This document shows, piece after piece, positions 1 to 64,000 of a stretch of 64,000 bases of DNA. The stretch comes from Ostreococcus lucimarinus (taxonomy: Eukaryota). Position 1 is the stretch's first letter; each line of letters starts with the position of its first letter. The position numbers and the translations under genes were made by a program. The notes under the pieces were generated by a model that was not told the origin of the DNA, did no database searches, and worked only from the letters and a program-made list of their open reading frames with translations. Location: the NCBI GenBank assembly GCA_000092065.1, contig CP000585.1; one strand, written 5' to 3'.

Positions 1-426
1 CCTCGCGCGCGCGACATCGCGCGCGTCGCGACGTGCCGCGCATCCGTCGTCGCCCGAACAACCGACCGCTCGAGCGCCCACAACCCTAATTCTAACGAAC
101 GGGCGATCGATCGGGCGATCGATCGGGCGAAAACACGAACGGCGCGGGAAACGGAATGCCGCGGTGGCGTCGACGGCGAAGCGCGACGCGAGCGACGACG
201 CGCGACGCGAGCGAGACGACGGGTCGACGGCGCGCGAACGCGCGCGTGGAGAACGCGCGTGCGATGCGCGCGCGGACGACGCGCGTCGCGTCGACGCGCG
301 CGAGAAGAGGACGGGAAGGAATTGCATCGTTTTGAGACGACGCGCGATATGGATGCGCGCGCGCGACGCGCGGACGGGGGAAACGGACGCGCGAGGGAGA
401 CGAGACGGGAAAAAAGTGTGACGACG

Positions 427-3400
427 ATGCGATGGAGGACGAGCGGAAGGTTATGGACGGCGGTGGTGTGGACGCTGGCGACGATTGCGCGAGGGAGGAC
501 GGCGACGGCGCAGTATCAGACGACGGCGACGACGCTGACGTTGGAGCACGTGTGGCCGGATACTGGAGCGGTGTACGCGTCGACGGTGGTGTCGTTGTAT
601 GGGAGTGGATACGCGAACGCGTTGCCGCCGATGGGGTGTCGGTTCGGGGAGATTGTCGCGAATAAGGACTCGGCCGCGAGCACGACTTCGAAAGTCGTGT
701 GCGCGACGCCGACCAACGTCTTCGCGGGTTTCGTCGCCGTTGGGTTGGCGCAGGCGACGGGAAAGAGATACGTTCCCGGGTCAGATGATTTAGTCGTGGA
801 CAACGGGCAGCATTCTTTCGAATTCGTCGTGCCTTGGAAACTATCCAAAGTGAATCCAGAGTACGCGTACAAGAGCGGCGGCGAAGTTCTGCGACTTTCA
901 GGGACACATTTTCGTCCAGGAATGCTGTGCACGTTCAAAGACTCTTCGCTGACATCCGAGTACAGATTCATTTCTTCTGCGTTAGCCATGTGTGAGACCC
1001 GTGCGTCGAGCGAAGCGGAAGGAACGGTGGATTTGAATCTCACTCCAACTCACGCCGTCGGAGGCGGCGGCGCGAGCGTCGAGTACCAAACCGCGCCCAT
1101 CATAGATGGGCCTTTAGTGTCCACCACCGCAGTTGGTGGTGACGTAGTGATACAAGCATCAAGTAGTACTCCGCTGAGCGGCGCCATAGCATCGTTCACG
1201 GCGAGTCCGATTCGTATCGGATGCTGGTTTGACGGCATTTGGGTGGCGGCGACTCTGCGCAGCGAAAGAGAGTTGGTGTGCAAAGCGCCTTTGCAGTCAT
1301 TCGGCACTCCATCGCTGAGTGTCGTGGATATGTATGCTCAAAGAATGTTTCCGACGAATGCAACTCAGACTGGTTGGTTCACCTCATTCACCGTGAGCAA
1401 AGACGAAGTTGTCGACGTCGTGTTGCCTTCGGTTGGCAATGCGATGCGAAATACGGTGGCCGATTCTTCGACTCTGGTCGACTTTTTCGGCCGCAACCTT
1501 ATTGCTGGCTCGGGTTCTGTTGGTGCACGCATTTGCCAAGCCTTGAACCCGGTTACATCTCCCGTTTTAGTGACGAATCAGGTCCAAAGCAAATGTGATT
1601 TTCCGGCGACACCATCCGAGACAGCGGCGCTGTCCACGCTCAGATACGGCTTTCACGCTGTGAGTGCAGGAGCCGGTGCAAGTGCCTCAGCGCAATTTCT
1701 GATTGTCTCGCCACCACAAATTACGTCGGTGGTACCGGGATTTCTTCGTGCGGGTACTGTCGCGACATTTTCGGGACAAAATCTCATGGACCCGTTTCGG
1801 CAAACATGGTGTGGGCACGACGGTATAGCTCTCGTCGCGCACGCGGTGTCGAGCGCGCTCATCCGATGCTCAGTCCCGTACCATCATCAGCTGCCTTCGG
1901 GTTCCTCTAGTTCTGCGCACGATCTAACCATAGACGTGCTTTCTGATTTATCGTCGCCGGGGGCCGGAGGAACCACCATGGGCTGGCTACCAGTAGCGAA
2001 TGATTTAGAGAGCATCACGCCAAACGTCGGAGCGACGAGCGGTGGCACTCGAACGGTGCTGAAACTCACGGGTGGAACTATCCCAACTTCATCTTATTAC
2101 ACACCCACGTGCAGATTTGGCACGATAGTAACGTCGGCGATACACGTCCCTGGAGGTGGAGTTGCGTGTAGCTCTCCTGCATACGCCGCGCGTAACGTGA
2201 CGGTGGGCATTGACGTCGAGTCGACGATAGAATTTCAGTACGTCGCACAGATTGGTGTGAGTGCCATAGTACCAGGAGCTCTTCCACAGAATGGGGGCTC
2301 GATATCTGTGTACTTGGATGCGGCACTTTCGTCTTCGTATTCAGCTGACTGCGTTTTCGTCACCAGCGGCGGGGATAAATTAAAGTCTTCTCTCGCCGAT
2401 TCCTCGGGAACGCTCAAGTGCGCCTCGCCGCAGACTGGTATTGGCTTTGCAACGATGGCGATCGTCGTATCTGCGGCTAGCACGAACAACACTGCGTTTA
2501 TAGACGAAGCAGCTGGGCAGTACTTCGACCTTGAAGTTCAAACCAGAACGCCTGGGGTGGAAGTTTTCCTCCCAACGGGCGCGAATTGGGTACAGGCGGA
2601 GGAAGTCATACACGCTGTGACGTCTGATGGATCTCTTCTCGGCGACAATTCGGGAGACGACGATTTCTGGTGTGTGTTCGGAAAAGCTGGAATATATGGA
2701 GGGTCAATATATTTGAGTGCGGCGAGTAGAGTATCGGGAACTATCCTGAAGTGCACCGTACCAGACCTCGATACGCTAATAGTTTCTGGGCAGAGTGGAT
2801 TTGAGATTGTCATCGGTATTTGTTCTTCGACTGAAGTTTCGGCGAGCAGTTGCACCAGTTACGCGGGAACACGCGTGAGATACGAGAAAAAGCTGGGAGT
2901 TTCTTCAGTACTTCCAGTGAACGGTACGCAAGCAGGAGGCGATGTTGCAGTTCTCGTTGACTCTGCATCCGTGAAAGGTTTCGGCGCAAACGTGCCAAGC
3001 TGCAGATTTGGCACAATCTATCCCGTTGCGGGAACTTCGGTAACTGGAACGGGCGAGATAAATTGCGTGACACCGGCGCATGCTGCGGGTGTCGTTCCTG
3101 TGAGTGTTCCTCCGCTCGATTTGGGGTTGACGGCTTTGACATTTGAGTATATTTCCGTGTCCACTTCGCAATCGGTCTTGTCCACGACGTACGGCGCCGA
3201 TCCGTACGTCGTTGCATACCTGATTGAACCGACACCAATGATCACAGAGGTCGTGCCTTGGGTTGGTTGGAGTGGAAGTGTTGTCACCTTGCTAGGCACA
3301 AACTTTCCAACTGGATCCGCCGTCAAGTGCAGATTCGGATCTGTCTCCGTCGATGCTCAGGTTGTTTCTACGGCTGTGATACAGTGCGGCGATACTTCGC

Positions 3401-3828
3401 CGATTACCTCTGACGACGTCGAAGAGCAGCGCGTCGCTGTCACGACGAGTTCGGGCGATTCAAATCCGAATGTGACGACGTTAGCACACTATGTCATTAC
3501 TCAAGGAGATATCAGCGCCATTGATGCCGCTGACGGTTGGCAACAGGGTGGAAACGTAGTCGGCGTCACCGTTGCCAAGTGGGTCCCTGAAGGCTACACA
3601 TCCTGTCGCTTTGGCACGATAACCGTTCAGAGTAGAGGCGGAGACGGCTTCGGTGCGATTGGCAAGGCGTCGGTATCGCAGTCATCGCAGTGGTGGTCAG
3701 ATTCGACTGATGGCAAGAAAATAGAGTGCGTATCTCCAGCAGGAGCGCAAGGAAACGTAAATTTGGGAGTATCCATCCTCGGAAGCACTGCATCGTCTTT
3801 CATTGGTACTACGTTTACCTACATTTAG
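427..3828 (+). CDS. Large secreted/cell-surface protein with multiple IPT/TIG-like (Ig-like fold) repeats
   Basis: 1133-aa reading frame; the ATG at 427 lies inside the longer ORF 259..3828 and opens with a hydrophobic signal-like segment MRWRTSGRLWTAVVWTLATIA. At least 7 repeats follow the pattern C-[RT]-F-G-(~20 aa)-C-x-[ST]-P, e.g. CRFGEIVANK...VVCATP, CRFGTIVTS...VACSSP, CRFGTIYPV...INCVTP, CRFGTITVQ...IECVSP, as in IPT/TIG domains. Strong GC3 codon bias on this strand. Confidence 0.7.
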   Translation: MRWRTSGRLWTAVVWTLATIARGRTATAQYQTTATTLTLEHVWPDTGAVYASTVVSLYGSGYANALPPMGCRFGEIVANKDSAASTTSKVVCATPTNVFAGFVAVGLAQATGKRYVPGSDDLVVDNGQHSFEFVVPWKLSKVNPEYAYKSGGEVLRLSGTHFRPGMLCTFKDSSLTSEYRFISSALAMCETRASSEAEGTVDLNLTPTHAVGGGGASVEYQTAPIIDGPLVSTTAVGGDVVIQASSSTPLSGAIASFTASPIRIGCWFDGIWVAATLRSERELVCKAPLQSFGTPSLSVVDMYAQRMFPTNATQTGWFTSFTVSKDEVVDVVLPSVGNAMRNTVADSSTLVDFFGRNLIAGSGSVGARICQALNPVTSPVLVTNQVQSKCDFPATPSETAALSTLRYGFHAVSAGAGASASAQFLIVSPPQITSVVPGFLRAGTVATFSGQNLMDPFRQTWCGHDGIALVAHAVSSALIRCSVPYHHQLPSGSSSSAHDLTIDVLSDLSSPGAGGTTMGWLPVANDLESITPNVGATSGGTRTVLKLTGGTIPTSSYYTPTCRFGTIVTSAIHVPGGGVACSSPAYAARNVTVGIDVESTIEFQYVAQIGVSAIVPGALPQNGGSISVYLDAALSSSYSADCVFVTSGGDKLKSSLADSSGTLKCASPQTGIGFATMAIVVSAASTNNTAFIDEAAGQYFDLEVQTRTPGVEVFLPTGANWVQAEEVIHAVTSDGSLLGDNSGDDDFWCVFGKAGIYGGSIYLSAASRVSGTILKCTVPDLDTLIVSGQSGFEIVIGICSSTEVSASSCTSYAGTRVRYEKKLGVSSVLPVNGTQAGGDVAVLVDSASVKGFGANVPSCRFGTIYPVAGTSVTGTGEINCVTPAHAAGVVPVSVPPLDLGLTALTFEYISVSTSQSVLSTTYGADPYVVAYLIEPTPMITEVVPWVGWSGSVVTLLGTNFPTGSAVKCRFGSVSVDAQVVSTAVIQCGDTSPITSDDVEEQRVAVTTSSGDSNPNVTTLAHYVITQGDISAIDAADGWQQGGNVVGVTVAKWVPEGYTSCRFGTITVQSRGGDGFGAIGKASVSQSSQWWSDSTDGKKIECVSPAGAQGNVNLGVSILGSTASSFIGTTFTYI

Positions 3829-3859
3829 GACTAAAAGCTAGATTTGTAGAAAAGATCAA

Positions 3860-6475
3860 TCAATATCTTGAGTAAAATTCGTTCGAGTCACCGAAAGGCG
3901 CACGTGCATACGTTGGCGACTCGTTGCAAGGCCGCGACGATTTGTACTGCGCTCGCACTCGCGCGTTTTCCCACTTAATGACGGCGTTGTCATTGTTCAG
4001 GATGTTGTATGCTTCGCTGATCAAGTTGAAGAGCTTACTGGAGACAACAACACGAGCCTTTGCAAGTGTTGCGGATGCACATCCACGTGATGCTTTGTCC
4101 GGATGATGATTCAGTGCGAGCTGCCTGTATTTCTTCTTTAACACGTCTTTCGACGGCTTTGGACCTACGCCGAGCAGTTTGCGCCAATTTACGGGCGTCT
4201 CGGCGTTCACTCGCCCAGTGATCGTCATCAAGTACGACTCAACTTTCACACGCTCATCCTCTGATAATCCCATGATGAGAAGTGCCTCGTAAGTTTGTTG
4301 GGCGTCGGAAACCATGTCGAGTTCAGTGTAGATTGCAGCAAGTCGTGCGTGCGCTTTGGCATACTTTGGTGCAAGTGCACACGCCGCACCTGCTGAAGCC
4401 AATGCATCGACATAGCGTTCCGTGGCTTGTTCGCATGCGCAAATGTTTGATAAAAACAGCGCTTGGAGCGTGTCTGAATTTTTACACAGACCCAACGCCT
4501 CGGTGTATAGTGAAATTGCCTTGTCGTAATTCGCGTCGCCAAACGCTTCTTTTCCTCGCTCTTTCAATTCATTTATTTGACACACCTGCTCTAGAATCTG
4601 AAGCAGTGATGCCGGATTTGGTATCTGCTTCAGTACTTCATCAGGCGTCAACACTTCTTCGAAGGTCACGCAATGAGAAGCATCGCGTCCAGCATACAGG
4701 TCAAGCGCGGGAATCAATGGTTTCAAACTATCTAAACAATCGGATACATTCGCCAACTCAAAGGCGATTCTCGCCCGTACGCACAGCCCGCGAACATCTT
4801 GAATTGGAGCGTCTTTGACGAGTATCGCGGCGGCGGCAATTTCTCCGATAAATCGCAAACCTTCAGCTCTGAAAGTTTTAATCATGGTCGAATGCGGCGC
4901 GAAGACTTTAGCTTCGTCGAGGACTCGCAAGACGCTGTGTGCGTCGACACTTTCGTCGCCGTTGTCTTCAATCTGCCACAGTTGCTCTGCGCTATCGTTG
5001 ACGAGCTCTTGCGTGCGATCCACGTCATCTATCACTTGCTGCGCATCAACTTGTTGCTCCGCAGTGGACACGCCGTTACTAAGAATATCGGACGCCTCTT
5101 GACGCGCCTCGTCGAATTGACCGAGCTGTAACAAACATCTCGCCAGACGAACTTGAGCTTTGAGGTGCGCTTTGTCGATCTTCAACGCCGCACAACAGTC
5201 TTCAGCGGCCTGAAGAGGGTTACCCAGCATCATCAAAGCCGCTACTCTATTCGATAACAAGCCAACCTTGACCTTTGCAACGTCTGAAAGATACATCGAG
5301 TCCAAGGAATCCAACGCCGAAGAGTACAATCGCGCCGCGGTGTGGAAATCGTCGTCTCGAAACGCTTCGTTACCAGCCACTTTGTCTCGCTCAACGAAGG
5401 CGCGAATGAGTGTAGATTTTTGCGACAACGCGTCTTTCAAATCTGCTGAGTCTGCTGCCGGAGATAACGATATGAACTCTATGTAGCGCTCCGCTCGCTC
5501 TAACTCCTCAAGGTTCAAACAACATTTCGCAGCGCGCGAAAGCGCTCGAATGTGATTGGAGTCAACTTTCAGCACGAGCTCGCATTCTGAAAGCGATTCA
5601 CGAACGTGACCGAGCGCAAATAGAGCCGTCGCGCGATTAATTCGTAACCAAAGATGAGATGGGTCGACCAACGTTATCCCGCTCACTTCGAGCTCTGCGA
5701 TGGCGTGAGAATACAACTGTTCTGCCTCGCCGATGTCGCCGCGTTTGAACGCGGCGTCTGCGCGTTGGCGGCACTCGTCCGCACGCTTGATCGCAGCCGC
5801 CTGCATCGACGCCATTTGTAACGCTTTTGCTTCTTCTTCCCTTCGCTCGAGCTCTTCGTACACCAGCTCTTGCTGCTCTTCAAACTCTTTCTGGGCGTCT
5901 TCGAATTCAACTTTATACATTTCGTGAATCGCTCGCGCTTCCTCCAGCGCGCGTCTCGCCAACTCAACCTTCTCAAAGCTGTTCGCTAATTTCAGCTCTA
6001 AATCCACCTTCCGCAGCTCCGCTCGACGTAGCCGCACCTCCATGTCCGCGTCGACTCGCACGCGCGCGTACTCGCTCGTGCCGCTCGTCGCGTCGCTCGT
6101 CCGGTCAACGCCGTCGACGCCGCGCACGGCGACGGAGACCACCGCGCTCGCGCTCGCGTTCGCGCTCGCGCTCGCGCTCGCGCGCGGCGTCATCGCCTCG
6201 TCCTCTTCCTCGCTCGTCTCGCTCTCTTCGAGCGACGCGCGTTCCCCCCCCCCGCCTTCCGTCGCCGCCTCGTCCACGCGCCATCGCGACAGCTCGCGCT
6301 GCAGCGCGCGCAGCGATTCCCCGCGCGTCCTCGCCGCGTCCACGGCGTCGTCCGCGTCGTCCGCGCGCGCGGGCGTCATCGCGAACGATCGCGATCGCGA
6401 TCGTTCGCGATGCGCGCGCGTCGCCGTGTGCGACGCGACGCCGCCGACGTCGAATCGGTCGAAATCGACATCCAC
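3860..6475 (-). CDS. TPR-repeat co-chaperone with C-terminal DnaJ (J) domain, DNAJC7/TPR2-like
   Basis: 871-aa ORF. The C-terminus carries a J-domain signature KKKYRQLALNHHPDK...LFNLISEAYNILNND with the HPD motif. It is preceded by long TPR-like helical repeats (AIAELEV..., ARCLLQLGQFDEA..., AISLYTEAL...), and an acidic/coiled-coil N-terminal region. The true start codon is uncertain; an internal Met (MTPARADD) is possible. Confidence 0.7.
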   Translation of the reverse strand: MDVDFDRFDVGGVASHTATRAHRERSRSRSFAMTPARADDADDAVDAARTRGESLRALQRELSRWRVDEAATEGGGGERASLEESETSEEEDEAMTPRASASASANASASAVVSVAVRGVDGVDRTSDATSGTSEYARVRVDADMEVRLRRAELRKVDLELKLANSFEKVELARRALEEARAIHEMYKVEFEDAQKEFEEQQELVYEELERREEEAKALQMASMQAAAIKRADECRQRADAAFKRGDIGEAEQLYSHAIAELEVSGITLVDPSHLWLRINRATALFALGHVRESLSECELVLKVDSNHIRALSRAAKCCLNLEELERAERYIEFISLSPAADSADLKDALSQKSTLIRAFVERDKVAGNEAFRDDDFHTAARLYSSALDSLDSMYLSDVAKVKVGLLSNRVAALMMLGNPLQAAEDCCAALKIDKAHLKAQVRLARCLLQLGQFDEARQEASDILSNGVSTAEQQVDAQQVIDDVDRTQELVNDSAEQLWQIEDNGDESVDAHSVLRVLDEAKVFAPHSTMIKTFRAEGLRFIGEIAAAAILVKDAPIQDVRGLCVRARIAFELANVSDCLDSLKPLIPALDLYAGRDASHCVTFEEVLTPDEVLKQIPNPASLLQILEQVCQINELKERGKEAFGDANYDKAISLYTEALGLCKNSDTLQALFLSNICACEQATERYVDALASAGAACALAPKYAKAHARLAAIYTELDMVSDAQQTYEALLIMGLSEDERVKVESYLMTITGRVNAETPVNWRKLLGVGPKPSKDVLKKKYRQLALNHHPDKASRGCASATLAKARVVVSSKLFNLISEAYNILNNDNAVIKWENARVRAQYKSSRPCNESPTYARAPFGDSNEFYSRY

Positions 6476-6485
6476 GAAATCAAAT

Positions 6486-6557
6486 CAAACCGAACCGAAC
6501 CGAACCGAACCGAACCGAACCGAACCGAACCGAACCGAACCGAACCGAACCGAACCA
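6486..6557. repeat. (CGAAC)n pentanucleotide microsatellite, about 13 perfect copies
   Basis: The tandem array cgaaccgaaccgaacc... is read directly at 6491-6556. It lies in the intergenic spacer between the divergent DnaJ-TPR and BCCIP genes. It creates spurious NRTEP/GSVRF repeat ORFs on both strands. Confidence 0.95.
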
Positions 6558-6736
6558 CCGCTCGACCGGATGCGCGCCGGCGGCGGTGTCGCGCGGCGAG
6601 CGCGCGCGACGGAGGGCAGTTCGAGACGCCGAAGCGCGTGAAACGCGCGAACGGGCGAAGCGAACGACGAACGAATCTTCGCGCGCGCGACCGACCCGAC
6701 GACGACGCGCGACGAACGACGCCGACGAACGACCCC

Positions 6737-6889
6737 ATGGCGCCGGGAAAACGAACCACGACGAAGAGGAAGGACGACGGGAAATCGACCGAGGCGGTGC
6801 GGGACGACGACGAGTACGAACACGCGGCGTCGGACGACGATGAAGACGAAGATGAGGAGGATTTGGACGGGGACGATGGGGACGAGGAC
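6737..6889 (+). CDS. BCCIP: BCCIP/BCP1-family protein, exon 1 (acidic N-terminus)
   Basis: MAPGKRTTTKRKDDGK... is followed by an Asp/Glu-rich tract ending ...DGDEDV. A GT donor (gtgtta) sits at 6890, phase 0. Confidence 0.5.
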
Positions 6890-6992
6890 GTGTTAATGGT
6901 GCGATGGTGAACGACGCGAAGACGCGCGCGAAGGCGACGAAGGCGCGGCGCGTAAAGCTGACGACGACTGCGATTCTTGCATCGATAAACAG

Positions 6993-7730
6993 GTTGATTT
7001 TGATTTTTGTGACGTTCAAGAGGGTGATTTTCATGGCTTAAAGGCGCTTTTGAGTGGATATTGCGATGGGAACGAATACGCGTGCTCGGACTTGTGCGAC
7101 TTGCTCATTAAACAAAAAGCCGTCGGCACCGTGGTGAAGACGGAGGCAGACTCGGAGAACGTGCTCGGCGTGACTTCGGTGGTGAGCTTGGCGCGACACA
7201 AGGATGAGAAGTGCGTGAAGGATATTAAAAAGTTTCTGCTGGGCAAGGTTCCGGGTAAGAGTAAGAAGGACTTTGAAAAGGTGCTCAACGACGCCGCGAC
7301 GGGTTTGCTCATCAACGAACGCATCATCAACGTCCCACAAGATGCCGGAGAGCCACTCATCGACGGTGTGTTCGACGAAATACGTTGGGCGACAAAAGAT
7401 GAAACCACTGAAGAGGCGCGGAAGTCGTACGAATTCAAACACTACATTTTAGTGAGTACTTTATTCGAGGAAGACGGCGAAGAAGAGGCCGAACCGGCGG
7501 CGGGCAAGAAGCGAAAAAAGGGACAACCGACCAGGCAAAAAATCTTCCCGCGACTGGAAGAGGAAATCTTGCTCGAGCACTCGACGAATTCTTTCTTTTG
7601 GCGGGGTAAGCAGAACGAAGAAAACGACATCGCTGATTTCCTTCCACACCGTTGCTGCATGGTCGTCGAGGCCAGGGTGATCGACGCTTTCCGCAAAGAC
7701 GTGAAAGATTTGTTCCAAGACTTCAAATGA
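6993..7730 (+). CDS. BCCIP: BCCIP/BCP1-family protein, exon 2
   Basis: A CAG acceptor sits at 6990-6992. Exon 2 reads VDFDFCDVQEGDFHGLKALLSGYCDGNEYACSDLCDLLIKQKAVGTVVK..., matching the conserved BCCIP core (human IEFEAYS...DYDGIKKLLQQLF...LTDLLIQQNHIGSVIK). The 103-nt intron (6890-6992) removes an in-frame stop and a frameshift between the two ORF-track pieces (6410..6910 and 7050..7730). Confidence 0.6.
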   Translation, partial: VDFDFCDVQEGDFHGLKALLSGYCDGNEYACSDLCDLLIKQKAVGTVVKTEADSENVLGVTSVVSLARHKDEKCVKDIKKFLLGKVPGKSKKDFEKVLNDAATGLLINERIINVPQDAGEPLIDGVFDEIRWATKDETTEEARKSYEFKHYILVSTLFEEDGEEEAEPAAGKKRKKGQPTRQKIFPRLEEEILLEHSTNSFFWRGKQNEENDIADFLPHRCCMVVEARVIDAFRKDVKDLFQDFK

Positions 7731-7787
7731 ATGTGATGTATAATGACAAGTTCCTAGCATACGTATCGGCGTTGTTCTTCTATTTCG

Positions 7788-8867
7788 CTATCCCAATCCG
7801 AACGATTTCTTCGTTCTCTCCTCTACGCGCGCCCGCGCAGCTTCTCGGCGCTTCAACGCCTCCGCCTCCGCTTTGTCAACCTTCTTACTAATCGACGAAG
7901 CTGGACGCTTACGAGTCGCATCGGCGCCCAAACTAGCGGTGACATACCCACCTACTAGTTTAGCTTCAAAATTGCGACCCCCAGACGCTGCAATTGCCCT
8001 CGACGCCGCGGTTTGCGTCTTCGCCTTCGCCGCCTCAAAGTTTGGATGGTTTGCTCCAAAACCCAAATTAAATATACTCGTTGTCGTTGTTGGCTTCGTA
8101 GACGCTGCAGCTTTGCCCACCACTGTTGATGGTTTTGAACTCGTCGTCGTTTGATTGAACGCCTTCGCCGCCGCTATGGCTTGCTTCGCAGTCGGCATTT
8201 GCTGCCCGTGAGTTGCCGCCTGAGGAGTTGCCGCAGTCGGCACAACTTTACCTGTCGCGTAAGGTCCAAGAGCGTACTGTTCCGTCGATTTGGCCGGAGT
8301 AGTAGTTGTAGAGGGAGGTGGGGGCGCGCCTTCGGGCGCGGTTTTTGACCACACCTTCGTTCCGTTGTTGAAGTACATCTTCGTCTTTGGGTCGAAGTAA
8401 CACGACGACTTTGCGTGCCAGTAATACTTCGATCTTTCATCAAACTTCCAAGCCCCCAGGACTTGCGTGGCGCGATATTCTGCTTCTTCGCGCGCATGAA
8501 GCTCGCGCTCAATTGCAGTCTCTAGCTCTCTCTTTGCGTTCGCCTCTTGCTCCCTTGCACGCGCTGCTGGGGTGAGCGAATTGGGCATCAACGCCGCCGC
8601 TTCTGATAGTCTACCAGCCGCTGCAAGATCCGCTGCGTACGCCTCCGCCGCCTTTGCCTCGATCTCTGCCATCTCTTTTTGCAATTTATCTGATTCCTTC
8701 TTCTCATTCGCTTCTTTGTGCCTGATATCCTTCAACTTTCTTTCGACGTTCTTCTTGTGCTTTTCGCTCCGTTCGTGCATGCGCTTGGCGTTCCCGTGCG
8801 GCTGTACGAAACATTTGCACAGCGCGCACCAATCCGAGCGAGACGATGAAAAGTATTCACTCGCCAT
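7788..8867 (-). CDS. WBP4: WW domain-binding protein 4 (WBP4/FBP21)-like splicing factor: U1-type C2H2 zinc finger plus WW domain
   Basis: The N-terminus SDWCALCKCFVQPHGNAKRMHERSEKHKKNV is a matrin/U1-type zinc finger. A WW domain follows: GAWKFDERSKYYWHAKSSCYFDPKTKMYFNNGTKVWSKTAPEG. The C-terminal tail is low-complexity. Confidence 0.65.
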   Translation of the reverse strand: MASEYFSSSRSDWCALCKCFVQPHGNAKRMHERSEKHKKNVERKLKDIRHKEANEKKESDKLQKEMAEIEAKAAEAYAADLAAAGRLSEAAALMPNSLTPAARAREQEANAKRELETAIERELHAREEAEYRATQVLGAWKFDERSKYYWHAKSSCYFDPKTKMYFNNGTKVWSKTAPEGAPPPPSTTTTPAKSTEQYALGPYATGKVVPTAATPQAATHGQQMPTAKQAIAAAKAFNQTTTSSKPSTVVGKAAASTKPTTTTSIFNLGFGANHPNFEAAKAKTQTAASRAIAASGGRNFEAKLVGGYVTASLGADATRKRPASSISKKVDKAEAEALKRREAARARVEERTKKSFGLG

Positions 8868-9134
8868 GGCGACGAATCAATCTTCTTGAGCGCCCCAGCG
8901 GGCAGTGGAACCGTGCGGCGCGCGCACGACTGAGGTACTGTACAAATCGGACCACGGCTCGCCCCAGAGACGCACTCCCGGCGTGGGCGAGCGCACCCAG
9001 TGCAAAAACGCGAACTTTGATTCGTGGGGGTCGAACGATCCGTCGGATCGCTCAGGCGTTAAATCAAACCTCTTTACAGCCATATTTGCGCTCAGACGCG
9101 AGTGTTGAGTCGACGCGCGCGAGAAGTCGCCGTC

Positions 9135-9269
9135 ATGGCGAGCGTCTCTGGAGCACTTCACCGCGTTCCAAAACTGTCTCCGAGAAACCTGGCCCCCGGA
9201 TCGCGCGAGGCGTCGAAGAACGTTGCGGGGCGTCAAAGCGTTGTCGCGAACATCTTCAAGAAGAATAAG
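9135..9269 (+). CDS. Hypothetical small membrane protein, exon 1 (presequence-like N-terminus)
   Basis: MASVSGALHRVPKLSPRNLAPGSREASKNVAGRQSVVANIFKKNK is basic and hydroxylated, like an organellar transit peptide. A strong GTACGC donor sits at 9270, phase 0. Confidence 0.3.
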
Positions 9270-9560
9270 GTACGCATTATCTCGATTTGTGATCATCACG
9301 GCGATTGGAAGCGTAACAACCTTGACAACAGGAACCTGACTGGGATGCGATGGAACGCCGACCGAGAACCGTTTCGGAAGAGATAGGCCGACGCCAATTT
9401 GCTAATCGACGGGCGAACAACGGGAAAGATAGGAAAGATCTGTACACAGACAATTGGGACGGGTAAGACAACTTTGGCAGCCAGCATTCACTTGCAGCCG
9501 CGGCGCTTGTTCAATTAAATAAAACTTGGTATTAAATCTTTTTGCAGGAGTGAATACAAG

Positions 9561-9665
9561 GGCAGTTCCTTCAATATTTTGAGCCTCGTCGCTGCGCTCT
9601 TCGTGCTCGTCCCGCTCGGGTTATTAATATTCGCGTACACATCGTACGGTACACTTTGGGGGTAA
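9561..9665 (+). CDS. Hypothetical small membrane protein, exon 2 (single transmembrane helix)
   Basis: This frame has no Met of its own but encodes GSSFNILSLVAALFVLVPLGLLIFAYTSYGTLWG followed by a stop. It joins in phase to exon 1 through an AG at 9559-9560. A stronger-looking acceptor (ttttgcag at 9541-9547) would instead give a phase mismatch, so the exact junction is uncertain. Confidence 0.25.
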   Translation, partial: GSSFNILSLVAALFVLVPLGLLIFAYTSYGTLWG

Positions 9666-10786
9666 TGAGACACTGGAGTAATTACTTGTGCGAACGGATA
9701 TCAATTTTGTAATTAAATGAAAGCATGCGTGCGTAAATGGGACAGCATCGAAGCGTCCATCCACATAGATGTACTCTGCTCGAGACATTTGTCGTTCGTA
9801 TTCGACGCTTTTCTCGCCGCGACGAATGATAACATTCTACGACGCGCTGCGACTAACACACATCGTAAGCGTGCCTGAGAGTGGAATTAAATTAAATTAA
9901 ATTATTTATCGTAAGTTTCTCGCACACTTCGCGCGTGATATCGACGTATGATGTTTGTGCACCGATGATTACGTGACTCGACCGCGCGCGTGTCGAATTT
10001 CGCCCAAACTATTCGACGAATGCTCTTTTTTGTGATTTGGGATTAAATAATTAAATCAGTAGATATTTCGCATCGTCTGACATGGACGTGTTCCTTAGCG
10101 TCATGGCGTGCGATTCGCGCCAGAGTCTCTGAGTTCGTGCATGGTACTGTCTGTGTCAATCTTGACGTGCTCAGAGCGCGATTAACGCGCTTTTTGACGA
10201 TGAAGTCTTGAGCTTTGTTCGAGTTTTGCAATATTCATTTAATTGTTTATGTGACGAACCATGAAGCAAGACAGGCGTTGATTGAATCGTTTTCCAAATG
10301 TATGGTCGTCGTAAAATAAATAACTGATCAGTCACTCACTTCTGCGATGCTATTTCTTAACGTGCGCGCGTGTATCGCTGTTTTTCAATGTTGCCCGGGT
10401 GAAATAAATAGACATTCGCTTTGCAGAGCGAGCGCCGCAACGCGAAATGTTGACGCCTCAGGAGCGCGCGATTCGATATGCGAACGACTTCTGTATTTAT
10501 TTCAAGTTGATTTGAGTGTTCTCGACCGATTTCGTCGGCCGTGTCGTTTTCGTTCCGACGTGCCCCTCGAGGCCAAGGCGAAAGAAAAACTATCACGAGA
10601 GGAAGATGAAGTGCTGATCGATCGGCGACTACAGATACAGCCTCGCGCGCGACAAAAGACGCGCGAGTTGAGTGGTGAACGCGCCCTACTGTTTGGCAAG
10701 CATGGTTGCTCGCGCCGTTGACTTTTGAACTTGCATTCCTGCACACACGTCGGCTATTCGAAGCGTGAATCGTACGTAGAAAAGAT

Positions 10787-12505
10787 TTGGCGGGAAAAGA
10801 TTTAGCGGGAATGAGTGCAGCGCTGCTCAGCGGCGTGATGTTTCCTCGACGTTGCGCTGGCGTGCGATTTGATCGTAGATGTGTCGCATCAGCGCGTACT
10901 CGCGTGGCGCTTCTTCCGCTTGCGTCCGCGCACGGCGACAAATCAAATTCACCCGACAGGCGCGCAAGGATCAAGCGCATCATCAACGTGCGGCGTCCTC
11001 GCAGACAACACGCGATAACCGATTTGGTCGAGATGGAGTCAATAGAGACGGCCGAAGATATCCTTGCGACTCGTCAACCCGCTGAATTTCAGAAAAAAGC
11101 CTCCGTTGGTAGACTTGAGGAGCTGGTCGCGTTTTATGAGCTGTACGGGCATTCGACGCCGCCCGCCGGAACATCCCTCTCCAACTGGGTTAAAAAGATG
11201 CGCACGATGAAACGCCGTGGTGAGCTTGGGCAGGACGTCATACTATCATTGAATGCGCTCGAAATGGACTGGGAACCGCTGCAGAAGCGGAGATTCGCTC
11301 GATTAGAAGAATTACAAGCGTTCAAGGCGAAGGAAGGCCACGTTCAAGTTCCAGTCGGCGGCTCGCTAGAGCGGTGGGTCAGACGCATGCGCACACTCAA
11401 ACGCCAAGACAAATTGGCTGAAGACATTGTACAAGAATTAGATAAGTTGGGAGTGATTTGGGAGCCGAACGTTACCAAGAAGAATCATAGCGACGAAACG
11501 TTTGAGTCTCGCCTTGATGAACTCAAGGCGCTCGTCGCTTCAGATGGCAAGGTGAAGAGGACAAATCAGTATGAACCAGGAATGAAAACGTGGTTGTATC
11601 ATCAGCAACGGTGCTTTCGAGAGGGAAAGCTAAGTAAAGATAAGATTCAGGCGCTGAGAGACGTGGGTGTGACGCTCAAGATGACGCAGCGCGTCTCTTG
11701 GGACGCGCGACTGATGGAACTCATCGAGTTCAAGCGAATTCACGGTCACTGCAACGTCCCTGCCACATGGCGACACAATAAAGAATTAGGTTCGTGGGTG
11801 GGCACGCAGCGAAAGTACAAGCGCACCGGCAAATTATCTGATGAGCGCATCTCGGCGCTCACGTCCGTCGGCTTTGAATGGGAGCCAAAAAAGGCGCTTT
11901 CGCGCGGTGTGCGAAGCAAGGTTTCTCCGTGGACTGTATCGAGCATGTCATCCCAAAGAAAGGGTCCAAACGTGCAGATCAACTGGATAGGCGGTGAGGA
12001 TAAGAAACCACCGAGCAATGAAACGTTCACGTGGGGGCGCGCTTCGGTGAACTACGAAGAGAAGCAACAAATTGTGTTCAATGAAATCGAGAAGTGGTGG
12101 AAAGACGGTGCTTCCGAGAAGTTGAGCCCGCAAACTAGCATACGAGGGATGCGCTTAAATCATCGTTTGAAGATTGGCAAGAACGTCAACTTCAAGCCGG
12201 ATATATTGTTGGAGATTGTCTCGGTGACGGATGAACAGACGAGCACGTGGGGCCTAATTGTCGAGGTCGACGAGTTCGGTCATCGAAGAGGTAGCAAGAG
12301 CTACGTTAACGAGGAGTCGAGAATGAGCGAACTTCAAAAGGCTTTGGACGTGCCCATCAAATTCGTGCGATTTAATCCAGATCCGACCGAGGAAGATGAT
12401 CGTGAACTCGAAAACCGCATGGGAGGACTTCTTCAACACCTGAACGAAGCCGTCGCGCATCCGCCCATCCGTGATTTAGAAGTCTCTTATATCGCGTACG
12501 ATTAG
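10787..12505 (+). CDS. Protein with four tandem helicase-associated (HA, PF03457-like) repeats and a C-terminal Vsr/DUF559-like (PD-(D/E)XK-type) endonuclease domain; N-terminal presequence
   Basis: 572-aa ORF. Four ~60-aa repeats share the signature F..RL.EL..F....GH..VP....L..WV...R...K.GKL....I..L...G..WEP (e.g. RLEELVAFYELYGHSTPPAGTSLSNWVKKMRTMKRRGELGQDVILSLNALEMDWEP). The C-terminus KPDILLEIVSV...GLIVEVDEFGH...KFVRFNPD matches the DUF559/Vsr-like motif D..LAIEVDG..H...VLRF. The N-terminal 60 aa are Arg/Ser-rich, like a targeting peptide. Confidence 0.65.
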   Translation: MAGKDLAGMSAALLSGVMFPRRCAGVRFDRRCVASARTRVALLPLASAHGDKSNSPDRRARIKRIINVRRPRRQHAITDLVEMESIETAEDILATRQPAEFQKKASVGRLEELVAFYELYGHSTPPAGTSLSNWVKKMRTMKRRGELGQDVILSLNALEMDWEPLQKRRFARLEELQAFKAKEGHVQVPVGGSLERWVRRMRTLKRQDKLAEDIVQELDKLGVIWEPNVTKKNHSDETFESRLDELKALVASDGKVKRTNQYEPGMKTWLYHQQRCFREGKLSKDKIQALRDVGVTLKMTQRVSWDARLMELIEFKRIHGHCNVPATWRHNKELGSWVGTQRKYKRTGKLSDERISALTSVGFEWEPKKALSRGVRSKVSPWTVSSMSSQRKGPNVQINWIGGEDKKPPSNETFTWGRASVNYEEKQQIVFNEIEKWWKDGASEKLSPQTSIRGMRLNHRLKIGKNVNFKPDILLEIVSVTDEQTSTWGLIVEVDEFGHRRGSKSYVNEESRMSELQKALDVPIKFVRFNPDPTEEDDRELENRMGGLLQHLNEAVAHPPIRDLEVSYIAYD

Positions 12506-12670
12506 TGCGCATGTGTACTTAAGCAAGTTGTAAATGACGACAAGAAATTGTGTAATGTGTCGCGTAGAACGTCTTTTAAAGTATTACATGTGTCAGTGCT
12601 GATTTGCGATCTCGGCGACCGGTGGCAGCGTGTACAGCGAGCGTGTTTTGTTCGGAGTCCTCTCGGTAAC

Positions 12671-13534
12671 TTAATCAAGGCAAGCGGCGGCGATAAAGAG
12701 CGACAAAATGCCAAACTCTGAGACAATGGTTGATGGAGAAGAGATCCCGGCGAAAGGAACGATGTCTACGCGTAGCCACCCCTGCACGGCGCCGCCGACG
12801 ACGGAGCCGACGACGAGGGCGCCAAACGCCAAAGCCGCGGCGCGTCCTATGCTCACGCGCTTCTGGTTCATGAACCACACCGTGGCGCCGAGCGCGGCGG
12901 CTATTTCAAGCCCGGTCGGGTTCTCTACGCCTTCCGGCTGCGCGAAACCTTGCAACAACGTCACGAGCGCGAGAGCGCCAAAGAGTGCGCCCGCTCGAGT
13001 CGTCGTCTCTCGCGACGGCGCCGCGAACCGCGGTCCCGCGGGAAGAGACTTCCCAGCCTCGCGCGCCCACGGCGGTAACGACGCCTTGATCTTATCAACC
13101 GCCGGCACCACATCGGCGTATTTCACTTCGTTCTTCACGCTCTCTCCCTTCGTTCGTCGGTTGAAAGACTTCATGAGCAGCACGTCGTACGCCGCCTCGA
13201 CTTCGCCTCGCTTGATTTCGTCTTCCGCGTATTTTTCGAGCATGTCCTTGTGCGCGCGCACGAGTTCATCGCTCGACGCGTCGGGTCGTAATCCGAGCAC
13301 CGCGTTCGCGCGCTGCGCGTCCATCCCCACCGACGGGTTCGGGTTCTCGTTCGACGCTCGCACCGCGATCGTCGACGCGCGTCGCGCGCGATTGCCGCGA
13401 TGGCGTTCGACGCGGTGCGCTTTGGTCGCGTCTCCGGCGTCGCGGCGGCACCGCGCGTGGCGATTGACGCGCGAGGACGACGACGACGACGACGACGTCG
13501 CCGCGCACGTCATCGCGCGCGACATCACGAGCAT
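12671..13534 (-). CDS. CPP1: J-like domain membrane protein, CPP1/CDF1-like (chaperone-like protein of POR1)
   Basis: 288-aa model from the Met at 13534 (MLVMSRAMTCAATSSSSS, transit-peptide-like). The J-like helix NAVLGLRPDASSDELVRAHKDMLEKYAEDEIKRGEVEAAYDVLL lacks HPD. Three predicted C-terminal transmembrane segments follow (ALFGALALVTLL, AAALGATVWFM, AFGALVVGSVVGGA). Confidence 0.55.
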   Translation of the reverse strand: MLVMSRAMTCAATSSSSSSSSRVNRHARCRRDAGDATKAHRVERHRGNRARRASTIAVRASNENPNPSVGMDAQRANAVLGLRPDASSDELVRAHKDMLEKYAEDEIKRGEVEAAYDVLLMKSFNRRTKGESVKNEVKYADVVPAVDKIKASLPPWAREAGKSLPAGPRFAAPSRETTTRAGALFGALALVTLLQGFAQPEGVENPTGLEIAAALGATVWFMNQKRVSIGRAAALAFGALVVGSVVGGAVQGWLRVDIVPFAGISSPSTIVSEFGILSLFIAAACLD

Positions 13535-13861
13535 GGTCACGGCGCGAACGTCGCGCGTCGCGATGCGCCGCGCGCGCCATCGCGATCGCCCGATCCTCGG
13601 CGCGAGTCCGATTTCGCGCGATTTCGCCGGTCGCGACTCGCGCGCGCGTCGGTTGGAAAATATCGCCGGCGTATCGCCCGTCGAGAAGAAGAGACGAGAC
13701 GCGACGGCGGACCGGCGGTCGGCGGTGCGGTCGGTCGGCGCCCCAGTCGACGACGACGACGACGACCGATGGCGCGCGCGCGGCGTGGGTGAGCCGAACG
13801 ACGAGACGAGACGACGCGACGACGAGACGACCTCGGGGCGGACGAGGCGACTCGTGCGACC

Positions 13862-15445
13862 ATGGCGTCGAGACCGGCGATGGAGAAGCTCATCAAGCGA
13901 TGCTGCGACGCGAGCGCACCGAGCGTGGACGCGGTGGCGCTGAAAACGCTGAAGAGAACGGTGAGGAATAATGATGACGGTCTGCGGTGCGCGCACGAGA
14001 TACTGATGAAGACGATGCAATCGTCCAGGGCGAGCGCGGCGACGCGAGCGCGAGCGGTGACGACGACGAGCGAACTCTTCGAGCGTTCGCGACTGTTTCG
14101 AGAGCTCACGCTCGATCGATTGGAGGTGCTGATGAAATACACGATAGGGACGGATGATGATATTCCACTTCCCGACGTTCCCAAGGGCGAGGGCGATCGA
14201 TTGCGACAACACGCGATCGACGTTTTAGAGGCGTGGGAGGCAAAATTTAAGACGCAATACAAGCAGCTCACGTTGGCTCGCAAATTCGTCACCGAGCGCC
14301 TCGGTGATGACGCGCCGGAGGCGCGCGCGGAGCGCGCGCAGCGACTCACCGCTGAGAAAGAGCGCGAAGTGCAGTCGAAGCTTCAAAATCGATGGCTGGC
14401 GATAAAAACAGAGCTGCCCGCGTTGCTGGATGAAATCGACGACGCACGAAACGCCGCTTGCGAGTGCTTTCGTTTGCTCTTCGGTGATCGATTCGTGACG
14501 GAATTCAACGACGAATCATCGTTTGCGTCTAAAGATCGAAGTGCCTCGACGAGTACAACGGTCAATGACACGATACAATCGATGCGGGAAGACGAATGCG
14601 AAGACGACTGGGAAGACGTCGTCGACGGCGCCGTCAAGGATTGGCGGTTCGCGCAAGGTACTGACGAGCATACCACCGCGTCTTCATCCGTGACGAGCAT
14701 TGAGTTGAGAGAGACGAGTGAAAACGCACCAATCATAGAGCAACTCCGCGGTCTGTATCGCTCCACCAAGGCTCGGTATCTTCCGCGTCTCACAGAGACG
14801 CTTCAAATTTTGGGTCGAATTCAACCCGAGAACAAAGACGACGATGGAAACGTCGTGATCACTCAGACTGAGCGTTCGAGAGTGGTGAACGCCGTGAGCG
14901 AATTTAAGCAGACCTTTTCTGCGTTCGTGGAGCGATGCGAGGCGCTGAGATTGATTAAGCGTCGTCAAACCGGCGACGAGCCCGCAAACGCGAATGCGAA
15001 AGAGTCTTCGCCGACCGCCGCTGATCCGCCCCACGCGGTCGAAGAAGACGAGGATGACATAGAGTCACGTCGTGGAGCATCCAGTCGTGCCGTCGAGGCA
15101 CTTCTTGAGCGCGCGGCGAAGCGTCGGAAACGCGGGTCGAATGATGCGCGTCGCGCCAAGGAAGAAGCCGCGAAACGAGACGTTGACCGCGACGGCGAGC
15201 GACGGTCTCAGAAGATGCTGGCGAGCGAAATCAAGGCGCACAACGACGAAGTGCTCGCTGAGGCGGGATTAGACTTTTTCGAACTCGAACGAAGGCGTCA
15301 AAACGCCGCGTCTGAGACTTTGGCGAGCGATTTGATGGAGGAAGAAATTGAACGCCACAACGAGTTGACGGCGCGAGGAGCGACGCCGCGACAACGCATC
15401 GAGCGCAGCTTGAAAGAACTCAAGAGAGGAGGTAGGAATAGATAG
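13862..15445 (+). CDS. UVSSA: UV-stimulated scaffold protein A (UVSSA) homologue (transcription-coupled NER)
   Basis: The N-terminal VHS-like region HEILMKTMQS...SELFERSRLFRELTLDRLEVLMKYTIGTDDDIPLP...RLRQHAIDVLEAWEAKFKTQYKQLTLARKFV and the following ECFRLLF align by eye with human UVSSA ([34 protein letters not shown]...[31 protein letters not shown]...SCFRLLVPF). The C-terminal half is acidic/coiled-coil. Confidence 0.7.
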   Translation: MASRPAMEKLIKRCCDASAPSVDAVALKTLKRTVRNNDDGLRCAHEILMKTMQSSRASAATRARAVTTTSELFERSRLFRELTLDRLEVLMKYTIGTDDDIPLPDVPKGEGDRLRQHAIDVLEAWEAKFKTQYKQLTLARKFVTERLGDDAPEARAERAQRLTAEKEREVQSKLQNRWLAIKTELPALLDEIDDARNAACECFRLLFGDRFVTEFNDESSFASKDRSASTSTTVNDTIQSMREDECEDDWEDVVDGAVKDWRFAQGTDEHTTASSSVTSIELRETSENAPIIEQLRGLYRSTKARYLPRLTETLQILGRIQPENKDDDGNVVITQTERSRVVNAVSEFKQTFSAFVERCEALRLIKRRQTGDEPANANAKESSPTAADPPHAVEEDEDDIESRRGASSRAVEALLERAAKRRKRGSNDARRAKEEAAKRDVDRDGERRSQKMLASEIKAHNDEVLAEAGLDFFELERRRQNAASETLASDLMEEEIERHNELTARGATPRQRIERSLKELKRGGRNR

Positions 15446-15510
15446 AAAGCAACCCTACGCAGACCATAGATAGACTAAACGTCAATAGTGCTACAACGAC
15501 TAGCTAATCA

Positions 15511-16158
15511 CTAATTTTCCTTTGCCTTGCCGAGCTTTTTCCTTCGTTGGGCGAACATGTACCGATAGAGCGTGTAAAACAGGAACGGGTACGCCACCAA
15601 GAGCGCGTTCAGGAACGTGACGTAATCGAACGCAAAGTTGTATGCATTTGGCATCGTTACCGCGTACATTTTAGTCTTCCGCGCGTGCGCTCGCGCGTCG
15701 TACATGAGTTTCATCTCCGCCGCCGCTCCGAGCGGGTACAGCGGCACGAACACCGTGTACCGCGACCACGTCAACCACTTGGGCGAACGTCCGATCAAAC
15801 CGCCGACGTAGGACGGATATCGCACCACTTCCGTCAGCGCCCACGCGAACACCAGCGCCGTCGCCGCGACGCTCGCGTGTGACGTCTTCACCGCGTCCAG
15901 CGCGCACTTCAGGCAGTGCGTGCGTCCGCTCCACTGCGCGAGCGCCGCCGCCGCGGGCGTCGGCGTCAATCCCGCGACCGCGTGCGCGATTTCCGCGAAC
16001 GAGGCGAGTTGAAACACCATCAGCGTCGATCGGCACGCGTCGTACGCCCCCGTGGCGTCGTCCAACGACGCCCGGGACGCCTTCGCGAGCACCGTCAACC
16101 ACCCGCACGCCTGCGCGACGTTGTACAGCACGAGGTATCGCCGCGCGAGCGCGCCCAT
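15511..16158 (-). CDS. HACD: Very-long-chain (3R)-3-hydroxyacyl-CoA dehydratase (PTPLA/HACD/PAS2 family)
   Basis: The 215-aa multi-pass membrane protein begins YLVLYNVAQACGWLTVL.... It carries conserved PTPLA motifs (SFAEIAHA, WALTEVVRYPSY, YTVFVPLYPLG). Confidence 0.75.
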   Translation of the reverse strand: MGALARRYLVLYNVAQACGWLTVLAKASRASLDDATGAYDACRSTLMVFQLASFAEIAHAVAGLTPTPAAAALAQWSGRTHCLKCALDAVKTSHASVAATALVFAWALTEVVRYPSYVGGLIGRSPKWLTWSRYTVFVPLYPLGAAAEMKLMYDARAHARKTKMYAVTMPNAYNFAFDYVTFLNALLVAYPFLFYTLYRYMFAQRRKKLGKAKEN

Positions 16159-16460
16159 CGTCGTCGTCGAGGCGCGCGCGAGAGAGGGCGCGAGCGGCGA
16201 CGCGAGCGGCGCGATGTCGGCGTCGAGTCGAGTCGCGCGCGCGCGTGTCGCGCGTCGCGCGCGGCGTCATCCCGGACGAGTCGCGTAAACCCTGGACCTC
16301 TGAGACGACCCATATCGACTTTCTCGACTTTCGCGTCCCGGACGGTCGGCGCGGCACTCGACGCCGCGGGACGCGTCGCGCGTCCGTCGAGCGCGATCGG
16401 CGCATCGACGACGCGATCGAGCGCGTCGATCGCGTCGATCGCGTCGAAGCGCCGTCGTCG

Positions 16461-19034
16461 ATGGTCGCGCGCGCACCGCGCGACGACGACGACGACGACG
16501 AGAGAGACGACGACGACGACGAGGAAAAGTTGTTGGGACGGACGCGAAGCGATGGGACGGGGACGACGGCGCGCGAACGAATCGCGAGCGGAGATGACGA
16601 GTGGGATGAAAGAGACAGCGCACGCGCGGAATCGACGGGGCGAACGCGCGCGCGGGACGAGGACGCGTCGAGAGGGACGAAGACGGTCAAGTTGGCGATA
16701 GATGGGATGACGTGCGCGGCGTGCGCGGGAGGCGTCGAACGCGCGCTGCGAACGGCGAAAGGGGTGACTTCGGCGAGCGTGAGCTTGATTCCCGAGGGCG
16801 TGGCGGTGGTGGATTACGATCCCGAACACACGGGGGCGCGAACGTTGATAGATGCGGTGGAAGAGATCGGTTTCGGGGCGAGCGTGTATCGCGGCGGCGG
16901 CGACGAGCGCGCGAAGTCGAATCGAGAGCAGTCGAAATATAGAGAGGATTTGAAGGTGAGCATCGCGCTCACGGCACCGATCGTGCTGACGAACTTGATG
17001 CTCGAACGTATTTGGAGCCCTAAAGTGATGCGCGGGCTCTCGTTTTGGGTGTTCGTCAAGTGCGCGCTCGCCACTCGCGTGCAGTTTGGCGTCGGCATGC
17101 GCTTTCATCGCGGAGCTTTGAATTCGCTCAAACGCGGCGCTAGTAACATGGATGTCCTCGTCTCTCTGAGTACGAACGTCGCGTACGGGGTGAGCGTATT
17201 CAGTATGTTATACTGTCTCTTCTTCGGTTCTATGTTTGCGCGAGACTATTTCGACACGAGCGCCATGTTGATCACGTTCATATTGATTGGCAAGTATCTC
17301 GAAACGTCGGCGAGAGGGAAGACGAGCGCGGCGGTCACCAAACTACTCGAGCTCACGCCTCGCAACGCGACTTTGCTCAGGCCGACGAAAGACGATGCTG
17401 AGTTTAGTGAGAAAATCATCGCGACCGAGCTCATACACGTGGGTGATCTGCTGAAGGTTTTTCCGGGAGCGCGAGTGCCCGCCGACGGCGTCGTCGTGCG
17501 AGGCGAGGCATTCATAGACGAGTCCATGGTGAGTGGAGAAACGATGCCGGTGACGCGAAAAGTCGGCGCACGAGTGATAGGTGGTACAATTAACGAAGGA
17601 AACACCTTTGTCATACGTGCTGAAAAGGTGGGCGCAGACTCTACGCTCCACCAAATTGTCCATCTCGTCGAAAACGCCCAACTCGTCAAGGCGCCGATTC
17701 AAGCCTTTGCGGATCGCATTTCGAACATCTTTGTACCCGCTGTTGTGGTTTTGGCCTCGATAACGTTTTTATCTTGGTTGATCGCGGGGTGGGTGAACTC
17801 TTTCCCCACCGTGTGGGTGCCGACGAACGAAAACAAGACCCTCTTTGCAATGATGTTTGGCATCTCCGTCCTCGTTACGGCTTGTCCTTGCGCTCTCGGC
17901 CTCGCAACACCGACGGCGATCATGGTTGGAACTAGTGTCGCGGCAACTAGCGGTATCTTGGTTAAGGGTGCTGATGCTCTGGAACGAGCCGGTGCGCTGG
18001 ACGTAGTTGTGTTCGATAAGACTGGCACGTTGACTACGGGCTCGCCCACTGTCACCGCCTTCATAGCGTCGCAAGTTGAGACTCTCGATCAAATCATCAG
18101 TTTGGTGGTTTGCGTTGAGAAAGACAGCGAGCATCCGATTGCAAAAGCCGTGCGAGATTATGCCAGACGTCAAAGTCCGTCCGAAATACCTTCGAACTTA
18201 AAGTCGGACGTTCAAAACATCCCCGGCCAAGGCGTCTGTTGCGTGGTGAACGGCAAATCCGTGGCGCTGGGAAACGAAAAGATGATGCAGGAGCGAAACA
18301 TGCGGCAACTGTCCGAAGAAATCTCAAAGTTTGTGACAGAACACGAAGAGAGTGGAAAGACAGTGGTTTACGTGGGCGTTCAAGGTGTCGTCGAGGGAGC
18401 TTTCGCGGTGTCTGACGAGTTGAAATCCGACGCCAGAGAGACGGTGACTGCTTTGCGAGAGCGAGGCATCGAAAGCATCATGGTCACCGGCGACAACTTG
18501 AAGACCGCGCGCGCGATTGCACGTGCGTGCGGAATCGAGATTATCCATGCAGAGGCTTCACCAACGGATAAAGTGAACATCATCAAAGAATTACAATCAA
18601 AACGTTCGCCTCGAGCGAAGGACGAGTTCAAACCGACTTCAGTGGCGATGGTCGGCGACGGCGTCAATGACGCCCCATCGTTAGCATCCGCGGATGTTGG
18701 GATGGCAATCGGTGCTGGAACTGATATTGCGATCGAAGCGGCTGATTTCGTGCTCATGCACGCTGATTTGTACACAGTCGTCCGAGCCATAGATATTGCG
18801 CAGAAAACGTTTCGACAAATACGCCAAAACTACGTCTGGGCTCTGGGATACAACGCGGTCACGCTACCCCTCGCGGCGGGTGCGTTTTACCCGAGCATCA
18901 AAGTTTCACCATGGCTCGCGAGTATATTGATGGCGTCCAGCAGCATTTCCGTCGTCTTGGCCTCGTTATCGTTGACGAACAAGTGCGCAGCGCCGAGTCG
19001 TTCTCCGTTGCGAGCGATCAAGTTAGGTCAATAG
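16461..19034 (+). CDS. Copper-transporting P1B-type ATPase (HMA family) with one N-terminal heavy-metal-associated domain
   Basis: HMA motif GMTCAACAGGVERAL. P-type ATPase motifs are all present: CPCALGLATP (CPC), DKTGTLT, TGDN, GDGVNDAP. Start taken at Met 16461 (MVARAPRDDDDDD) because the longer ORF from 15879 overlaps the HACD gene. Confidence 0.8.
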   Translation: MVARAPRDDDDDDERDDDDDEEKLLGRTRSDGTGTTARERIASGDDEWDERDSARAESTGRTRARDEDASRGTKTVKLAIDGMTCAACAGGVERALRTAKGVTSASVSLIPEGVAVVDYDPEHTGARTLIDAVEEIGFGASVYRGGGDERAKSNREQSKYREDLKVSIALTAPIVLTNLMLERIWSPKVMRGLSFWVFVKCALATRVQFGVGMRFHRGALNSLKRGASNMDVLVSLSTNVAYGVSVFSMLYCLFFGSMFARDYFDTSAMLITFILIGKYLETSARGKTSAAVTKLLELTPRNATLLRPTKDDAEFSEKIIATELIHVGDLLKVFPGARVPADGVVVRGEAFIDESMVSGETMPVTRKVGARVIGGTINEGNTFVIRAEKVGADSTLHQIVHLVENAQLVKAPIQAFADRISNIFVPAVVVLASITFLSWLIAGWVNSFPTVWVPTNENKTLFAMMFGISVLVTACPCALGLATPTAIMVGTSVAATSGILVKGADALERAGALDVVVFDKTGTLTTGSPTVTAFIASQVETLDQIISLVVCVEKDSEHPIAKAVRDYARRQSPSEIPSNLKSDVQNIPGQGVCCVVNGKSVALGNEKMMQERNMRQLSEEISKFVTEHEESGKTVVYVGVQGVVEGAFAVSDELKSDARETVTALRERGIESIMVTGDNLKTARAIARACGIEIIHAEASPTDKVNIIKELQSKRSPRAKDEFKPTSVAMVGDGVNDAPSLASADVGMAIGAGTDIAIEAADFVLMHADLYTVVRAIDIAQKTFRQIRQNYVWALGYNAVTLPLAAGAFYPSIKVSPWLASILMASSSISVVLASLSLTNKCAAPSRSPLRAIKLGQ

Positions 19035-19106
19035 TTACGCTTTAGCAGCTCTATATTTTAGTAGTACAACGCTCGCTCTATCGACGAAATTATCGCCAGA
19101 TATCGT

Positions 19107-20030
19107 CTACGCGTCCGCGGACGCCTCGGCTGCGGCGTCTCTCTTTTCCTTTTGCTTGGCCGCGACTCGAGCGCGCTGCTTTTTCGTCTTTTTTGGAATT
19201 TTTAAATCGAGCAAACCTCCCGGAGGAGTGATTTCCATGAATCCATTCGTCGCGTCGACGAGAGGGACTATCTCTTTCACGAAAGGAACGTATACGTAAT
19301 ACTCCGCATCGATCCCAGTCTCCTCATCGAGCGCGATGAATGCGACTTTGAGCAAGTCTTGCGTTCCGGCGCCGCGAACGACATCCTCCACCACGCCGAT
19401 CACCTCCCCCGTGTCGCGCTCGACAACTCGTAATCCCTCGAGCTCTTGGGCGTAAAACTCGTCGTCGCCATCACTACCTTCGGCGCCCTCATCTTTTCGC
19501 AAAGGCTCTCGATCGCTCGGTAACACGAACAATCGCGTGCCCACGAGCGCCTCGGCGGCGTTTCTATCGTCGCACCCCGCCAATTTCACAATCACGTCGT
19601 TTCTTCCCTTGCTCGTCACCCATCGCCCGCTTCGCACTTTCACCGCTCTCACTTCTCCCGGCGGCGCGTCGAACTCGCCGCTCTTGGTCGATTTCCCCTG
19701 CGCTTCGAGCTCGACCCGCAGCGTCGATCCCGTGCGCATGAGGCGCTCCTCGATAAAGTCCGTCATCGGTTTCACGCGCACCTCTCCTCGCAAGCTGTGC
19801 GCGCCCACGATGGCGCCCACTTGAATCAGCGACTCCGACGCGCTCGCGTCGTCCATCGACGCCTCGCGCGACGCCGACGCCTCGGCGCGCGTCCGCGGCG
19901 TCGTTCGCGTCGCCGTCGCGCGCCGCTCGAATCTTCGCGCGCGTCCGTCGCCGCGCCGAAGCGCGTCCACGCGCGCCGAAGCTCGCGGCGCGCTTCGGCG
20001 CGTCTCCGCGCGCGCCGTCATCGCTCGCAT
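19107..20030 (-). CDS. rimM: 16S rRNA processing protein RimM, plastid-type with transit peptide
   Basis: LIQVGAIVGAHSLRGEVRVKPMTDF and the later EFYAQELEGLRVVERDTGEVIGVVEDVV...DLLKVAF...VPFVKEIVPLVD match the RimM N-terminal and PRC-barrel regions. The Arg/Ser/Ala-rich N-terminal 100 aa are transit-peptide-like; start taken at MRAMTARAE (20030). Confidence 0.7.
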   Translation of the reverse strand: MRAMTARAETRRSAPRASARVDALRRGDGRARRFERRATATRTTPRTRAEASASREASMDDASASESLIQVGAIVGAHSLRGEVRVKPMTDFIEERLMRTGSTLRVELEAQGKSTKSGEFDAPPGEVRAVKVRSGRWVTSKGRNDVIVKLAGCDDRNAAEALVGTRLFVLPSDREPLRKDEGAEGSDGDDEFYAQELEGLRVVERDTGEVIGVVEDVVRGAGTQDLLKVAFIALDEETGIDAEYYVYVPFVKEIVPLVDATNGFMEITPPGGLLDLKIPKKTKKQRARVAAKQKEKRDAAAEASADA

Positions 20031-20123
20031 CGCGCTTCGACCGCCGCTCGAATCGTCGCGCGCGCCGCGACGAGGTGTGCGGAAGCGCGCCGCCGCCGCC
20101 ACCGCACTCGACGACGCGTCGCG

Positions 20124-23100
20124 ATGGGACGCTCGAACGGCGACGGCGCGTCGGACGCGAGCGCCGCGCTCGTGTTCCTGCCCAAGCGCAAGGGCACGAG
20201 CGGGCGGGACGGCGCGAGCGCGATCGAGGCGCGCGATCGGCGACGCGCCGAGGCGCACGCCGCGCGCAGGGTGACCAAGCTGAGCAATTCGCAAAAGCGC
20301 AAACTGAAGAAACTGGCTGAGGAGGAGCGGAAACGAAGCGAAAGGGCGAGCGTGATGGCCATGCTGGAGGCAAACGTGGCGGATGAACGCGCGCTGGGGC
20401 TGATGCGGGCGACGACGTCGTTGGGGGCGAGAGAGACGGCGAAGGAGAAGATGCGGCGCGCGCTCAAGGCGGAACGCGCGGGGGTGACGCTGGACGACTT
20501 GGACGACGCGCGGTTGACGAAGCGACCGAAGGCTGTGGGAAGAGAAGATGAAGAACAGAGCGAGGACGAGAGCGAGAGCGAACGGGAAGCGGCGGTTGAG
20601 GTCGGAGGGGTGCGAGATGTCTCGACGGGGAAGATGGAAGACGACGTCGATTCGGAGGACGACGAACGCGCGGAGGACGACGCGTTGACTCGAGCCGCCA
20701 TTCGCGCGGCGGAGGCGGCGGGCATGGCGTCACTCGATGACGCCACGCGCGAACTAGTGAGATCATTGCGCGCGCGAGCTGGGGTCGGGGATGACTCAGA
20801 TAAGCCGAAATCGAACGAGTACAAAGGCTTGCATCACGAAGTGTTTCGAGGATGTTCCTTTGTCGTTCCCGTTCAACGGACCGGGAAGATTAACGATTCG
20901 CGCGAGGGGCTTCCGATCGTTCAAGAGGAACATGAAATCGTAGACGCGATTAATACCAATCCCGTGACCGTCATCTGTGGCGCCACGGGTTGCGGTAAGA
21001 CGACGCAAGTGCCGCAGTTCTTGTACGAGGCTGGTTACGGCGATCCGGATTGCGACAGTCACCCTGGGGCGGTGGCGGTGACACAGCCTCGACGTGTGGC
21101 GGTGACCTCCACGGCGCGTCGTGTGGCAGAAGAGCTGAACGTTCCTCTCGGTGGTGATGTCGGATATCAAGTGCGTTACGACAAGAACGTCGGCGACAAC
21201 CCGCGTATCAAATTTATGACGGATGGCATCTTGCTTCGAGAAGTACAGGCAGACTTCCTTTTACGCAAATATTCGGTGGTGATCATCGATGAAGCGCACG
21301 AACGGAGCGTAAATACGGATATTCTGTTGGGTCTTCTCTCACGAATCGTTCCTCTTCGAGCCGCACTCGCGGCTGAAGGGAAAGCTGTGACGCCGCTTCG
21401 ATTGGTCGTGATGTCCGCGACGTTGCGAGTCGAAGAGTTCGTGGAGAACAGGAAGCTATGTCCGACACCTCCAGCGTTGCTTCAAGTCGCCACGCGTCAG
21501 TTTCCAGTCACTGTGCACTTTTCACGGAAAACGGAACACGCTGATTACGTCGGTGCGGCGACGAAGAAGGTACTCGCGATCCATCGCAAGCTTCCACCTG
21601 GCGGCATTCTCGTCTTTCTGACTGGTCAGCGAGAGGTGGAGATGGTCTGTCGCAAGCTTCGAGACGCGTACCCGCTTCACGGGAAGCGCGTCAACGCGGC
21701 GGAAAGTTCGGATGATGAAGATGAAGATAGCGGCGACGCGATGGATGACACATACGACGTCGACGCGATCGACGCGGGGGGGGAAGATTTGGGCGGCGAC
21801 GACGACGAACCCGATTTCGACGGCGAGGACGATATGTCGGACGCCGCGAGCGACATCAGCGAAGAGGACGAAGTCCTAGTCATGGGTGGTGAGGGCGTTG
21901 GAGAAGAAGAAGCCGCAGAAGCCGAAGCAGCTTGGACTCGAGCGAATGCTCCATCTACGGGTTTGGGCGCCGATAAGACGGCGGACGGACCGGGAGGTTT
22001 AAATGTGCTTCCGCTCTACGCGCTACTGCCCCCGAATTTGCAGCAGCGCGTGTTTCAAGCTTCACCCGACGGCTCTAGAATGGTCATCGTCGCTACAAAC
22101 GTCGCGGAAACATCTTTGACGATTCCAGGGATACGGTACGTCGTCGACGCCGGGAGAGCAAAGGAGCGGGTGTACGAGCGAGACGCAAGTTTGTCGCGGT
22201 TTCAAGTCGGATGGGTGAGCAAGGCTAGCGCCGATCAACGCGCCGGGCGGGCCGGGCGTACGAGTCCAGGGCACTGTTATCGTCTGTTTAGTAGCGCACA
22301 CTTCGTGGATGAGATGAAAGCGCACGCAGATCCACAAATCCTGGGTGTACCCGTCGAAGGCGTCGTGTTGCAAATGCGTGCCATGGGCATCGACAAAGTG
22401 GTCAACTTTCCTTTTATTTCGCCTCCCGAAAGATCGGCTCTCGCGGCAGCGGAGAAGACTTTACAGATTCTCGGAGCGGTAGAGAAGAGTAGGCATGGCG
22501 AAGAGATCGGGCCTTTGACCGATTTAGGGCGCGCTATGGCGGTTTTGCCAATCAGTCCACGGCACTCGAGAATGTTGTTCGCCGCCGCTCAAAGCGGCGT
22601 GGGAGGTTGCCTCTCACCGGCGATTGCCATCGCTGCCGCGTTGAGCCTCGACAGCCCATTCCTGCGAAATAGCAGCGAAACTGTGGAAGACGACGAAGAA
22701 GAAGGAGAGGCGAAGGCGACACCCAAAGGTCCGCCACCGCACGTTCGATTTCACCACCCGGCGAGCGACGCTCTCTCGGCGGCGCAGGCGCTCTTGGCGT
22801 ACGACGCCTGCAAGAGCTCGGACGCGGTGACGTTTTGCTCTACGAATAGGTTGCACGAAAAGACCATGCGAGAAATGTCCGATTTGCGGCGACAATTGAA
22901 ACGGCTCGTCGTCAATCTCGCGACGACATCCAAGTTTGGCGACGACGTCTTTCCCAACGCCGCAGTGCTGAACGAACTCGACGATTCAAACCAGGCTGCT
23001 TCGTCGATGATTTCGCTTCCTCCCGGGGGCGATGTCGAGCGCACGTTGAGACAGGCGCTGTGTGCGGGTTGGGCGGATAGAATTGCCCGTCGATCAAAAC

Positions 23101-23834
23101 ACAAAGAGATGGAGCAAGCGTCTCGAGCGAACGAGAAATCGACCAAGGCGACGCGATACGTTCCGGCGCTCCTCGACGCCGCGGTGTTTCTTCATCCAAC
23201 GTCTTCGTTGCATCGAAGCTCTCCGGATTACGTCGTCTACACCGACTTACTACAAACGGACAAGCGCGCCTACATCGTCGGCGCCACCGGGATTGAGCCC
23301 GAGTGGTTGATTCAGCACTGCGACGCACTCGTGGATCAAGGCGCTATGCTCGCCGACCCGGCGCCGAGATACGTCTCGCGGGAGGACCGCGTCGTCGGTT
23401 GGACGGCGCCGAGATTCGGACCGCACCGCTGGGATTTGCCGCTGAATCCAATTGCTGTTAATGATGTGGATACCAAATGCGCCGTCTTCGCCACCGCGCT
23501 TTTGTCGGGGGCGGTGTCGCCACCTATGGCGGATTTGCGAGAGAAGCTCGCCGCCAAGCCGCTCTTGGCGTCTCGACCTGAGGGACGAGCTCAAAAGCGC
23601 GTCGTCGATTTACTCGGCGCACTGAAACGTGTCGGTGGTGGCATTTGTACTCGGGCACAATTACGACAAATCTGGATGACTCGTGGGAACGACCGGTACT
23701 TGTACCCAGAGCTCAAGGCGTGGATGCGGGCGGGCAAAGGTTACGCGCTCGAACAGGCGTGGTTAAAAATAGTTCAGGGCGTCGTGAATTACGACGAAGG
23801 CAAGGAGCGAAAGAAGAAGAAGGGAAAGAAGTGA
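20124..23834 (+). CDS. DHX37: DEAH-box RNA helicase DHX37/Dhr1-like (SSU processome)
   Basis: Helicase motifs GATGCGKTTQVPQFL (motif I), DEAHERS (DEAH), SATL, TNVAETSLTIPG and QRAGRAGR. Helicase-associated and OB-fold regions lie C-terminal. The N-terminal basic region KLSNSQKRKLKKLAEEERKRSE is typical of DHX37. Confidence 0.8.
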   Translation: MGRSNGDGASDASAALVFLPKRKGTSGRDGASAIEARDRRRAEAHAARRVTKLSNSQKRKLKKLAEEERKRSERASVMAMLEANVADERALGLMRATTSLGARETAKEKMRRALKAERAGVTLDDLDDARLTKRPKAVGREDEEQSEDESESEREAAVEVGGVRDVSTGKMEDDVDSEDDERAEDDALTRAAIRAAEAAGMASLDDATRELVRSLRARAGVGDDSDKPKSNEYKGLHHEVFRGCSFVVPVQRTGKINDSREGLPIVQEEHEIVDAINTNPVTVICGATGCGKTTQVPQFLYEAGYGDPDCDSHPGAVAVTQPRRVAVTSTARRVAEELNVPLGGDVGYQVRYDKNVGDNPRIKFMTDGILLREVQADFLLRKYSVVIIDEAHERSVNTDILLGLLSRIVPLRAALAAEGKAVTPLRLVVMSATLRVEEFVENRKLCPTPPALLQVATRQFPVTVHFSRKTEHADYVGAATKKVLAIHRKLPPGGILVFLTGQREVEMVCRKLRDAYPLHGKRVNAAESSDDEDEDSGDAMDDTYDVDAIDAGGEDLGGDDDEPDFDGEDDMSDAASDISEEDEVLVMGGEGVGEEEAAEAEAAWTRANAPSTGLGADKTADGPGGLNVLPLYALLPPNLQQRVFQASPDGSRMVIVATNVAETSLTIPGIRYVVDAGRAKERVYERDASLSRFQVGWVSKASADQRAGRAGRTSPGHCYRLFSSAHFVDEMKAHADPQILGVPVEGVVLQMRAMGIDKVVNFPFISPPERSALAAAEKTLQILGAVEKSRHGEEIGPLTDLGRAMAVLPISPRHSRMLFAAAQSGVGGCLSPAIAIAAALSLDSPFLRNSSETVEDDEEEGEAKATPKGPPPHVRFHHPASDALSAAQALLAYDACKSSDAVTFCSTNRLHEKTMREMSDLRRQLKRLVVNLATTSKFGDDVFPNAAVLNELDDSNQAASSMISLPPGGDVERTLRQALCAGWADRIARRSKHKEMEQASRANEKSTKATRYVPALLDAAVFLHPTSSLHRSSPDYVVYTDLLQTDKRAYIVGATGIEPEWLIQHCDALVDQGAMLADPAPRYVSREDRVVGWTAPRFGPHRWDLPLNPIAVNDVDTKCAVFATALLSGAVSPPMADLREKLAAKPLLASRPEGRAQKRVVDLLGALKRVGGGICTRAQLRQIWMTRGNDRYLYPELKAWMRAGKGYALEQAWLKIVQGVVNYDEGKERKKKKGKK

Positions 23835-24051
23835 ATAGATACATATAGAGCAGTAGAGCAGTAGGATGGTAGATCGTTTGTTGTACAACATGAAAGTGAA
23901 TGAAGATTCAAAAACTTGTTCGCGCGCGCGTTTAGGGTTAGAGAATTTTCGTTTGAATCTTTCGCTGAGAGGTGGTGTTGAAATGAACACCATTTTGGTT
24001 TTTTGTTTGTTTGAGAGTGATACACCTTAGAAAGGATACGTCACCGGGCGC

Positions 24052-24570
<519 letters not shown>

Positions 24571-24591
24571 TCACGACTCGTCAAATGCGCG

Positions 24592-24608
24592 ATTTCCGCG
24601 TTTCGCGC
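24592..24608. promoter_or_regulatory. Two adjacent E2F-like motifs (ATTTCCGCG and TTTCGCGC) about 130-145 bp upstream of the histone H3 start
   Basis: The sequence gcgcgatttccgcgtttcgcgcattt is read directly. TTTCGCGC matches the E2F consensus TTTSGCGC. Its location in the H3 5' flank fits S-phase regulation. GC-rich background raises the chance of a coincidental match. Confidence 0.3.
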
Positions 24609-24727
24609 ATTTAATAAAAAACAATTTTGTAAATTGAGAAATTTAACGATTCGTGAATCAAGAATATATGACTATGAGTTCGAATTACACAACGCATCAA
24701 TGTTAAAAGCGCGAAAGGGGAAAATCG

Positions 24728-26692
24728 CTAAAACGGCGCGCTCGGCAGCTTCCCAAACTGCATGTTCCACGCCAAGACGTCGGCGTGCGCGGCGTCTCGC
24801 AGGCGTTCCAAGCGAAACGCCCATCGCGAACGGACGGGAATTTCGAAAAATTCATCGTCATCGACGGAATCGGAGCGATCGGATTCCCGCGCCGTTTCTC
24901 CCGCGCCGTTTCTCGCGCGTCTCGCGCGAGCGCGCGAGAAAGCGCGCTCCTGCTCGCGGCGCTCGCGCTTCGTCGAGACGTAGTGCCAGCCGTCGGTGCT
25001 CCACCAGTACACGATGTTTTCGAGCGTCGCAAATAATTCTGCAAAACTTCCTGTGTTCGGCGCCATACGCGCCAGACTTCTACACTGATTTAAGATGAGC
25101 TTGAAGGCTTGGAACTTCCCGCGCTCGCCCCATCCGCCGTCAAGACTCGGAGCGTTGGGGCGCGAAGACGACGCGTTTCCTTTCATCGCCGCGTCGTTCA
25201 TGATTTGACTGATCAAAGCCTCACGCACGACAAGAAGTTGCCAATGATCCTGTCTGATTTGACAGCGCTGCATGGCGTGATAAAGCTGCAAAGGGGTATA
25301 CAATCCAACGTTCTTGACGCTGTATGCCTTGATGCGTTTTGAGCGCCAGCGCTCGTGCCATCGCAGGACGTCTTCGTCCTCGCTTCCGCTCGATTCGCGG
25401 TCGTATTCGTCTAAATCCACCGACTGGCACGAAGACGAATCAGATGAATCGCATAAGCCACTACTACTACCGCTCGCATCGGCTGCGAGTCCCAAGCCGC
25501 CAACGTGCAACTTGGCGCCGAATTCCGCGGCGACGCCGTCTGCGGCAGATTCAGACGTGTTTGCCCCGCTCGCGCTCGGTGAAACATTCGATCGAGACGC
25601 AGTCGCCGATTTCAGCGAGAGTAAGTTGCCTTCGCCGTCAAAGTGCGACTCGAATCCCGTGACGTAGTCGTGTGTGCAAAAGAACCATCGCGGATCTTGT
25701 ATGTCCCACGGTCGCGCCAAAGGCTTATCTACAGCTAATCCCGAGGCGACTTCCGCCTTGCACTGCGCGCACGCGCAATCAAAATACCAATCCCTGCGTA
25801 AAGCTTTCTTTCGACAGCGCGCTGGAAGCCAACGGAGGGAAGGCTTTCCGTACGCAATTGTTATCCCCTCTCCGCGCTCAATCGGGCGAAGCGAATACAA
25901 CGACACCTCACCCTCGTCGGACACGTGACTCACCTCCGCGTTCGGGTCACACGAGTGGTTGCACGCGCTAATTGCGTCAAACATCACCATTGAGCACTGC
26001 ACGTAGGCATCGGCGCCTATCATCGAGCCCGCGCTCGTCGTCGCCGGTCGACACGTTCTCGTCACGGCGTTATATTTGACAAACGCCGCAAACTTTAACC
26101 ACTCCTCTTCGTCCTCCACGCCTAATTTCGCCCCGAGCGCTAAAACCTCCTCTCTTTCTTCAGCGTTCGAGAGCAGTTTCTTCGCCATCTCCCTCGACGG
26201 CGCGCACGCTCGACTCGCGTCTTGCTCTCCGCGTTCTCGCAAGCGTTCCATGAGTCTCGCCAGGCACGCCCCTTGACTCCGAAACGTCCCCTGAATCGAC
26301 GTCACTCGCTCTCTGATCAGCACCTCACACGCCCGCACGCGTTCTTTCGCCACCAATCCCAGCCTCCCGCTCGTCGTCGTCGTCCCTCCCTCGCCGCCGC
26401 CGCCTCCAGCCGTCGCCGCCCTCGTCGCCTCGGTCGCCCCCGTCGCCCGCGTCCCGACGCGTCCATCGCACCCTCCCCTGCGCGCGACGCCGAACTTTGC
26501 CACCCACTCGCTCGCGTCGAGCGCTCTCGCGCCTCGTCCGCGCCGCGCCGACGCCGGTCGTCGTCGCTCGACGTCCGACGCCCCCGACCGCAGCGGGTCG
26601 TCGTCCACCGTCAGCGCCGCCTCGAGCGCGCGCGCGCCCGCCTCGAGGCGCCGCGCGTCGTCGTCGTCCCGCGCGTCGTCGCGCGCCGTCAT
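24728..26692 (-). CDS. SET-domain protein (split SET with post-SET cysteine cluster; SMYD-like without an obvious MYND finger)
   Basis: NHSCDPNAEV...GEGITIAYG and the post-SET YFDCACAQC are present. An upstream SET-N portion is present too (GLVAKERVRACEVLIRE). The remainder is long and low-complexity. Confidence 0.6.
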   Translation of the reverse strand: MTARDDARDDDDARRLEAGARALEAALTVDDDPLRSGASDVERRRPASARRGRGARALDASEWVAKFGVARRGGCDGRVGTRATGATEATRAATAGGGGGEGGTTTTSGRLGLVAKERVRACEVLIRERVTSIQGTFRSQGACLARLMERLRERGEQDASRACAPSREMAKKLLSNAEEREEVLALGAKLGVEDEEEWLKFAAFVKYNAVTRTCRPATTSAGSMIGADAYVQCSMVMFDAISACNHSCDPNAEVSHVSDEGEVSLYSLRPIERGEGITIAYGKPSLRWLPARCRKKALRRDWYFDCACAQCKAEVASGLAVDKPLARPWDIQDPRWFFCTHDYVTGFESHFDGEGNLLSLKSATASRSNVSPSASGANTSESAADGVAAEFGAKLHVGGLGLAADASGSSSGLCDSSDSSSCQSVDLDEYDRESSGSEDEDVLRWHERWRSKRIKAYSVKNVGLYTPLQLYHAMQRCQIRQDHWQLLVVREALISQIMNDAAMKGNASSSRPNAPSLDGGWGERGKFQAFKLILNQCRSLARMAPNTGSFAELFATLENIVYWWSTDGWHYVSTKRERREQERAFSRARARRARNGAGETARESDRSDSVDDDEFFEIPVRSRWAFRLERLRDAAHADVLAWNMQFGKLPSAPF

Positions 26693-26786
26693 CGCGCGCG
26701 CGTCGTCGCGCGCCCGCGCCGCGCGTCGCGCCGCGCCGCGTTGTGAAGACGAATCGACACCGCGACGACGTCACATCTCGACGACG

Positions 26787-28742
26787 ATGCGCGACGACGA
26801 CGCCGCCGCGGGCGCGCCGCGCGCGCTGCGCGAGGCCAACGCGCGCGACGCGCCCGTCGCCGTGAGGTACGCGCGGAAACGGCGCGACGCGCGGCGCGGG
26901 ATGGCGGCGAAGAGCGACGGGGGGACGAAGCGCGACGCGACGACGGCGCGAGACGACGGACGCGCGGGGCGCGCGCGCGACGACGCGCGGGACGCGACGG
27001 ACGCGACGACGACGAACGACGCGCGAGCGACGACGACGACGGCGCGCGACGACGCGCGAGGCGAGGCGAACGCGCGAGGGTTGGAGATCGTGCGCGAGGC
27101 GCTGGAGGCGGCGGACGCGGCGACGGATGCGAAACCGACGACGACGACGACGACGGCGGCGACGGTCGGGAAGCGCACGTTCGTGTTCAAGTCGAGGAAT
27201 AAATTATTCAGGAACGCCAAGGCCGAGAGGGAGCATCGGGCGAGATTGGCGAAGTTGGCGGAATCGAGAGCGTTCTTCGACGACGTGGATGACGAATCGC
27301 TCGCGGAGGAGAGCGAGGAGGCGACGCCGAAACGAGGGGCGGCGATGGGAGATCGTTTAGTGATGAGCCCGAATGGATTGATAGAGGCGTTGCAAGGATT
27401 GGGATTGGTGGATAACGCCCCCGAGCTCAGGGCGAAGATGGAGACGAAGAGAAGGGAGCCTACGGCGTCGGCGCCGCGCGCCGAGACGCTGCCGAGCGGT
27501 CGCGAGAACGCGTTCGATCGAGTGTCCAACTGGGTGTCGTCGCTTCCCGTGTTTACGCCACTCAAGGAAGACGTCGCCGTCGAGTCGCGCGGGGAGAACC
27601 GAAAGGACGAAGAGGACGAGGAAGAGTCCATCGCCGAAACCGAGGACGAGCTGGAAAGCTTGAACGAGGACGTCGAACGACTCGTCATCGACGACGAATG
27701 CTCGCCACTCGCCGCACTTTTGCGCGCGTGCGATCAGAACGAACAAAACGTCGGCTCGATGTCGTCTCTCATCAAGTCTTACGTCAAGCACGGTGTGAAA
27801 AAGATTGGCGAAGGGACGTACGGCGAGGCTTACCGAGGAGAAGACGGCGTCGTGATGAAAATCGTGCCGATGGGCGGCGATGCCTTGGTCAACGGCGAGG
27901 TTCAGATGGGTCCAGGCGAGATTCGTTCGGAAACTTCCATCTTAAAGGCACTCACGGCGTTGCGTGACCACGAAGCGGATGAAAACGCGAAGAATTTCAC
28001 CGACGGTTTCATTCGTCTTCTCGACGCGTCGGTGTGCCGAGGTCCGTATTCAAAAAAGCTACTCGAGGCGTGGGACAAGTACGCATCCACGGGTGCGAGC
28101 GAGAACGAAAAGCCCGATGATTTGCCGAGTAATCAATTGTACATTTCGTTCGCGTGCGACGATGGTGGGACAGACTTGGAACATTTCGAGCTTCGATCGA
28201 TGACGGAAACAGTCGCCATGCTCTTCCAAATCGTCGTCGCCTTGTCCGTGGCCGAAGAGGCGAGTCAGTTCGAGCACAGAGATTTGCATTGGGGTAACGT
28301 TCTCATCAAACGTACTCGCACGAAGCAAAAACGCGCCAAACTGAACGGGGTGGAGCTGAACATCCAAACCTCTGGCTTGGACGTCACGATCATCGACTTC
28401 ACCCTGTCTCGCCTCACCACCGAAGACGGCGACGCGTTTTGCGACTTGAACGCCGACCCCGAGCTTTTCGCGGGACCGAAAGGTCACTGTCAATCGGAAA
28501 CGTACCGTCGAATGAAACGAGTCACCAAGGGCAAGTGGAACAAGTACTGCCCGAAGACCAACGCGCTGTGGCTGCACTACTTGGCGGATACGGTTTTGGA
28601 GCAAAAAGATTTCAACGTCACCGCGGAGGACAAACAGCGACTCGTCGCGTTCCGAAAGCGAGCGCTCGACTACAAATCTGCGGGCGAAATCGTGTTCGAC
28701 GAACTCTTCTCCGGCATCTGGACTTCTGGAAAGAAGAACTAA
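26787..28742 (+). CDS. HASPIN: Haspin (histone H3 Thr3 kinase)-like atypical protein kinase
   Basis: The C-terminal kinase domain has a Gly-loop KKIGEGTYGEAY and the haspin-specific catalytic segment FEHRDLHWGNVLI (human FEHRDLHWGNVLL). It also has DFTLSRL in place of DFG, plus an inserted helix. The N-terminal half is basic/acidic low-complexity. Confidence 0.7.
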   Translation: MRDDDAAAGAPRALREANARDAPVAVRYARKRRDARRGMAAKSDGGTKRDATTARDDGRAGRARDDARDATDATTTNDARATTTTARDDARGEANARGLEIVREALEAADAATDAKPTTTTTTAATVGKRTFVFKSRNKLFRNAKAEREHRARLAKLAESRAFFDDVDDESLAEESEEATPKRGAAMGDRLVMSPNGLIEALQGLGLVDNAPELRAKMETKRREPTASAPRAETLPSGRENAFDRVSNWVSSLPVFTPLKEDVAVESRGENRKDEEDEEESIAETEDELESLNEDVERLVIDDECSPLAALLRACDQNEQNVGSMSSLIKSYVKHGVKKIGEGTYGEAYRGEDGVVMKIVPMGGDALVNGEVQMGPGEIRSETSILKALTALRDHEADENAKNFTDGFIRLLDASVCRGPYSKKLLEAWDKYASTGASENEKPDDLPSNQLYISFACDDGGTDLEHFELRSMTETVAMLFQIVVALSVAEEASQFEHRDLHWGNVLIKRTRTKQKRAKLNGVELNIQTSGLDVTIIDFTLSRLTTEDGDAFCDLNADPELFAGPKGHCQSETYRRMKRVTKGKWNKYCPKTNALWLHYLADTVLEQKDFNVTAEDKQRLVAFRKRALDYKSAGEIVFDELFSGIWTSGKKN

Positions 28743-28827
28743 AATTCGTTCGTTCGCGTCGTTCAAGCGCTTCGGCGCCGCCGACACGACTCGAACGCGC
28801 GCCGTCTAATCACTACAACACAATCAC

Positions 28828-29262
28828 CTAACGCTCGCGTCGATCGACGCCTTTCCCCCACTGCCCCCCCCACTCGCGTTCGCCCTCGTCCTCTCCCCGG
28901 ATCCTTCGCGCCGTCACCCACGCGCTCGCGCCCGCCGCGTTCTCCGCTCGGCACCGCGCCTCCAGCGTCCCCCTCGCCCCCTCCGGCACCGTCATCTCGA
29001 ACCGTCGCCCCGTCCCGACGTGCACGTCCATCCATCCATCGCACGCCGTCCCTCGCAGCGCCTCCTCGCACGCCCCGTCGCGAAACCGCGCGCTCACGAC
29101 GTGCTCCTCCTCCTCGAGGTTGTGCCGTCCCGCGCTCGGGCCCGGCGTCCACGTCACGACGACGACGCCCGACGCGTCGTCGACGTCCATCGCGACGTCC
29201 GCGGGCGCGTTCGGGACGCGCGCGAACAATCGCGACGCGACGAACGCGAGCGCGGCGCGCAT
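28828..29262 (-). CDS. Hypothetical small protein with signal-peptide-like N-terminus (uncertain)
   Basis: 144-aa ORF with MRAALAFVASRLFARVPNAP hydrophobic start. It lies in the 90-bp-bounded gap between the Haspin and Misato genes. No recognisable domain. Could be a GC-frame artefact. Confidence 0.2.
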   Translation of the reverse strand: MRAALAFVASRLFARVPNAPADVAMDVDDASGVVVVTWTPGPSAGRHNLEEEEHVVSARFRDGACEEALRGTACDGWMDVHVGTGRRFEMTVPEGARGTLEARCRAENAAGASAWVTARRIRGEDEGEREWGGQWGKGVDRRER

Positions 29263-29301
29263 CTATCGGCCGCGCGCGGTCAACGCCGACGCGAAAAAGC
29301 G

Positions 29302-31050
29302 ATGTCGACGGCGCGCGACGACGGCGGAGCGCGACGCGGCGCGATGGCGCCGACGCGCGGCGCGGTGACGGTGCAGTTCGGCGCGTACGCCAACGCGGTC
29401 GGCGCGCACTACTGGAACGCGCGCGACGACGACGACGCGCGCGACGACGACGACGACGGGACGCGCGCGCTGGATTGGCGCGTCGAGCGCGCCGAGCGCG
29501 CGTCGCGAGGCGCGATGGGGACGACGACGACGACGCGCGCGCCGAGAGTGGTGATGTTCGACGTCTCGGGAGGGATGAAGACGACGACGACGACGACGAG
29601 GACGAGGACGGGGACGACGGAGGACGGCGCGGCGACGGCGACGTGGAGCGGGAGACGCGCGACGTATCGAGCGCCGACGACGAGGAAGAGTGGGTACGTT
29701 TTGGCGCTCGAACGCGAAGCGAGGGCGAGGGCGAACGAGGCGCGGGTGCGAGCGATCGTGGACGGGAGAGATGATGATGATGACGACGAGGAGCGCGCGC
29801 GACGCGGAAAGCTCGGCGGCGTCGGTCGGGCGCTGGAGACGGGCGGGACGGGAGGCGAACGAACGACGTTGGAGGATCCAGAGGAGATCACGAGAGCGTT
29901 AATAGAGGCTGCGAGTAAGTTGGACGTCGAGGCGAAGCACTGGAGCGATTACCTGAAGGTGGAACTGCACGCGCGAAACGCGTTTACGCTCGCGGGAAAG
30001 CGGGCCGACGTCGACGCGTTCGAGGGGTTCGGCGAAGGTCTGGAGTGGATGGACAGCGAAGACCGACGAGAGGACGTTCGAGACGCGGTGCGATATTGGG
30101 CGGAAGATTGTGACACCCTCGGTGGGTTTCGCGTCCTGTGCGATGACTCGAGCGGGTTCGGCGGCGTGTGCGCTCGGGCGTTGGAAGACATTCGAGACGA
30201 CTACGATAACCGCGCCGTGTGTTTTTTTTCCGTTCGTCCACCGGCGAACAAAGAGCGTAAGAGAGTCGACATGCTCAACGCTGCGTTTGCGTCGACGAGA
30301 ATCGCGGATATGTGCGACTTGTACTGCCCGCTCGCCGCGTGCGACGACTACCCGACGATGCCCGGCTTGCGTCGAAACGAGTGGTTTCACGCATCCGCCG
30401 TCGTCGCGCTCGCCGTCGATGGCATCACGACGCCGTGGCGTCTGAGTCAGAATGCGAACGGCGCGGTAAGCATGGATGAGATGGTCCGATTCATGACCAA
30501 TCGAGCGCCCGGATCGCACGCCTCCGCGCGCGCGTCTGTGCCCGCGCCGAATGTTCGCGGCGCCGCCGACGCCGCGGCGCTCGTCGCGTCGGAGCGCTCG
30601 ATGACGCCGTCGGTGCGGCCGAGCGACGCCGAAGATGAGACAGACGACGAACCATTCGCAGAATATTTCATCTCGAGAGGTCTCGCTCGCGGCGACGCCG
30701 CCATCGCGAACGTCGTCCTCGACGCCGCGTCCTCGCTCGCGCTCTATCGCTGTCCTCGCCGTCGATGCGTCGTCGACGCCCACATCCCCATCCCTCTACC
30801 TTTCCCCAAGCTCTTCCGTCCCCCCGCGCCGATCTCATTGGACGCCACGTTCCGTCTCACCACCAGCGCCGCCACCGCTCGCGTCTTAGACGCCACCGCT
30901 CGCGATTACCTTCGCGCCTCCGCCTCCGCCGCCGGCAAAGCCATCTTGCGCGCGTGGTCGCTCGACGACGCGTGCGAGAGCGCCGAGCTCTTGGAATCGT
31001 TGAGATCCAAAGCCAGGGCCTACGCCGGCGACGACGGCGATTTCGCGTGA
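29302..31050 (+). CDS. MSTO1: Misato/DML1-family (tubulin/FtsZ-like) protein
   Basis: The N-terminus AVTVQFGAYANAVGAHYWNA matches the DML1/misato signature (IITLQFGQRSNYLGTHFWN). Downstream CDDSSGFGGVCARALEDIRDDY (misato segment) and a tubulin-like C-terminal region are present. Alternative start at Met 29344. Confidence 0.65.
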   Translation: MSTARDDGGARRGAMAPTRGAVTVQFGAYANAVGAHYWNARDDDDARDDDDDGTRALDWRVERAERASRGAMGTTTTTRAPRVVMFDVSGGMKTTTTTTRTRTGTTEDGAATATWSGRRATYRAPTTRKSGYVLALEREARARANEARVRAIVDGRDDDDDDEERARRGKLGGVGRALETGGTGGERTTLEDPEEITRALIEAASKLDVEAKHWSDYLKVELHARNAFTLAGKRADVDAFEGFGEGLEWMDSEDRREDVRDAVRYWAEDCDTLGGFRVLCDDSSGFGGVCARALEDIRDDYDNRAVCFFSVRPPANKERKRVDMLNAAFASTRIADMCDLYCPLAACDDYPTMPGLRRNEWFHASAVVALAVDGITTPWRLSQNANGAVSMDEMVRFMTNRAPGSHASARASVPAPNVRGAADAAALVASERSMTPSVRPSDAEDETDDEPFAEYFISRGLARGDAAIANVVLDAASSLALYRCPRRRCVVDAHIPIPLPFPKLFRPPAPISLDATFRLTTSAATARVLDATARDYLRASASAAGKAILRAWSLDDACESAELLESLRSKARAYAGDDGDFA

Positions 31051-31264
31051 CCCTCACTCTCGGCGCGACGCTCGCTCTTCGCGCTTCGAGTCGAGTCTTC
31101 GCGCGACGCGGCGACCCGAACCGACTCGACCCTCTCGCGCGAGCCTCAAAGACCTAGGGCGAATGGGGGTGTGAATGTGATGAATGAAATCTAATGTGAC
31201 AAAGACTACGCGTCGGCGCGCGACGCGCCTCGCGAAGCGCGAAACCTTGGGCGCCATTTTCGCT

Positions 31265-31630
31265 CTACTTCTTCTCCTTGTTCCACCCCCTGACCGCCCC
31301 CGCGGGCGCTAAAACCTTCCGACCCTTCGCCCGGCGGTTCTTGAGCACCTTGCGCCCCGACGCGCTCGCGATGCGCGTGCGAAACCCGCTCGTGCGCGCG
31401 CGTTTACGTCGCGTCCCGCCGAGCGTGCACCCGATAGATTTCCCCCCAGCGGTCACGACCAACGCCCCGCGCTGCGCGCGCATCGGCGCCGTCGCGCGCG
31501 GCGCGAACGCGACGACCGAGGCGACGGATTTCTTCGCCGCGAGGCGCGCCGCGGACGGGGCCTTGACGCTCGACGTCGACGTCGTTCGCGGAAGCGCGAG
31601 CGCGAGCGCGGACATGGTGAACGCGGGCAT
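31265..31630 (-). CDS. RPL34: Plastid 50S ribosomal protein L34 (bL34c) precursor
   Basis: The C-terminal [39 protein letters not shown] matches bacterial L34 ([41 protein letters not shown]). An N-terminal transit peptide precedes it ([34 protein letters not shown]). Confidence 0.75.
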
Positions 31631-32028
31631 GACGTTCGTTCGTTCTCTGACGACTCGACGAGCGTGCGCGCGCGTGTGACGACGCCGCGCGCCGACGCGC
31701 GCGCCGACGCCCCTCGCGCCGCGAGGGTTTCGCGTCGGCGTCGGCGTGGGGGACGTCATCTGTTCACACATGGGAATTACGTGCATTACAATACGAGGAT
31801 TTAGTGCGACTCAAATAAAACCCGTCCGAGATCGCACGCGCGAACGACCGGGCGTCGAGTGACATACGACGCGCGCGCGGTCGGTCGGTCGGTCGCGATG
31901 GAGGATTCGATTCGCGCGCGACGACGATCGCGACGACGCCGCACACGTCGACGCGCATCGCACGTCACGCACGCACACCCAGCGCACGACACGCACCGTC
32001 TCGTTCGTCGCACGCATTTAACACAGCC

Positions 32029-32135
32029 ATGATCGCACAACGCGCGTCCACGACGCGAACGATCGCGACGCCGACGCGCGCGACCGAAGCGCGACGCGCG
32101 CGCGTCGTCGCGAACGCGGCGGACCGAAAGATGTG
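32029..32135 (+). CDS. Chlorophyll a/b-binding light-harvesting protein, exon 1 (transit peptide)
   Basis: MIAQRASTTRTIATPTRATEARRARVVANAADRKMW. The last codon is split (TG|G). A GTGCGT donor sits at 32136. Confidence 0.5.
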
Positions 32136-32417
32136 GTGCGTACGAACGGAAGCGCGGATGGGGGAATCGGAAGGAAGAATTACGTCGCGGGCGAACGCGC
32201 GAGCGTCGCGCGCGCGCGACGCGTCGCGCGACGCGTCGATGCGCGCGCGATGGCATCGGACGTATCCGAGATACGGGATATCTGATATGGCGCGCCGCGC
32301 GCGATCGGGCGACGACGGTTGGGAGGGCGAATCGGTCGCGCGACGCGCGAGTGACGCGCGGGTGGCGATGCGAATGATGATACTGACGGAATGATTCGAT
32401 GCTTACGCGCGATGTAG

Positions 32418-32970
32418 GTTGCCCGCACCGTACAAGGCGCCGGCGCACCTCGACGGCACCGTCGCCGGGGACTACGGCTTCGATCCTCTCGGCTTGGGCA
32501 GCGACCCGACGCGCCTCAAGTATTACCAAGAGGCGGAGCTCATGAACGCTCGATGGGCGATGATGGCTGTTGCGGGTATTGTCGGTACCGAAATCGCGGG
32601 CATCGAACCGCGATGGTGGGAAGCCGGCACCGAGGATTACGGATTCCCGCCGCAAGCGCTCCTCGCGGTGCAGCTTCCGGTGATGGGGTACCTCGAGAAC
32701 AAGCGCATTCAAGGTTGGTTGGCCACCGGTTCGAGCGGTGTGAACGAAACCTTCCCGTTCGACCCGATGGGCATGGGCTCTAAGGACGAGAAGATGAAGC
32801 TCAAGGAGATCAAGAACGGCCGCGCCGCCATGATCGCCTTCGTCGGCATCGTCGTGCAAGGCATCGTCTACCGCGAGGGCCCGGTCGCCGCGCTCAAGGA
32901 TCACGTCGCCAACCCGTTCGGTTGCAACATGGCGACGAACATCATGAACATCCCGGTGAACTTGGCGTAA
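32418..32970 (+). CDS. Chlorophyll a/b-binding light-harvesting protein, exon 2 (mature LHC)
   Basis: After a TAG acceptor at 32415-32417: (W)LPAPYKAPAHLDGTVAGDYGFDPLGLGSDPTRLKYYQEAELMNARWAMMAVAGIVGTEI (LHC helix 1). Helix 3 follows: KLKEIKNGRAAMIAFVGIVVQGIV. The 282-nt intron joins the two ORF-track pieces in phase 2. Confidence 0.8.
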
Positions 32971-33144
32971 ACTGAGCTACGACGTTTAACGGACGTACGA
33001 TTACGCCCGATGTGTACACCGATCAGTCAACAAACAACCACCCTTAGAAGCGCGTAGCGTCGTTGTGAGCACGAGAGACGTAAAAAGCGAATCCGCGCGA
33101 ATCCGCGCGTCACATCGCCGCGTTCGCCCGGTCTGCGTCGCGCG

Positions 33145-34701
33145 ATGCCGCCGAAGCGCGCGCACGACGCGCCCGCGTCGACGATCGACGTGCGCGTGCG
33201 ATTCCCCGGCGAACGCGACGCGACGCGCCTCGCCATCGACGCGCGCGCGCCGACGGTGCGCGCCGCGATCGAGGCGCTCACGAAGGCGCGTCGGGACGTG
33301 CGCGACGCGCTGTCGACGTCGTACGCCGGGTTTGAGATCGCGCTGAGCGCGCGAGGAACGAACGACGACGGCGCGACGCTGCGGGAAGACGCGCCGTGCG
33401 CGAAAGACGAAGAGTACGTCGCGCGGTTGACGCGAGCGTACGCGCTGCGAGCGACGACGCATCCGACGCGCAAGTACGTCGTGGGACGATTTAAGGGAGA
33501 ACGCACGCCGGTGTTCAGCGTGGGAGAGCGCGCGCCGGTGGAGTGGCAGATGCGACACGCGAAGAGCGATGCGAGTGGGAACGCGTTGGTGCTCACGGGA
33601 GGGAAAAAGGGGAACAAGGGCGCGTACACGGGGACGCGAGACGCGCAGAGCGCTTCGTACTTTGTGCTCATGTCGCACAGGGATGAAGCGACGGCGACGG
33701 TGCGAGAATTCGTGGCGATGCCGTGTGAGGACTGGTATACGTTCACGCATAACGTACAGCGGCGAGTGTTCACGCTGGAAGAGGCGGAGGCGAGGATGGA
33801 GGCGGGGAAACGCGCGGTGGGCGAGGCGTGGGGACGCATGGATCGAACGGTGGACGAACCGGGGTACTCGGACGACGAGAGCGACGGCGATAGAGGTGAG
33901 CAGAGGGACGAATCGAGCGATGAAGAGGACGCTTTTAAGGCAAAGAAAGGGAAGAAAAAGGCGATTCAAGGCGTCGGTCTCGATAGCGACGACGAAGACG
34001 ACACCGGGAAGAAATCGGGCAAGCCGGCGCGCAAAAGTCAGGACGAAGGAGGCGAGGATTGGGAGCACGACGAGGAGTGGGACGACGACGAGGATGACGT
34101 CGCGATTCCAGAGGACGAAGAGGCACCGAAAGACCCGACGAAGACGCACGCAGACAGCGATGCGGAGGACGAGGGATTAGATGAAGAAGGTTTAGCCGTG
34201 AAAAAGTTGCTCGGCAAGCAAGAAAAAATGCAAGCCGGTCAGTTTAGCGATTCCGACTCAGACTCCGAACTCGAGGAAGATTTTAACCCGGACAACGACG
34301 ATATCGCCGCCAAGGTCGTCGGCTCTTTCGTCGAAAGAAGCAAAAAATTGGAGGCTGAGGAAAAAGCCGAAGCGGCTGCGCAACCGATGGCGAAATCCGC
34401 GTCGGCGTCCTCCATCGGCGTCAAGCGGAGCGCGAGCGACGTCGACACCGCCGCGCCACTGGCCAAGACAGCACGCGTCGCGCCACCGACGGCACCGAAA
34501 CAATCTCCGATCCAGGCTGTGATCATCGACGTCGTGCGCAAAAATCCCGACAGCACCACCGTCAAGCTCATCACGAAGACGTGTCGCAAGAAAGGCTTGT
34601 TGAACAGCACCGCCGGTGCCGAGGAGCTCAAGGAAGCGATCAAAAACTTGCTCGTCATGAAGAAACTTCGCGATGGCTCTCAAGTCTTAGTGTTGAAATA
34701 A
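33145..34701 (+). CDS. Transcription initiation factor IIF alpha subunit (RAP74/Tfg1)
   Basis: The N-terminal region FKGERTPVFSV...SASYFVLMSHRDEATATVREFVAMPCEDWYTFTHNVQRRVFTLEEAEARME aligns by eye with human RAP74 (KFKGIKKGG..TSYYIFTQCPDGAFEAFPVHNWYNFTP..RTLTAEEAEEEWER). A long acidic/Ser-rich middle separates it from the C-terminal winged helix VIIDVVRKNPDSTTVKLITKTCRKKGLL...LVMKK. Confidence 0.7.
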   Translation: MPPKRAHDAPASTIDVRVRFPGERDATRLAIDARAPTVRAAIEALTKARRDVRDALSTSYAGFEIALSARGTNDDGATLREDAPCAKDEEYVARLTRAYALRATTHPTRKYVVGRFKGERTPVFSVGERAPVEWQMRHAKSDASGNALVLTGGKKGNKGAYTGTRDAQSASYFVLMSHRDEATATVREFVAMPCEDWYTFTHNVQRRVFTLEEAEARMEAGKRAVGEAWGRMDRTVDEPGYSDDESDGDRGEQRDESSDEEDAFKAKKGKKKAIQGVGLDSDDEDDTGKKSGKPARKSQDEGGEDWEHDEEWDDDEDDVAIPEDEEAPKDPTKTHADSDAEDEGLDEEGLAVKKLLGKQEKMQAGQFSDSDSDSELEEDFNPDNDDIAAKVVGSFVERSKKLEAEEKAEAAAQPMAKSASASSIGVKRSASDVDTAAPLAKTARVAPPTAPKQSPIQAVIIDVVRKNPDSTTVKLITKTCRKKGLLNSTAGAEELKEAIKNLLVMKKLRDGSQVLVLK

Positions 34702-34712
34702 CGAACGGTAAT

Positions 34713-35282
34713 ATGCTTCTCCGACTCGTTCCTCGCGTCGGTGCCGCACTCTGCGCCGCGAGCCGTCGCGGCGTCATGAATTCTCCCTGGTCCGACGTCG
34801 TGCGATCGATCTCGGCCTCGTGGACCTCCATAGCGGTCACCATCGCATGTATATACGTCTTGCGCCTCTTCTTAATCCCCAAGCGCGGCGCGGTGACGCG
34901 CGGCGACGACGAAGACGAGGACGAGGACGATGAGACTTTTCCCGAGCCCATGCCAAAGGGCGACTTGACGACGGCTGCGTTGCGCGCGTACGACGGGAGC
35001 GACCCCGCGAAGCCAATACTGCTCGCCGCGAAAGGCATCGTGTTCGACGTCACGCGTGGGAGGGACTTTTACGGAAAAGGTGGACCGTACAACGCGTTCA
35101 CTGGGATCGACTGCTCGCGAGCGCTGGGCAAGGTGAGCCTGGAGAAGGAAAATTTATGCGCCGACGTGGGGGATTTCGCGGCGAGCGAGCGAGATGCGCT
35201 GAATCAGTGGGTGGGGAAATTTGAGGATAAGTATCCAGTCGTCGGAAAGCTGACGGATGGGAAGTACAACGGGAAGTTTTAG
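34713..35282 (+). CDS. Membrane-associated progesterone receptor component-like (cytochrome b5-like heme/steroid-binding, MAPR family)
   Basis: An N-terminal transmembrane helix ISASWTSIAVTIACIYVLRLFL. The cyt-b5-like domain reads LTTAALRAYDGSDPAKPILLAAKGIVFDVTRGRDFYGKGGPYNAFTGIDCSRAL. The start is only 11 bp after the TFIIF-alpha stop, so a later Met (MNSPWSD) is possible. Confidence 0.65.
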   Translation: MLLRLVPRVGAALCAASRRGVMNSPWSDVVRSISASWTSIAVTIACIYVLRLFLIPKRGAVTRGDDEDEDEDDETFPEPMPKGDLTTAALRAYDGSDPAKPILLAAKGIVFDVTRGRDFYGKGGPYNAFTGIDCSRALGKVSLEKENLCADVGDFAASERDALNQWVGKFEDKYPVVGKLTDGKYNGKF

Positions 35283-35350
35283 GAGATTTAACGTGACGAC
35301 TTCGCCTCTGTAGCCGGCGACGACTTTGTAGTTACATCAGCATCTAGTTT

Positions 35351-37093
35351 TTAAAATCTACGCGCGCGACCGCCTTTGAATCCTCTATCGTAAGCCGAGC
35401 TAATGCCTCCCACAGACCCTCGCGCATCACGCGATTGCAGAAACCATCCCGGAAGTTCGTTCTGCGTTTCCTCAAACACGAGCTTTAAATTTTCGTAAAT
35501 GGGTCCATTGCCTATGTCCTCGGCGAAACCGGGGATGTAGAAAGAAGTGGCGATGCCTTTGCGCCCTGCGCGACCGGTTCGACCGATACGGTGAATGTAA
35601 TCGTCGAATTCACTCTTCTTCGTCGGCATGTCGAAATTTATGACGTGGTTGACATCCGGCATGTCCAAGCCTCTGGCCGCGACGTCGGTGGCGACTAGTA
35701 TTTTCGCGGCGCCGGTTGCGAACGCATCCAACGCGCGAAGTCTCGCACCTTGCGTGAGCGACCCGTGCAGCTCTTCGACCGCGAGCGAGGGAGTGACTTC
35801 GACGATTTGTTGCCGCAACCACTCGGCGGTGCCTTTTTGCTTGCAGAAAATCAACGTCAAACCGACATCTTCGCCGTCGTTCTCGCGCTTTGCCTCGACG
35901 GCTTCTAATACGCGCAGTAAATATGGCAACTTTTGTTCCCTCAAATGTGGAGTCTCGATGAGAACCTGCTTAATGTTTGCGACGGTCGATCCGACGCGGC
36001 CGCAGATGACCCGCGCAGCGTGGGGAGGCGCGCGCATGTAATAACTCGCGAGCCGCAAAACTTGCGGCGGAAACGTCGCGGAGAACATTAGAGTCTGACG
36101 CTCGTTCTTGGCCGGAATGCCGTAGTCCCCGAGAAGTTCGTTGAGCTGTGGCTCGAAACCCATGTCGAGCATGCGATCGGCTTCGTCCATCACGAGTGTC
36201 TGGACGCCCGACAAATCCACGTAGCGCGCGTCTTCTCGCACCATGGACAACAATCTTCCCGGCGTGGCGACGATAATCTCCGGCGCAAACGCCAGTTCCT
36301 CCAGCTGTGGTTTAATAGACGATCCCCCGTACGCGCACGCGCACCACAGAGGCGTCCCGAAGATAAACTTTCGAGTCTCCATATGAATTTGCAGCGCCAG
36401 CTCCCTCGTCGGCGCCAAGACGAGGACCTTCGGTCTCGCCGGCACCCCAAACTCTCCATCGACAACCTCTGCCTCCGTCGGCGCCTCCGCGCTCTCTCTG
36501 ACCAATCTCGAGATGAGCGGAAGCATGAAAGCCGCCGTCTTCCCGCTCCCCGTCGGCGCGTTACACAGCACGTCTACTCCTCGCGGTCCCGCGAGCGGCA
36601 TCGCGTATCGCTGCACGACGGTCAGCTTCCGCATCCCCATCCGCCGTAAATTCTCCACCACCATCCCCGGCACCCCTAATGTCGTCTCCAACGCCTCCAC
36701 ATCGCCATCGATCCCGGCGTATCCTTCCTCGACGCCGAGCGCGCGCGCGCCGACGTCTTCGTACGCCGACGCGTCCCCGTCCCGCTCGTCCCGTCGTTCG
36801 AACAGCGTCTCCACCGCGTCCACAGCGCACCGTCCGTGCGAGCGCGCACCACCCACGCCGCTTCGCGCCGCCTCGCACTCCGCGATCCAGTGCGCGCGCT
36901 CGTCCGCCGCGCGCGCCGCGAGTTTCTCCAGTTGCGCGCTCGTCAACGGTTTCGCCTCGCGCGGCCGTCGCTCGACGTACGACGCCCGTCCGCGCCCGCG
37001 TCCGCCGCGTCCGCGTCCGCGACCGCCTCGGCCGCCTCGTCCGCGCCCGCGATCGGCCGCGCGCGCGACGACGCGCGCGCGCGCCGTCGCCAT
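35351..37093 (-). CDS. DEAD-box ATP-dependent RNA helicase, DDX3/Ded1-like, with N-terminal RGG repeats
   Basis: Motifs APTGSGKTAAF (I), VLVLAPTRELALQI (Ia), DEAD (II), SAT, HRIGRTGRAGRKGIATSFY (VI). The N-terminus is MATARARVVARAADRGRGRGGRGGRGRGRGGRGRGR. Start set at the Met at 37093; the ORF track extends further upstream through Arg-rich sequence. Confidence 0.8.
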   Translation of the reverse strand: MATARARVVARAADRGRGRGGRGGRGRGRGGRGRGRASYVERRPREAKPLTSAQLEKLAARAADERAHWIAECEAARSGVGGARSHGRCAVDAVETLFERRDERDGDASAYEDVGARALGVEEGYAGIDGDVEALETTLGVPGMVVENLRRMGMRKLTVVQRYAMPLAGPRGVDVLCNAPTGSGKTAAFMLPLISRLVRESAEAPTEAEVVDGEFGVPARPKVLVLAPTRELALQIHMETRKFIFGTPLWCACAYGGSSIKPQLEELAFAPEIIVATPGRLLSMVREDARYVDLSGVQTLVMDEADRMLDMGFEPQLNELLGDYGIPAKNERQTLMFSATFPPQVLRLASYYMRAPPHAARVICGRVGSTVANIKQVLIETPHLREQKLPYLLRVLEAVEAKRENDGEDVGLTLIFCKQKGTAEWLRQQIVEVTPSLAVEELHGSLTQGARLRALDAFATGAAKILVATDVAARGLDMPDVNHVINFDMPTKKSEFDDYIHRIGRTGRAGRKGIATSFYIPGFAEDIGNGPIYENLKLVFEETQNELPGWFLQSRDARGSVGGISSAYDRGFKGGRARRF

Positions 37094-37186
37094 CGACGGC
37101 GTCGCGAAGTGCTGCCGAAACGTGACGACGTCGTCACGTCGCGTCGCGCCGCCGCGCGGGGGCGATCGCGCCGCCTCGCGACGGCG

Positions 37187-38074
37187 ATGGCGATGCCGGC
37201 GCGCTCGAGCGCGTCGGCGTCGGCGCCGCGCGCGGTCGACGTCCGCGCGAGGCGTCGACGAACGCGGGACGGTGGACGGCGGGCGACGGTGAGACCGACG
37301 GCGACGCGCGACGGCGACGCGCGGGCGCGCGCGCGGGACGAAAACGAGGCGTCGACGTCGATGGGAAGCGTGTGCCTCGTCGGGGCGGGGCCGGGAGGCG
37401 TGGACGCGCTGACGATGGGCGCGGCGAGGGCGCTCGCGAACGCGGACGTCGTCGTCTACGACGATTTGGGTGGGTCTTCCGAGGACGTGCTGGCGCTCGC
37501 GACGAAGGCGAACGCGGAGTTCGTGAGCGTAGGGAAGAGGGGTGGGTCGGCGAAGTCTTGGACGCAGAGCGATATATGCGAGTTGTTGGTGGAGCTCGCG
37601 CGAAGCGGTAAGCGCGTGGCGCGACTGAAAGGTGGGTGTCCGAGCGTGTTTGCGCGCGTCAGCGACGAGATCGCGGCGCTGCGAAAGCATGGAGTGCACA
37701 CGACTATGATTCCTGGAATATCGTCGGCGTTGAGCGCGCCGCTGAGCGTGGGGATTCCGTTGACGGATCGAGAGTTGGGACGGCACTTTTCCGTGACGAG
37801 CGCGCACGATCCAAATTCGATCGATTTTGCCGCGTTCGCTGGAATCGACACGTGCGTATTTCTGATGGTTGGGAGGACACTTCCAATAGTCGTCGAATCG
37901 CTCACGCGGGAAGGGAATAAGTCACCGACGACGCCGTGCTGCGTGATTCGAAACGGGATGCAACCGGACGAGCGTTCGTGGTTCGGCTCGTTGCGGGATA
38001 TCGTCGAGAAAACGTCCGGTGAGTCTCTATCTCCGTGCATTTTAGTCGTCGGAAACGTCGTCACGCTGGCTTGA
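37187..38074 (+). CDS. UPM1: Uroporphyrinogen-III C-methyltransferase (SUMT/UPM1, siroheme branch) with transit peptide
   Basis: The tetrapyrrole methylase N-terminus VCLVGAGPGGVDALTMGAARALANADVVVYDDL is followed by VSVGKRGG...RLKGGCPSVFARVSDEIAALRKHGVHTTMIPGISSAL. A 58-aa Arg/Ala/Ser-rich presequence precedes it, from MAMPARSSASASAPRAVDV. Confidence 0.8.
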   Translation: MAMPARSSASASAPRAVDVRARRRRTRDGGRRATVRPTATRDGDARARARDENEASTSMGSVCLVGAGPGGVDALTMGAARALANADVVVYDDLGGSSEDVLALATKANAEFVSVGKRGGSAKSWTQSDICELLVELARSGKRVARLKGGCPSVFARVSDEIAALRKHGVHTTMIPGISSALSAPLSVGIPLTDRELGRHFSVTSAHDPNSIDFAAFAGIDTCVFLMVGRTLPIVVESLTREGNKSPTTPCCVIRNGMQPDERSWFGSLRDIVEKTSGESLSPCILVVGNVVTLA

Positions 38075-38204
38075 ATTAGTCAAGCAGTCACGCTCGTGAC
38101 CATACGCGAGTATAGTAGGCAGCTTGTTGTCAGTCAATGAAGTACGGAAATAGATAGTTTGCCGACAGAAACAGAAACACTCCCCACTTATCGCCGCACT
38201 CTCG

Positions 38205-39920
38205 ATGCAAAGCGCGAGAACGAAACAGCTGCTCATTCTCGGGCATCGAAAAAATCGTACGAACGACTTGCTTCGTGAGCTCAGCGCGCGACGCGAATGT
38301 GACCCACAACTTTTGCTACGGCGAGAGAACTTGTCTGGAGAGCGTGACTCGAGCGGTGGGAGACGATGGAAGAGGACGCGTGAGCGATTGAAATCGGTAA
38401 CCGCCAAAGTCGATACTGGGCTACACCGTAAAAGGTTCACTCCGAGCGCGCCACGAGAGGCATTGTTGCCTCGAGTGGTTGTTGAACCAGCAGCACCCGC
38501 GTCTCCGGAGCACTCGTTCGAAGGCGCTCGCGGCGAGACTGAGTCATCGACCTCGACGAGTGATAACGGTGATATCAGCGCCTTTGCAGACGATGGTGAC
38601 GATCTAGAGCTTCCACCCCGTACTCGCGTGCGGATTAAGTGCGCTCGAGACGCCCGAGAGGCTTTGGAGGTTTTACGCTCGCGACCGCTCAGTCCGAGGT
38701 CCGTCGAAAAGTTTCGCGGCGCGCTAGAATTAATGCGAGCACAGCGCGCGCTGATTGAGGCTGAGTTGTTGAGAGCGAACGCGTCGAATCGCCTCGACGA
38801 GAGCGCAAATGGTGCAGGCATCGATGACGAAGGATCTGAGTCTGAGGTTGACGCCGTTGAAGATTACGATCCGACGGAGCAAATATCCGAAGAATTTGGC
38901 TCCGTCTTCGGCGCGGTGGCGCACGAGTCCAGAGACCTCCTCAAACGAGAGGCCGGAGGAACTAACATGAAAGAAGTCGAGAAACACTTACTTGAACACT
39001 ATCCAGCAATACGGAATATATTCAAGTACTACTCGAGCATGACGAAGCCTTTCGATGAGAACATCACCGCCGCCGAGTTGGGGAGCATGACGCTATCGGA
39101 TTGGATGACGTTTGTGAAGGACTGTAAACTCATCGGACCGCATCCCAGGCATCAGCTCGTGAAATCGAGCGCGGAGTTATTGTTCATAAGACTCAACTGG
39201 GTCACCGACGATCGCGGCAGAAAGGTGAAGAACCGAGATTTGTCCAACAGCGACCGGACGTTGATCATGCCCGAGTTCATTTGCGGCATACTGCGTTTGG
39301 CGAAGCAATGCGGCGTGCGGATGGATAATTTCGGGCTCACAGCGAGCCGTTTCATCAAAGATATCGTCTATCCACGCGCACACTCGGTGGACGTCGAAGA
39401 GTTCCGCACGCGAATGCGATTTCGCTCGGCAAGAGCCGCGCTCGACGCGTTTCAAGCCGACATCCGATCCGTCTTCGTGCGATACGCCGCCGCGGAGGCG
39501 AAATCCGCCATCGGTGGCGGTCTGGAGACCATGGATCTCAAAGAGCTCATGCAACTATGCCGCAACATCGACATCGTCACTTTCAACGACGCCGATCATC
39601 ACCTTCTCTCGCCGCTCGCCGTGCAGCACGCCTTCGCGCTCAGCCAGCTGCAAGTCGTCGGCGACGACGCCGGCGAGATCGACGCCGACGAGTTCATCGA
39701 GCTCATCGCTCGTCTCGCCGAAAACTTCTTCGACGTCTACTTCACCGCCATCGCTAACGCTCAATCCGCGCGCCTTCACCGCGTCTCCCATCCGGGCGAA
39801 AACGTCCTCGCCCTCGCGCCCGCCCCGCGCGTCGACGACGTCGCCCTCGCGCCCAAGCTCCGCTGGTTCCTCCCGCGCCTCGCCGCGGCGTCGTCGTCTC
39901 GTTCGGTACCTGTCCATTGA
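38205..39920 (+). CDS. Hypothetical protein with two tandem ~70-aa helical modules sharing an EFI..I.RLA signature
   Basis: 571-aa ORF with good GC3 bias. Module A is MTLSDWMTFVKDCKLIG...LIMPEFICGILRLAKQCG. Module B is MDLKELMQLCRNIDIVTF...IDADEFIELIARLAENFF. I do not recognise the family. Confidence 0.45.
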   Translation: MQSARTKQLLILGHRKNRTNDLLRELSARRECDPQLLLRRENLSGERDSSGGRRWKRTRERLKSVTAKVDTGLHRKRFTPSAPREALLPRVVVEPAAPASPEHSFEGARGETESSTSTSDNGDISAFADDGDDLELPPRTRVRIKCARDAREALEVLRSRPLSPRSVEKFRGALELMRAQRALIEAELLRANASNRLDESANGAGIDDEGSESEVDAVEDYDPTEQISEEFGSVFGAVAHESRDLLKREAGGTNMKEVEKHLLEHYPAIRNIFKYYSSMTKPFDENITAAELGSMTLSDWMTFVKDCKLIGPHPRHQLVKSSAELLFIRLNWVTDDRGRKVKNRDLSNSDRTLIMPEFICGILRLAKQCGVRMDNFGLTASRFIKDIVYPRAHSVDVEEFRTRMRFRSARAALDAFQADIRSVFVRYAAAEAKSAIGGGLETMDLKELMQLCRNIDIVTFNDADHHLLSPLAVQHAFALSQLQVVGDDAGEIDADEFIELIARLAENFFDVYFTAIANAQSARLHRVSHPGENVLALAPAPRVDDVALAPKLRWFLPRLAAASSSRSVPVH

Positions 39921-39977
39921 TGGACACTCATTCAGGTTCTTTACGCATTATTTACGCTCGATCGCGATAAACCGATC

Positions 39978-39986
39978 TAGGGTTTT
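39978..39986. promoter_or_regulatory. Telo-box-like element (AAAACCCTA on the minus strand) about 70 bp upstream of the RPS16 start
   Basis: Direct read of ctagggttttggg at 39977-39989. Its reverse complement contains AAACCCTA, the plant telo-box core typical of ribosomal-protein gene promoters. Confidence 0.35.
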
Positions 39987-40054
39987 GGGCTCGCGTCTCG
40001 CCCATCCGGCGACGCGCGCGTTTCGATCCGTCTTTCACCGACGCGCCGTCCATC

Positions 40055-40069
40055 ATGGCTGACCAAATG
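40055..40069 (+). CDS. RPS16: 40S ribosomal protein S16 (uS9), exon 1 (15-nt micro-exon, MADQM)
   Basis: ATG GCT GAC CAA ATG is followed by a GTGCGT donor at 40070. Confidence 0.5.
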
Positions 40070-40227
40070 GTGCGTCCCGACCTCGCGTCGAACGACAGAA
40101 ACAACCTTCGCGTCGTTCGTTCGTTCGCGCGCGCGCGCTTCGACTCGCCTCGCGCGCATCGTCGCGTCATCGTCTCGTGCGTATTGACCCTAACCGCGAC
40201 GTCCTCGGACGATCTTTCTCGACGCAG

Positions 40228-40251
40228 AGCGTGCAAACCTTCGGGCGCAAG
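40228..40251 (+). CDS. RPS16: 40S ribosomal protein S16, exon 2 (24-nt micro-exon, SVQTFGRK)
   Basis: A CAG acceptor at 40225-40227 is followed by AGC GTG CAA ACC TTC GGG CGC AAG, then a GTACGT donor at 40252. SVQTFGRK matches the conserved S16 N-terminus (human SVQVFGRKK). Confidence 0.6.
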
Positions 40252-40422
40252 GTACGTCGTCGCGCATCGATCGGTGACTCGTAATCGCATCTCTCGTATC
40301 GCGCGTCGTTCGCGACGCGGCGTCATCGGTGGGAGGCGCTCGTGCGGGATGGTTTCGCGGCGTGCGATCCGCTAGGGCTTGGGTTTGGACTCGACTGACG
40401 CCGAAACGCTCTTCTCGCGCAG

Positions 40423-40815
40423 AAAACTGCCGTCGCCGTGGCGCACACGAAGCGGGGCAAGGGCTTGATTCGCCTTAACGGTGTCCCGATCGATCTCGTG
40501 CAGCCGGACACGCTCCGACTCAAGGCGGTCGAACCCATTCTGTTGCTCGGTAAGGAGCGATTCGCGAACGTGGACATTCGCATTCGCGTGAAGGGTGGCG
40601 GACACGTGTCGCAAATGTACGCCGTGCGTCAGGCGATTGCGAAGTCTCTCGTGGCGTATTACCAGAAGTATGTCGATGAGGCGAGCAAGAAGGAGATCAA
40701 GGACCTTTTGTTGGCGTACGACAGAACCTTGCTCGTCGCGGATCCGCGCCGCATGGAGCCGAAGAAGGCTGGCGGTCGCGGTGCCCGCGCGCGCTTCCAA
40801 AAGTCTTACCGTTAA
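40423..40815 (+). CDS. RPS16: 40S ribosomal protein S16, exon 3 (main body)
   Basis: A CAG acceptor at 40420-40422 is followed by [130 protein letters not shown]. This is near-identical by eye to eukaryotic RPS16. Confidence 0.9.
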
Positions 40816-40992
40816 AATTTCTCGCGTTATCGTGGAAATTTTATGGCGGGGGACGACTTTGTGAGTGTCGACATAGTATTAGACGGACAGACAATTTAGG
40901 TTTTGTGATTAAAGGAGAGACGCAGACCGACGAAAATGGTGAAACGCGCGCATCCCGGCAGACCCACAGCAAGAACCTTTTTACACTAATCA

Positions 40993-42510
40993 TTACAACA
41001 TTGAATCCAAAGAATCGCTCATCGAGCGAACGCGCGATACGGAAGAGCGGAGACGCTTCGCCAAGCCCGCTCCGAACTCTACCAGCACGAAACCGCTCGC
41101 GCTGGCGATGATGGCAAATGCCCACGCCGTGCTCGCGGCCGGGTATCCGAGCTCGTGCACCAAGGAAGAACCGAATAACTGACCGAGCATTTCTCCAAAA
41201 AAGTAGCAGCTCACGAAAAGTCCGTTTGCTAAATCTGCGTACTTTGGTCCGTCGTTTCTGACAGACGCTTGCATCAAGGGCAAGAGCGGTACAAACGCAA
41301 AGGCGCTTCCGACCCCGTAAACAACGCTTGGAAACCACACGCAAAGCCGCCTTCGGGCCGTCGCACTCAGTGGATCAGGCAATCCTAGCAAAGACGAAGG
41401 GCCGAAGAAAAAGTGTGCGACTGACATGGACGCCATGCCGATGAGGCACAGTACGATGTCGCCCACTTTTGAGTTCGGAGTGTGCGAAACAATGCCAACG
41501 ATCGGCGTCACGAGCGCATACAGCCCAGCGAGTAACGAGTACACCAAGCCAATCGTAGCTGGTGAAAAGTTCAGCGTTTGATGAAGATATAGCGGAAGAG
41601 TGGTCGGAATCCCGCCGAAACTCGTGGACACGACAAGTTCGGCCAAGGCGGCGGCCAAGAAAGTCGGCCGACGAAGCACGCGAGCATAACTCGGCCTTTC
41701 CTCCTGCGAGGGCCCGGACATTTGACCACGGTCGTCGCGACCGTCGAGTCGACGCATCGCGTACATCACTGGAGGAATTGACAGCAAAATGGCGGCGCCG
41801 TTCGCCATCAGAGGTAACTTTGGCGACGAATGAATGTCGTACAAAAATCCACCGAAAATCGGCCCAAAGAGAGTCCCGAAGCCCGCGGCTACTTCTTGCA
41901 ACCCGCTTGTGATGCTCACCGCATCTGGCGCCGCTCGCGTCACCACGCACAGCATTGTCACGCTCGTCAACGCGTTGAAAAATCCCTGAAACAACCTACA
42001 CACCAACCAAACTCTCCAGCGCGCTCGTCCCGCGAACGCGCTCGTCGCCAATACGCACGCCGCCTGCCCCAAGAGCGAATATTTCGCCACCATCGTCGCG
42101 TCGAACCGCCACAGTACCCTCGGTGCGATCGTCGGCGACACCACGAGCACGCCGAACGGCAACGCCGCGAACGTCGCTCCCACCCGCGTCGCGTCGAGTC
42201 CCGCTCGCGCGAACTCTTGGCTCAGAAATGGAAACGGCACCGACATCGACATCGTCGTCACGACCAGCGACAGCGCGAACGCCCCGAGCACCCATCCGTG
42301 CTCGCGCACGACCTCCCTCGCGCTCGCGCGCCGCCCCGACGCGTCCAAGTCGTCGCGCGTTCCGTCTTCGCGAGGCGTCCCGAGCAACGGCGCCGTCCCG
42401 AGCTCGACGCTCCGCGCGTCGCGTTCCGAGTCGGACTCGCTCGAGCGATCGCGCGCGTCGTCGTCGTTTCCGTCGCCGTCGTCGTCGTCCGTCGCGCTCG
42501 CGCTCGACAT
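40993..42510 (-). CDS. Major facilitator superfamily transporter (12 predicted transmembrane helices)
   Basis: 505-aa model from the Met at 42510 (MSSASATDDDD). The body alternates hydrophobic helices with short loops (WVLGAFALSLVVTTMSM, FGVLVVSPTIA, LFGPIFGGFLYD, LLAGLYALVTPIVGIV, AFAIIASASGFVLVEF). The ORF track extends further 5' through Pro/Arg-rich sequence that I discount. Confidence 0.65.
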   Translation of the reverse strand: MSSASATDDDDGDGNDDDARDRSSESDSERDARSVELGTAPLLGTPREDGTRDDLDASGRRASAREVVREHGWVLGAFALSLVVTTMSMSVPFPFLSQEFARAGLDATRVGATFAALPFGVLVVSPTIAPRVLWRFDATMVAKYSLLGQAACVLATSAFAGRARWRVWLVCRLFQGFFNALTSVTMLCVVTRAAPDAVSITSGLQEVAAGFGTLFGPIFGGFLYDIHSSPKLPLMANGAAILLSIPPVMYAMRRLDGRDDRGQMSGPSQEERPSYARVLRRPTFLAAALAELVVSTSFGGIPTTLPLYLHQTLNFSPATIGLVYSLLAGLYALVTPIVGIVSHTPNSKVGDIVLCLIGMASMSVAHFFFGPSSLLGLPDPLSATARRRLCVWFPSVVYGVGSAFAFVPLLPLMQASVRNDGPKYADLANGLFVSCYFFGEMLGQLFGSSLVHELGYPAASTAWAFAIIASASGFVLVEFGAGLAKRLRSSVSRVRSMSDSLDSML

Positions 42511-42761
42511 CACGCGCCGGCGTCGCCGCGCATCGAGTCGTCGAGTGCCGCGACGGCATTGGTCGACGTCCGACGCGCGCGATGGCGACGACTCGATGCG
42601 CGACGACGGTGCGAAGCGCGACGTGCATCGCGCACGCGCGATTCGCTCGGTCGACGCGCGACGCGCGGTGCGCGACGGCGACGACGACGCGCGCGCGGTG
42701 TCCCGGTGGCGGCGGCGCGTTCGCTTTTTCGACGACGAATGCGACGCGTGCGACGCGCGTG

Positions 42762-43544
42762 ATGACGCGCGGGACGGAAGAGCGCGACGAAGGGTCGAGT
42801 TCGAACTGGGAAGATCTGTTCGAGCAGTTTGAACGGCAGAACGCGGACGCGGAGGCGGCGCAAGCGATCCCACGGCACAAGACGAGGGCGCTCGAGCGCG
42901 CGCTCGCGCGGGGACGGCGCAAGGTTGAGGTTCGAGAGCTGTGTCGCGAGCTGGAATTGGAGCGACACGAGGTTCTGGGATGGTTAAAGCGCAATGGACA
43001 TCGCGCCGAGACGCTCGCGAAGAAGTTTGCGGAAGAGTTAGTGCAGGAGGATGAGGCGGCGGCGGCGGCGGCGGCGGAGCGCGAGGCGCGCGCGCAAGCC
43101 AAGGCAAAGCGAGACGCGGCGGATGAGGCGAAGGGATCTGGAGCGCGCGGTCCGGGTGGGATGCCGGCGTATAAGTCGTACAAGAAGACGAGGTTGGGAT
43201 CGTCGAACGTGGCGACGCTGGAAAAGGTGTACGCCATGACGCAGTATCCCGACGACGCCCTGATCGAGAGCGTACGACAGGCAACCAAGCTGCCGGCGAG
43301 TAAGATTATCAACTGGTTTCAAGAACGCCGTCGAGGAGCGTCGCCGTCGGCGATGCGACGCGACCGTGACGTTGTGAATAGGCAGGTGGATCGGCGAGGG
43401 ACGACCGGCGGGTACTCGTACACGCGCCGAGATGAACGCGACGAAGGAAGAGGTCTCCGCAGAGGCGATGCTCGCGACGAGTACGGTGGAGGCGGTGGTG
43501 AGCGTCGCGGACGAGACGATGCTTCCGATTGGTCTCCGAATTAA
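42762..43544 (+). CDS. Homeobox-domain protein (atypical homeodomain)
   Basis: YKKTRLGSSNVATLEKVYAMTQYPDDALIESVRQATKLPASKIINWFQERRR has the homeodomain helix-3 signature WFQ.RR. The N-terminal region is acidic and the C-terminal tail is RGG-like. Start set at the Met at 42762, since the ORF upstream overlaps the MFS gene antisense. Confidence 0.55.
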   Translation: MTRGTEERDEGSSSNWEDLFEQFERQNADAEAAQAIPRHKTRALERALARGRRKVEVRELCRELELERHEVLGWLKRNGHRAETLAKKFAEELVQEDEAAAAAAAEREARAQAKAKRDAADEAKGSGARGPGGMPAYKSYKKTRLGSSNVATLEKVYAMTQYPDDALIESVRQATKLPASKIINWFQERRRGASPSAMRRDRDVVNRQVDRRGTTGGYSYTRRDERDEGRGLRRGDARDEYGGGGGERRGRDDASDWSPN

Positions 43545-43592
43545 ATCACGCGAACGCGCACTGTTGTATTTAAACGCAATTTTTACATCAAT

Positions 43593-45533
43593 TTACAACG
43601 TGTTAAAATCCTTCAAGCCGACGGCGGAAAATTCACCATCGTTGAATTCATCTTCATCGGTAGAGAGCAATCGAGGCGAACGATAAATTCGCATTCTTAA
43701 GTCTCGCGTGGTCTTCAATGCGCGAATCAAGGCGACGCTCGTGGCGAGCCAAAGGAGGAGGATGGCGACGAGGGCAATGGAGAGCGCAGTAGTGCTCGAT
43801 TCCGGTATGTAAGGTGTCTGTGACGCGCCCGTTCTCGCCGCGGTTCCAGCCAATTTGTTTGGACAGACATCCACGTCACGACGGAATATAGCCACATCGA
43901 CGGGCTCCATCGCCTGGGCGGAGATGTCTGGGATGGTGCGGCATGTGCTTGCCTCTCCAGTTCTTTCAAAGTACGTCTGCGCGCTCGTCGTGTTCGCTAC
44001 GCAAGTCGTTCGGCGCCACTCCCAGGTCGCGTGAGTGTCGTTATGAATCGTGAGCGAGCCCGCACCGAAAGAACCCTCCCTGAACGCGCTATACGACGGC
44101 TGAGGTTCCATCCAGGAATTACCGTACGGGCCTTCGTAATTTCCTCCGTCGCCGACGACGACGTGCACGGGACCGCACTCATGCACGTGAAAGTCGTGCA
44201 CCGGATGGGACCTTTCGTAGGCATGCACGTGGCCATTGAACACGAGATCAACGCCCGCGTCGAAAAGGATTTGCTCGAGCGCTTTTCTCATACGTTCAGC
44301 CTCTTTGAAGTGTCCTCGGTTGGAATTGTACCAAGGCGCGTGAAACACGACGACGACCCAAGGGGTATACTGCCGATTGATGGTGGCTAAATCTTTGCGT
44401 AACCACGCCATCTGAGGCGTATCAGCACCATCGTACACCCCAGTCTGCGAGTTGGCGTAGCTATTCAAACCAATGATGTGCGCCTGACCGACTTCGTGAG
44501 ACCAAAACAGTTGCGATGGACTCTTCGATGCTGTGTAAGGGGAGGGATATCGCGCCATGTAGGACACGAGATCCATTCCATTTTGCGCCACGTCGTGATT
44601 TCCAGGCACGGTCAACATCGGCATACCATCCAGCAAGAATTCGCTCAGGGTGCCGAAACTATCCCATCTTGGCGCGAAGCCATCCGCGTACGACACGTCT
44701 CCTGTGTGTATCAACAACTCTGAGTCCCCCAAAGCGTCTCGAACGTGCGTCAGCACCTCCCGCGTCACGTCCGTCTGACCCGTATCGCCCACAACGGCTA
44801 TTTTTGTCGTCTCCTTCCCGTGCTTCTTCGGCGTCTTCGGCGCCCTGAAGCTTCTCGTCGTCTCGCTCCCTGGCAGCGCGTACGAATACCGCTCTCCAGC
44901 CATCAATCCCGTCATCTTCGCCGTGTGCACGATCGGCGAGTGATACACGGCGTCGGGATTGGCGTAATCCAAACACACCCCCTTAGACATCGGCGCGTCC
45001 GTCCAGAAAGCGCTCGGAATCACATCCTCGAACGTCCGCACCGAGCGATAGTTTGAAGCGTCGGCGTCCGCCCACGCCGACGTGTTCGCCAACGTCATCA
45101 GCACCCCCGGATCCACCGCCGGTGTCGTTCCCATGCGCGGCACGAATGCCGTCGGCGATCCGACGCACAACTGCGTCGTGTACGACGCGCTCATCGCCTC
45201 CGCGCGTCGTCTTTGTCTCCCGTCGCTCGCGCTCGCGTAGTACTCCACCGCCGCGTCCTCGTCCAGCGCCTCGCGCGTCGCCCAAACCACGCTCATCTCG
45301 CCCGCGCCCGTCGGCGCCAAGTGCACCTGCGTCACCGCGTCCGCGTCCGCCGTCGCGCGTCCGCGCGTCGCGCGCAGCGGCACCGCGGGCGAAGCCTCGG
45401 GTCGTTGAAATCCCGACGTCATCGACCCCGCGTCCGCCATCGCGCGCGTCCACGCGCGCGCGAACGCCGCGGTCGCCATCGCGCCCGCGCTCGCGCGCCT
45501 CCACGCCGCGCGCGCGCCTCGACGTCGCCCCAT
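43593..45533 (-). CDS. Purple acid phosphatase-like metallophosphoesterase with C-terminal membrane anchor
   Basis: Metal-ligand motifs are present: GDTGQT, GDVSYADG, GNHD, VVFHAPWYNSN, GHVHAYER. A C-terminal hydrophobic segment ALSIALVAILLLWLATSVALI follows. The exact start is uncertain. Confidence 0.7.
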   Translation of the reverse strand: MGRRRGARAAWRRASAGAMATAAFARAWTRAMADAGSMTSGFQRPEASPAVPLRATRGRATADADAVTQVHLAPTGAGEMSVVWATREALDEDAAVEYYASASDGRQRRRAEAMSASYTTQLCVGSPTAFVPRMGTTPAVDPGVLMTLANTSAWADADASNYRSVRTFEDVIPSAFWTDAPMSKGVCLDYANPDAVYHSPIVHTAKMTGLMAGERYSYALPGSETTRSFRAPKTPKKHGKETTKIAVVGDTGQTDVTREVLTHVRDALGDSELLIHTGDVSYADGFAPRWDSFGTLSEFLLDGMPMLTVPGNHDVAQNGMDLVSYMARYPSPYTASKSPSQLFWSHEVGQAHIIGLNSYANSQTGVYDGADTPQMAWLRKDLATINRQYTPWVVVVFHAPWYNSNRGHFKEAERMRKALEQILFDAGVDLVFNGHVHAYERSHPVHDFHVHECGPVHVVVGDGGNYEGPYGNSWMEPQPSYSAFREGSFGAGSLTIHNDTHATWEWRRTTCVANTTSAQTYFERTGEASTCRTIPDISAQAMEPVDVAIFRRDVDVCPNKLAGTAARTGASQTPYIPESSTTALSIALVAILLLWLATSVALIRALKTTRDLRMRIYRSPRLLSTDEDEFNDGEFSAVGLKDFNTL

Positions 45534-45566
45534 CGCGACGCCGCGCCTTTGTCTGCGGAATCTAAG

Positions 45567-46484
45567 ATGCGTCGCGTTTTCGCGTCATCCGCCGTCGCGT
45601 CGCGCCGCATGCCGCGCGTCACCGCCCGCGCGGCGACGCGCGCGCTCGCGTTCGTCTGCGTCCTTCTGACGCGAATCGCGCGCGCGCGCGCGAGCGATCG
45701 CGACTGGAGACGCTTTCGTTCGCCGCCGTTCGATGGACGACCGTGCACCGTCCCGCGCGCGTCGGTCGACGAGCTCTCGCTCGAGACGTTCGCGCGCACG
45801 TTCGAGAGCGCGGAGACGCCGGTGGTCGTCACCGGGCTCGGCGCGCGGCGAACGGGGTTCGTCGAGCGCGTCGAAAGAGGGGCGCTGCTTCGGGAGCTGG
45901 GCGCGGCGACGGTGACGCTGAGCAGCGCGAACGCGCACTCGCGCGGAAAACTTCGGAAGAGCCTGCGAGGATACGTCGAGGAGGACGTGGCGGCGAAGAG
46001 GAGAACGGATGGAAAGGAAGACGCGAGCGAGATATGGTACTGGTTCGGTGATCACGTGGAGAGCGATGGGACGATGTCGAACGGATTCGAGACGCTCTTC
46101 GGGGCGTACGACGATTTAGAATACGTCGGCGACGCGAACGTGGCGTATTCGTTCGGCGTGGGGGGACAGTTTAGCGGAGTGCCGATGCACACGCATGGGC
46201 CGGGGTGGTCGGAGAGTTTGATCGGGAGGAAGCATTGGTTCTTGGCGCCGCCGGACGCGACACCGAATTTCGATCCCAACGTGACGGCGTACGCGTGGGC
46301 GCTGGAGGCGCTGCGCCGGGGGGACGTGCGCGACGGTGAGGGTGGAATTTTAGAGTGCACGGTGAACGCAGGCGAATCGATTTACTTTCCACCGAATTGG
46401 TGGCACGCGACGGTGAATTTGGACGAGAGTGTCTTTATAAGTTCTTTCGTAAATTCAGTACAGCGCGCGCGCGATGAGTTGTGA
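45567..46484 (+). CDS. JmjC-domain (cupin) protein, JMJD8-like, with signal peptide
   Basis: The N-terminal hydrophobic segment ALAFVCVLLT precedes the JmjC core: HTHGPGWSESLIGRKHWFLAPP and YFPPNWWHATVNLDESVFISSF. Start at the Met at 45567; upstream ORF sequence is antisense to the PAP gene. Confidence 0.65.
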   Translation: MRRVFASSAVASRRMPRVTARAATRALAFVCVLLTRIARARASDRDWRRFRSPPFDGRPCTVPRASVDELSLETFARTFESAETPVVVTGLGARRTGFVERVERGALLRELGAATVTLSSANAHSRGKLRKSLRGYVEEDVAAKRRTDGKEDASEIWYWFGDHVESDGTMSNGFETLFGAYDDLEYVGDANVAYSFGVGGQFSGVPMHTHGPGWSESLIGRKHWFLAPPDATPNFDPNVTAYAWALEALRRGDVRDGEGGILECTVNAGESIYFPPNWWHATVNLDESVFISSFVNSVQRARDEL

Positions 46485-46502
46485 TATTTATGCAGTGGTT
46501 GG

Positions 46503-49223
46503 TTACTTTTCGGTGAGCTCGCGATAGCCTTTCCATGTCTTGGGCGCGATGAAGTCGTGCTTTTTCATCACCGCGAGTAAACTTTCGCTAGGGCCGTCGA
46601 GCGCTCGCTCGCCTTGCGCGGTGACGTACGTCCTCGTCGTGTGCAAGATTTCCTTCGCTTGAGACCATTCTCCGGCGACGTAATGACGTAAACCTCGCTT
46701 GAAATCTTGCAAAAAGTCCGCCGAAATACCCTCGCGCATTTTTAAAATATCTGGATGCTGCTTAAACTCGTCAGAGTATTCCATGAAGCTCAGCGTCTCT
46801 TCCTCAAACGTGCGATGTAAATTCACGTCGGCGGCGGGCGCCGCGATATTTTCTGGACGCACGTCAAAGGTGTAGAGCTCGACTGGATGCAGCGATCCCT
46901 TTACGGTGACGCAATCGATTTGCCTGCTTTCGTGTTGAACACTTGATGACAGCAAGGATGCGAATTGGCCGGTAAAGAGAAGCGGAACGCCGAATTGCTT
47001 CGTCGCTGCTTCGAGACGAGCGCTGATGTTGACATTCGGAGACAAGTACGAAGCATCCACCTTGTGCTCGCTCCCAATGGCGCCTTCGATCGCCCAACCC
47101 GCGTGAAGACCAAAACCCATCTTCACCTCGAAGTTCTTAATTCGCTCGTTCAGGGCCTCATTCCCGCGATACCGTTGTAACCGAGCGCTGCGCCGCAACG
47201 CTCCGATGATTGTGACGAATGAGGCGAGCGCGTTGTCGGCAATCATCTGAATCTTTCGACGTTTGTGTTCGTCTATATGCGCACAATTCGATATATCCGA
47301 TATATCCTCCGCAGAAATATCTTTAGGAAACTTCCACACCAATAAAAACGCATCGCCAATATTCTTATTCGCGCTCCCGCCGTGCACGTGTACTTCCACG
47401 TGCACAATCTTGGCGATCGTGTTCACAAACTCCATGATGTCCTCCTGTAACACCTCAGTCGTGTCCGTAAATTGCCGGATGTCACAAAACCCGAAAATAG
47501 CAACCATCTTTTTGCCAGGAATCATCGGATCAATCGCACCGCCGCGCTTCATGTTTTCAGCGATAATTTCGGAGCCCGCGTCACCGAATCCGACGGCGAG
47601 GAGAGAGCAAATGCGACAGATACTATTCTCTAGCAGTCGTGTCTCCATCTGATTATTTTCATCGCCACCGGTGATTTCAAATTGTGTCAGTGGATTCTCA
47701 CTCATCGCTTGAATCTTATTCACCATTCGGTCTAGTGGTCGGAGGACCAGAGCGTTGGTGTCTTTGCTGAACAGCACGGCGCCGATGGTGAGAATGAGGC
47801 ACACAAAAATTGTTCGCATGATGTTGAGCAAAGCCTGCAATTGACTCTCGCGCTGTCGATCGAAGAACGCGAAACTGAAACCACTAGGCACGTTTGCATC
47901 TGGTGTAGAAAACGTGGAGAATTCAAATTCGGTACAACGCAGTTTCTTATGCGCGTAACCGTCGAGTGCGAATGAGAGATTGCCATTGTTTGAGTAATCT
48001 GTGCCATTCACCACCAGTCGATACATTCCTTTAGTGCCGGCGTAGTATTGATTTAGCGACCGGTAAAATCCATCCGTTTCGTCGACGCTATTGATCAGGG
48101 TTTCATGCGCCATAGTGAGTCCGCCCTCTGCGAAATCCTGTCGCTCGCCGGCTGCGTACAAGCGGACATCAAACACTGGGAGCATGAAGAGCATGAGTAA
48201 AACGCCGATAATGACCCGTTTCGTCGTCAAATCGCCAAGCTTCTGCCCAACACGAGACTCAGACTGCTCAAAGTCCAACAAAGAATCTTCGTCTTCCTCT
48301 ACATACGCATTTACAGCGTTCTCGTCCATCCCTCCGACGACACTTTGCTTCACCAGACTATCGCGTTTGAGCTTGATCAAACTGTCGCGACGTTCGTTAC
48401 GCTCTCGATTGACTTCGTACGTTTTAAATATCTTCACCAATCGTATCAGGCGTATGATGCGAACGATGCGACCAGCTCGAGTTGCCGCGCGGGAAGCTCG
48501 ACCGGCTTTTGCAAATCCGGCGTCGGCGACGCCACTATCGCCGCCACCCGCGCCCGCCGTTCGAGTAGCTTCATCAAAGGTGGACCCATAAGAGTCGACA
48601 CCTTGACACGGATCCATACCAAGCGCTCGCATGAAAGCCGGAATGTCTGCGAGCAGACTTAACGTCGCCACAGAATCGAGCCAAAAGTAAAATCCTCCCG
48701 CATATTTTTCCAGGGCGAAGACGCTCAGCGCGAGTTCAATCGCGAAGCTCGCCAAGCACACCCACACCAGGACCAAAAACCCGAGATCTGCGTCTGCGTC
48801 GGTTGCGAACAAGCGCAAATCATCCCCGAAAAGGCTCCAAATCGTGATGTTTGCCATCCACATGGAGACGTGCCCGCTTTCGAGCGCCCCTCGAACGCGC
48901 CGCTTGAGCGCCTCGCCGCGCCAGCCCCTCTCGCCTTTCTCGAATTTGGTGCTCTTGCGGCCTTGCACAGTGGACGCGAAGCTCCTATCTCGCGCGGAGT
49001 CAAATATCCCGCTCGTTTTGCACGCATTTACTCCCTCACCACGCTCTTCATCCACGCTCTCACGTTCACCGCGCGATCGATATCTCGCATCGTTGGCGAT
49101 GTCCGCGTGGGCTTCCCCGAGCGTCGTCGAGTTTTGCACGAAGCACGACGCGCGGCGTCGCGCCTGCGTCTGCAAAGCCGCGCGCCTGGATGAATCGACT
49201 TTCTCTCCGTGTGCGTCAGCCAT
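46503..49223 (-). CDS. Fusion protein: N-terminal 6-TM voltage-sensor/ion-transport-like domain plus C-terminal class III adenylyl/guanylyl cyclase catalytic domain
   Basis: Hydrophobic segments S1-S3 (ITIWSLFGDDL, FLVLVWVCLASFAIELALSVF, FYFWLDSVATLSLLADIP). An S4-like helix has Arg/Lys at every third position: RAGRIVRIIRLIRLVKIFK. Later helices include IIGVLLMLFMLPVF and IMRTIFVCLILTIGAVLFS. The cyclase motifs follow: KMVAIFGFCDIRQFTD...IGDAFLLVWKFP and GLHAGWAIEGAIGSEHKVDASYLSPNVNISARLEAATKQFGVPLLFTGQF. Confidence 0.7.
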   Translation of the reverse strand: MADAHGEKVDSSRRAALQTQARRRASCFVQNSTTLGEAHADIANDARYRSRGERESVDEERGEGVNACKTSGIFDSARDRSFASTVQGRKSTKFEKGERGWRGEALKRRVRGALESGHVSMWMANITIWSLFGDDLRLFATDADADLGFLVLVWVCLASFAIELALSVFALEKYAGGFYFWLDSVATLSLLADIPAFMRALGMDPCQGVDSYGSTFDEATRTAGAGGGDSGVADAGFAKAGRASRAATRAGRIVRIIRLIRLVKIFKTYEVNRERNERRDSLIKLKRDSLVKQSVVGGMDENAVNAYVEEDEDSLLDFEQSESRVGQKLGDLTTKRVIIGVLLMLFMLPVFDVRLYAAGERQDFAEGGLTMAHETLINSVDETDGFYRSLNQYYAGTKGMYRLVVNGTDYSNNGNLSFALDGYAHKKLRCTEFEFSTFSTPDANVPSGFSFAFFDRQRESQLQALLNIMRTIFVCLILTIGAVLFSKDTNALVLRPLDRMVNKIQAMSENPLTQFEITGGDENNQMETRLLENSICRICSLLAVGFGDAGSEIIAENMKRGGAIDPMIPGKKMVAIFGFCDIRQFTDTTEVLQEDIMEFVNTIAKIVHVEVHVHGGSANKNIGDAFLLVWKFPKDISAEDISDISNCAHIDEHKRRKIQMIADNALASFVTIIGALRRSARLQRYRGNEALNERIKNFEVKMGFGLHAGWAIEGAIGSEHKVDASYLSPNVNISARLEAATKQFGVPLLFTGQFASLLSSSVQHESRQIDCVTVKGSLHPVELYTFDVRPENIAAPAADVNLHRTFEEETLSFMEYSDEFKQHPDILKMREGISADFLQDFKRGLRHYVAGEWSQAKEILHTTRTYVTAQGERALDGPSESLLAVMKKHDFIAPKTWKGYRELTEK

Positions 49224-49342
49224 CGCGCGACGCGCGCGCGAAGTGAGGCGCGCGAGCGTTTTTCTCTTCCGAAGAAATGGCGACTGTTCGTCTCCCCTTC
49301 TGCGGCGGTTCGATTGGGATTATATTACAACTGACGCGCGCG

Positions 49343-52300
49343 TCAGCGGGAGTCGGCGCAACACGCGAAACAAGCCATAGACGCCGCGCAACACGCTTTG
49401 TGATACGTGTGCGCGCACATAAAGGTGATGAGCTCGCCGTCGTTGGGGCACAGGAGGGAGTGACTACACGCGGGGCAGCGACGAAGATCCATCTTGATGC
49501 CCCAGTCGCCAAAATCTTCGATGGCGGGCGCGATTGGGTTCTCGTGAGGCACTTTCAGAGTAAATTGTGACACTCCGTCATCAGCATCGGTAGACGAGCG
49601 ACATACAAACGGTAATTGGTCCACGACACCGTCGATCTCCGCCGCGAGCGCGGCTTGGAGCTGTGGAAATCTTCCAAACTGCCGCATGGGTGGCCGCGAT
49701 AAGTGTGCGTCAAGTGGCTCGAGAAGCTTGGCAGCGCCACGGCGTAAGTCCAAATCCACAGAATTTTCGGAAGTCAAGAATGTGGTGACATTTGTGAAAA
49801 TACGACTGAGAGCTCTGGATATGGATTCGTTCGTGTTCATCGGTGATATCGCTTTCGACAACTTCTCCTCTTCTGAAGCCTTGGCAAGCGCTCGAATGAC
49901 TTCCGCCGCTCCAACTGCGGCGGAACCTACGCGCGAGACTAACATAAGATGCGATACGCCGTGCTCGAGAGCCGCAGATGTGTCAGCGCCGTCAAGCGAC
50001 TCTAAAGTCTGGAGAAGCGCCCGCCTAAGACATTCTGATACGATAGCCGACGCTTCTGCAACATCGGTTGATCGAAGCGATGCCACACATTCGGACTCCA
50101 AAGATTGACTCATATCAATCGCACCTCCTTCCGTCAACGCTGCAGTTACACTTGCCATTGTCATTGAGTCCGTCGAATGTTCCGCTGACGCGAGAGACGT
50201 TTGAGTCTCACGATTCTTTGGCGGCGTTTGCTTTTTCACCGCTGCGACGTCGAGCTTGAGTTCATCACACACTGCGTCAAGCTCTTTCTCAACGTTTTCT
50301 AACAGCGAACTCCATTGCAGTTTTATCTTAGCGGTGAGTGGTGCATCTTCGCCCTTTTCAAAGCGTGTCAGAAGTTCAATCGACTCGGCGCGTATATTGC
50401 GCCAACGCCGAAGCGAAGGCAGGAGAATCGACGCGTCGAGGCTCATTCGACACTCTTTAAGTTTCGTGACGGAGTCGACGATCGCGGCGACTCGTACATT
50501 CGTCATAAATCTGTACTGAATCCGAGCGTTTTGCTCGGGCAATGGAGTGTCAGTGGAGTCAAGTGTCGACGTCGTCTTAATGTCTTCGTAACAGCTCCAA
50601 TGCTCAAAATGCGCCCCTCGAATTGGGAGCAAACACTTCACGCTATCCATCGCCTTTTGCCACTCTTGAGCATCGAACGCGTCACACTCTTCCCATTCGA
50701 TGTCATTGTTTGGTAAATCAACCCCGTAATTCTTGGATTTTGTCGGCGAGACTACTTTCACGTTGCTTTGTAGTATGACTGCAGGCTCGTTTGATTCGAC
50801 ATCGTCCAGAATGAGCGCGTGTCGCTTCTTCACCTTTCCATTTGCCTTCGGCGCGAATTCTCCATCTACCTTGGATGTCTTGGAAACGCCACGAGGATTG
50901 TAAAAGAAGATGCCTCCTTCGGTTTCCGCCTTCGGGAACTCGTTCGAAGCTGGGGCAGCCAATTCGGACAATGGTCGATCAATCGTCGAACGATCTCTAC
51001 CGAGAGGTGGTTTTCCGAGATCGAAGTCCGGCGTCTTTGGTGCTTTCGGTGATGATACTTCTTCCTCGGTCACGAGCTCGCGCAGGTCAACTTCGGTGTC
51101 CTTCTTCGCCGGCGCCAACTTCGAGCCCACTTGTTCGCCCCATTGCACGAGAAACGCAAGCCTACTATTTACTCCGGCGGCGTCCGCTTCCGACGAATCC
51201 AACGCCTCTTTCGCCCTTCTGAATAAGCCGTCGTCGTACGAGTTTGTCTTGCGGCAAATGTCTAGGGCACGGATGAATGCACTTGCAGAGGATGTCTCGC
51301 TCACGACGTCATGCGCAAGCGCCTTGGCGTCGACGAATGATTCCAAACACCACACCGAATTCCCACTGTCTTCAGATGGCGTCAGGAAAAACGCTCGATG
51401 ATCAACTGTGCATGCATCGACGAAACCAGCGCTCAAACTTTCGCTCCCTGGCTCTTTTAGGGGATACCATCTAACGATTGCTGGAGTAGCGACGTCGATG
51501 ATGGCGACTGCGCGCTCCGTCGTCGACAACACGCAAGGTCCTAAACGATGCAAGAGGCCAAACTCTAGTTTCTTTGACGCGCGTTTCACCGCATCCGCGG
51601 ATTCACTCGATTGATCCCATCCTGGTACGCTGGAAGGCACTGGCACTTCGGGTTTGATGGTTGCCATGATTTCCACGTCGGCTCGCTCAGAGTCAACATT
51701 GTCCACTTTGGCAATCCACAGCTTACGCCCCGGTCGTGACACCACAGCATGCTCTACTACCCTCACACCTTCTAATTCTTCGTCCCATTCGTCTTCCTCT
51801 TCCACGGGATCGTCATCTTCTACGCTCAAACTTGCGTACCCGTGGAAGCAACTTCCGTACGATCCTTCGCGCTGCTTGCTACCTATATTCGACGTCGTTC
51901 CGCTATGCGCTCCCTGCACAATCACGAGTTGTGCGCTAGATTGTGCGCTTGTTATCACGTGACGACCGCTCGGTGACGCATCGAGCTGATGCACCGCACT
52001 ACTCACGTCTGTGTACGATGTCTTATTCACCGGCGCCGGTCTCGCGCCCGTGCGGCCACCGTCGCACCACTCCACGAACGCTGCGCACGACGTCACCGTC
52101 ACCACCCCTTGATCGCTTCCCGCATACAACACCCGCGAATCGCTCGACCACGACAGCGCCGTGACAGCTCGTCCTTCATGCGTGCTCGACAGAAACGCCA
52201 CCGTCGATCCCAGCGCGCTTCTCCGCGGCGCCTCCTCCCGCGTCAATCCATCGAGCTCAATCACCCTCACGTGTCCATCTGCGAACCCCAGCGCGCACAT

Positions 52301-52759
52301 TCGTCCGCATGGCGACGCTCTGATCGTCCGCACGCTCTGCGGCGCCGCGCGCGCGCCCACATTCCCCTGTCGTCTCGCGCTCGGCTCGACCAATTCCGGC
52401 GACACCACCGCGACGAATCTCGCGCGTCGTTCCACGCCTCCCGCGCCATCATCGCGCGCCCTCGATCGCGCGAACACGTACGCCGACCCAGTGTTCGCCC
52501 CCAAAATCACCAGCGCGCGCGTGGCATCGACGCACGTGAACCGAACGCGTTTAGAGCTCACGGCTCGCAAATCCGCGCTCGACGCCACGCAGCGCCATCG
52601 CGGCGCCATCGCGCCCGCATCGTCCCCCGAGCGCGTCGACGCGACGCTCGCATCGTCCGCGCGCGCGCGTTCGATCGCCGCCGCGTCTTCGTCCGGCATC
52701 GCGCCGCCGCGCGCGCGACTCTGCCGCGCTCCAATCGCCGCGCGTCGCGTTCGACGCAC
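49343..52759 (-). CDS. WD40 protein with C-terminal RING-H2-like zinc finger, Vps8/Vps41-like (CORVET/HOPS candidate)
   Basis: 1138-aa ORF. The N-terminal third has WD40-like strands (VRVIELDG, VTALSWSSDSRVLYAGSDQGVV). The C-terminus is CPACSHSLLCPNDGELITFMCAHTYHKACCAASMACFAC, a C-x2-C...C-x-H-x2-H...C-x2-C pattern. The middle is alpha-solenoid-like. Confidence 0.5.
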   Translation of the reverse strand: MRRTRRAAIGARQSRARGGAMPDEDAAAIERARADDASVASTRSGDDAGAMAPRWRCVASSADLRAVSSKRVRFTCVDATRALVILGANTGSAYVFARSRARDDGAGGVERRARFVAVVSPELVEPSARRQGNVGARAAPQSVRTIRASPCGRMCALGFADGHVRVIELDGLTREEAPRRSALGSTVAFLSSTHEGRAVTALSWSSDSRVLYAGSDQGVVTVTSCAAFVEWCDGGRTGARPAPVNKTSYTDVSSAVHQLDASPSGRHVITSAQSSAQLVIVQGAHSGTTSNIGSKQREGSYGSCFHGYASLSVEDDDPVEEEDEWDEELEGVRVVEHAVVSRPGRKLWIAKVDNVDSERADVEIMATIKPEVPVPSSVPGWDQSSESADAVKRASKKLEFGLLHRLGPCVLSTTERAVAIIDVATPAIVRWYPLKEPGSESLSAGFVDACTVDHRAFFLTPSEDSGNSVWCLESFVDAKALAHDVVSETSSASAFIRALDICRKTNSYDDGLFRRAKEALDSSEADAAGVNSRLAFLVQWGEQVGSKLAPAKKDTEVDLRELVTEEEVSSPKAPKTPDFDLGKPPLGRDRSTIDRPLSELAAPASNEFPKAETEGGIFFYNPRGVSKTSKVDGEFAPKANGKVKKRHALILDDVESNEPAVILQSNVKVVSPTKSKNYGVDLPNNDIEWEECDAFDAQEWQKAMDSVKCLLPIRGAHFEHWSCYEDIKTTSTLDSTDTPLPEQNARIQYRFMTNVRVAAIVDSVTKLKECRMSLDASILLPSLRRWRNIRAESIELLTRFEKGEDAPLTAKIKLQWSSLLENVEKELDAVCDELKLDVAAVKKQTPPKNRETQTSLASAEHSTDSMTMASVTAALTEGGAIDMSQSLESECVASLRSTDVAEASAIVSECLRRALLQTLESLDGADTSAALEHGVSHLMLVSRVGSAAVGAAEVIRALAKASEEEKLSKAISPMNTNESISRALSRIFTNVTTFLTSENSVDLDLRRGAAKLLEPLDAHLSRPPMRQFGRFPQLQAALAAEIDGVVDQLPFVCRSSTDADDGVSQFTLKVPHENPIAPAIEDFGDWGIKMDLRRCPACSHSLLCPNDGELITFMCAHTYHKACCAASMACFACCADSR

Positions 52760-52846
52760 TTCGCGGCGTCACACGCGCGCGCGCGTCTCGCGCCGCGCCG
52801 CGACGCGCATCGCGAGAGACTCGCGCGACGCCGCGCGCGCGCGACG

Positions 52847-53695
52847 ATGTCGACGCGCATCGCGCCGCGGTACGAGTTGTTTTTCAAAGATGTGAAGTGT
52901 CTCGAGACGGAACTGCGCGCGCTGCGTCGCCGAACGTCGTCGGCGACGACGCGCGTGAACGTGCCGAACAAGGATAAAAAAGACGATTTGATCGCGTGGA
53001 TCGACGCCGCGCGAACGCTGAGCGATGATGTCGATGTGGTGCCGCATTACTCGATGAAGAATCAGTACAGGAGGGACGCGAACCAAAGCGTCGAGGCGGT
53101 GAAGGCGTTCGCGGACGCGATGACGGCGCGGAACATCGATCGGTGCTTGTTGGTGAGTGGAAGTGGGAGTCGAAAGTGCGATAGCGTCGAGGTGCTGCGT
53201 CGGTTGGCGATGGATCGAGAGTGGAAAAGGCGGGCGTCGACTTTTCGATTCGACGTGGCGTATAATCCGCATTTTGACGAAGGAAGCGACGCGGCGGCGC
53301 GAGAGTTTGAACGGTTGGAGAAAAAAATGCGCGGAGGGCTCGTTCGTGGGGTTTGGTTTCAAATTGGAAGCGATGTGGAGAAGTTGGAGCGAGGTTTGGA
53401 GCGCGTCCGCGACTTGGCGCCGGATGCCGAAATTTACGGCTCGGTTTTTCTGCCTTCGAAGCAGCTTCTCGCGCGCATGAAATTCAGGCCGTGGGCTGGT
53501 GTTTTCTTGAGTGATGAATACTTGTCGAGCGTCGAACGCGCCGAAGAAATCACGATCGCTCAGATGGCGTGCCTGGTTCGGCATGGCGCGACGCCTTTCA
53601 TCGAGTCTCCGGTGACGAAAGACGAGGATTGGGCACAGTGTGAGCGCTTGCTGGCGGCGGCGGCGAAACGCGTCGACGAGAGCGGCAAACTTTAA
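52847..53695 (+). CDS. Divergent methylenetetrahydrofolate reductase (MetF/MTHFR)-family TIM-barrel protein (tentative)
   Basis: 282-aa model from MSTRIAPRYELFFKDVK. The C-terminal half FDVAYNPHFDEGSD...LEKKMRGGLVRGVWFQIGSDVEKLERGLERVRDLAPDAEIYGSVFLPSK resembles, by eye, MetF ISVAAYPEVHPEAKS...[49 protein letters not shown]. The upstream part of ORF 51989..53695 is antisense to the Vps-like gene and is excluded. Confidence 0.4.
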   Translation: MSTRIAPRYELFFKDVKCLETELRALRRRTSSATTRVNVPNKDKKDDLIAWIDAARTLSDDVDVVPHYSMKNQYRRDANQSVEAVKAFADAMTARNIDRCLLVSGSGSRKCDSVEVLRRLAMDREWKRRASTFRFDVAYNPHFDEGSDAAAREFERLEKKMRGGLVRGVWFQIGSDVEKLERGLERVRDLAPDAEIYGSVFLPSKQLLARMKFRPWAGVFLSDEYLSSVERAEEITIAQMACLVRHGATPFIESPVTKDEDWAQCERLLAAAAKRVDESGKL

Positions 53696-53790
53696 GTGAT
53701 GGCGCGGTAGTGGGGGGGGTCATTAATATTCATTCTTCTAAATCAGTTGTAATTTTATTCATCAAAGCAATTCGTTTTGTTCGTCGTCCG

Positions 53791-55359
53791 TCACTCGCTC
53801 GCCGCGCTAAGAGAGCGCCAACTAGCGACGAGCAGTTTTTGCACGCACTGTAGCGCAGATTTGCGAACTTCGTCGTCTTCGTGCGACATCAATCGCATGC
53901 TATGTTCTTTACCCCCTAAATCATTCGCGAGGAATCGCCCGGCTGGATAGTGAACGGCAAATTCTCCGATGTCGTTGCACGCCACGGCGAGCGTCTTCGG
54001 ATCCATCGCCTCGCTACCGTCGATGAGTTTGATCAGCACGCGCAATATTTGACAGTTGTTATCCGTCAACTTTGTCGCGCACTCTCGCCAGAACCCTTCA
54101 TCCTTGTGCGCCGCGCTCCACTCCAAACTTCCGCTCATGACTTCGTCTCTGTATCTCTCCCAGCTGCTCGCCTCTTTGCGTCGAGCGCGCAAATCTTCGT
54201 CCAACTCAGCGAGCGTCGAAGCGAGCTCTTCGTCTTCGAACCCGCGAAGGGACAAGTTGTGCACGAGCTTGCGAAGGGACTCGTCCACGGCGGTGAAATT
54301 ATCACCCACAGCGTCGCCATCGACGCCATGCCGGTCGGTGATGTTCTTCAACGCCAAGATACACGCGCGAATGACTTTTTCCTTCGTCGCGGCGCCCGCG
54401 CACGACATCAAAGCCTTCACGCTCGCCGCACCTCGAGCGCACATTTCCCTCCGTCCTTCGGCGGAGAAACTCATCAACCAAAAACATAACGCCACCTCGT
54501 ACATCGTTTGCACGCTAAACCGATCGCTCGCTCGTAAAATCGGCGTCAACCCGTCCACAATCCCCTCGTTCGTCGCTAACGCCCGCGCCTCGGGCATGTC
54601 CAACACCCCCGCGAGCGCGGACGCCACCGACGGCACGACGTCGTCTCCGCGCTCCTCCACGCGCTCTCTCGCTCGCAGCTCCTTCCCGCACCACGACACG
54701 ATCGTCCGCACCGCGTGCGCCACGCTCTCCGCCTTCGCCCCTCCCCCCCCGTTCCTCGGCCGTCGACCTATCATCATCCTCAGCGTTCGACTCGCCGTCT
54801 CCTTGATGAACCGCGAGTTCGCGTCCTCCGGTCTCGCGAGCGTCTTCGCCAGCACTCGATACGCGTCCGCCTCCGCCGCGCCTCCGATCGCCGCCATCGT
54901 CTCGTCCTCGCACGTCTCCGGATCGTAATTCACGAACGCATCGACGCCGAGCCACTCGTCCTCCGCGCGGTCGTCGTCGTCCCTCGCGCCGTTCGTCCGC
55001 GTCGCCGCCTCCACCAGCGCCAGCACGTGCTCCGTCGCCGCCGTCGCGCCGACGTTCGACAGCGTCCCCAGCAGCGTCTCGCACACCGCCCGTCCGTGGT
55101 GTCGCATCGTCGCTCGCATCGTTTTCCTCGCCTCCATCGCGCGTCGCCGTCGTCCCTCGTCGTCGTCGTCGTCGTCGTCGTCGTCCATCGCGTCCCGCGC
55201 GACGTCCGCGATCTTCATCAACCGCGCGACGTCCTCCTCGCGAAGCAACCGACCGCGGACGAACGCGTCCCAGCGCGGGGCGTCGCGGAGTCGCGCCGCG
55301 CGCGTCCGCGCGCGCTCGGTGTCGCTCGCGCGCGACATGCGGAGCGCGCGCGTCGTCAA
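53791..55359 (-). CDS. VHA-H: V-type proton ATPase subunit H (VMA13)
   Basis: The C-terminal domain EASSWERYRDEVMSGSLEWSAAHKDEGFWRE...LIKLIDGSEAMDPKTLAVACNDIGEFAVHYPAGRFLANDLGGKEHSMRLMSHEDDEVRKSALQCVQKLLV matches the conserved subunit H C-terminus by eye. The N-terminal armadillo-like region has an Asp-rich insert. Confidence 0.75.
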   Translation of the reverse strand: MTTRALRMSRASDTERARTRAARLRDAPRWDAFVRGRLLREEDVARLMKIADVARDAMDDDDDDDDDEGRRRRAMEARKTMRATMRHHGRAVCETLLGTLSNVGATAATEHVLALVEAATRTNGARDDDDRAEDEWLGVDAFVNYDPETCEDETMAAIGGAAEADAYRVLAKTLARPEDANSRFIKETASRTLRMMIGRRPRNGGGGAKAESVAHAVRTIVSWCGKELRARERVEERGDDVVPSVASALAGVLDMPEARALATNEGIVDGLTPILRASDRFSVQTMYEVALCFWLMSFSAEGRREMCARGAASVKALMSCAGAATKEKVIRACILALKNITDRHGVDGDAVGDNFTAVDESLRKLVHNLSLRGFEDEELASTLAELDEDLRARRKEASSWERYRDEVMSGSLEWSAAHKDEGFWRECATKLTDNNCQILRVLIKLIDGSEAMDPKTLAVACNDIGEFAVHYPAGRFLANDLGGKEHSMRLMSHEDDEVRKSALQCVQKLLVASWRSLSAASE

Positions 55360-55376
55360 ATCACGACGCGCTTTCG

Positions 55377-55799
55377 ATGCCGATGCCGACGCTCGCGACG
55401 CGCGCGACGACGCCGGCGCGCGTCGCGAACCGCCGAGACGCGCCGATCGCGCGCGCGTTCGGCGACGCTCGCTTTTGGCGGTCGGACGCGCAGAAGATGA
55501 ACGCGCTGCGGCACGAGCTCGAGACGCAGCGGGCGGAGACGCTGCGGTTGCATCGCGAGCGACGCATCGCGGACGACGCGCGCGCGGTCGCGGAGGAGCG
55601 ATGCGCGATGTACGAGACGCGGTGCGAGCGGCAAGAGCGAGAGATCTTCGCGCTCGAGCGACAGTTGGAGGAGAAGACGAACGGGGTGGAGACGGCGATG
55701 ATGGTGGCGCGTCGACAGATCAAGTGGCAAGAAGAGCGCTACGAGGCGCTGGCGAAAGAAGCGGAGGCGCTGCGGGAAGCGATCGCTGCGGGTAAGTAA
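55377..55799 (+). CDS. Hypothetical coiled-coil protein (uncertain)
   Basis: 140-aa ORF in the 470-bp gap between two minus-strand genes. It has a heptad-like region LRHELETQRAETLRLHRERRIADDARAVAEERCAMYETRCERQEREIFALERQLEEK. The ATG lies only 17 bp from the V-ATPase H start; an internal Met (55497) is possible. Could be a GC-frame artefact. Confidence 0.25.
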   Translation: MPMPTLATRATTPARVANRRDAPIARAFGDARFWRSDAQKMNALRHELETQRAETLRLHRERRIADDARAVAEERCAMYETRCERQEREIFALERQLEEKTNGVETAMMVARRQIKWQEERYEALAKEAEALREAIAAGK

Positions 55800-55829
55800 A
55801 TTAAAAAATGTTGATCAAGCGCGCGGGAG

Positions 55830-58448
55830 CTAACGGGGCGAGGCGTCGTCGCCGTTGACGCGCGCGTTGGTGAGAACGTCGTCCTGACGAAGCGCGCCGA
55901 CGATGCAGCCTTGCTCGTCGACGACGGCGATTAAAGCGGCGGAGTCGCGAACGCACATCATGGCGACGTCGCCGACGGTGGTTTCGTCGAGCGAAAGACG
56001 CTCGGGGGCGGCGCTCATGACCTGACCGACGGTAATGTCGGTGCCGACGCAGCCGTCGGCCCGACGAAACGTGCCGACGGGGATGCCAGTTTCGTCGTCG
56101 ATGACGACGGCGTTGACGTTGGCGCCTAAAGACTCGAGCGCGTCGGCGACAGAGTCGCTGCGACGGACGATGTCGCCGCGGCGCATGCACTCGCCCACGT
56201 TTGGAAGCACGGATGCGATCGGTTCGCCCGGCGCGACGCCCTTCTTGAACAGGAGAGGCTCCACGGCGCCGACTTGCACGGCGTTGGCCCAACCGCCTCG
56301 CGGTGGAGGCGCCGGTGAGGCGCCGATGCCTTGCTCGTCGAATTCGTCGTACGACCACGCACCGTCGAGTAAGTCGAGCGCCTGCGTGACGCTCCACACG
56401 TCCGGCTTTTCCCATCGACAGAGCGAACCATTGTGATTTAACACGACGTCGTCGTCCAAGGGATCGAATTCTTGCGCGCCGTCGTCGTCCTCTTCATCGA
56501 ACGATTGCGCCGCGTTGTCGAAGTTGGCGTCACACTCGAGGACTTCCTGGACAAAGAGCGCGACGAGAACACCGGACGATCGGTCGCGAAATACCCTAGC
56601 CGCAGCCTCTTCGTTACCATTCTGAACGCGGAAAATCGCGGCGCGCGCACCCTCGACGTTGCCGGCCGCGGCGCACGCTTCGGCCTCAAACATGTCGCAC
56701 TCGGCTTTGATCTCGCCGCTCTTGTTCTTCCGCTGAAGCTTACTGCTCAGTTTTCGTACCCCTTGCTCGTCGCCGTTCGTCGCCAACAGTCGCATGGCGG
56801 AGAAGTACACGCTCGGACTGATGTACATCTTCTTCTCGTAGCCAAAGTCGAGCGCCGTCAAAGCGGTGTCGATGTCTCCGTACGCCACAAAGGCGTTCAC
56901 GAAGGCGCCGACGACGATGCCGTCTTGCTTCACACCCTTTGCTATGAAACGACTCCAAAGATCCTTCACCACATCGACGCCACCCGCGAATTCACCACCG
57001 ACAATGTCTCGAGCCGCCGCCGTCTCCGCCACCAACGTCGTCGTGTACGAAATTTCATTCGGATGCACGTTGGCGTCTTTGATCCTATCCATTCTTCGCA
57101 GCAACGCGCGGCACCAATCGGGGCGACCAGCCTTGGCGCACGCTGAGATGGTGATGTTGTACGTCACTCTGGTCGGCTCGACGCCAGCCTTGGACATTTC
57201 AGGAAGAATGTTCAAGCATCCCAACGCGTCCTGGCTTCGGGCGCACGCCTTGACGAGCGCGTTCCAAATATACTCGTCTTCGTTAAAGTTGTCGCCGCCG
57301 CGAACGCGTCCTTCCCACGTCGTGATGCGCTTCATAAACGTGCGCGTCCGTCGCACATCACCATTCGTCGCACACGCATCGAGCGCGGCGAAGAGCATGC
57401 GCGTCGTCGCCGTTCGTTTGGGGTGCCATTGCGTTCCCATGTCGTCGCGCTTTCCGTACTTTGGCACGTCGTCCTTTGACCATTTCCACGAACCTCGCAA
57501 GACGATGTTTCCGCGTTTACCTACGCCGAATTTCCCATCCTTCGGCCCGCGGCCCTTCTCCCACTGCTCTAGCAATCCGAGCGCCTCGGTGAGACGCCCC
57601 TGTCTGGCGTATCCCAGCATGAGCGCGCTGTACGCTGGCGCCCCCGCCCCGCACTCGGACACTCCGTCGAGCTTCATCAGGAGCTTGTACGCCGTATCTA
57701 GCTCGTTGCACTTCACGCACGCCCCGATCACCGCACCCATCGTGATCTTCCTCCCCTTCGGCGTGGTCGGTATCGCGGACATCTCCAGCAAATCAAACAC
57801 GGCGTCCAGTCGTCTCGCGTCGCCCAACTCTTTGATCTTCTTCGTCAGCAGTTTCCCGTACAGCGGCCTCAACCCGTACGTCACCTTACCCGAATCTCGA
57901 CTCTGACTCCCCACCGACTGAAAACCTTGCGGCTTCACGCTTCGAATCTCCTCGTCCAGCGCCGCCGCCCGCTCCGGCGTCCCCACGAACGCGTCGTTTT
58001 CCTCGTCGAACGGCGACGCCCACCCATCGTCCTCGATCTCGTGCGCCTCCACCATCGGATCCATCGTCCCCCCCGTCGCCGTGAGATGCTCCCACGCGTC
58101 GAACCCGCGCTCGACGCCACGTCCGCGTCGCCCTCCGCGTTCGCCGCGTCTCCCGCGCGTCGCCGTCCCGTCCCTCGCGTCGTCCCCTCCCTCGTCCCTT
58201 CCCCGCTCGCCCCACGCCGCCGCGCGCGCCCGTTCGCCTCGCCGCGCGTTTCCCGCGTCACCCGCCGTCGTCGCTCGCGCGATTCCGCGCGTTCGCGTCC
58301 TCGCGCGCGCGCCCGCGTCCTCGTCCCGCGCGCGCGTCGCCATCGCGCGCGCATCCATCGCGCGTCGCCATCGCGCGCGCGCGCGTCCGATCGCGTCGCC
58401 GCGCGTCGACGCCGACGTCGACGGCGTCGACGCGATCGTCGCCCGCAT
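55830..58448 (-). CDS. Pentatricopeptide-repeat protein with C-terminal CBS domain pair (CBSPPR1-like), probable organellar presequence
   Basis: PPR-like helical hairpins (AYSALMLGYARQGRLTEALGLLEQW, IWNALVKACARSQDALGCLNILPEMSKAGVEPTRVTYNITISACAKAGRPDWCRALLRRM, VGAFVNAFVAYGDIDTAL). The C-terminal CBS-like segments are VGECMRRGDIVRRSDSVADALESL and VGDVAMMCVRDSAALIAVVDEQGCIVGALRQDDVL. The first 128 aa are Arg/Ala/Gly-rich, as in a presequence; an alternative start is the Met at 58064. Confidence 0.6.
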   Translation of the reverse strand: MRATIASTPSTSASTRGDAIGRARARWRRAMDARAMATRARDEDAGARARTRTRGIARATTAGDAGNARRGERARAAAWGERGRDEGGDDARDGTATRGRRGERGGRRGRGVERGFDAWEHLTATGGTMDPMVEAHEIEDDGWASPFDEENDAFVGTPERAAALDEEIRSVKPQGFQSVGSQSRDSGKVTYGLRPLYGKLLTKKIKELGDARRLDAVFDLLEMSAIPTTPKGRKITMGAVIGACVKCNELDTAYKLLMKLDGVSECGAGAPAYSALMLGYARQGRLTEALGLLEQWEKGRGPKDGKFGVGKRGNIVLRGSWKWSKDDVPKYGKRDDMGTQWHPKRTATTRMLFAALDACATNGDVRRTRTFMKRITTWEGRVRGGDNFNEDEYIWNALVKACARSQDALGCLNILPEMSKAGVEPTRVTYNITISACAKAGRPDWCRALLRRMDRIKDANVHPNEISYTTTLVAETAAARDIVGGEFAGGVDVVKDLWSRFIAKGVKQDGIVVGAFVNAFVAYGDIDTALTALDFGYEKKMYISPSVYFSAMRLLATNGDEQGVRKLSSKLQRKNKSGEIKAECDMFEAEACAAAGNVEGARAAIFRVQNGNEEAAARVFRDRSSGVLVALFVQEVLECDANFDNAAQSFDEEDDDGAQEFDPLDDDVVLNHNGSLCRWEKPDVWSVTQALDLLDGAWSYDEFDEQGIGASPAPPPRGGWANAVQVGAVEPLLFKKGVAPGEPIASVLPNVGECMRRGDIVRRSDSVADALESLGANVNAVVIDDETGIPVGTFRRADGCVGTDITVGQVMSAAPERLSLDETTVGDVAMMCVRDSAALIAVVDEQGCIVGALRQDDVLTNARVNGDDASPR

Positions 58449-58683
58449 CGTCGCGCGCGCGCCGTCGCGCGCGCGCCGCCGTGCCGGCGACGTCGCGCCG
58501 CGCCGCGCATCTTATCCTGAGACGCTCGAGGCGACACACGGAACAGTCCGCGGTCGGTCTGTATGCGCAAACAGTGAGAGACTGATATATGACGCGGTCG
58601 GTCGGTATGGGTAAACAGTGTGCGTACGAATACCGACGGCCCGACCGCGCGCGCCGACCGCGCGCCCGGCAGAGCGCGACGCG

Positions 58684-58966
58684 ATGGCGCGCGACGACGA
58701 CGACGACGACGACGACCGGCGGTGGTACGCGCGGCTGGTGCCCATCGTCGATGAGTCCGCGCGCGTGAAACACGTCGATCGAGCGGCGCTGACGAAGACG
58801 GCGGACGGATGCGCGCGCGCGCGCGACGCGGCGACGGCGACGGCGCGCGACGGCGCGCTGCGACTGCGCACGCGAAGCGCGGTCCTCGGACGGATCGTCA
58901 TGAACAAGGAGGGCACGGCGCGGGCGAAGACGCAACCGGCGGATCTGGCGCTGGACGTCGCGAGCG
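58684..58966 (+). CDS. FHA-domain coiled-coil protein, exon 1 (N-terminal half of FHA domain)
   Basis: MARDDDDDDDDRRWYARLVPIVDESARVKHVDRAAL...ALRLRTRSAVLGRIVMNKEG...ADLALDVAS, then G|GTGCGC donor (phase 1) at 58967. Confidence 0.45.
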
Positions 58967-59175
58967 GTGCGCGCGAGGCGAGGGCGAGGCGAGAGAGGGG
59001 GAGCGCGAGCGACGCGTTTGAAATTTGGATTCAAACGCGCGCGAGGACGAGGGGCGAAGGGTTCGGGCGCGAGCGAGCGGGCGATCGATGGCGCGGACGG
59101 ACGATCGAAAGATCGAGGGAATCGAACGCGCGGGGGACTGACGGACGCGCGCGCGTCGTGGAATCCAAATCGTAG

Positions 59176-60461
59176 TGAGCGCGAAGCACGCGGTGATTAC
59201 GTGCGAGGTGAAGGACGCGAAGGTGTCGCCGCCCGAGTTTGAGATTAAAATCATCGACTTGTCGCGAAATGGGGTGATGCTGAACGGCGAACGGATCAAT
59301 AAGGATGAGTATTACGAGCTCAAGGATGGGGACGCGGTGACGATGCCGTTTCATTTGGAGTATAGGTTTGAGCTGAATCCGGACGGAACGTTGCCGAGGG
59401 CGACGCGCGTGCCCGTGGACGAGACGCCGACGCCGCTGCAAAAGAAGCGCGCGTCGCCGGCGACGGCGGCGGTGGAGAACGGCGGCGGTGCGAAGAAACC
59501 GCGCGAGAGCTGCGATGATAACGAGGGACAAGGCCAGGCCATGCGCGAGTTGACGACGGAGAACGGAGAGTTGCGTCAACGCGTGGAGGCGCTCGAGAAG
59601 GAGCTCGAAGAGGCGCGACGCCGCGAAAAGGAGGCAGCGGCGCCGACCGAGGCGGCGGAGGGCGACAACGATGACGTACGCGCGGAAGCGCTTCGCGAAG
59701 CCGAGGAAAAAGTGAAACAAGCCGAAGCACGCGCGGAAAAGCTCAACGCTGAGCTCGAGGAGGCGCAGGCGGTGGTTGAAGGCGCGGCGAGCGCGACGAA
59801 GGAGATGGAAACCAAGCTCGCGGAGTTGCAATCGGCGCTCGACGCCGCCGAGACGAAGCGCGTGGAAGCCATCGCGAGTGTTCAAAAGGAATGCGCCGAG
59901 GAGATTGAAAATTTGAACGCCCGCGTCGCTCGAATCCAGTCGGTTCGCAAGGAGGAGCTTGAAGAAGCCGAAGCTCGCGTCAAGGCGTTCGCGTCATCGG
60001 CGCGAGAATCGCGCGATTTAGCAAAGCAACTCTTGGACAAACTCAACGAAAGCGTTCAATTGGTCGCGAGCGACGCGGACGCCGCTCACGGCGACGACGA
60101 CGAGATGACGCACGAGACGACGCCTCAAAGACGAGACGGCTCCGACGAAAAAGCCGCCGAGGACGCCGCCGAGGACGAACCCGCAAAGGACGACGACGAC
60201 GACATCAACGATAACGACGACGACGACGACATCAACGATAAAGACGACGATTCCCTCGAACAATTGGACGTCGACAACCACTTTTCCGACTCCATCTTAG
60301 CCGACGTCGAGTTCCCGCCGACGGAGAAGCCGACGCAAGTCGCCGCGCCTCTGCACGACATCGGCAACTCGCCGCGCACCGACCAACCGTCTCCGAGCAA
60401 GCGCGTCGGTCGCGATATCGACGACCGTTCGCCCCTTCCCGCGAGCGTCCTCGAGGACTGA
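59176..60461 (+). CDS. FHA-domain coiled-coil protein, exon 2 (FHA C-terminal half, coiled coil, acidic tail)
   Basis: After a TAG acceptor at 59173-59175: (V)SAKHAVITCEVKDAKV...EIKIIDLSRNGVMLNGERINKDEYYELKDGDAVTM. This carries the S-x-K-H-A and D-L-S-x-N-G FHA signatures. A ~200-aa Glu/Ala/Lys-rich coiled coil follows, then an acidic tail DDDDDINDNDDDDDINDKDDD. The 209-nt intron completes the FHA domain across the two ORF-track pieces. Confidence 0.6.
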
Positions 60462-60599
60462 TCCGACGCATCGCCGACGTTCGCGCCTCGGCGCGCCGCA
60501 CCATGAATACATAACGACCGTTTCGTAACGACCGCCGCACTCTTTGACATGCGCGTCGCGCCCGCGCGCGATTTCACGCCCGCGCGTTCGACGACGACG

Positions 60600-62045
60600 A
60601 TGCGCGCGTCGCTCTCGCGCGCGATCGCTCGCGCCGTCCTCCGCGCGCCGTCGCGCGCGTCGCCGTCCCGGCGGCGTCCCGGCGCGTCCCGAGCGTTCGC
60701 GCGCGACGCCGACGACGCCTCGCGCGTCGCCGTCCTCGGCGGCGGCGCCGCCGGACTCACCGCCGCGTACTTCGCCGCGCGCGCGGGCGCGCGGGTCACG
60801 GTGTACGAACGAACGAGCGAGTGCGGGAAGAAGATTTTGATGTCTGGCGGCGCGCGGTGCAACGTGCTGCCGACGAGCGCGACGGCGAACGATTTCACCA
60901 CGGAGAGCGCGAATCGACGATTGAAGGCGGTGCTCGCGTCGTGGTCCGTCGAAAGATGTCGAGAGTGGCTGGAGACGGAGATTGGATTAGGGCTGGGGAT
61001 TGAGATCGCGTCGAATAAATACTTTCCGCTGAGCAACTCGTCGAGGGAGGTGCGGGATAGATTGGTCGCCGCGTGCGAGAAGGCGGGAGTGGAATTCAAG
61101 TACGAGACGAGCGTCGATGGGGTGGTGCGAGGAAGCGATGGGATGGGATGGACGCTTCGAGTGCGAGGGTCGGGAGACGAACGCGCGCGCGCGATCGTGC
61201 TCGCGATGGGAGGGCTGAGTTTTCCCGCCGTCGGAACGGATGGCACCGGGTACGCCATCGCGAGGCGGGATTTAGGACACGCGTTACACGAGCCGTATCC
61301 CGCGTTGGTGCCGCTGACGGGACCGCATCCGGGCGGCGAACCCTTACCAGGGGTCTCCGTCGAAGTCGAGCTGAAGGTAGCGGCGGCGAACGCCGACGGT
61401 GGCGGTGGGAAGAAGAAGGCGCAAGCGATTCGCAAGGGGTTTCTCTTCACGCATCGCGGGTATTCTGGACCGAGCGTTTTGGATCTGAGCCATCACCTGG
61501 TACGGCCGCTGGTGCGAGCGAACGAATCCAAAGGTGGAAGCTTACGAGACGAAGATTTTGACGCTCCGACGTCGTCGTCGCCGAGAATGGTGATTAATTG
61601 GAGCGGCATCAAACGAGAAGAGTGGCAAGAGCGCCTCACAGCGCCGCCGGGCCGAGCGCTCGTCGTCAGCCGACTACGCGAAGCGCTTCCGAGTCGCCTC
61701 GCCGACGCCCTCGTCGCTGAATCCGGCGTTGATTCGCGATGTAAAATTGCCGAACTGAAAAAGGACGATCGCGCGAAGCTTCTGCGCGTGTTGACTGAAT
61801 ACGAAATCGCGGTGAAAGGTCATCAAGGGTATCGCAAGGCTGAAGTCACGGGTGGCGGCGTAGCTTTGGATGAACTCGACACGGCGTCGATGGCGAGCTT
61901 GAAGGCGCCGGGAATTTATATGTGCGGTGAAGTTTGTGACGTGTTCGGCAGAATCGGTGGATTTAATTTTCTATGGGCGTGGTGTAGCGGTAGACTGGCA
62001 GGAATGAGTGCGGCGAAGGCCATTTCGAGCGCGGACGACGAGTGA
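60600..62045 (+). CDS. HI0933-family FAD-dependent flavoprotein (NAD(FAD)-utilising dehydrogenase, BaiN/aminoacetone oxidase-like) with presequence
   Basis: Rossmann FAD motif VAVLGGGAAGLTAAYFAARAGARVTVYER...KKILMSGGARCNV. The C-terminal GGVALDELD...PGIYMCGEVCDVFGRIGGFNFLWAWCSGRLAG is typical of the HI0933 family. The N-terminus MRASLSRAIARAVLRAPSRASPSRRRPG is transit-peptide-like. Confidence 0.7.
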   Translation: MRASLSRAIARAVLRAPSRASPSRRRPGASRAFARDADDASRVAVLGGGAAGLTAAYFAARAGARVTVYERTSECGKKILMSGGARCNVLPTSATANDFTTESANRRLKAVLASWSVERCREWLETEIGLGLGIEIASNKYFPLSNSSREVRDRLVAACEKAGVEFKYETSVDGVVRGSDGMGWTLRVRGSGDERARAIVLAMGGLSFPAVGTDGTGYAIARRDLGHALHEPYPALVPLTGPHPGGEPLPGVSVEVELKVAAANADGGGGKKKAQAIRKGFLFTHRGYSGPSVLDLSHHLVRPLVRANESKGGSLRDEDFDAPTSSSPRMVINWSGIKREEWQERLTAPPGRALVVSRLREALPSRLADALVAESGVDSRCKIAELKKDDRAKLLRVLTEYEIAVKGHQGYRKAEVTGGGVALDELDTASMASLKAPGIYMCGEVCDVFGRIGGFNFLWAWCSGRLAGMSAAKAISSADDE

Positions 62046-62086
62046 TGTAATGTAACATACATATGTGTTTACAAGTGTACAGCTTT

Positions 62087-63946
62087 TCACAGCACGACAG
62101 TAAGCGGAGACGGATTCGGAATGAATCGTCGGAGCTTAGGCATGACTGTCGCATCGACGAACTGCGGTCCTTCGATGCTTGTTGGCATCGGGATCAACGT
62201 CGAGTGCGACTCGGCGACGCGCACGTTTGGCGCGTCGGCGTGCATACTTTCTCCCTCCACAAGCACGCGGCTCCATCGCACGTTTCCACGATCTATCGCG
62301 ATGTTGCACAGATTTCCGTTGATCTCACAATGAATCACGTCAACATTCGCGCCACCAGACACGCACACGCCGTCGTTCGCGTTTTTGGAAACATGGCACC
62401 CCTCGACGAGGACGTCAATCTCCTCGGAAGATTTTTCGTTTTCGAAGTCATCCGAGTCTAAATCCATGAGAAATGCGGAAAATTCTTCTTCAAGATCGAG
62501 CTCTTCGTCAGTACCTGCGTCAAATCTCGCAGTAAGGTAGTCGCGGTTCGTGTACCGCTGCGCGATATCGATCCCGTTGAATGCGTTGCCTCGGACTTCA
62601 GAGTGCCGAATCGTGCCCCGACCGCACATTGCGATACCGACACTGGAGTTGTTCGCGACTATCGTGTTAGAAATATTTGCCGTGGAAGATACACCCACGG
62701 AAATACCCGCGCCAACGTTGTTCGCGATGAGGTTGTCGTGGATATTGCCGTGCGCGCAATCAAACAAGACGACGCCATGCGCGAACCCGTTTACGATGCG
62801 ATTGTTGCAAATCTCCACCGGGCCCGACAAAGCCGTGACGGCGGCAAACAAACGATCGTACCCCAAAGACGAAGGTAAGCTTTCGATCTCATCGATGACT
62901 TCCTCTTCGTGCGCGTCTTCGACGCTAGACTTGGCGGCGGTGATTCTGCACGCCGTGAGCGAGCTGCCGCGTCGCGACGTGCTTAAAAACGACGACAGCA
63001 CTGAGTGAATGTTACACGCGTGCACGTGCACCGCGGAGTCTTGCGCCGTCGCCACCACGCCTTCACCAGCGCTCACGATATCGCAACTGTCAAGTCGCAA
63101 TCGCGAGCCGTCGGAAACGTACACGCACGCCTGGTGGCCGTATCCAGACGAGCTGCTGCGTTTCGCAGAGCCCCGTCGCAACAGCGTGACGTTGGTAACC
63201 ACGGACGCGACGGAACGGGAAGCGTTCATCGCCGTCGATGTCATCATCGCTGGAGTTTCGTCGCTCACGATGAGCACGTTCTCTCGTTTGTCGACACCCA
63301 CAATCTCGATCCCGCGAGGAATGGTTAACGATCCTTCGTACGTGCCTTTGCCCAAGCAAACGACGTCGCCCGGCAAGGTGGCGTTGAGAACGCGCTGCAG
63401 CGCGCTCGCCTGCATGACTCCTCCGTCGCATTCAACTCGAATCACGCGCTTACCCGCCACTCGTGCGATTCCTCGGGTTTGCAAACGCTCCTTATAAGCC
63501 CGTCGCCAGCCCTCCCCCCCGCGGAAAATATCTCGGCGCTTTTCGGCGTTGGCGCTCGTGCCAAACACCGACTCGAAAGGCAACCGCGCGCTCCGAGCCC
63601 ACGTCCCGCTCGCCCGCCACCGCCATCGAGCTTCACACAGCGACTTCCACAGCGAATCATCGAGCGTCGCCTCTCGCATCGTCCGAGACGTCAACCCGAG
63701 CGCCTCCACCGTCGCCGCGTCCGCGAACGAGCACGCGTGCGCCAAGCAATCCCGCGGCAAATTCTCGATCTCGCTCCCCCCTCCCGCGCGCACCTCTTCC
63801 CTCCCACTCACATCCCGCGCCGTCTCGCTCGCGCGTCCCTCCCACCGTCGTCGTCCGTCCCGTTCCCGTCGTCCTCGCGCCGCGCGTTCGAACGCGTCCC
63901 GCCCGCGCGCGTCCCCCGCCCCCCCCGACGTCTCCGGCGACCCCAC
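62087..63946 (-). CDS. F-box protein with parallel beta-helix (PbH1/CASH) repeats, FBXO11-like
   Basis: The N-terminal F-box is IENLPRDCLAHACSFADAATVEALGLTSRTMREATLDDSLWKSLCEARW. PbH1-like repeats follow: NRIVNGFAHGVVLFDCAHGNIHDNLIANNVGAGISVGVSSTANISNTIVANNSSVGIAMCGRGTIRHSEVRGNAFNGIDI. The ORF may continue 5' beyond the listed Met. Confidence 0.6.
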   Translation of the reverse strand: MGSPETSGGAGDARGRDAFERAARGRRERDGRRRWEGRASETARDVSGREEVRAGGGSEIENLPRDCLAHACSFADAATVEALGLTSRTMREATLDDSLWKSLCEARWRWRASGTWARSARLPFESVFGTSANAEKRRDIFRGGEGWRRAYKERLQTRGIARVAGKRVIRVECDGGVMQASALQRVLNATLPGDVVCLGKGTYEGSLTIPRGIEIVGVDKRENVLIVSDETPAMMTSTAMNASRSVASVVTNVTLLRRGSAKRSSSSGYGHQACVYVSDGSRLRLDSCDIVSAGEGVVATAQDSAVHVHACNIHSVLSSFLSTSRRGSSLTACRITAAKSSVEDAHEEEVIDEIESLPSSLGYDRLFAAVTALSGPVEICNNRIVNGFAHGVVLFDCAHGNIHDNLIANNVGAGISVGVSSTANISNTIVANNSSVGIAMCGRGTIRHSEVRGNAFNGIDIAQRYTNRDYLTARFDAGTDEELDLEEEFSAFLMDLDSDDFENEKSSEEIDVLVEGCHVSKNANDGVCVSGGANVDVIHCEINGNLCNIAIDRGNVRWSRVLVEGESMHADAPNVRVAESHSTLIPMPTSIEGPQFVDATVMPKLRRFIPNPSPLTVVL

Positions 63947-64000
63947 CGGCGTGTCGAACCGCTCCCGTCGCCTCCGTCGCGCGTTCCCGCGTCCGCTCGC

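What the first reader, a model, noticed from the sequence alone, without database searches (positions are those of the whole stretch)
10787..12505. Presequence-bearing protein combining four helicase-associated (HA) repeats with a Vsr/DUF559-like endonuclease fold
Four tandem ~60-aa HA-type repeats (F..RL.EL..F....GH..VP....L..WV...R...KRGKL....I..L...G..WEP) are followed by a C-terminal segment DILLEIVSV...GLIVEVDEFGH...KFVRFNPD. That segment has the order and spacing of the DUF559 / very-short-patch-repair PD-(D/E)XK nuclease signature. The N-terminal 60 residues look like an organellar targeting peptide. HA repeats are nucleic-acid-binding modules normally appended to helicases. Pairing them with a stand-alone restriction-endonuclease-like domain, apparently without a helicase core, is not an architecture I recognise as characterised. 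It suggests a sequence-directed organellar or nuclear DNA nicking or repair factor. Of the genes in this window, this is the one I would call a new system.
Basis: partly seen in the sequence, partly recalled or inferred. Interest (0 to 1): 0.8.

Follow-up and report, generated by a model that had tools for sequence, protein, structure and literature searches.

The report
Algal HA-repeat protein with Vsr-like nuclease
A conserved nuclear gene of the tiny marine alga Ostreococcus joins four DNA-binding "HA" repeats to a divergent Vsr/DUF559-type endonuclease domain whose closest relatives are in giant viruses; this is an uncharacterised but recognisable kind of modular nuclease, not a new system.

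Summary
The ORF is real (window 10787-12505, + strand). Its likely start is the ATG at 10811, giving 564 aa, which matches gene models from Ostreococcus. Pfam finds four HA repeats (PF03457, E 4.5e-52) and no helicase core.

The nuclease core is common in giant-virus contigs, where it is fused to zinc-finger arrays. The HA fusion occurs only in close relatives of this alga. There it is single-copy with conserved gene neighbours, so it is a host gene and not a mobile element.

The N-terminus has the composition of a transit peptide, but targeting could not be tested. Substrate (DNA or RNA) and role are inferred.

"New system" overstates it; this is a new variant of a known kind.

The parts
10811..12505 (+). 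Complete intron-less coding sequence (564 aa plus stop) of the HA-repeat / Vsr-like nuclease protein. The TTG at 10787 is only the mechanical ORF start.
   Evidence: in-frame stop upstream; first ATG at 10811. (564-aa models P0002 and P0003, 99% and 96% identical).
10811..10927 (+). Variable N-terminal extension that resembles a presequence, about 39 aa, ending ...LPLAS|AHGDK. It is rich in R/S/T/A and has one acidic residue.
   Evidence: 21-33% identity among Ostreococcus-type orthologues, basic and hydroxylated composition. Targeting was not tested.
10928..11104 (+). Conserved basic segment (DRRxxIKRxxxxRxPRRQxAI) followed by an acidic spacer, upstream of HA1. It is part of the mature protein and could equally be an NLS-like cluster.
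   Evidence: Alignment A1.
11105..11278 (+). HA repeat 1
11291..11467 (+). HA repeat 2
11501..11677 (+). HA repeat 3, degenerate (lacks the GH..VP motif)
   Evidence: E 5e-4 against HA4.
11699..11887 (+). HA repeat 4, the most conserved repeat (GHCNVPATWRHNxxLGxWVxxQR invariant). It abuts the nuclease module.
   Evidence: 58-65% identity in the distant Micromonas-like group, against 14-45% for HA1-3.
11888..12046 (+). Linker with invariant SPW, W(I/M)G and WG(R/K)xS motifs. The model has low confidence here and the role is unknown.
   Evidence: invariant columns; pLDDT below 50 for residues 5-54 of the model.
12047..12502 (+). Divergent Vsr/DUF559-like PD-(D/E)XK nuclease domain. Order of elements: helix 1 (YEEKQQIVFNEIEKWW), strand 1 (IRGMRL), strand 2 (ILLEIVSV, preceded by P-D472), strand 3 (TSTWGLIVEV), then D495-E496-F-G-H499, helix 2 (R512), strand 4 (IKFVRF, followed by N530-P-D), helix 3, strand 5.
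12200..12283 (+). Putative active-site codons: D472 (12200-12202), E493 (12263-12265), D495 (12269-12271), E496 (12272-12274), H499 (12281-12283), numbered on the 572-codon ORF. R512 (12320), R528 (12368) and N530 (12374) lie downstream.
   Evidence: E, D, H, R, R and N are invariant in 36 sequences, including the distant viral-type relatives. P-D472 and E496 are conserved in at least 90%. D472 aligns with the RPD motif of Vsr, whose Asp is catalytic D51 (PMC11879112).

Best explanation
This is a vertically inherited nuclear gene of Ostreococcus and its relatives (Mamiellales-type picoalgae). It encodes a modular nucleic-acid-targeted endonuclease.

Four three-helix HA modules are the binding array. 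HA is a DNA-binding fold according to the only solved example, PDB 2KTA. HA4 is the most constrained repeat and sits next to the catalytic module.

The C-terminal 150 aa are a divergent member of the Vsr/DUF559 branch of the PD-(D/E)XK nucleases. They carry a full set of conserved catalytic-type residues: a Glu in helix 1, P-D472 before strand 2, E493-x-D495-E496 at the end of strand 3, then H499, R512 and R528-x-N530.

The inferred mechanism is that the HA array docks the protein on DNA and the Vsr-like domain makes a metal-dependent cut. By analogy with monomeric Vsr this may well be a single-strand nick, serving genome maintenance.

The variable, basic, acid-poor N-terminus suggests import into an organelle (plastid or mitochondrion). 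That would make the organellar genome the likely substrate.

Shown: the architecture, the fold class, residue conservation, host-gene status, and kinship with giant-virus nucleases.
Inferred: catalytic activity, DNA rather than RNA as substrate, nicking, and localisation.
For: Architecture: HA x4. The HA region matches PDB 2KTA, the NMR structure of an HA domain. That structure was reported as indicating DNA binding (Mills 2013, as cited in PMC12191111). There is no helicase domain.

Homology bridge: the ORF in locus L058 scores 29.7 bits on Pfam DUF559 (cut-off 20.6). It scores 40.3 bits on this family's HMM. It is 39% identical to the window's nuclease core over 57 aa (E 3e-9). hhalign places YcjD and Vsr in the expected motif register.

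Likely active: E, D, H, R, R and N are invariant and P-D is near-invariant across 36 sequences down to 24% identity.

Host gene: gene order (BCCIP, TPR-DnaJ, this gene, CPP1-like, UVSSA_N, P-type ATPase) is conserved between the window, a 67%-identical orthologue, and a 44%-GC relative whose nuclease domain is about 41% identical. The Micromonas-like orthologues share a different conserved neighbour, GCFC. There is one copy in the window. An MMETSP transcript exists for one orthologue cluster.

Presequence.
Against: There is no direct HMM hit to DUF559, Vsr or any nuclease family.

hhalign probabilities against single DUF559 and Vsr sequences are only 4.6%.

No biochemical data exist for any member of the family.

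Targeting rests on composition only. The conserved basic cluster before HA1 could be a nuclear localisation signal.

Vsr-like domains can be catalytically silent RNA binders, as argued for FASTKD4 (PMC11879112).

The neighbouring genes give no functional clue.
Confidence: 0.55

Rival explanations
1. It is an organellar RNA-processing or RNA-stabilising factor built like RAP-domain proteins (FASTK family, algal OPR-RAP). These combine a presequence, an array of helical repeats that reads RNA, and a C-terminal Vsr-like domain that cuts RNA or merely binds it.
Against: There is no hit to Pfam RAP, even at E<=10. The closest sequence relatives are giant-virus proteins fused to zinc-finger arrays (EsV-1-7 motifs, C2H2, treble-clef and a PBZ domain), a typically DNA-directed pairing. 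The bridging sequence leads to DUF559, not RAP. The one solved HA domain was interpreted as DNA-binding. RAP hits score lower than DUF559, Vsr and I-Bth0305I.
Confidence: 0.2
2. It is a domesticated giant-virus homing-type endonuclease that acts in the nucleus or cytoplasm. Its role might be to cut invading prasinovirus DNA or to act in nuclear repair or recombination. The N-terminal extension would then not be a transit peptide.
For: The nuclease core is abundant on giant-virus contigs, sometimes with two copies within 10 kb. An HMM built only from the algal sequences finds viral ORFs at E as low as 7e-13, with Z set to 1e6. A conserved basic cluster before HA1 could be an NLS. Vsr-like homing endonucleases are reported in large eukaryotic DNA viruses (PMC12768974).
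Against: There is no sign of mobility: the gene is single-copy, with deeply conserved synteny and strong conservation of all domains. No PADLOC defence model matches. The direction of any transfer was not tested. The extreme N-terminus is variable and poor in acidic residues, as in transit peptides.
Confidence: 0.15
3. The C-terminal domain is a catalytically inert nucleic-acid-binding or protein-interaction module, and the protein is a structural or regulatory DNA- or RNA-binding factor.
For: Inactive PD-(D/E)XK and Vsr-like domains are known (FASTKD4). The canonical Lys of the (D/E)xK motif is absent, because the motif here is E-V-D.
Against: Loss of the Lys is normal for the Vsr/DUF559 branch. 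The acidic, His and Arg positions are invariant or nearly so from algae to giant viruses at 24-40% identity, a pattern expected of an active site.
Confidence: 0.1

Closest known systems
DUF559 (Pfam PF04480) endonuclease-like proteins, e.g. E. coli YcjD and N. gonorrhoeae NGO0050 (PDB 3HRL)
   Different: The window protein itself gets no Pfam DUF559 hit. It has 'VDEFGH' where DUF559 has 'LDGGQH', a longer hairpin between strands 2 and 3, and an extra C-terminal helix and strand. It is a eukaryotic nuclear gene fused to HA repeats.
Vsr very-short-patch-repair endonuclease (PF03852; PDB 1CW0)
   Different: No HMM hit. Strand 3 reads E-V-D-E rather than Vsr's F-T-H-G. There is no Dcm-type partner or T:G mismatch context, so it should not be filed as Vsr.
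I-Bth0305I / EDxHD homing endonucleases (PDB 3R3P)
   Different: The window gene is not in an intron or intein. It is single-copy and syntenic across genera. Its DNA-binding module is an HA array.
RAP-domain proteins (FASTK family, OPR-RAP; e.g. FASTKD4, PDB 9GEK)
   Different: No RAP HMM hit. The repeats are HA, not OPR or FAST. The catalytic-type residues are fully conserved here, whereas FASTKD4 appears to be non-catalytic.
Giant-virus zinc-finger / EsV-1-7-repeat proteins with the same C-terminal domain (metagenomic; e.g. BFVD A0A1C9C5F7 of Heterosigma akashiwo virus 01, and 'Endonuclease' entries of Pithovirus LCPAC)
   Same: These are the nearest sequence and structure relatives of the nuclease core, sharing RPD, VEVDExxH, RM, FIR(F/Y)NPD and YLFY motifs.
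   Different: Their N-terminal modules are Cys-rich zinc-binding repeats, not HA. They are multi-copy in viral genomes. They lack the algal SPW / WIGG / WGxxS linker motifs.
Bacterial-type DUF4379 x2 + DUF559 + HA x7 protein (P0057)
   Same: HA repeats combined with a DUF559-type nuclease and no helicase core. The pairing of the two kinds of module is therefore not unique.
   Different: The order is reversed, with the nuclease N-terminal. The nuclease is a canonical DUF559 recognised by Pfam. There are seven HA repeats plus treble-clef zinc fingers, and no presequence.

Membership tests
HA, helicase-associated domain (PF03457) | Pfam HMM score above the gathering threshold | tested here: met
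   E 4.5e-52, 174.6 bits against 28.4, in four stretches. The region also matches the HA NMR structure 2KTA at E 4.9e-4.
HA, helicase-associated domain (PF03457) | Association with a superfamily-2 helicase core (the usual context) | tested here: not met
   No DEAD, Helicase_C or ResIII hit in the 572 aa. Many HA-only proteins exist among the homologues.
PD-(D/E)XK nuclease superfamily | alpha-beta-beta-beta-alpha-beta core fold | tested here: met
PD-(D/E)XK nuclease superfamily | Acidic residue at strand 2 and a (D/E)-x-K motif in strand 3 | tested here: inconclusive
   P-D472 precedes strand 2, and E493-V-D495 ends strand 3. Both are conserved. The Lys is replaced by Asp, as in the Vsr/DUF559 branch.
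DUF559 (PF04480) | Pfam HMM hit | tested here: not met
   No hit for the full protein or for the isolated domain at E<=10.
DUF559 (PF04480) | Demonstrable homology (profile-level or transitive) and shared motifs D ... E-x-D-x-x-x-H ... R | tested here: met
Vsr endonuclease (PF03852) | Pfam HMM hit and the Vsr-specific strand-3 motif (F-T-H-G-C-F-W-H) | tested here: not met
   No hit. Strand 3 reads IVEVDEFGH. Only the RPD motif aligns. It has a Vsr-like fold but is not a Vsr orthologue.
RAP domain (PF08373) | Pfam HMM hit | tested here: not met
Homing endonuclease (mobile, Vsr-like / EDxHD type) | Located in an intron, intein or free-standing mobile context, with patchy or multi-copy distribution | tested here: not met
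   The gene is single-copy in the window. Gene order is collinear with orthologous loci at three levels of divergence. The viral relatives do look multi-copy.
Organelle-targeted protein (transit peptide or presequence) | N-terminal targeting peptide recognised by a trained predictor, or shown experimentally | not testable with these tools
   Only indirect evidence is available. The first ~40 aa are rich in R/S/T/A, poor in acidic residues, and 21-33% conserved against 60-90% elsewhere. A conserved '...AS|A(H/N)G(D/E)K' junction is visible.
Known anti-phage / antiviral defence nucleases (PADLOC) | Hit to a defence-system model | tested here: not met
   No family at E<=1.

The most novel reading that the evidence does not exclude
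The protein would be the founding member of a further class of organellar 'helical-repeat plus nuclease' factors, alongside PPR-SMR and OPR/FAST-RAP proteins. In this reading, a giant-virus selfish Vsr-like endonuclease core was captured by the algal nucleus, fused to an HA-repeat array, given a transit peptide, and now makes sequence-directed cuts in plastid or mitochondrial DNA (or RNA) of Mamiellales.
Probability: 0.2. Interest if true: 0.65.

Novelty: new variant of a known kind. Interest (0 to 1): 0.45.

Why it matters
The HA domain has almost no functional literature, and no HA protein without a helicase has been characterised. This one is a compact, conserved, single-copy gene in Ostreococcus, a genus that is genetically tractable in O. 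tauri. It links an HA array to a nuclease with an apparently intact active site.

The work also defines a nuclease family that no searched library covers: Pfam, NCBIfam, PHROGs and PADLOC have no model, and no PDB sequence matches. The family is common in giant viruses, where it is fused to zinc-finger arrays (EsV-1-7 repeats and other zinc fingers). It can now be tied to DUF559/Vsr.

If the protein is organellar, it would add a DNA- or RNA-cutting factor to the small toolkit known for picoalgal organelle genomes. It would also be an example of host-virus exchange of a selfish nuclease. If it is nuclear, it is a candidate repair or antiviral nuclease.

Either way, the reference annotation needs correcting: O. 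lucimarinus carries only a 146-aa partial 'predicted protein' for this gene.

Tried and rejected
- Sequence searches with the C-terminal domain found nothing usable: Pfam (E<=10), NCBIfam, PHROGs, PADLOC and PDB, both phmmer and a profile.
- The word-indexed homologue search with the C-terminal domain found one fragment only. The exhaustive HMMER search was needed instead.
- The single-sequence AlphaFold run was useless (pLDDT 39) and was replaced by the alignment-based run.
- An attempt to collect a DUF559 alignment from P0057's nuclease region failed twice: the word index gave no hits and the genome-contig scan gave none.
Occurrence of the family in prokaryotes is therefore untested.
- The afdb50 fold library was unavailable.
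- hhalign of the family profile against the single sequences YcjD and Vsr gave the right register but only 4.6% probability. It is inconclusive alone, so I used the bridging sequence L058 instead.
- I considered and rejected a split gene or gene-prediction artefact. The ORF is continuous, and 564-576-aa models recur in many assemblies.
- I considered and rejected an active mobile element, because synteny is conserved.
- Literature searches found no paper on this architecture or on the viral nuclease family.

Full report
**The observation**

The window has an open reading frame at 10787..12505 on the + strand. The listed TTG start is only mechanical. An in-frame stop lies just upstream, and the first ATG is at 10811. 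That ATG gives a 564-aa product.

The product is 99% identical to a 564-aa gene model, P0002. The 90% cluster of P0002 includes XP_001417822.1, a 146-aa 'predicted protein, partial' of Ostreococcus lucimarinus CCE9901. The window is therefore nuclear DNA of O. lucimarinus or a very close relative, and the reference annotation holds only a fragment of this gene.

Pfam finds the HA domain (PF03457) four times: E 4.5e-52, 174.6 bits against a cut-off of 28.4. It finds nothing else, and in particular no helicase core. The repeats recognise each other in a self-search, with HA4 against HA1, HA2 and HA3 at E 2e-9, 2e-8 and 5e-4. The HA region also matches PDB 2KTA, the NMR structure of an HA domain.

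**The C-terminal domain: sequence searches**

No sequence library recognises the last ~200 residues. This holds for Pfam even at E<=10, NCBIfam, PHROGs, PADLOC, and PDB sequences searched with a single sequence or a profile.

An exhaustive HMMER search of 1.84 billion representative proteins found only 34 relatives at E<=0.001. They fall into two groups:
- The close relatives carry HA repeats and are clearly orthologues.
- The distant relatives (P0109-P0133) share a core with RPD, (I/V)VEVDExxH, RM, FIR(F/Y)NPD and YLFY motifs. It sits at the C-terminus of proteins whose N-termini are EsV-1-7 cysteine motifs, DUF4379 treble-clef fingers, PBZ or C2H2 zinc fingers.

A scan of IMG/VR found at least 88 viral contigs that encode the core. 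Many are giant-virus MAGs. In 42 of the 68 ORFs extracted from them, the core follows EsV-1-7 repeats.

In a 36-sequence alignment that spans algal and viral-type members, E493, D495, H499, R512, R528 and N530 are invariant. P471, D472, E496, Y506 and M513 are conserved in at least 90% of sequences (numbering of the 572-codon ORF).

**The C-terminal domain: structure**

A single-sequence AlphaFold run failed, with pLDDT 39. With the 36-sequence alignment the model reached pLDDT 77.5 overall and above 88 for residues 57-208. The order of elements is helix, strand, strand, strand, helix, strand, helix, strand. This is the PD-(D/E)XK core.

Foldseek against the PDB gives only PD-(D/E)XK nucleases at the top, and weakly (best E 3e-3). 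Foldseek against viral models gives 28 hits at E<=0.001. The strongest of these are giant-virus proteins, some labelled Endonuclease, DUF559 or DUF2726.

**The link to DUF559**

The window protein does not pass the DUF559 or Vsr HMMs. Three results nevertheless tie the domain to that branch.

1. hhalign of the family profile against E. coli YcjD (DUF559) and Vsr aligns the expected elements. Helix 1 pairs with helix 1. K-P-D472 pairs with the 'RPD' of Vsr, whose Asp is catalytic D51. 'VEVDEFGH' pairs with 'VELDGGQH'. The probability is only 4.6%, because the templates are single sequences (Vsr active site as described in PMC11879112).
2. YcjD and the DUF559 region of P0057 pick out viral members of the family in the right region.
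3. One viral ORF, L058:4899-5204 (102 aa), passes Pfam DUF559 at 29.7 bits against a cut-off of 20.6. The same ORF scores 40.3 bits on the family HMM. It is 39% identical to the window's core over 57 residues, E 3e-9.

I conclude that the domain is a divergent member of the Vsr/DUF559 branch. It is not Vsr itself. Its strand 3 is DUF559-like (E-x-D ... H), not the F-T-H-G of Vsr.

**Host gene or mobile element**

The viral relatives look like selfish modular nucleases. They are numerous, and two contigs carry two copies within 10 kb. The algal gene does not behave that way.

- It is single-copy in the window.
- Window 3001-15987 is collinear, at 68-73% DNA identity, with the locus of a 67%-identical orthologue. 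The gene order is TPR-DnaJ, BCCIP, an OCRE protein, this gene, CPP1-like, UVSSA_N.
- Similar neighbours surround the most divergent HA-bearing orthologue: BCCIP and TPR-DnaJ upstream, and CPP1-like, UVSSA_N and a P-type ATPase downstream. That locus is a 44%-GC Tara Oceans scaffold, and the nuclease domain there is about 41% identical.
- Two 65-66%-GC orthologues lie next to a dynein heavy chain or other eukaryotic genes. They share a different conserved neighbour, GCFC.
- One orthologue cluster contains an MMETSP transcript.

Conservation by region shows constraint on the whole protein apart from the N-terminus:

| Region | Identity within the Ostreococcus-type set |
|---|---|
| Presequence-like N-terminus | 21-33% |
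| HA1-3 | 52-86% |
| HA4 | 84-90% |
| Nuclease | 61-76% |

In the distant high-GC group HA4 remains 58-65% identical, while HA1-3 fall to 14-45%.

**The N-terminus**

The first ~40 residues are rich in Arg, Ser, Thr and Ala and have few acidic residues. They vary between orthologues and end at a recurrent '...AS|A(H/N)G(D/E)K' junction. This fits a plastid or mitochondrial targeting peptide.

It is inference only, because no predictor was available. The conserved basic cluster that follows (DRRxxIKRxxxxRxPRRQ) is part of the mature protein and could act as a nuclear localisation signal.

**Most likely mechanism**

- Shown: a non-helicase protein with four HA modules and a C-terminal Vsr/DUF559-like PD-(D/E)XK domain, whose catalytic-type residues are conserved from algae to giant viruses.
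- From the literature: the one solved HA domain was interpreted as DNA-binding (Mills 2013, cited in PMC12191111). Vsr-type enzymes use the strand-2 Asp and a His for metal-dependent phosphodiester hydrolysis (PMC11879112).
- Inferred: the HA array positions the protein on DNA, and the nuclease makes a metal-dependent cut, possibly a nick. The target is probably an organelle genome.

Rivals:
- A RAP-like organellar RNA factor. The order of parts is the same, but there is no RAP signature, and the relatives are fused to DNA-type zinc fingers.
- A domesticated viral nuclease that acts in the nucleus or against viruses. There is no PADLOC hit, and nothing else bears on it directly.
- An inert binding module. 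This is unlikely given the invariant acidic, His and Arg set.

**Novelty**

Both kinds of module are known. A fusion of HA repeats with a DUF559-type nuclease and no helicase occurs elsewhere: P0057 has DUF4379 x2, DUF559 and HA x7, in the reverse order.

What is new:
- a eukaryotic, lineage-restricted, conserved host gene with this architecture;
- a nuclease sub-family with no model in Pfam, NCBIfam, PHROGs or PADLOC and no PDB sequence match, shared with giant viruses;
- a possible organellar destination.

I found no paper on it. I rate it a new variant of a known kind, of moderate interest. 'New system' is too strong a description.

Noticed in passing
window 9329-9472 and 9546-9665 (+), within the low-GC gap 8868-10810: A small, strongly conserved block in the otherwise non-coding, low-GC (0.497) stretch upstream of the gene. 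tblastx against the orthologous locus L081 gives 90-92% amino-acid identity in two segments about 73 nt apart. It looks like a two-exon mini-gene. The product ends in a transmembrane helix (...KDLYTDNWDG | SEYKGSSFNILSLVAALFVLVPLGLLIFAYTSYGTLWG*). No Pfam family matches.
   Followed up: partly
window 3001-15987: The gene order is collinear with orthologous loci from a related Ostreococcus clade, and the same kinds of gene also flank the orthologue in a 44%-GC relative: TPR-DnaJ (3860-6475, -), BCCIP (7050-7730, +), OCRE-domain protein (7788-8867, -), HA-nuclease, CPP1-like (12671-~13400, -), UVSSA_N (13862-15445, +). Two neighbours, BCCIP and UVSSA, are DNA-repair-linked genes. This is probably coincidence.
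   Followed up: partly
window 10811-12505: The gene has lower GC (0.523; nuclease part 0.487) than the window as a whole (0.596) and than the downstream neighbours. The upstream genes are similarly low (0.51-0.55), so this is a regional feature rather than a clear sign of foreign origin.
   Followed up: partly
window 10811-12505 / NCBI XP_001417822.1: The O. lucimarinus CCE9901 reference annotation appears to hold only a 146-aa partial 'predicted protein' for this 564-aa gene.
   Followed up: no
window 12671-14212 (-): The mechanical 513-aa ORF greatly overextends the real CPP1-like gene, which is 217-311 aa in the two orthologous loci examined. Long spurious antisense and overlapping ORFs are common in this GC-rich window: 12708-13943 (+), 13266-13580 (-), 13537-14349 (-).
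   Followed up: partly
L027 (1152-2306 and 5271-6302); L042 (488-2158 and 3648-5339): These giant-virus contigs carry two paralogous copies of the zinc-finger plus nuclease gene within 10 kb. This fits a proliferating selfish family in the viruses.
   Followed up: no
proteins P0016-P0020, P0035: HA-repeat proteins labelled 'Chlamydia suis' in NCBI/UniRef carry eukaryote-type domains (UBA and others) and sit on 97-414-kb contigs. They are probably mis-assigned eukaryotic sequence in those assemblies.
   Followed up: no
window 11888-12046 (linker): The motifs SPW, W(I/M)G and WG(R/K)xS are conserved in nearly all HA-bearing orthologues but absent from the viral relatives. They lie in a region the model cannot fold (pLDDT below 50), and their role is unexplained.
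   Followed up: no

Follow-up and report, generated by a model that had tools for sequence, protein, structure and literature searches.

Our analysis of a 64,000-nucleotide stretch of Ostreococcus lucimarinus DNA (the window) makes it very likely that positions 40055 to 40815 hold a single nuclear RPS16 gene with two canonical U2-type GT-AG introns, which stand at old, inherited positions and, judging by the 64-kb window and by comparison of one with the other, do not belong to a repeated intron family. The coding sequence lies on the plus strand in three pieces. The coding part of exon 1 (ATGGCTGACCAAATG, 40055-40069) encodes MADQM and is followed directly by the 5' splice site GTGCGT. Intron 1 (40070-40227; 158 nt, phase 0, GTGCGTC...CAG) leads to exon 2 (AGCGTGCAAACCTTCGGGCGCAAG, 40228-40251), whose 24 nt encode SVQTFGRK and stand between a cag and a gtacgt. 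Intron 2 (40252-40422; 171 nt, phase 0, GTACGTC...CAG) ends in the cag after which the coding part of exon 3 begins with AAAACTGCC (40423-40815; 393 nt including the stop), encoding KTAVAVAH...FQKSYR up to the TAA at 40813-40815. The coordinates and sequences that the first-pass annotation gave for these pieces are right to the base. It also spoke of two micro-exons. The term suits exon 2, an internal exon within the limit of 30 nt that has functional splice sites on both sides and is included in the transcript-type contigs described below. The 15 nt, on the other hand, are the coding part only of a first exon that also holds 5'UTR, the contigs being collinear with the window upstream of the ATG.

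Joining the pieces (15 + 24 + 393 nt) yields a 432-nt ORF for a uS9/S16 protein of 143 aa, and this exact product is on record as P0121. It matches the full Pfam PF00380 (Ribosomal_S9/S16) profile (positions 1-121 of 121, residues 11-143, E 6.7e-37). Both conserved eukaryotic termini are present, SVQ(T/V)FGRKK at the N-terminus and (F/Y)QKSYR at the C-terminus, and the product is collinear with its orthologues. Micromonas S16 proteins, which have the N-terminus MATQSVQTFGRKKTAVAV, are 83% identical to it over 100% of the query; plant and animal S16 proteins are 76-80% identical. Within Ostreococcus, the protein encoded by exon 3 shows 95-99% amino-acid identity to the other lineages, S16 of O. 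tauri RCC4221 is ~95% identical to the product of the window, and XP_001417833.1 of O. lucimarinus is 100% identical over residues 5-143. Thus the full-length domain, both termini and an ORF of the spliced type (taking the sequencing runs behind the intron-less contigs to be RNA) place the protein among eukaryotic cytosolic uS9/S16 (RPS16) proteins.

The structure is ordinary and already known in public annotation. In O. tauri RCC4221 the curated model CEF98090.1/XP_022839074.1 (143 aa, MSEQMSVQ...) spans 956 nt and has the same 15+24+393-nt structure, its CDS being interrupted in phase 0 after nt 15 and again after nt 39. In the curated O. tauri annotation, 89% of introns are reported to be RNA-seq-validated (PMC4378021). 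Gene callers had been suspected of missing such small exons easily, and indeed they do: P0001, P0004, P0007 and P0124 run on from intron 2 into exon 3 or begin within the latter, P0004 being the faulty 190-aa model OUS47830.1 of O. tauri RCC1115. A by-product of our analysis is a list of public gene calls without the two small exons, which includes this GenBank model of O. tauri RCC1115 and very many metagenome calls. Beyond annotation hygiene of this kind, the RPS16 structure is of little importance.

XP_001417833.1 (P0130), the RefSeq protein of O. lucimarinus, differs from our product only in that it starts at Met5 (MSVQTFGRK), without the first four residues. Translation could accordingly start at the second ATG (40067-40069), which is invariant across all lineages; the protein would then have 139 aa, and the first 12 nt of exon 1 would be 5'UTR. 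We consider this start unlikely. The first ATG is likewise invariant in 7/7 lineages, where the start of the gene conforms to ATG-NNN-GAN-CAA-ATG|GTRCG, and the frame between the two ATGs is open, with conservative changes only (A/S, D/E), whereas the sequence immediately before the first ATG is not conserved. The same start is used in the curated O. tauri model, and the N-termini that precede SVQ in relatives are equal in length (MATQ-S in Micromonas, MSSQ-S in Bathycoccus, MAEKE-S in Coccomyxa). The first AUG is the one normally used by scanning ribosomes. On this evidence the RefSeq model of O. lucimarinus probably sets its start four codons too far downstream.

Three Logan contigs (L011-L013), assembled from the public runs SRR17229381, SRR28369218 and SRR28369158, carry an uninterrupted 432-nt ORF for the exact 143-aa product. 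Exactly 40070-40227 and 40252-40422 are missing from them, and they are otherwise 99.4-100% identical to the window. Their junctions are 40069^40228 and 40251^40423, and exon 2 is matched at 100% between the two; L012 and L013 align to the window through 40069 and resume at 40227/40228. L023-L025, which are metagenome contigs of 20-67 kb from the same species, keep both introns and are 99-100% identical. From the exact loss of both introns, taken with the intron-keeping genomic contigs of the same species, we infer that L011-L013 are transcripts. The description of RPS16 as a gene whose coding start measures 15 nt, whose internal micro-exon measures 24 nt and whose two GT-AG introns are both in phase 0 is hence backed by intron-less contigs of the transcript type. 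A search of JGI metagenome contigs for the exact spliced E1-E2-E3 pattern gave no match; it was by looking up the exact protein that L011-L013 were reached. The three-piece structure is not due to chance, since the exact product is on record, intron-less contigs exist, and the 24-nt exon is conserved together with its AG/GT flanks.

L011-L013 could also be genomic DNA of strains in which both introns had been precisely lost, and the collinearity of L012 and L013 with the genome across both intergenic regions into the neighbouring genes would fit such an origin. However, Ostreococcus UTRs overlap and neighbouring transcripts are reported to be concatenated in RNA-seq assemblies (PMC4378021), which explains the flanks of L012 and L013. 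Every long genomic contig of this species and its relatives retains both introns. The 5' end of L011 is an unrelated aspartyl-protease fragment, typical of chimeric transcript assembly. Furthermore, L015, a contig of a sister lineage, equals the genomic contig L021 minus intron 2 and retains the 3' end of intron 1, while 81-108 kb genomic contigs of its lineage hold both introns, which is the pattern of a splicing intermediate. Even if L011-L013 were genomic, precise intron loss would itself imply a reverse-transcribed spliced mRNA. We regard a genomic origin of these contigs as very improbable and treat them as transcripts.

The partially spliced contig L015, a single case, suggests that intron 2 can be removed before intron 1. 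Both introns are short and strongly marked, and the spliceosome would be expected to define introns here and not exons. Under intron definition an internal exon of 24 nt would be tolerated.

A conserved pyrimidine-rich block, GATCCGTCTTTC (40026..40037, plus strand), lies 18-29 nt upstream of the ATG. Its ATCCG[CT]CTTT is conserved in 3/4 Ostreococcus lineages of alignment A1; the variant in L006, AATCCGCCTTT, is misaligned in A1 and was spotted by eye. A cDNA-type contig of Micromonas commoda (L010) starts with GGGGG+CTCTTTG at the equivalent genomic CCCTCTTTG. By analogy, GATCCGTCTTTC is probably the transcription start region, TOP/initiator-like in character, and a start of transcription some 20-30 nt before the ATG is probable. 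If it starts at GATCCGTCTTTC, exon 1 as RNA would measure ~40 nt and not 15, an estimate that borrows from the Micromonas cDNA end.

Further upstream, 64-79 nt before the ATG, TCTAGGGTTTTGGGCT (39976..39991, no strand assigned) is a putative promoter element. It places a telo-box-like TAGGGTTT (39978-39985, in reverse orientation, the reverse of AAACCCTA) beside a Site-II-like TGGGCT, which holds the reverse of GCCCA, and ACCCTAG reads on the minus strand at 39977-39983. A telo-box is AAACCCTA(A) near the transcription start of a translation-apparatus gene, and the agreement found here is a match of sequence only. ACCCTAR is not significantly enriched in the window (5 sites vs 2.3 expected, a number reached by 8/100 shuffles), and the upstream telo-box-like copy is not conserved in other Ostreococcus lineages.

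Both introns carry the strict Ostreococcus signals, namely GTRCGT at the 5' end, a branch site of the form CTRAC that lies 21-34 nt before the 3' end, and CAG as the last three letters. The published consensus for O. lucimarinus is GTGCGTG at the 5' splice site and GACTGACG at the branch site (Irimia and Roy 2008, PMC2483917), and GACTGACG is also given as the extended Ostreococcus branch-point consensus in PMC3879977. Intron 2 holds an exact match to this branch-point motif, GACTGACG at 40393..40400 on the plus strand, 21 nt before the terminal AG. ACTRAC is present 23-34 nt from the 3' splice site of intron 2 in 6/7 lineages; L035 has GCTGAC. In intron 1 the branch-point region is TGACCCTAACCGCG (40185..40198, plus strand), in which CTAAC would provide the branch A at ~40193, 34 nt before the 3' splice site. 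The region shows up as 14 invariant columns in alignment A1. The longest k-mer common to all 7 lineages is TGACCCTAAC, which lies always 27-33 nt from the 3' splice site, is mostly unpaired by prediction and differs from the genus consensus GACTGACG. A branch-point role for the CTAAC of intron 1 is suggested by where it lies and by the CTRAC motif. In their boundaries, branch motif and precise excision, both are canonical U2-type Ostreococcus introns. Scanning the 64-kb window for GTRCGT...WCTRAC...YAG returned 14 candidates vs 14.3 expected, so that such a scan has no discriminating power.

As judged by comparison between lineages, both RPS16 introns are old and inherited. They are found in all seven Ostreococcus lineages sampled, where orthologues of intron 1 measure 155-175 nt. 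Exons, splice sites and branch sites are conserved, whereas the intron interiors are 40-62% identical among lineages, as compared with 47-52% for shuffled sequence. Likewise, the position of intron 2 (GRK|K, phase 0) recurs in Coccomyxa elongata, in the sponge Oscarella lobularis and in the jellyfish Rhopilema esculentum.

The first-pass annotation had raised a common, introner-like origin of the two introns, pointing to their similar sizes and near-identical ctcg(a)cgcag tails; the origin is not supported. Lengths (158 and 171 nt) and ends (GTRCGTC..., ...CTCG(A)CGCAG) are indeed alike. The introns share one 11-mer, CGCGTCGTTCG, and a 27-nt stretch at 74% identity, their global alignment score is reached by only 2/1000 full shuffles, and introner elements are present in the related genus Micromonas (PMC3879977, PMC4540971). 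However, the excess in global score vanishes once the splice-site ends are fixed (167/1000 shuffles reach it; 162/1000 for the interiors alone), and the best local intron-intron alignment scores 22, below the dinucleotide-shuffle mean of 24.7. Within the 64-kb window there is no further copy of either intron, and the longest match other than self covers 22 nt of low-complexity, CG-rich sequence. No repeats, inverted or direct, stand at the ends of the introns; only short CG-rich partial repeats are seen, none of them terminal. Both introns occupy the same sites in seven diverged Ostreococcus lineages, with wholly different interiors and an intron 2 of 171-368 nt; outside the genus, the position of intron 2 is common to a trebouxiophyte, a sponge and a jellyfish, and that of intron 1 to Chloropicon. 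The tails are really present but conserved in no orthologue, and the likeness in size is a chance feature of this lineage: in other Ostreococcus, intron 2 measures 247-368 nt. We attribute the similarity of size and tail, peculiar to this lineage, to the strict Ostreococcus splice consensus; the features common to both introns are the genus-wide splice consensus. The marks of introners (mutual similarity along the length, recent gain, terminal repeats or target-site duplications) are absent from the RPS16 introns, and it is scarcely credible that both are copies of a mobile introner-like element inserted twice in this gene.

What stands out in this otherwise ordinary gene are small conserved telomere-like motifs in both introns and an unusual lack of synonymous change in the 24-nt exon. 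The intron sequence around exon 2 has decayed to near-random identity across the seven Ostreococcus lineages. Exon 2 itself is identical at 24/24 nucleotides in 6/7 lineages and at 23/24 in the seventh, and its third codon positions vary at 1/8, as against 87/130 in exon 3. A GCTAGGG island in intron 2 (40371..40377, plus strand), with the telomere-repeat or telo-box-like core TAGGG, forms seven invariant columns in A1. The motif [C/G]TAGGG[C/T] lies 121-126 nt from the 5' splice site of intron 2 in 7/7 lineages, whatever the length of the intron. A CCCTAA core in intron 1 and a TAGGG core in intron 2 are both conserved, and they are spaced 183-187 nt apart in the seven lineages. We propose, tentatively and as the less probable reading of these motifs, that the RPS16 introns carry more than splicing signals, either intragenic telo-box-type elements or a device for splicing order or autoregulation around the micro-exon. 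If intragenic telo-box elements were at work, the regulon logic of plant ribosomal proteins would date back to prasinophytes. The conserved intronic motifs are candidate regulatory elements in an alga that is genetically tractable.

We also considered whether a splicing order is enforced by pairing of GACCCUA, in the branch region of intron 1, with UAGGGUC of intron 2, and found this unsupported. Pairing is predicted with a probability of ~1 in O. tauri alone; the value is ~0.1 in two lineages and ~0 in four, the window among them, and the pairing shows no covariation because the intron 1 motif is invariant. With regard to intronic snoRNAs or other known RNAs, Rfam matched nothing in the region of the window with E up to 1. 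Nine orthologous loci, each scanned in full with E up to 0.1, yielded no more than four chance matches, all sub-threshold, and no consistent C/D boxes were seen by eye. A search of the open literature gave nothing usable on RPS16 splicing autoregulation.

How does the gene compare with known systems? In plant ribosomal-protein promoters the telo-box AAACCCT and the Site II element GCCCA are adjacent (PMC3212954), and the module is placed 5'-proximally (PMC3212954, PMC2576244). The window has TAGGGTTT directly beside TGGGCT, a likeness that is one of sequence only. The two introns resemble the canonical Ostreococcus introns of non-outlier chromosomes in their 5' splice sites (GTGCGTC and GTACGTC vs GTGCGTG), and their lengths are near the genome mean, which is 168 nt in O. 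lucimarinus, with a median of 111 nt (PMC2483917). Both place the branch site close to the AG, and intron 2 has the exact branch motif of canonical Ostreococcus introns. The branch region of intron 1, CCCTAAC, 33 nt before the 3' end of the intron, differs from the canonical ACTGAC, yet is invariant across lineages.

The introner elements of Micromonas number hundreds to thousands of copies that are nearly identical, and they are polymorphic among closely related clades (Verhelst 2013, PMC3879977; Simmons 2015, PMC4540971). Like the RPS16 introns they are short GT-AG introns with strong branch motifs, and the IE-C class carries GACTGACG (PMC3879977). Unlike them, the RPS16 introns show no mutual similarity, are not repeated elsewhere in the window and stand fixed at positions that are ancient.

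RPS16 of Bathycoccus prasinos (CAL6366241.1) is without intron 1, and its intron 2 is shifted by 1 nt into phase 2. In Micromonas RPS16, intron 2 is missing, intron 1 stands one codon further downstream with respect to SVQ, and an additional intron lies at N|G. Introns near the 5' end, behind very small first coding exons, are known from ribosomal protein genes of other eukaryotes too, RPS16 of Chloropicon and of Coccomyxa being examples. The gene of Chloropicon roscoffensis has a coding exon 1 of 6 nt (ATGGAG) and then an intron directly before SVQ, as in Ostreococcus intron 1. In Coccomyxa elongata, coding exon 1 measures 9 nt and exon 2 measures 30 nt, and they are bounded by the GRK|K phase-0 intron. 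Ostreococcus differs from Coccomyxa and the animals in that all downstream introns that those retain are lost, and the exact exon sizes differ. The two introns have been lost differentially in these relatives, Bathycoccus having kept intron 2 only, and Micromonas and Chloropicon only an intron that adjoins the SVQ codons. RPS16 offers a clean case, within Mamiellales, of two ancient 5' introns that were lost in different relatives.

RPS16 is read in three pieces from the plus strand. The coding part of exon 1 (40055-40069) is ATGGCTGACCAAATG and is followed by GTGCGT, intron 1 (40070-40227, 158 nt) ends in CAG, exon 2 (40228-40251) is AGCGTGCAAACCTTCGGGCGCAAG and is followed by GTACGT, intron 2 (40252-40422, 171 nt) also ends in CAG, and exon 3 (40423-40815) runs to a TAA stop. 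Each junction falls in phase 0, and the spliced ORF of 432 nt encodes a 143-aa protein with the C-terminus FQKSYR. The product matches Pfam PF00380 (Ribosomal_S9/S16) across the entire profile (E 6.7e-37), and eukaryotic S16 proteins align with it end to end, both Micromonas species at 83% identity with full (100%) query coverage. The three-piece structure of the first-pass annotation was exact in sequence and coordinates, and its reading of the gene was right.

The same 143-aa protein is already public (P0121, exact-sequence look-up) and is encoded without interruption on three Logan assemblies, L011 (SRR17229381), L012 (SRR28369218) and L013 (SRR28369158). BLASTN of L012 and L013 against the window aligns 39763 or 39597 to 40069, respectively, then 40227/8-40251, then exon 3 onward, at 99.4-100% identity; what is missing is both introns exactly and nothing more. 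L012 and L013 also enter neighbouring genes. We infer with confidence that all three contigs are transcript-derived. The first 380 nt of L011 encode an unrelated aspartyl-protease C-terminal fragment (Pfam PF00026, E 6.5e-14), joined ~3 nt before the RPS16 ATG and without counterpart in the window; this part is likely a chimeric join from the assembly or the library. A JGI contig of a sister lineage, L015 (1-130, compared with 1177-1503 of genomic contig L021), equals L021 minus intron 2 (L021 1255-1503) and keeps the 3' end of intron 1. It looks like a splicing intermediate, a partially spliced RNA, and this single observation hints that intron 2 can be removed ahead of intron 1. An alternative 5' structure was absent from all intron-less or partly spliced contigs examined. 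Together the results show the RPS16 gene, where its introns begin and end, that both are excised, and that the structure is conserved.

A protein search returns only Ostreococcus proteins as nearest to the product. The curated O. tauri RCC4221 model (CEF98090.1 / XP_022839074.1, P0134) is also 143 aa long, with the N-terminus MSEQMSVQTFGRKK; spliced mapping puts its two introns after nt 15 and nt 39 of the CDS, phase 0, in a gene of 956 nt, so that the 15+24+393 architecture is common to both species. The structure is thus already in curated public annotation and is an ordinary, known feature. Furthermore, JGI metagenome contigs L023-L025 (20-67 kb) match the window at 99-100% identity over exons and introns, so the window belongs to O. 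lucimarinus or to a strain almost identical to it. Public models of RPS16 frequently err at the 5' end (P0130, P0001, P0004, P0007, P0124, P0135 and P0137), and the expectation that such small exons are easily missed was borne out. P0130, the O. lucimarinus RefSeq model (XP_001417833.1, 139 aa), starts at Met5 of the product and equals it from there to residue 143. The 190-aa O. tauri RCC1115 protein OUS47830.1 (P0004) and many metagenome calls (125-250 aa) either translate intron 2 sequence ahead of exon 3 or begin within exon 3, and miss both small exons. The analysis is of minor use, in fixing public gene models and in flagging small conserved intronic motifs.

We compared RPS16 loci of seven Ostreococcus lineages (the window, L021, L002, L035, L006, L026, and O. 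tauri on L001 and L014), obtained by looking up mis-called public proteins and by one scan of metagenome contigs. The string ATG-NNN-GAN-CAA-ATG/GTRCG (the slash marks the exon-intron junction) is present in all seven. Intron 1 measures 155-175 nt and intron 2 171-368 nt, and the 24-nt exon is kept throughout, identical at 24/24 positions in six lineages and at 23/24 in the remaining one. Between lineages, the interiors of the introns are 40-62% identical by global alignment, versus 47-52% for shuffled sequence. Conserved islands in an alignment of four lineages cover all three exons (exon 1 with its 5' splice site, exon 2 with the splice sites on either side), along with TGACCCTAACCGCG inside intron 1 and GCTAGGG inside intron 2. 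At the sequence level this is the pattern of purifying selection on the two small exons and the splice signals. Third codon positions vary at 1/8 sites in exon 2 versus 87/130 in exon 3 among the seven lineages (binomial P 0.0025), and of 123 eight-codon windows in exon 3 only one is equally invariant. The near-frozen synonymous sites of exon 2 suggest a constraint at the RNA level, such as splicing signals. In O. tauri (L014, L001) the two-gene block of a 570-aa unknown protein and RPS16 seems inverted relative to its neighbours when synteny is compared with L002 and window 38205-43284: O. tauri has TP_methylase downstream, on the opposite strand, but in L002 it is upstream and on the same strand, and an MFS transporter is downstream and antisense in both the window and L002.

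Intron positions in other taxa were obtained by mapping exact annotated proteins onto genomic loci; exact look-up assigns the L072 type to Bathycoccus prasinos (CAL6366241.1) and the L038 type to Chloropicon roscoffensis (WZN65211.1). All seven Ostreococcus lineages have an intron after nt 15, immediately 5' of SVQ, one after nt 39 (GRK/K), both phase 0, and no others. Coccomyxa elongata has an intron after nt 9 and the GRK/K phase-0 intron, giving first coding exons of 9 and 30 nt, and four more introns. The sponge Oscarella lobularis and the jellyfish Rhopilema esculentum have none near SVQ, and both carry the GRK/K phase-0 intron together with the Y/A and K/(F or Y) phase-1 introns of Coccomyxa. 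In Bathycoccus (loci L042, L062 and, of the B. prasinos type, L072) intron 1 is lost, exon 1 is 35 nt, and intron 2 lies 1 nt upstream (CGCAA/GTACGT...CAG/AAAAACT, phase 2 versus 0). Micromonas pusilla and M. commoda (L008, L009) have the homologous intron 1, also after nt 15 but one codon further downstream when measured from SVQ, have lost intron 2, and carry an extra N/G phase-1 intron common to Coccomyxa. C. roscoffensis has an intron immediately 5' of SVQ, after a 6-nt coding exon ATGGAG, and none at GRK/K; in Populus the CDS is intron-free. From these mapped positions, intron 2 is older than the plant-animal split. Intron 1 dates back at least to the common ancestor of Mamiellophyceae and Chloropicophyceae, unless it recurs at a hot spot, and Ostreococcus is the lineage that retains both.

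A common origin of the two introns as introner-like elements, raised by the first-pass annotation, is not supported by pairwise scores, window copies or these old positions. Positions that are old and shared run directly counter to the prediction for a recent introner insertion. The best local alignment of the two introns is an 11-mer, CGCGTCGTTCG, which scores 22, less than the average of 24.7 for 1000 dinucleotide shuffles. The global score of 19 is reached by only 2/1000 full shuffles, controls in which the shared splice signals are destroyed; it is reached by 167/1000 when 6 nt at the start and 12 nt at the end are kept fixed, and the score of the interiors alone by 162/1000. No further copy of either intron was found in the 64-kb window (longest non-self match ≤22 nt, CG-rich low complexity), and neither intron has terminal repeats. 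Both introns start with GTRCGTC, have a branch motif ~20-35 nt before their end and finish in a pyrimidine/CG-rich tail with a terminal CAG. Canonical Ostreococcus introns have an unusually strict consensus, GTGCGTG and GACTGACG, and a genome mean length of 168 nt (PMC2483917; PMC3879977), and the shared features match it. The likeness of the tails is missing from every orthologue: intron 1 tails there include GTCGACACAG, CCGTCACAG and CCGCGTGCAG, and intron 2 tails AACGTACAG, CACGCGTAG and CCTCGACAG. The similar intron sizes hold in the window lineage, which has the shortest intron 2, and are peculiar to it.

Transcription probably starts within a pyrimidine block, GATCCGTCTTTC (40026-40037, plus strand), 18-29 nt 5' of the ATG, in which ATCCG[CT]CTTT is conserved. 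The M. commoda equivalent, CCCTCTTTG (L009 ~2445-2460), coincides with the 5' end of a cDNA-type contig beginning GGGGG+CTCTTTG (L010 1-20), suggesting that a TOP-like start is common to Mamiellales RPS16 genes. With such a start exon 1 would be ~40 nt as RNA, so that of the two proposed micro-exons only the 24-nt exon 2 would deserve the name. Given short introns and near-invariant signals, intron definition would be expected, and a 24-nt internal exon tolerated. Were intron 2 removed first, the splicing of intron 1 would meet the micro-exon as the 5' end of a 417-nt exon. Translation more likely begins at the first ATG (40055): 7/7 lineages keep both ATGs with an uninterrupted frame between them, the curated O. 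tauri model uses the first, and the N-termini of relatives are of equal length.

The branch region of intron 1, an island in intron 2, the frozen sites of exon 2 and a telo-box likeness lie outside this ordinary reading and are not explained by it. The branch region (40185-40198) is TGACCCTAAC in 7/7 lineages, where the genus consensus has GACTGACG, and the island (40371-40377) is [C/G]TAGGG[C/T] at +121 to +126 from the 5' splice site in 7/7 lineages, whatever the intron length; the core-to-core spacing is 183-187 nt in all seven. Being conserved, these motifs are probably functional. Their cores are telomere-repeat-like and mutually complementary. Folding predicts pairing between them in O. 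tauri only and otherwise does not support an RNA duplex. No Rfam family matched the RPS16 introns of the window at E up to 1, and the window shows no significant enrichment of ACCCTAR. A full telo-box-like TAACCCTAAACGCG (23927-23940, minus strand) lies in intergenic sequence ~115 nt past the stop of a minus-strand histone H3 gene (~24055-24300) that ends near 24055. Micromonas intron 1 contains AAAACCCTAAAT or AAAAACCCTAGT, and Bathycoccus has AGTAGGGTCG ~65 nt 5' of the ATG. In the window promoter, upstream of the ATG, 39976-39991 is TCTAGGGTTTTGGGCT, where TAGGGTTT adjoins TGGGCT; by resemblance this is a reverse telo-box (AAACCCTA) beside a Site-II-like motif, a pair that other Ostreococcus lineages do not keep at this place. 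A telo-box with a neighbouring Site II is a known arrangement of plant ribosomal-protein promoters, and the RPS16 cores and nearby motifs are alike to this plant module (PMC3212954, PMC2576244).

What the first reader, a model, noticed from the sequence alone, without database searches (positions are those of the whole stretch)
46503..49223. Voltage-sensor/ion-channel-like 6-TM domain fused to a class III nucleotidyl cyclase
The N-terminal 450 aa contain six hydrophobic helices. One is an S4-like helix with positive charges at every third position (RAGRIVRIIRLIRLVKIFK). The C-terminal half has unmistakable class III cyclase catalytic motifs (VAIFGFCDIRQFT, IGDAFLLVW, GLHAGWAIEGAIGSEHK, NVNISARLE). 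Channel-cyclase fusions are known mainly from ciliates and apicomplexans (ACalpha). One in a green-lineage picoalga would imply membrane-potential-coupled cAMP/cGMP signalling and is worth documenting.
Basis: partly seen in the sequence, partly recalled or inferred. Interest (0 to 1): 0.7.

Follow-up and report, generated by a model that had tools for sequence, protein, structure and literature searches.

The report
Voltage-sensor adenylyl cyclase of Ostreococcus
This gene of the tiny green alga Ostreococcus lucimarinus encodes a membrane protein that joins a channel-type voltage sensor to a cAMP-making enzyme; it belongs to a family already known from Paramecium, malaria parasites and water moulds, shows no recognisable ion pore, and is notable mainly because this alga has no flagella.

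Summary
Window 46503-49223 (-) is one uninterrupted 906-aa ORF, and every quoted motif is present. It is 100% identical to XP_001418077.1 (OSTLU_31861) of Ostreococcus lucimarinus CCE9901.

- **Layout:** disordered N-terminus, an S1-S4 voltage-sensor domain, TM5, a ~105-aa ectodomain, TM6, a helical linker, a class III cyclase domain, and a conserved C-terminal domain.
- **Voltage sensor:** seven in-phase R/K residues in S4 and an F160-x-x-E163 motif, conserved in 57 homologues. The best fold matches are the Ci-VSP sensor and Kv sensors.
- **Cyclase:** all six catalytic residues are present (D581, D624, K620, S725, N732, R736). This is the ATP-type class IIIb pattern.
- **Family:** it is a full-length homologue of the ciliate ACalpha-type cyclases (Paramecium, E 1e-141).
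- **Not supported:** the "ion-channel" half. No P-loop lies between TM5 and TM6. Pfam Ion_trans and Kv structures match S1-S4 only. The GFG "pore" motif lies in a cytosolic helix just before the cyclase.

The most likely reading is a pore-less, voltage-regulated adenylyl cyclase that works as a homodimer.

Novelty is low. The family has at least 1379 clusters at 50% identity, and this protein is already listed in a 2025 paper's supplement. The modest interest is a supposedly "ciliary, protozoan" family found in a flagellum-less green alga.

The parts
46503..49223 (-). Complete CDS, 906 aa plus stop. It equals XP_001418077.1 / OSTLU_31861 / UniProt A4RXY6 of Ostreococcus lucimarinus CCE9901.
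   Evidence: ORF list. 906/906 identity to P0086. Cluster names.
48936..49223 (-). N-terminal cytoplasmic tail, residues 1-96. Predicted disordered and poorly conserved.
   Evidence: pLDDT 29-48. Identity to query 0.08-0.12 across 57 homologues.
48420..48875 (-). Voltage-sensor domain S1-S4, residues 117-268: S1 117-140, S2 143-170, S3 178-201, S4 242-267. Conserved acidic and aromatic residues are D135, D146, F160-x-x-E163, D183 and D193.
48423..48500 (-). S4 helix, residues 242-267, with nine basic residues. Seven lie in phase at every third position.
   Evidence: 6 of 20000 shuffles reach the run.
48255..48419 (-). Cytoplasmic S4 extension and acidic disordered loop, residues 269-323.
   Evidence: AF2: the S4 helix continues to residue 292, then pLDDT falls below 50 for 292-322.
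48159..48254 (-). Conserved pre-TM5 amphipathic segment (SRVGxKLSDLTTRR) plus TM5, residues 324-355.
   Evidence: Hydropathy peak 337-355. Helix 324-351. G326, L329 and R336 are at least 90% conserved.
47838..48158 (-). Extracellular alpha/beta domain between TM5 and TM6, residues 356-462. It carries two N-glycosylation sequons (N406, N415) and no K+ channel signature.
   Evidence: AF2 secondary structure, pLDDT 81-90. Sequons. No credible alignment to any pore region.
47766..47837 (-). TM6, residues 463-486.
   Evidence: Hydropathy peak 468-486. Helix 457-509.
47526..47765 (-). Cytoplasmic helical linker, residues 487-566: helix, variable acidic connector, helix. This is the region covered by Pfam PF26726 ('Helical_RasGEFs').
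   Evidence: Alignment A3. A linker profile finds 118 fragments of 44-191 aa, and all carry PF26726. Family name. No hydrophobic segment here.
47574..47594 (-). VGFGDAG motif, residues 544-550. This is the 'GXG after TM6' that the literature reads as a pore loop. Here it lies in a predicted cytosolic helix about 20 residues before cyclase strand beta1.
   Evidence: G545 in 55/57, F546 in 53/57, G547 in 57/57. Helix 526-559, with a kink at G547 in the second model. PMC3283738.
46854..47525 (-). Class III (IIIb-type) cyclase homology domain, residues 567-790. Catalytic residues: D581 and D624 (metal), K620 and S725 (adenine), N732 and R736 (transition state).
46506..46826 (-). Conserved C-terminal alpha/beta domain, residues 800-906, of unknown role. 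Conserved residues include Y848, G851, W853, D876-G877-P878, W897 and R901.
   Evidence: pLDDT 91-97. Conservation. No Pfam hit.

Best explanation
The gene encodes the Ostreococcus orthologue of the ACalpha-type 'voltage sensor plus cyclase' family.

**Topology (inferred from the model and the positive-inside rule)**
- The N-terminus is cytosolic.
- S1-S4 form a voltage-sensor domain.
- S4 continues as a long helix into the cytosol.
- TM5 and TM6 flank a folded ectodomain.
- TM6 continues into a helix-connector-helix linker (PF26726) that runs straight into the cyclase domain.

**Catalysis**
The cyclase carries all six catalytic residues on one chain, so it should act as a homodimer with two symmetric active sites that make cAMP from ATP.

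**Proposed mechanism**
Changes in membrane potential move the S4 charges through the F160/E163 charge-transfer site. This motion passes through the S4 extension, the conserved pre-TM5 segment, and TM6 and its linker helices. It changes the relative position of the two catalytic domains and so the rate of cAMP synthesis. The protein would therefore work like a voltage-sensing enzyme (Ci-VSP, SLC9C1), not like a K+ channel.

**Shown versus inferred**
- Shown here: domain composition, conservation, fold similarity, catalytic completeness, homology, and orthology with synteny.
- Inferred: voltage dependence, its polarity, dimer formation, and the coupling path.
For: **Identity and architecture**
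-.

**Voltage sensor**
- S4 charges and F-x-x-E are conserved in 52-57 of 57 sequences from green algae, ciliates, perkinsids, chromerids and oomycetes.
- A family profile hits Shaker S2-S4 at E 4.7e-5, with F160/E163 aligned to Shaker's F-T-F-E-L motif.
- Ion_trans is found in 16 of 18 family members.

**Cyclase**
- The residue set is D/K/D/S/N/R in the query.
- S725 aligns to the Thr of bPAC's adenine pocket (alignment).

**No pore**
-.

**GFG motif is helical and cytosolic**
-.

**Homology to ciliate ACs**
-.

**Functional precedent in the family**
- Hyperpolarisation raises cAMP in Paramecium. PfACalpha has adenylyl cyclase activity, but channel activity of a recombinant protein has never been shown (PMC5746546; PMC10651576).

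**Old, vertically inherited gene**
- The gene order V-ATPase H, HPS5-like, cyclase, Cupin_8, purple acid phosphatase, homeodomain, MFS is shared with O. tauri. The core of this order is shared with a relative at 50% identity.
Against: - There are no functional data for any green-algal member.
- The structure is a monomer prediction. The linker has only moderate confidence (pLDDT 62-76 in the full model, 42-56 in the TM-only model), so the helical state of the GFG motif is not secure.
- Purified native Paramecium cyclase was reported to carry a K+ conductance (Schultz 1992, cited). A pore-less model has to explain this by a contaminant, a partner protein, or leak through the sensor.
- The folded ectodomain suggests an additional or alternative input, such as a ligand.
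- Whether the 1-um Ostreococcus cell uses fast membrane-potential signalling is unknown.
Confidence: 0.7

Rival explanations
1. It is a true K+ channel/cyclase fusion, as first proposed for Paramecium and Plasmodium ACalpha. Four subunits would form a pore, and the conserved V-G-F-G-D motif after TM6 would act as the selectivity filter. Ion flux would control the cyclase.
For: The motif [VLI]-G-F-G-[ED] resembles the K+ signature T-V-G-Y/F-G-D and is nearly invariant. The literature reports an intrinsic K+ conductance of purified Paramecium cyclase and a GXG motif after TM6.
Against: - The motif is not flanked by membrane helices. Nothing hydrophobic lies between residues 494 and 658, and cyclase strand beta1 starts about 20 residues later.
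- Both models predict it inside a cytosolic helix.
- Pfam files this region as a helical domain, PF26726.
- There is no P-loop between TM5 and TM6. Ion_trans and Kv profile matches end at S4.
- Only the sensor superposes on Kv structures, and whole-subunit TM-scores are 0.2-0.35.
- Channel activity has never been confirmed with recombinant protein (PMC5746546).
- Class III cyclases work as dimers, which sits awkwardly with a four-fold pore.
Confidence: 0.12
2. It is mainly a receptor-type cyclase. The ectodomain between TM5 and TM6 would bind an extracellular ligand and signal through TM6 and the helical linker, as in bacterial sensor-TM-linker-cyclase or histidine-kinase proteins. The voltage sensor would be a modulator or a relic.
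For: The ectodomain is folded and confidently predicted at about 105 aa (pLDDT 81-90), with a near-invariant Arg (R429). The TM-ectodomain-TM-helical-linker-output layout is that of bacterial receptors. Weak structural hits go to the WalK model (Foldseek E 0.18) and to the LapD-type periplasmic domain.
Against: - The ectodomain is the least conserved folded part (identity to query 0.22-0.28, against 0.73 for S4).
- Its length varies widely between lineages (alignment A2).
- The sensor's functional residues are under much stronger constraint, which argues against a relic.
- The structural hits are not significant.
- This rival is not exclusive with the best explanation.
Confidence: 0.12
3. It is a guanylyl cyclase, or a catalytically dead regulatory protein.
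For: The UniProt name is 'Guanylate cyclase domain-containing protein'. Some family members lack catalytic residues (oomycete clade I-K-S-S-N-R).
Against: The query has the full D581/D624/K620/S725/N732/R736 set. A Lys at the purine-specifying position marks ATP use in class III enzymes (established knowledge of the class). The UniProt name simply repeats the Pfam family name. PfACalpha makes cAMP.
Confidence: 0.04
4. It is a gene-model artefact: two adjacent genes (a membrane protein and a cyclase) read as one ORF.
For: None beyond the general caution that ORFs run long in GC-rich DNA.
Against: The reading frame is uninterrupted, and conservation runs across the junction. The linker at 541-580 is among the most conserved parts (0.65-0.71). 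The same architecture appears in complete transcripts of other prasinophytes and in 57 aligned homologues from several supergroups.
Confidence: 0.02

Closest known systems
ACalpha-type adenylyl cyclases of ciliates and apicomplexans (Paramecium AC1-4, Tetrahymena, Plasmodium/Toxoplasma ACalpha; Weber et al. 2004)
   Same: Same architecture and direct homology: S4 voltage sensor, two further TM helices, GXG motif after TM6, class IIIb catalytic domain and a conserved C-terminal domain. Paramecium gives E about 1e-141 with 39% identity.
   Different: Green-lineage host without cilia or flagella. Single copy, against 6-16 in ciliates. The sequence evidence here does not support the 'K+ channel' label attached to the family.
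Phytophthora parasitica PPTG_13136 / PPTG_13761 'bimodal' VSD-cyclase proteins (PMC12223298)
   Same: Same family. That paper also found no pore-helix homology, and its supplement lists this Ostreococcus protein as a homologue.
   Different: The oomycete homologues sampled here (P0062-P0070) lack both metal-binding Asp residues (I-K-S-S-N-R), whereas the Ostreococcus enzyme is catalytically complete. The oomycete protein sits on a flagellum, and Ostreococcus has none.
Voltage-sensing enzymes and transporters without a pore: Ci-VSP phosphatase and the sperm Na+/H+ exchanger SLC9C1
   Different: The effector is unrelated (a cyclase). Two extra TM helices and an ectodomain lie between sensor and enzyme. 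This is an analogy of mechanism, not membership.
Voltage-gated K+ channels (Shaker/Kv)
   Same: The S2-S4 sequence is homologous (E 4.7e-5). The F-x-x-E charge-transfer motif and the arginine ladder are shared.
   Different: No S5-P-loop-S6 pore module and no selectivity filter within the membrane.
Class IIIb cyclases with solved structures (CyaC of Spirulina, CyaB of P. aeruginosa, bPAC/OaPAC)
   Different: Their regulatory modules are different: GAF/PAS, MASE or BLUF rather than a voltage sensor.

Membership tests
ACalpha-type voltage-sensor/cyclase fusion family | N-terminal S4-type voltage sensor and C-terminal class III cyclase on one polypeptide | tested here: met
ACalpha-type voltage-sensor/cyclase fusion family | Full-length sequence homology to ciliate or alveolate members | tested here: met
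   Paramecium E about 1e-141. Perkinsus, Ichthyophthirius, Vitrella, Stylonychia ('adenylyl cyclase') and Blepharisma all match at E 1e-63 or better. Alignment A1.
ACalpha-type voltage-sensor/cyclase fusion family | Conserved GXG motif after the sixth TM helix | tested here: met
   V544-G-F-G-D-A-G550. G547 is invariant in 57/57. The feature is described in PMC3283738.
ACalpha-type voltage-sensor/cyclase fusion family | cAMP synthesis controlled by membrane potential or K+ conductance | not testable with these tools
   Needs electrophysiology together with a cAMP assay.
Voltage-gated K+ channel (6-TM Kv type) | S1-S4 sensor with an arginine ladder and a charge-transfer centre | tested here: met
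Voltage-gated K+ channel (6-TM Kv type) | Pore module S5, P-helix with TxGYG filter, S6 | tested here: not met
   - Ion_trans matches only positions 36-115 of 241, at 20 bits against a cut-off of 25. It also stops near position 115 in homologues.
- A 105-aa alpha/beta ectodomain lies between TM5 and TM6.
- Only about 130 residues superpose on Kv subunits.
- Foldseek gives no hit at E 0.001 or better.
Class IIIb adenylyl cyclase | Two metal-binding Asp residues | tested here: met
   D581 and D624.
Class IIIb adenylyl cyclase | Adenine-specifying Lys, with Thr/Ser in place of the class IIIa Asp | tested here: met
   K620 (54/57). S725 (51 Ser, 4 Thr) aligns to the bPAC Thr in the HMMER alignment.
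Class IIIb adenylyl cyclase | Transition-state Asn and Arg | tested here: met
   N732 and R736.
Class IIIb adenylyl cyclase | Cyclase homology fold | tested here: met
Class IIIb adenylyl cyclase | ATP to cAMP activity as a dimer | not testable with these tools
   Needs an enzyme assay. No multimer modelling was available.
HAMP domain (between TM6 and the cyclase) | Sequence match to the HAMP profile | tested here: not met
   13-14 bits against a cut-off of 25, and only in 1 of 18 family members. The linker profile finds no HAMP protein in the PDB at E up to 10.
HAMP domain (between TM6 and the cyclase) | Helix-connector-helix directly after a TM helix | tested here: inconclusive
   Two helices are predicted (487-509 and 526-559). 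The connector varies from about 10 to more than 40 residues between homologues.

The most novel reading that the evidence does not exclude
The whole ACalpha-type family, including this green-algal member, may not be a channel family at all. It may be an ancient and widespread eukaryotic class of pore-less voltage-sensing enzymes that turn membrane potential into cAMP, and that work outside cilia. The evidence for the last point is its retention as a single, catalytically complete, syntenic gene in the flagellum-less, minimal-genome picoalga Ostreococcus. In such a cell it could report depolarisation caused by nutrient transport, by light, or by virus-encoded K+ channels.
Probability: 0.35. Interest if true: 0.6.

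Novelty: new member of a known kind. Interest (0 to 1): 0.35.

Why it matters
**What it does not change.** The protein family has been known since 2004. This gene is in GenBank and UniProt, and it is listed in a 2025 supplement as a family member.

**What it adds.**
1. [quoted passage not shown] Another paper states that class III cyclases are absent from Ostreococcus (PMC5508029). A conserved, syntenic, catalytically intact copy in the flagellum-less Ostreococcus, with homologues in Pyramimonas, Pterosperma and the streptophyte Mesostigma, contradicts all three statements. It shows that the green lineage kept a voltage-to-cAMP device.
2. The sequence and fold evidence collected here favours a pore-less voltage-sensing enzyme over the textbook 'K+ channel/cyclase fusion'. 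That matters for how Plasmodium and Toxoplasma ACalpha are interpreted.
3. Ostreococcus tauri is genetically tractable and appears to have a single copy. It would therefore be a simple system for testing the mechanism.

Tried and rejected
- **NCBIfam scan:** no hit. This is expected for a eukaryotic protein.
- **HAMP assignment of the linker:** rejected on sequence grounds.
- **K+ pore between TM5 and TM6, or at the GFG motif:** rejected.
- **Recent horizontal transfer, suggested by the gene's low GC (0.53):** rejected. Its GC3 of 0.60 lies within the window's gene range of 0.57-0.79. The gene is syntenic with O. tauri and a more distant relative. Green-lineage sequences form one clade in a rough NJ tree (no support values).
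- **The afdb50 fold library:** not available.
- **Weber et al. 2004:** not held in the library, so its claims are cited second-hand.
- **Searching for RasGEF proteins that share the linker module (PF26726 'Helical_RasGEFs'):** returned only short fragments of this same family. The RasGEF link rests on the Pfam name alone.
- **Naming the 50-55% identical marine relatives (Micromonas or Bathycoccus?):** failed, because the clusters carry no organism names.
Full report
**1. The observation**

Window 46503-49223 on the minus strand is one uninterrupted ORF of 906 codons, ATG to stop.

The S4-like helix has seven basic residues in phase at every third position: R249, R252, R255, R258, R261, K264 and K267. 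R242 and R245 lie just upstream. Only 6 of 20000 shuffles of the protein reach a run of seven. The protein is 100% identical (906/906) to XP_001418077.1, also known as OSTLU_31861 and UniProt A4RXY6. This is a 'predicted protein' of Ostreococcus lucimarinus CCE9901.

**2. Anatomy**

Hydropathy and an AlphaFold2 model built on a 57-sequence alignment (mean pLDDT 78.3) give the following layout:

| Residues | Feature |
|---|---|
| 1-96 | Disordered N-terminus |
| 97-114 | Amphipathic pre-S1 helix |
| 117-140 | S1 |
| 143-170 | S2 |
| 178-201 | S3 |
| 232-292 | S4, one long helix that runs into the cytosol |
| 292-322 | Disordered acidic loop |
| 324-355 | Conserved pre-TM5 segment and TM5 |
| 356-462 | Alpha/beta ectodomain with two N-glycosylation sequons |
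| 463-486 | TM6, continuing as a helix to residue 509 |
| about 510-525 | Variable acidic connector |
| 526-559 | Second helix, containing V544-G-F-G-D-A-G550 |
| 567-790 | Cyclase domain |
| 800-906 | Well-predicted, conserved C-terminal domain |

With the cyclase in the cytosol, the positive-inside pattern and the sequons are consistent with this topology. That last point is an inference.

**3. The voltage sensor is real**

- Across 57 homologues, S2 keeps F160 (56/57) and E163 (57/57) in the F-x-x-E spacing of the Kv charge-transfer centre.
- D135 and D146 are invariant. D183 (55/57) and D193 (53/57) are nearly so.
- Every S4 basic position is held in at least 50 of 57 sequences.
- Pfam Ion_trans matches the query below threshold (20-22 bits against a cut-off of 25). 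It matches 16 of 18 family members (best E 6e-11) and passes threshold in Mesostigma and Phytophthora.
- A profile of residues 97-565 finds Shaker in the PDB at E 4.7e-5. It aligns S2, S3 and S4, with F160/E163 on Shaker's F-T-F-E-L motif.

**4. There is no recognisable pore**

- The Ion_trans match always ends near profile position 115 of 241, which is after S4.
- The Shaker alignment ends at S4. The one alignment that runs over a Kv2.1 pore is a gap-filled artefact.
- Foldseek finds nothing at E 0.001 or better. Whole-subunit TM-scores are 0.2-0.35 at 16-17 A rmsd.
- A folded 105-aa domain lies between TM5 and TM6, not a re-entrant loop.

The literature places the family's putative pore after TM6, at a GXG motif (PMC3283738). 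The motif is present and nearly invariant here (G545 55/57, F546 53/57, G547 57/57). However, several points count against it as a pore:

- It lies in a non-hydrophobic stretch.
- It is about 20 residues before cyclase strand beta1.
- It sits inside a predicted helix, or at a helix-kink-helix.
- A linker-only profile retrieves 118 protein fragments of 44-191 aa that all carry Pfam PF26726. This shows that PF26726, named 'Helical_RasGEFs', covers this linker.

I therefore read the motif as part of a cytosolic transducer helix. It may be comparable to the transducer element that precedes other class III catalytic domains. That comparison is from my own knowledge and was not tested. A HAMP assignment fails on sequence.

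**5. The cyclase**

The query has both metal Asp residues (D581, D624), the adenine-specifying K620, the transition-state pair N732/R736, and S725. S725 falls at the position of the bPAC Thr, according to the HMMER alignment. This is the ATP-type class IIIb pattern.

Because one chain holds all six residues, a homodimer with two active sites is expected. This follows from established knowledge of class III cyclases.

**6. Family and distribution**

The full-length protein finds 82 relatives:

- Ostreococcus-like sequences at 61-99% identity, including O. tauri XP_003079495.2, which is named 'Adenylyl cyclase class-3/4/guanylyl cyclase'.
- Pyramimonas, Pterosperma and Mesostigma.
- Paramecium (E about 1e-141), Ichthyophthirius, Stylonychia ('adenylyl cyclase'), Blepharisma, Perkinsus and Vitrella.
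- Many oomycetes.

An exhaustive profile search with the TM region alone finds 1379 clusters at 50% identity with E 1e-30 or better, so the family is large. In a rough NJ tree the green-lineage sequences form one clade (no support values).

The gene order around the cyclase is shared with O. tauri: PPR/CBS, V-ATPase H, HPS5-like propeller, cyclase, Cupin_8, purple acid phosphatase, homeodomain, MFS. The core of this order is shared with a relative at 50% identity. The gene's GC3 is within the local range. It is therefore an old resident gene, not a recent transfer.

**7. What is already known**

- The architecture was described in 2004 for Paramecium, Tetrahymena and Plasmodium (Weber et al., cited).
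- Adenylyl cyclase activity of PfACalpha is confirmed. Channel activity of recombinant protein is not (PMC5746546).
- A 2025 study of Phytophthora zoospores described the same 'bimodal' family, noted the lack of pore-helix homology, and localised one member to a flagellum.
[quoted passage not shown] Its own Supplementary Dataset 2 lists this very protein, a Bathycoccus protein and a Coccomyxa protein, and its Supplementary Fig. 4c counts one per green alga.
- 'Algal AC-like sequences' of O. tauri were also mentioned in 2016.
- A 2025 review still calls the dual-function cyclases protozoan-restricted.
- A 2017 paper says class III cyclases are absent from Ostreococcus, which it also describes as lacking flagella.

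**8. Verdict**

The homology call (ACalpha) is right. The 'ion channel' half is not supported, and the novelty claim is overstated.

The best-supported model is a pore-less, voltage-regulated, homodimeric adenylyl cyclase. It would work like Ci-VSP or SLC9C1 while being a true member of the ACalpha family. The residual interest is threefold. A supposedly ciliary, protozoan family is conserved in a flagellum-less minimal green alga. The evidence weighs against the long-standing channel label. And Ostreococcus offers a single-copy, tractable test system.

Noticed in passing
Alignment A1 (homologues P0062-P0070 and P0071-P0075), not in the window: Family members fall into complementary catalytic types. 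The oomycete clade has I-K-S-S-N-R: both metal Asp residues are lost, while Lys, Ser, Asn and Arg are kept. Another clade has D-K-D-T-N-F: the Asp residues are kept and the Arg is lost. This resembles the C2-like and C1-like halves of heterodimeric cyclases and suggests obligate heterodimers in some stramenopiles. All green-lineage sequences keep the full D-K-D-S-N-R set.
   Followed up: partly
window 47526-47765 (-), residues 487-566: All 82 full-length hits and 118 linker fragments carry the precomputed Pfam family PF26726, named 'Helical_RasGEFs'. The local Pfam copy does not hold this model. Whether the same helical module really occurs in RasGEF proteins could not be checked.
   Followed up: partly
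window 40993-43544: The 763-aa minus-strand ORF 40993-43284 is over-extended. Its MFS domain covers only residues 337-701. Its 5' part overlaps a plus-strand homeodomain gene inside ORF 42123-43544 (Homeodomain E 3.8e-9). This matches the O. tauri gene order phosphatase, homeodomain, MFS.
   Followed up: yes
whole window, 1-64000: GC content is mosaic, from 0.51 to 0.69 per 2 kb. Gene GC3 ranges from 0.57 to 0.79. The cyclase (0.60) and its HPS5-like neighbour (0.60) are at the low end, next to genes at 0.78-0.79. No cause was established.
   Followed up: partly
window 49343-52759 (-): The upstream neighbour is a 1138-aa protein with an HPS5-type beta-propeller (E 9e-30) and a Cys/His-rich C-terminus that looks RING-like. 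It sits beside the cyclase in O. tauri and in a more distant relative as well.
   Followed up: no
window 43593-45533 (-) and 45570-46484 (+): The downstream neighbours are a purple acid phosphatase with a C-terminal hydrophobic anchor and a Cupin_8/JmjC-like protein. The intergenic gap between the cupin stop (46484) and the cyclase stop (46503) is only 18 bp, so the two genes converge.
   Followed up: no
literature (PMC12223298, PMC5508029, PMC12414865): Published statements conflict with the data. The family is said to be restricted to Stramenopiles and Alveolates and to flagellated organisms, yet the same paper's supplement lists Ostreococcus and Bathycoccus. Class III cyclases are said to be absent from Ostreococcus.
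   Followed up: yes
window 46503-49223, both strands: Several ORFs of 90-180 aa overlap the cyclase CDS in other frames (for example 47263-47652 +, 48091-48591 +, 48844-49380 +). They are by-products of the GC-rich sequence. None was examined further.
   Followed up: no
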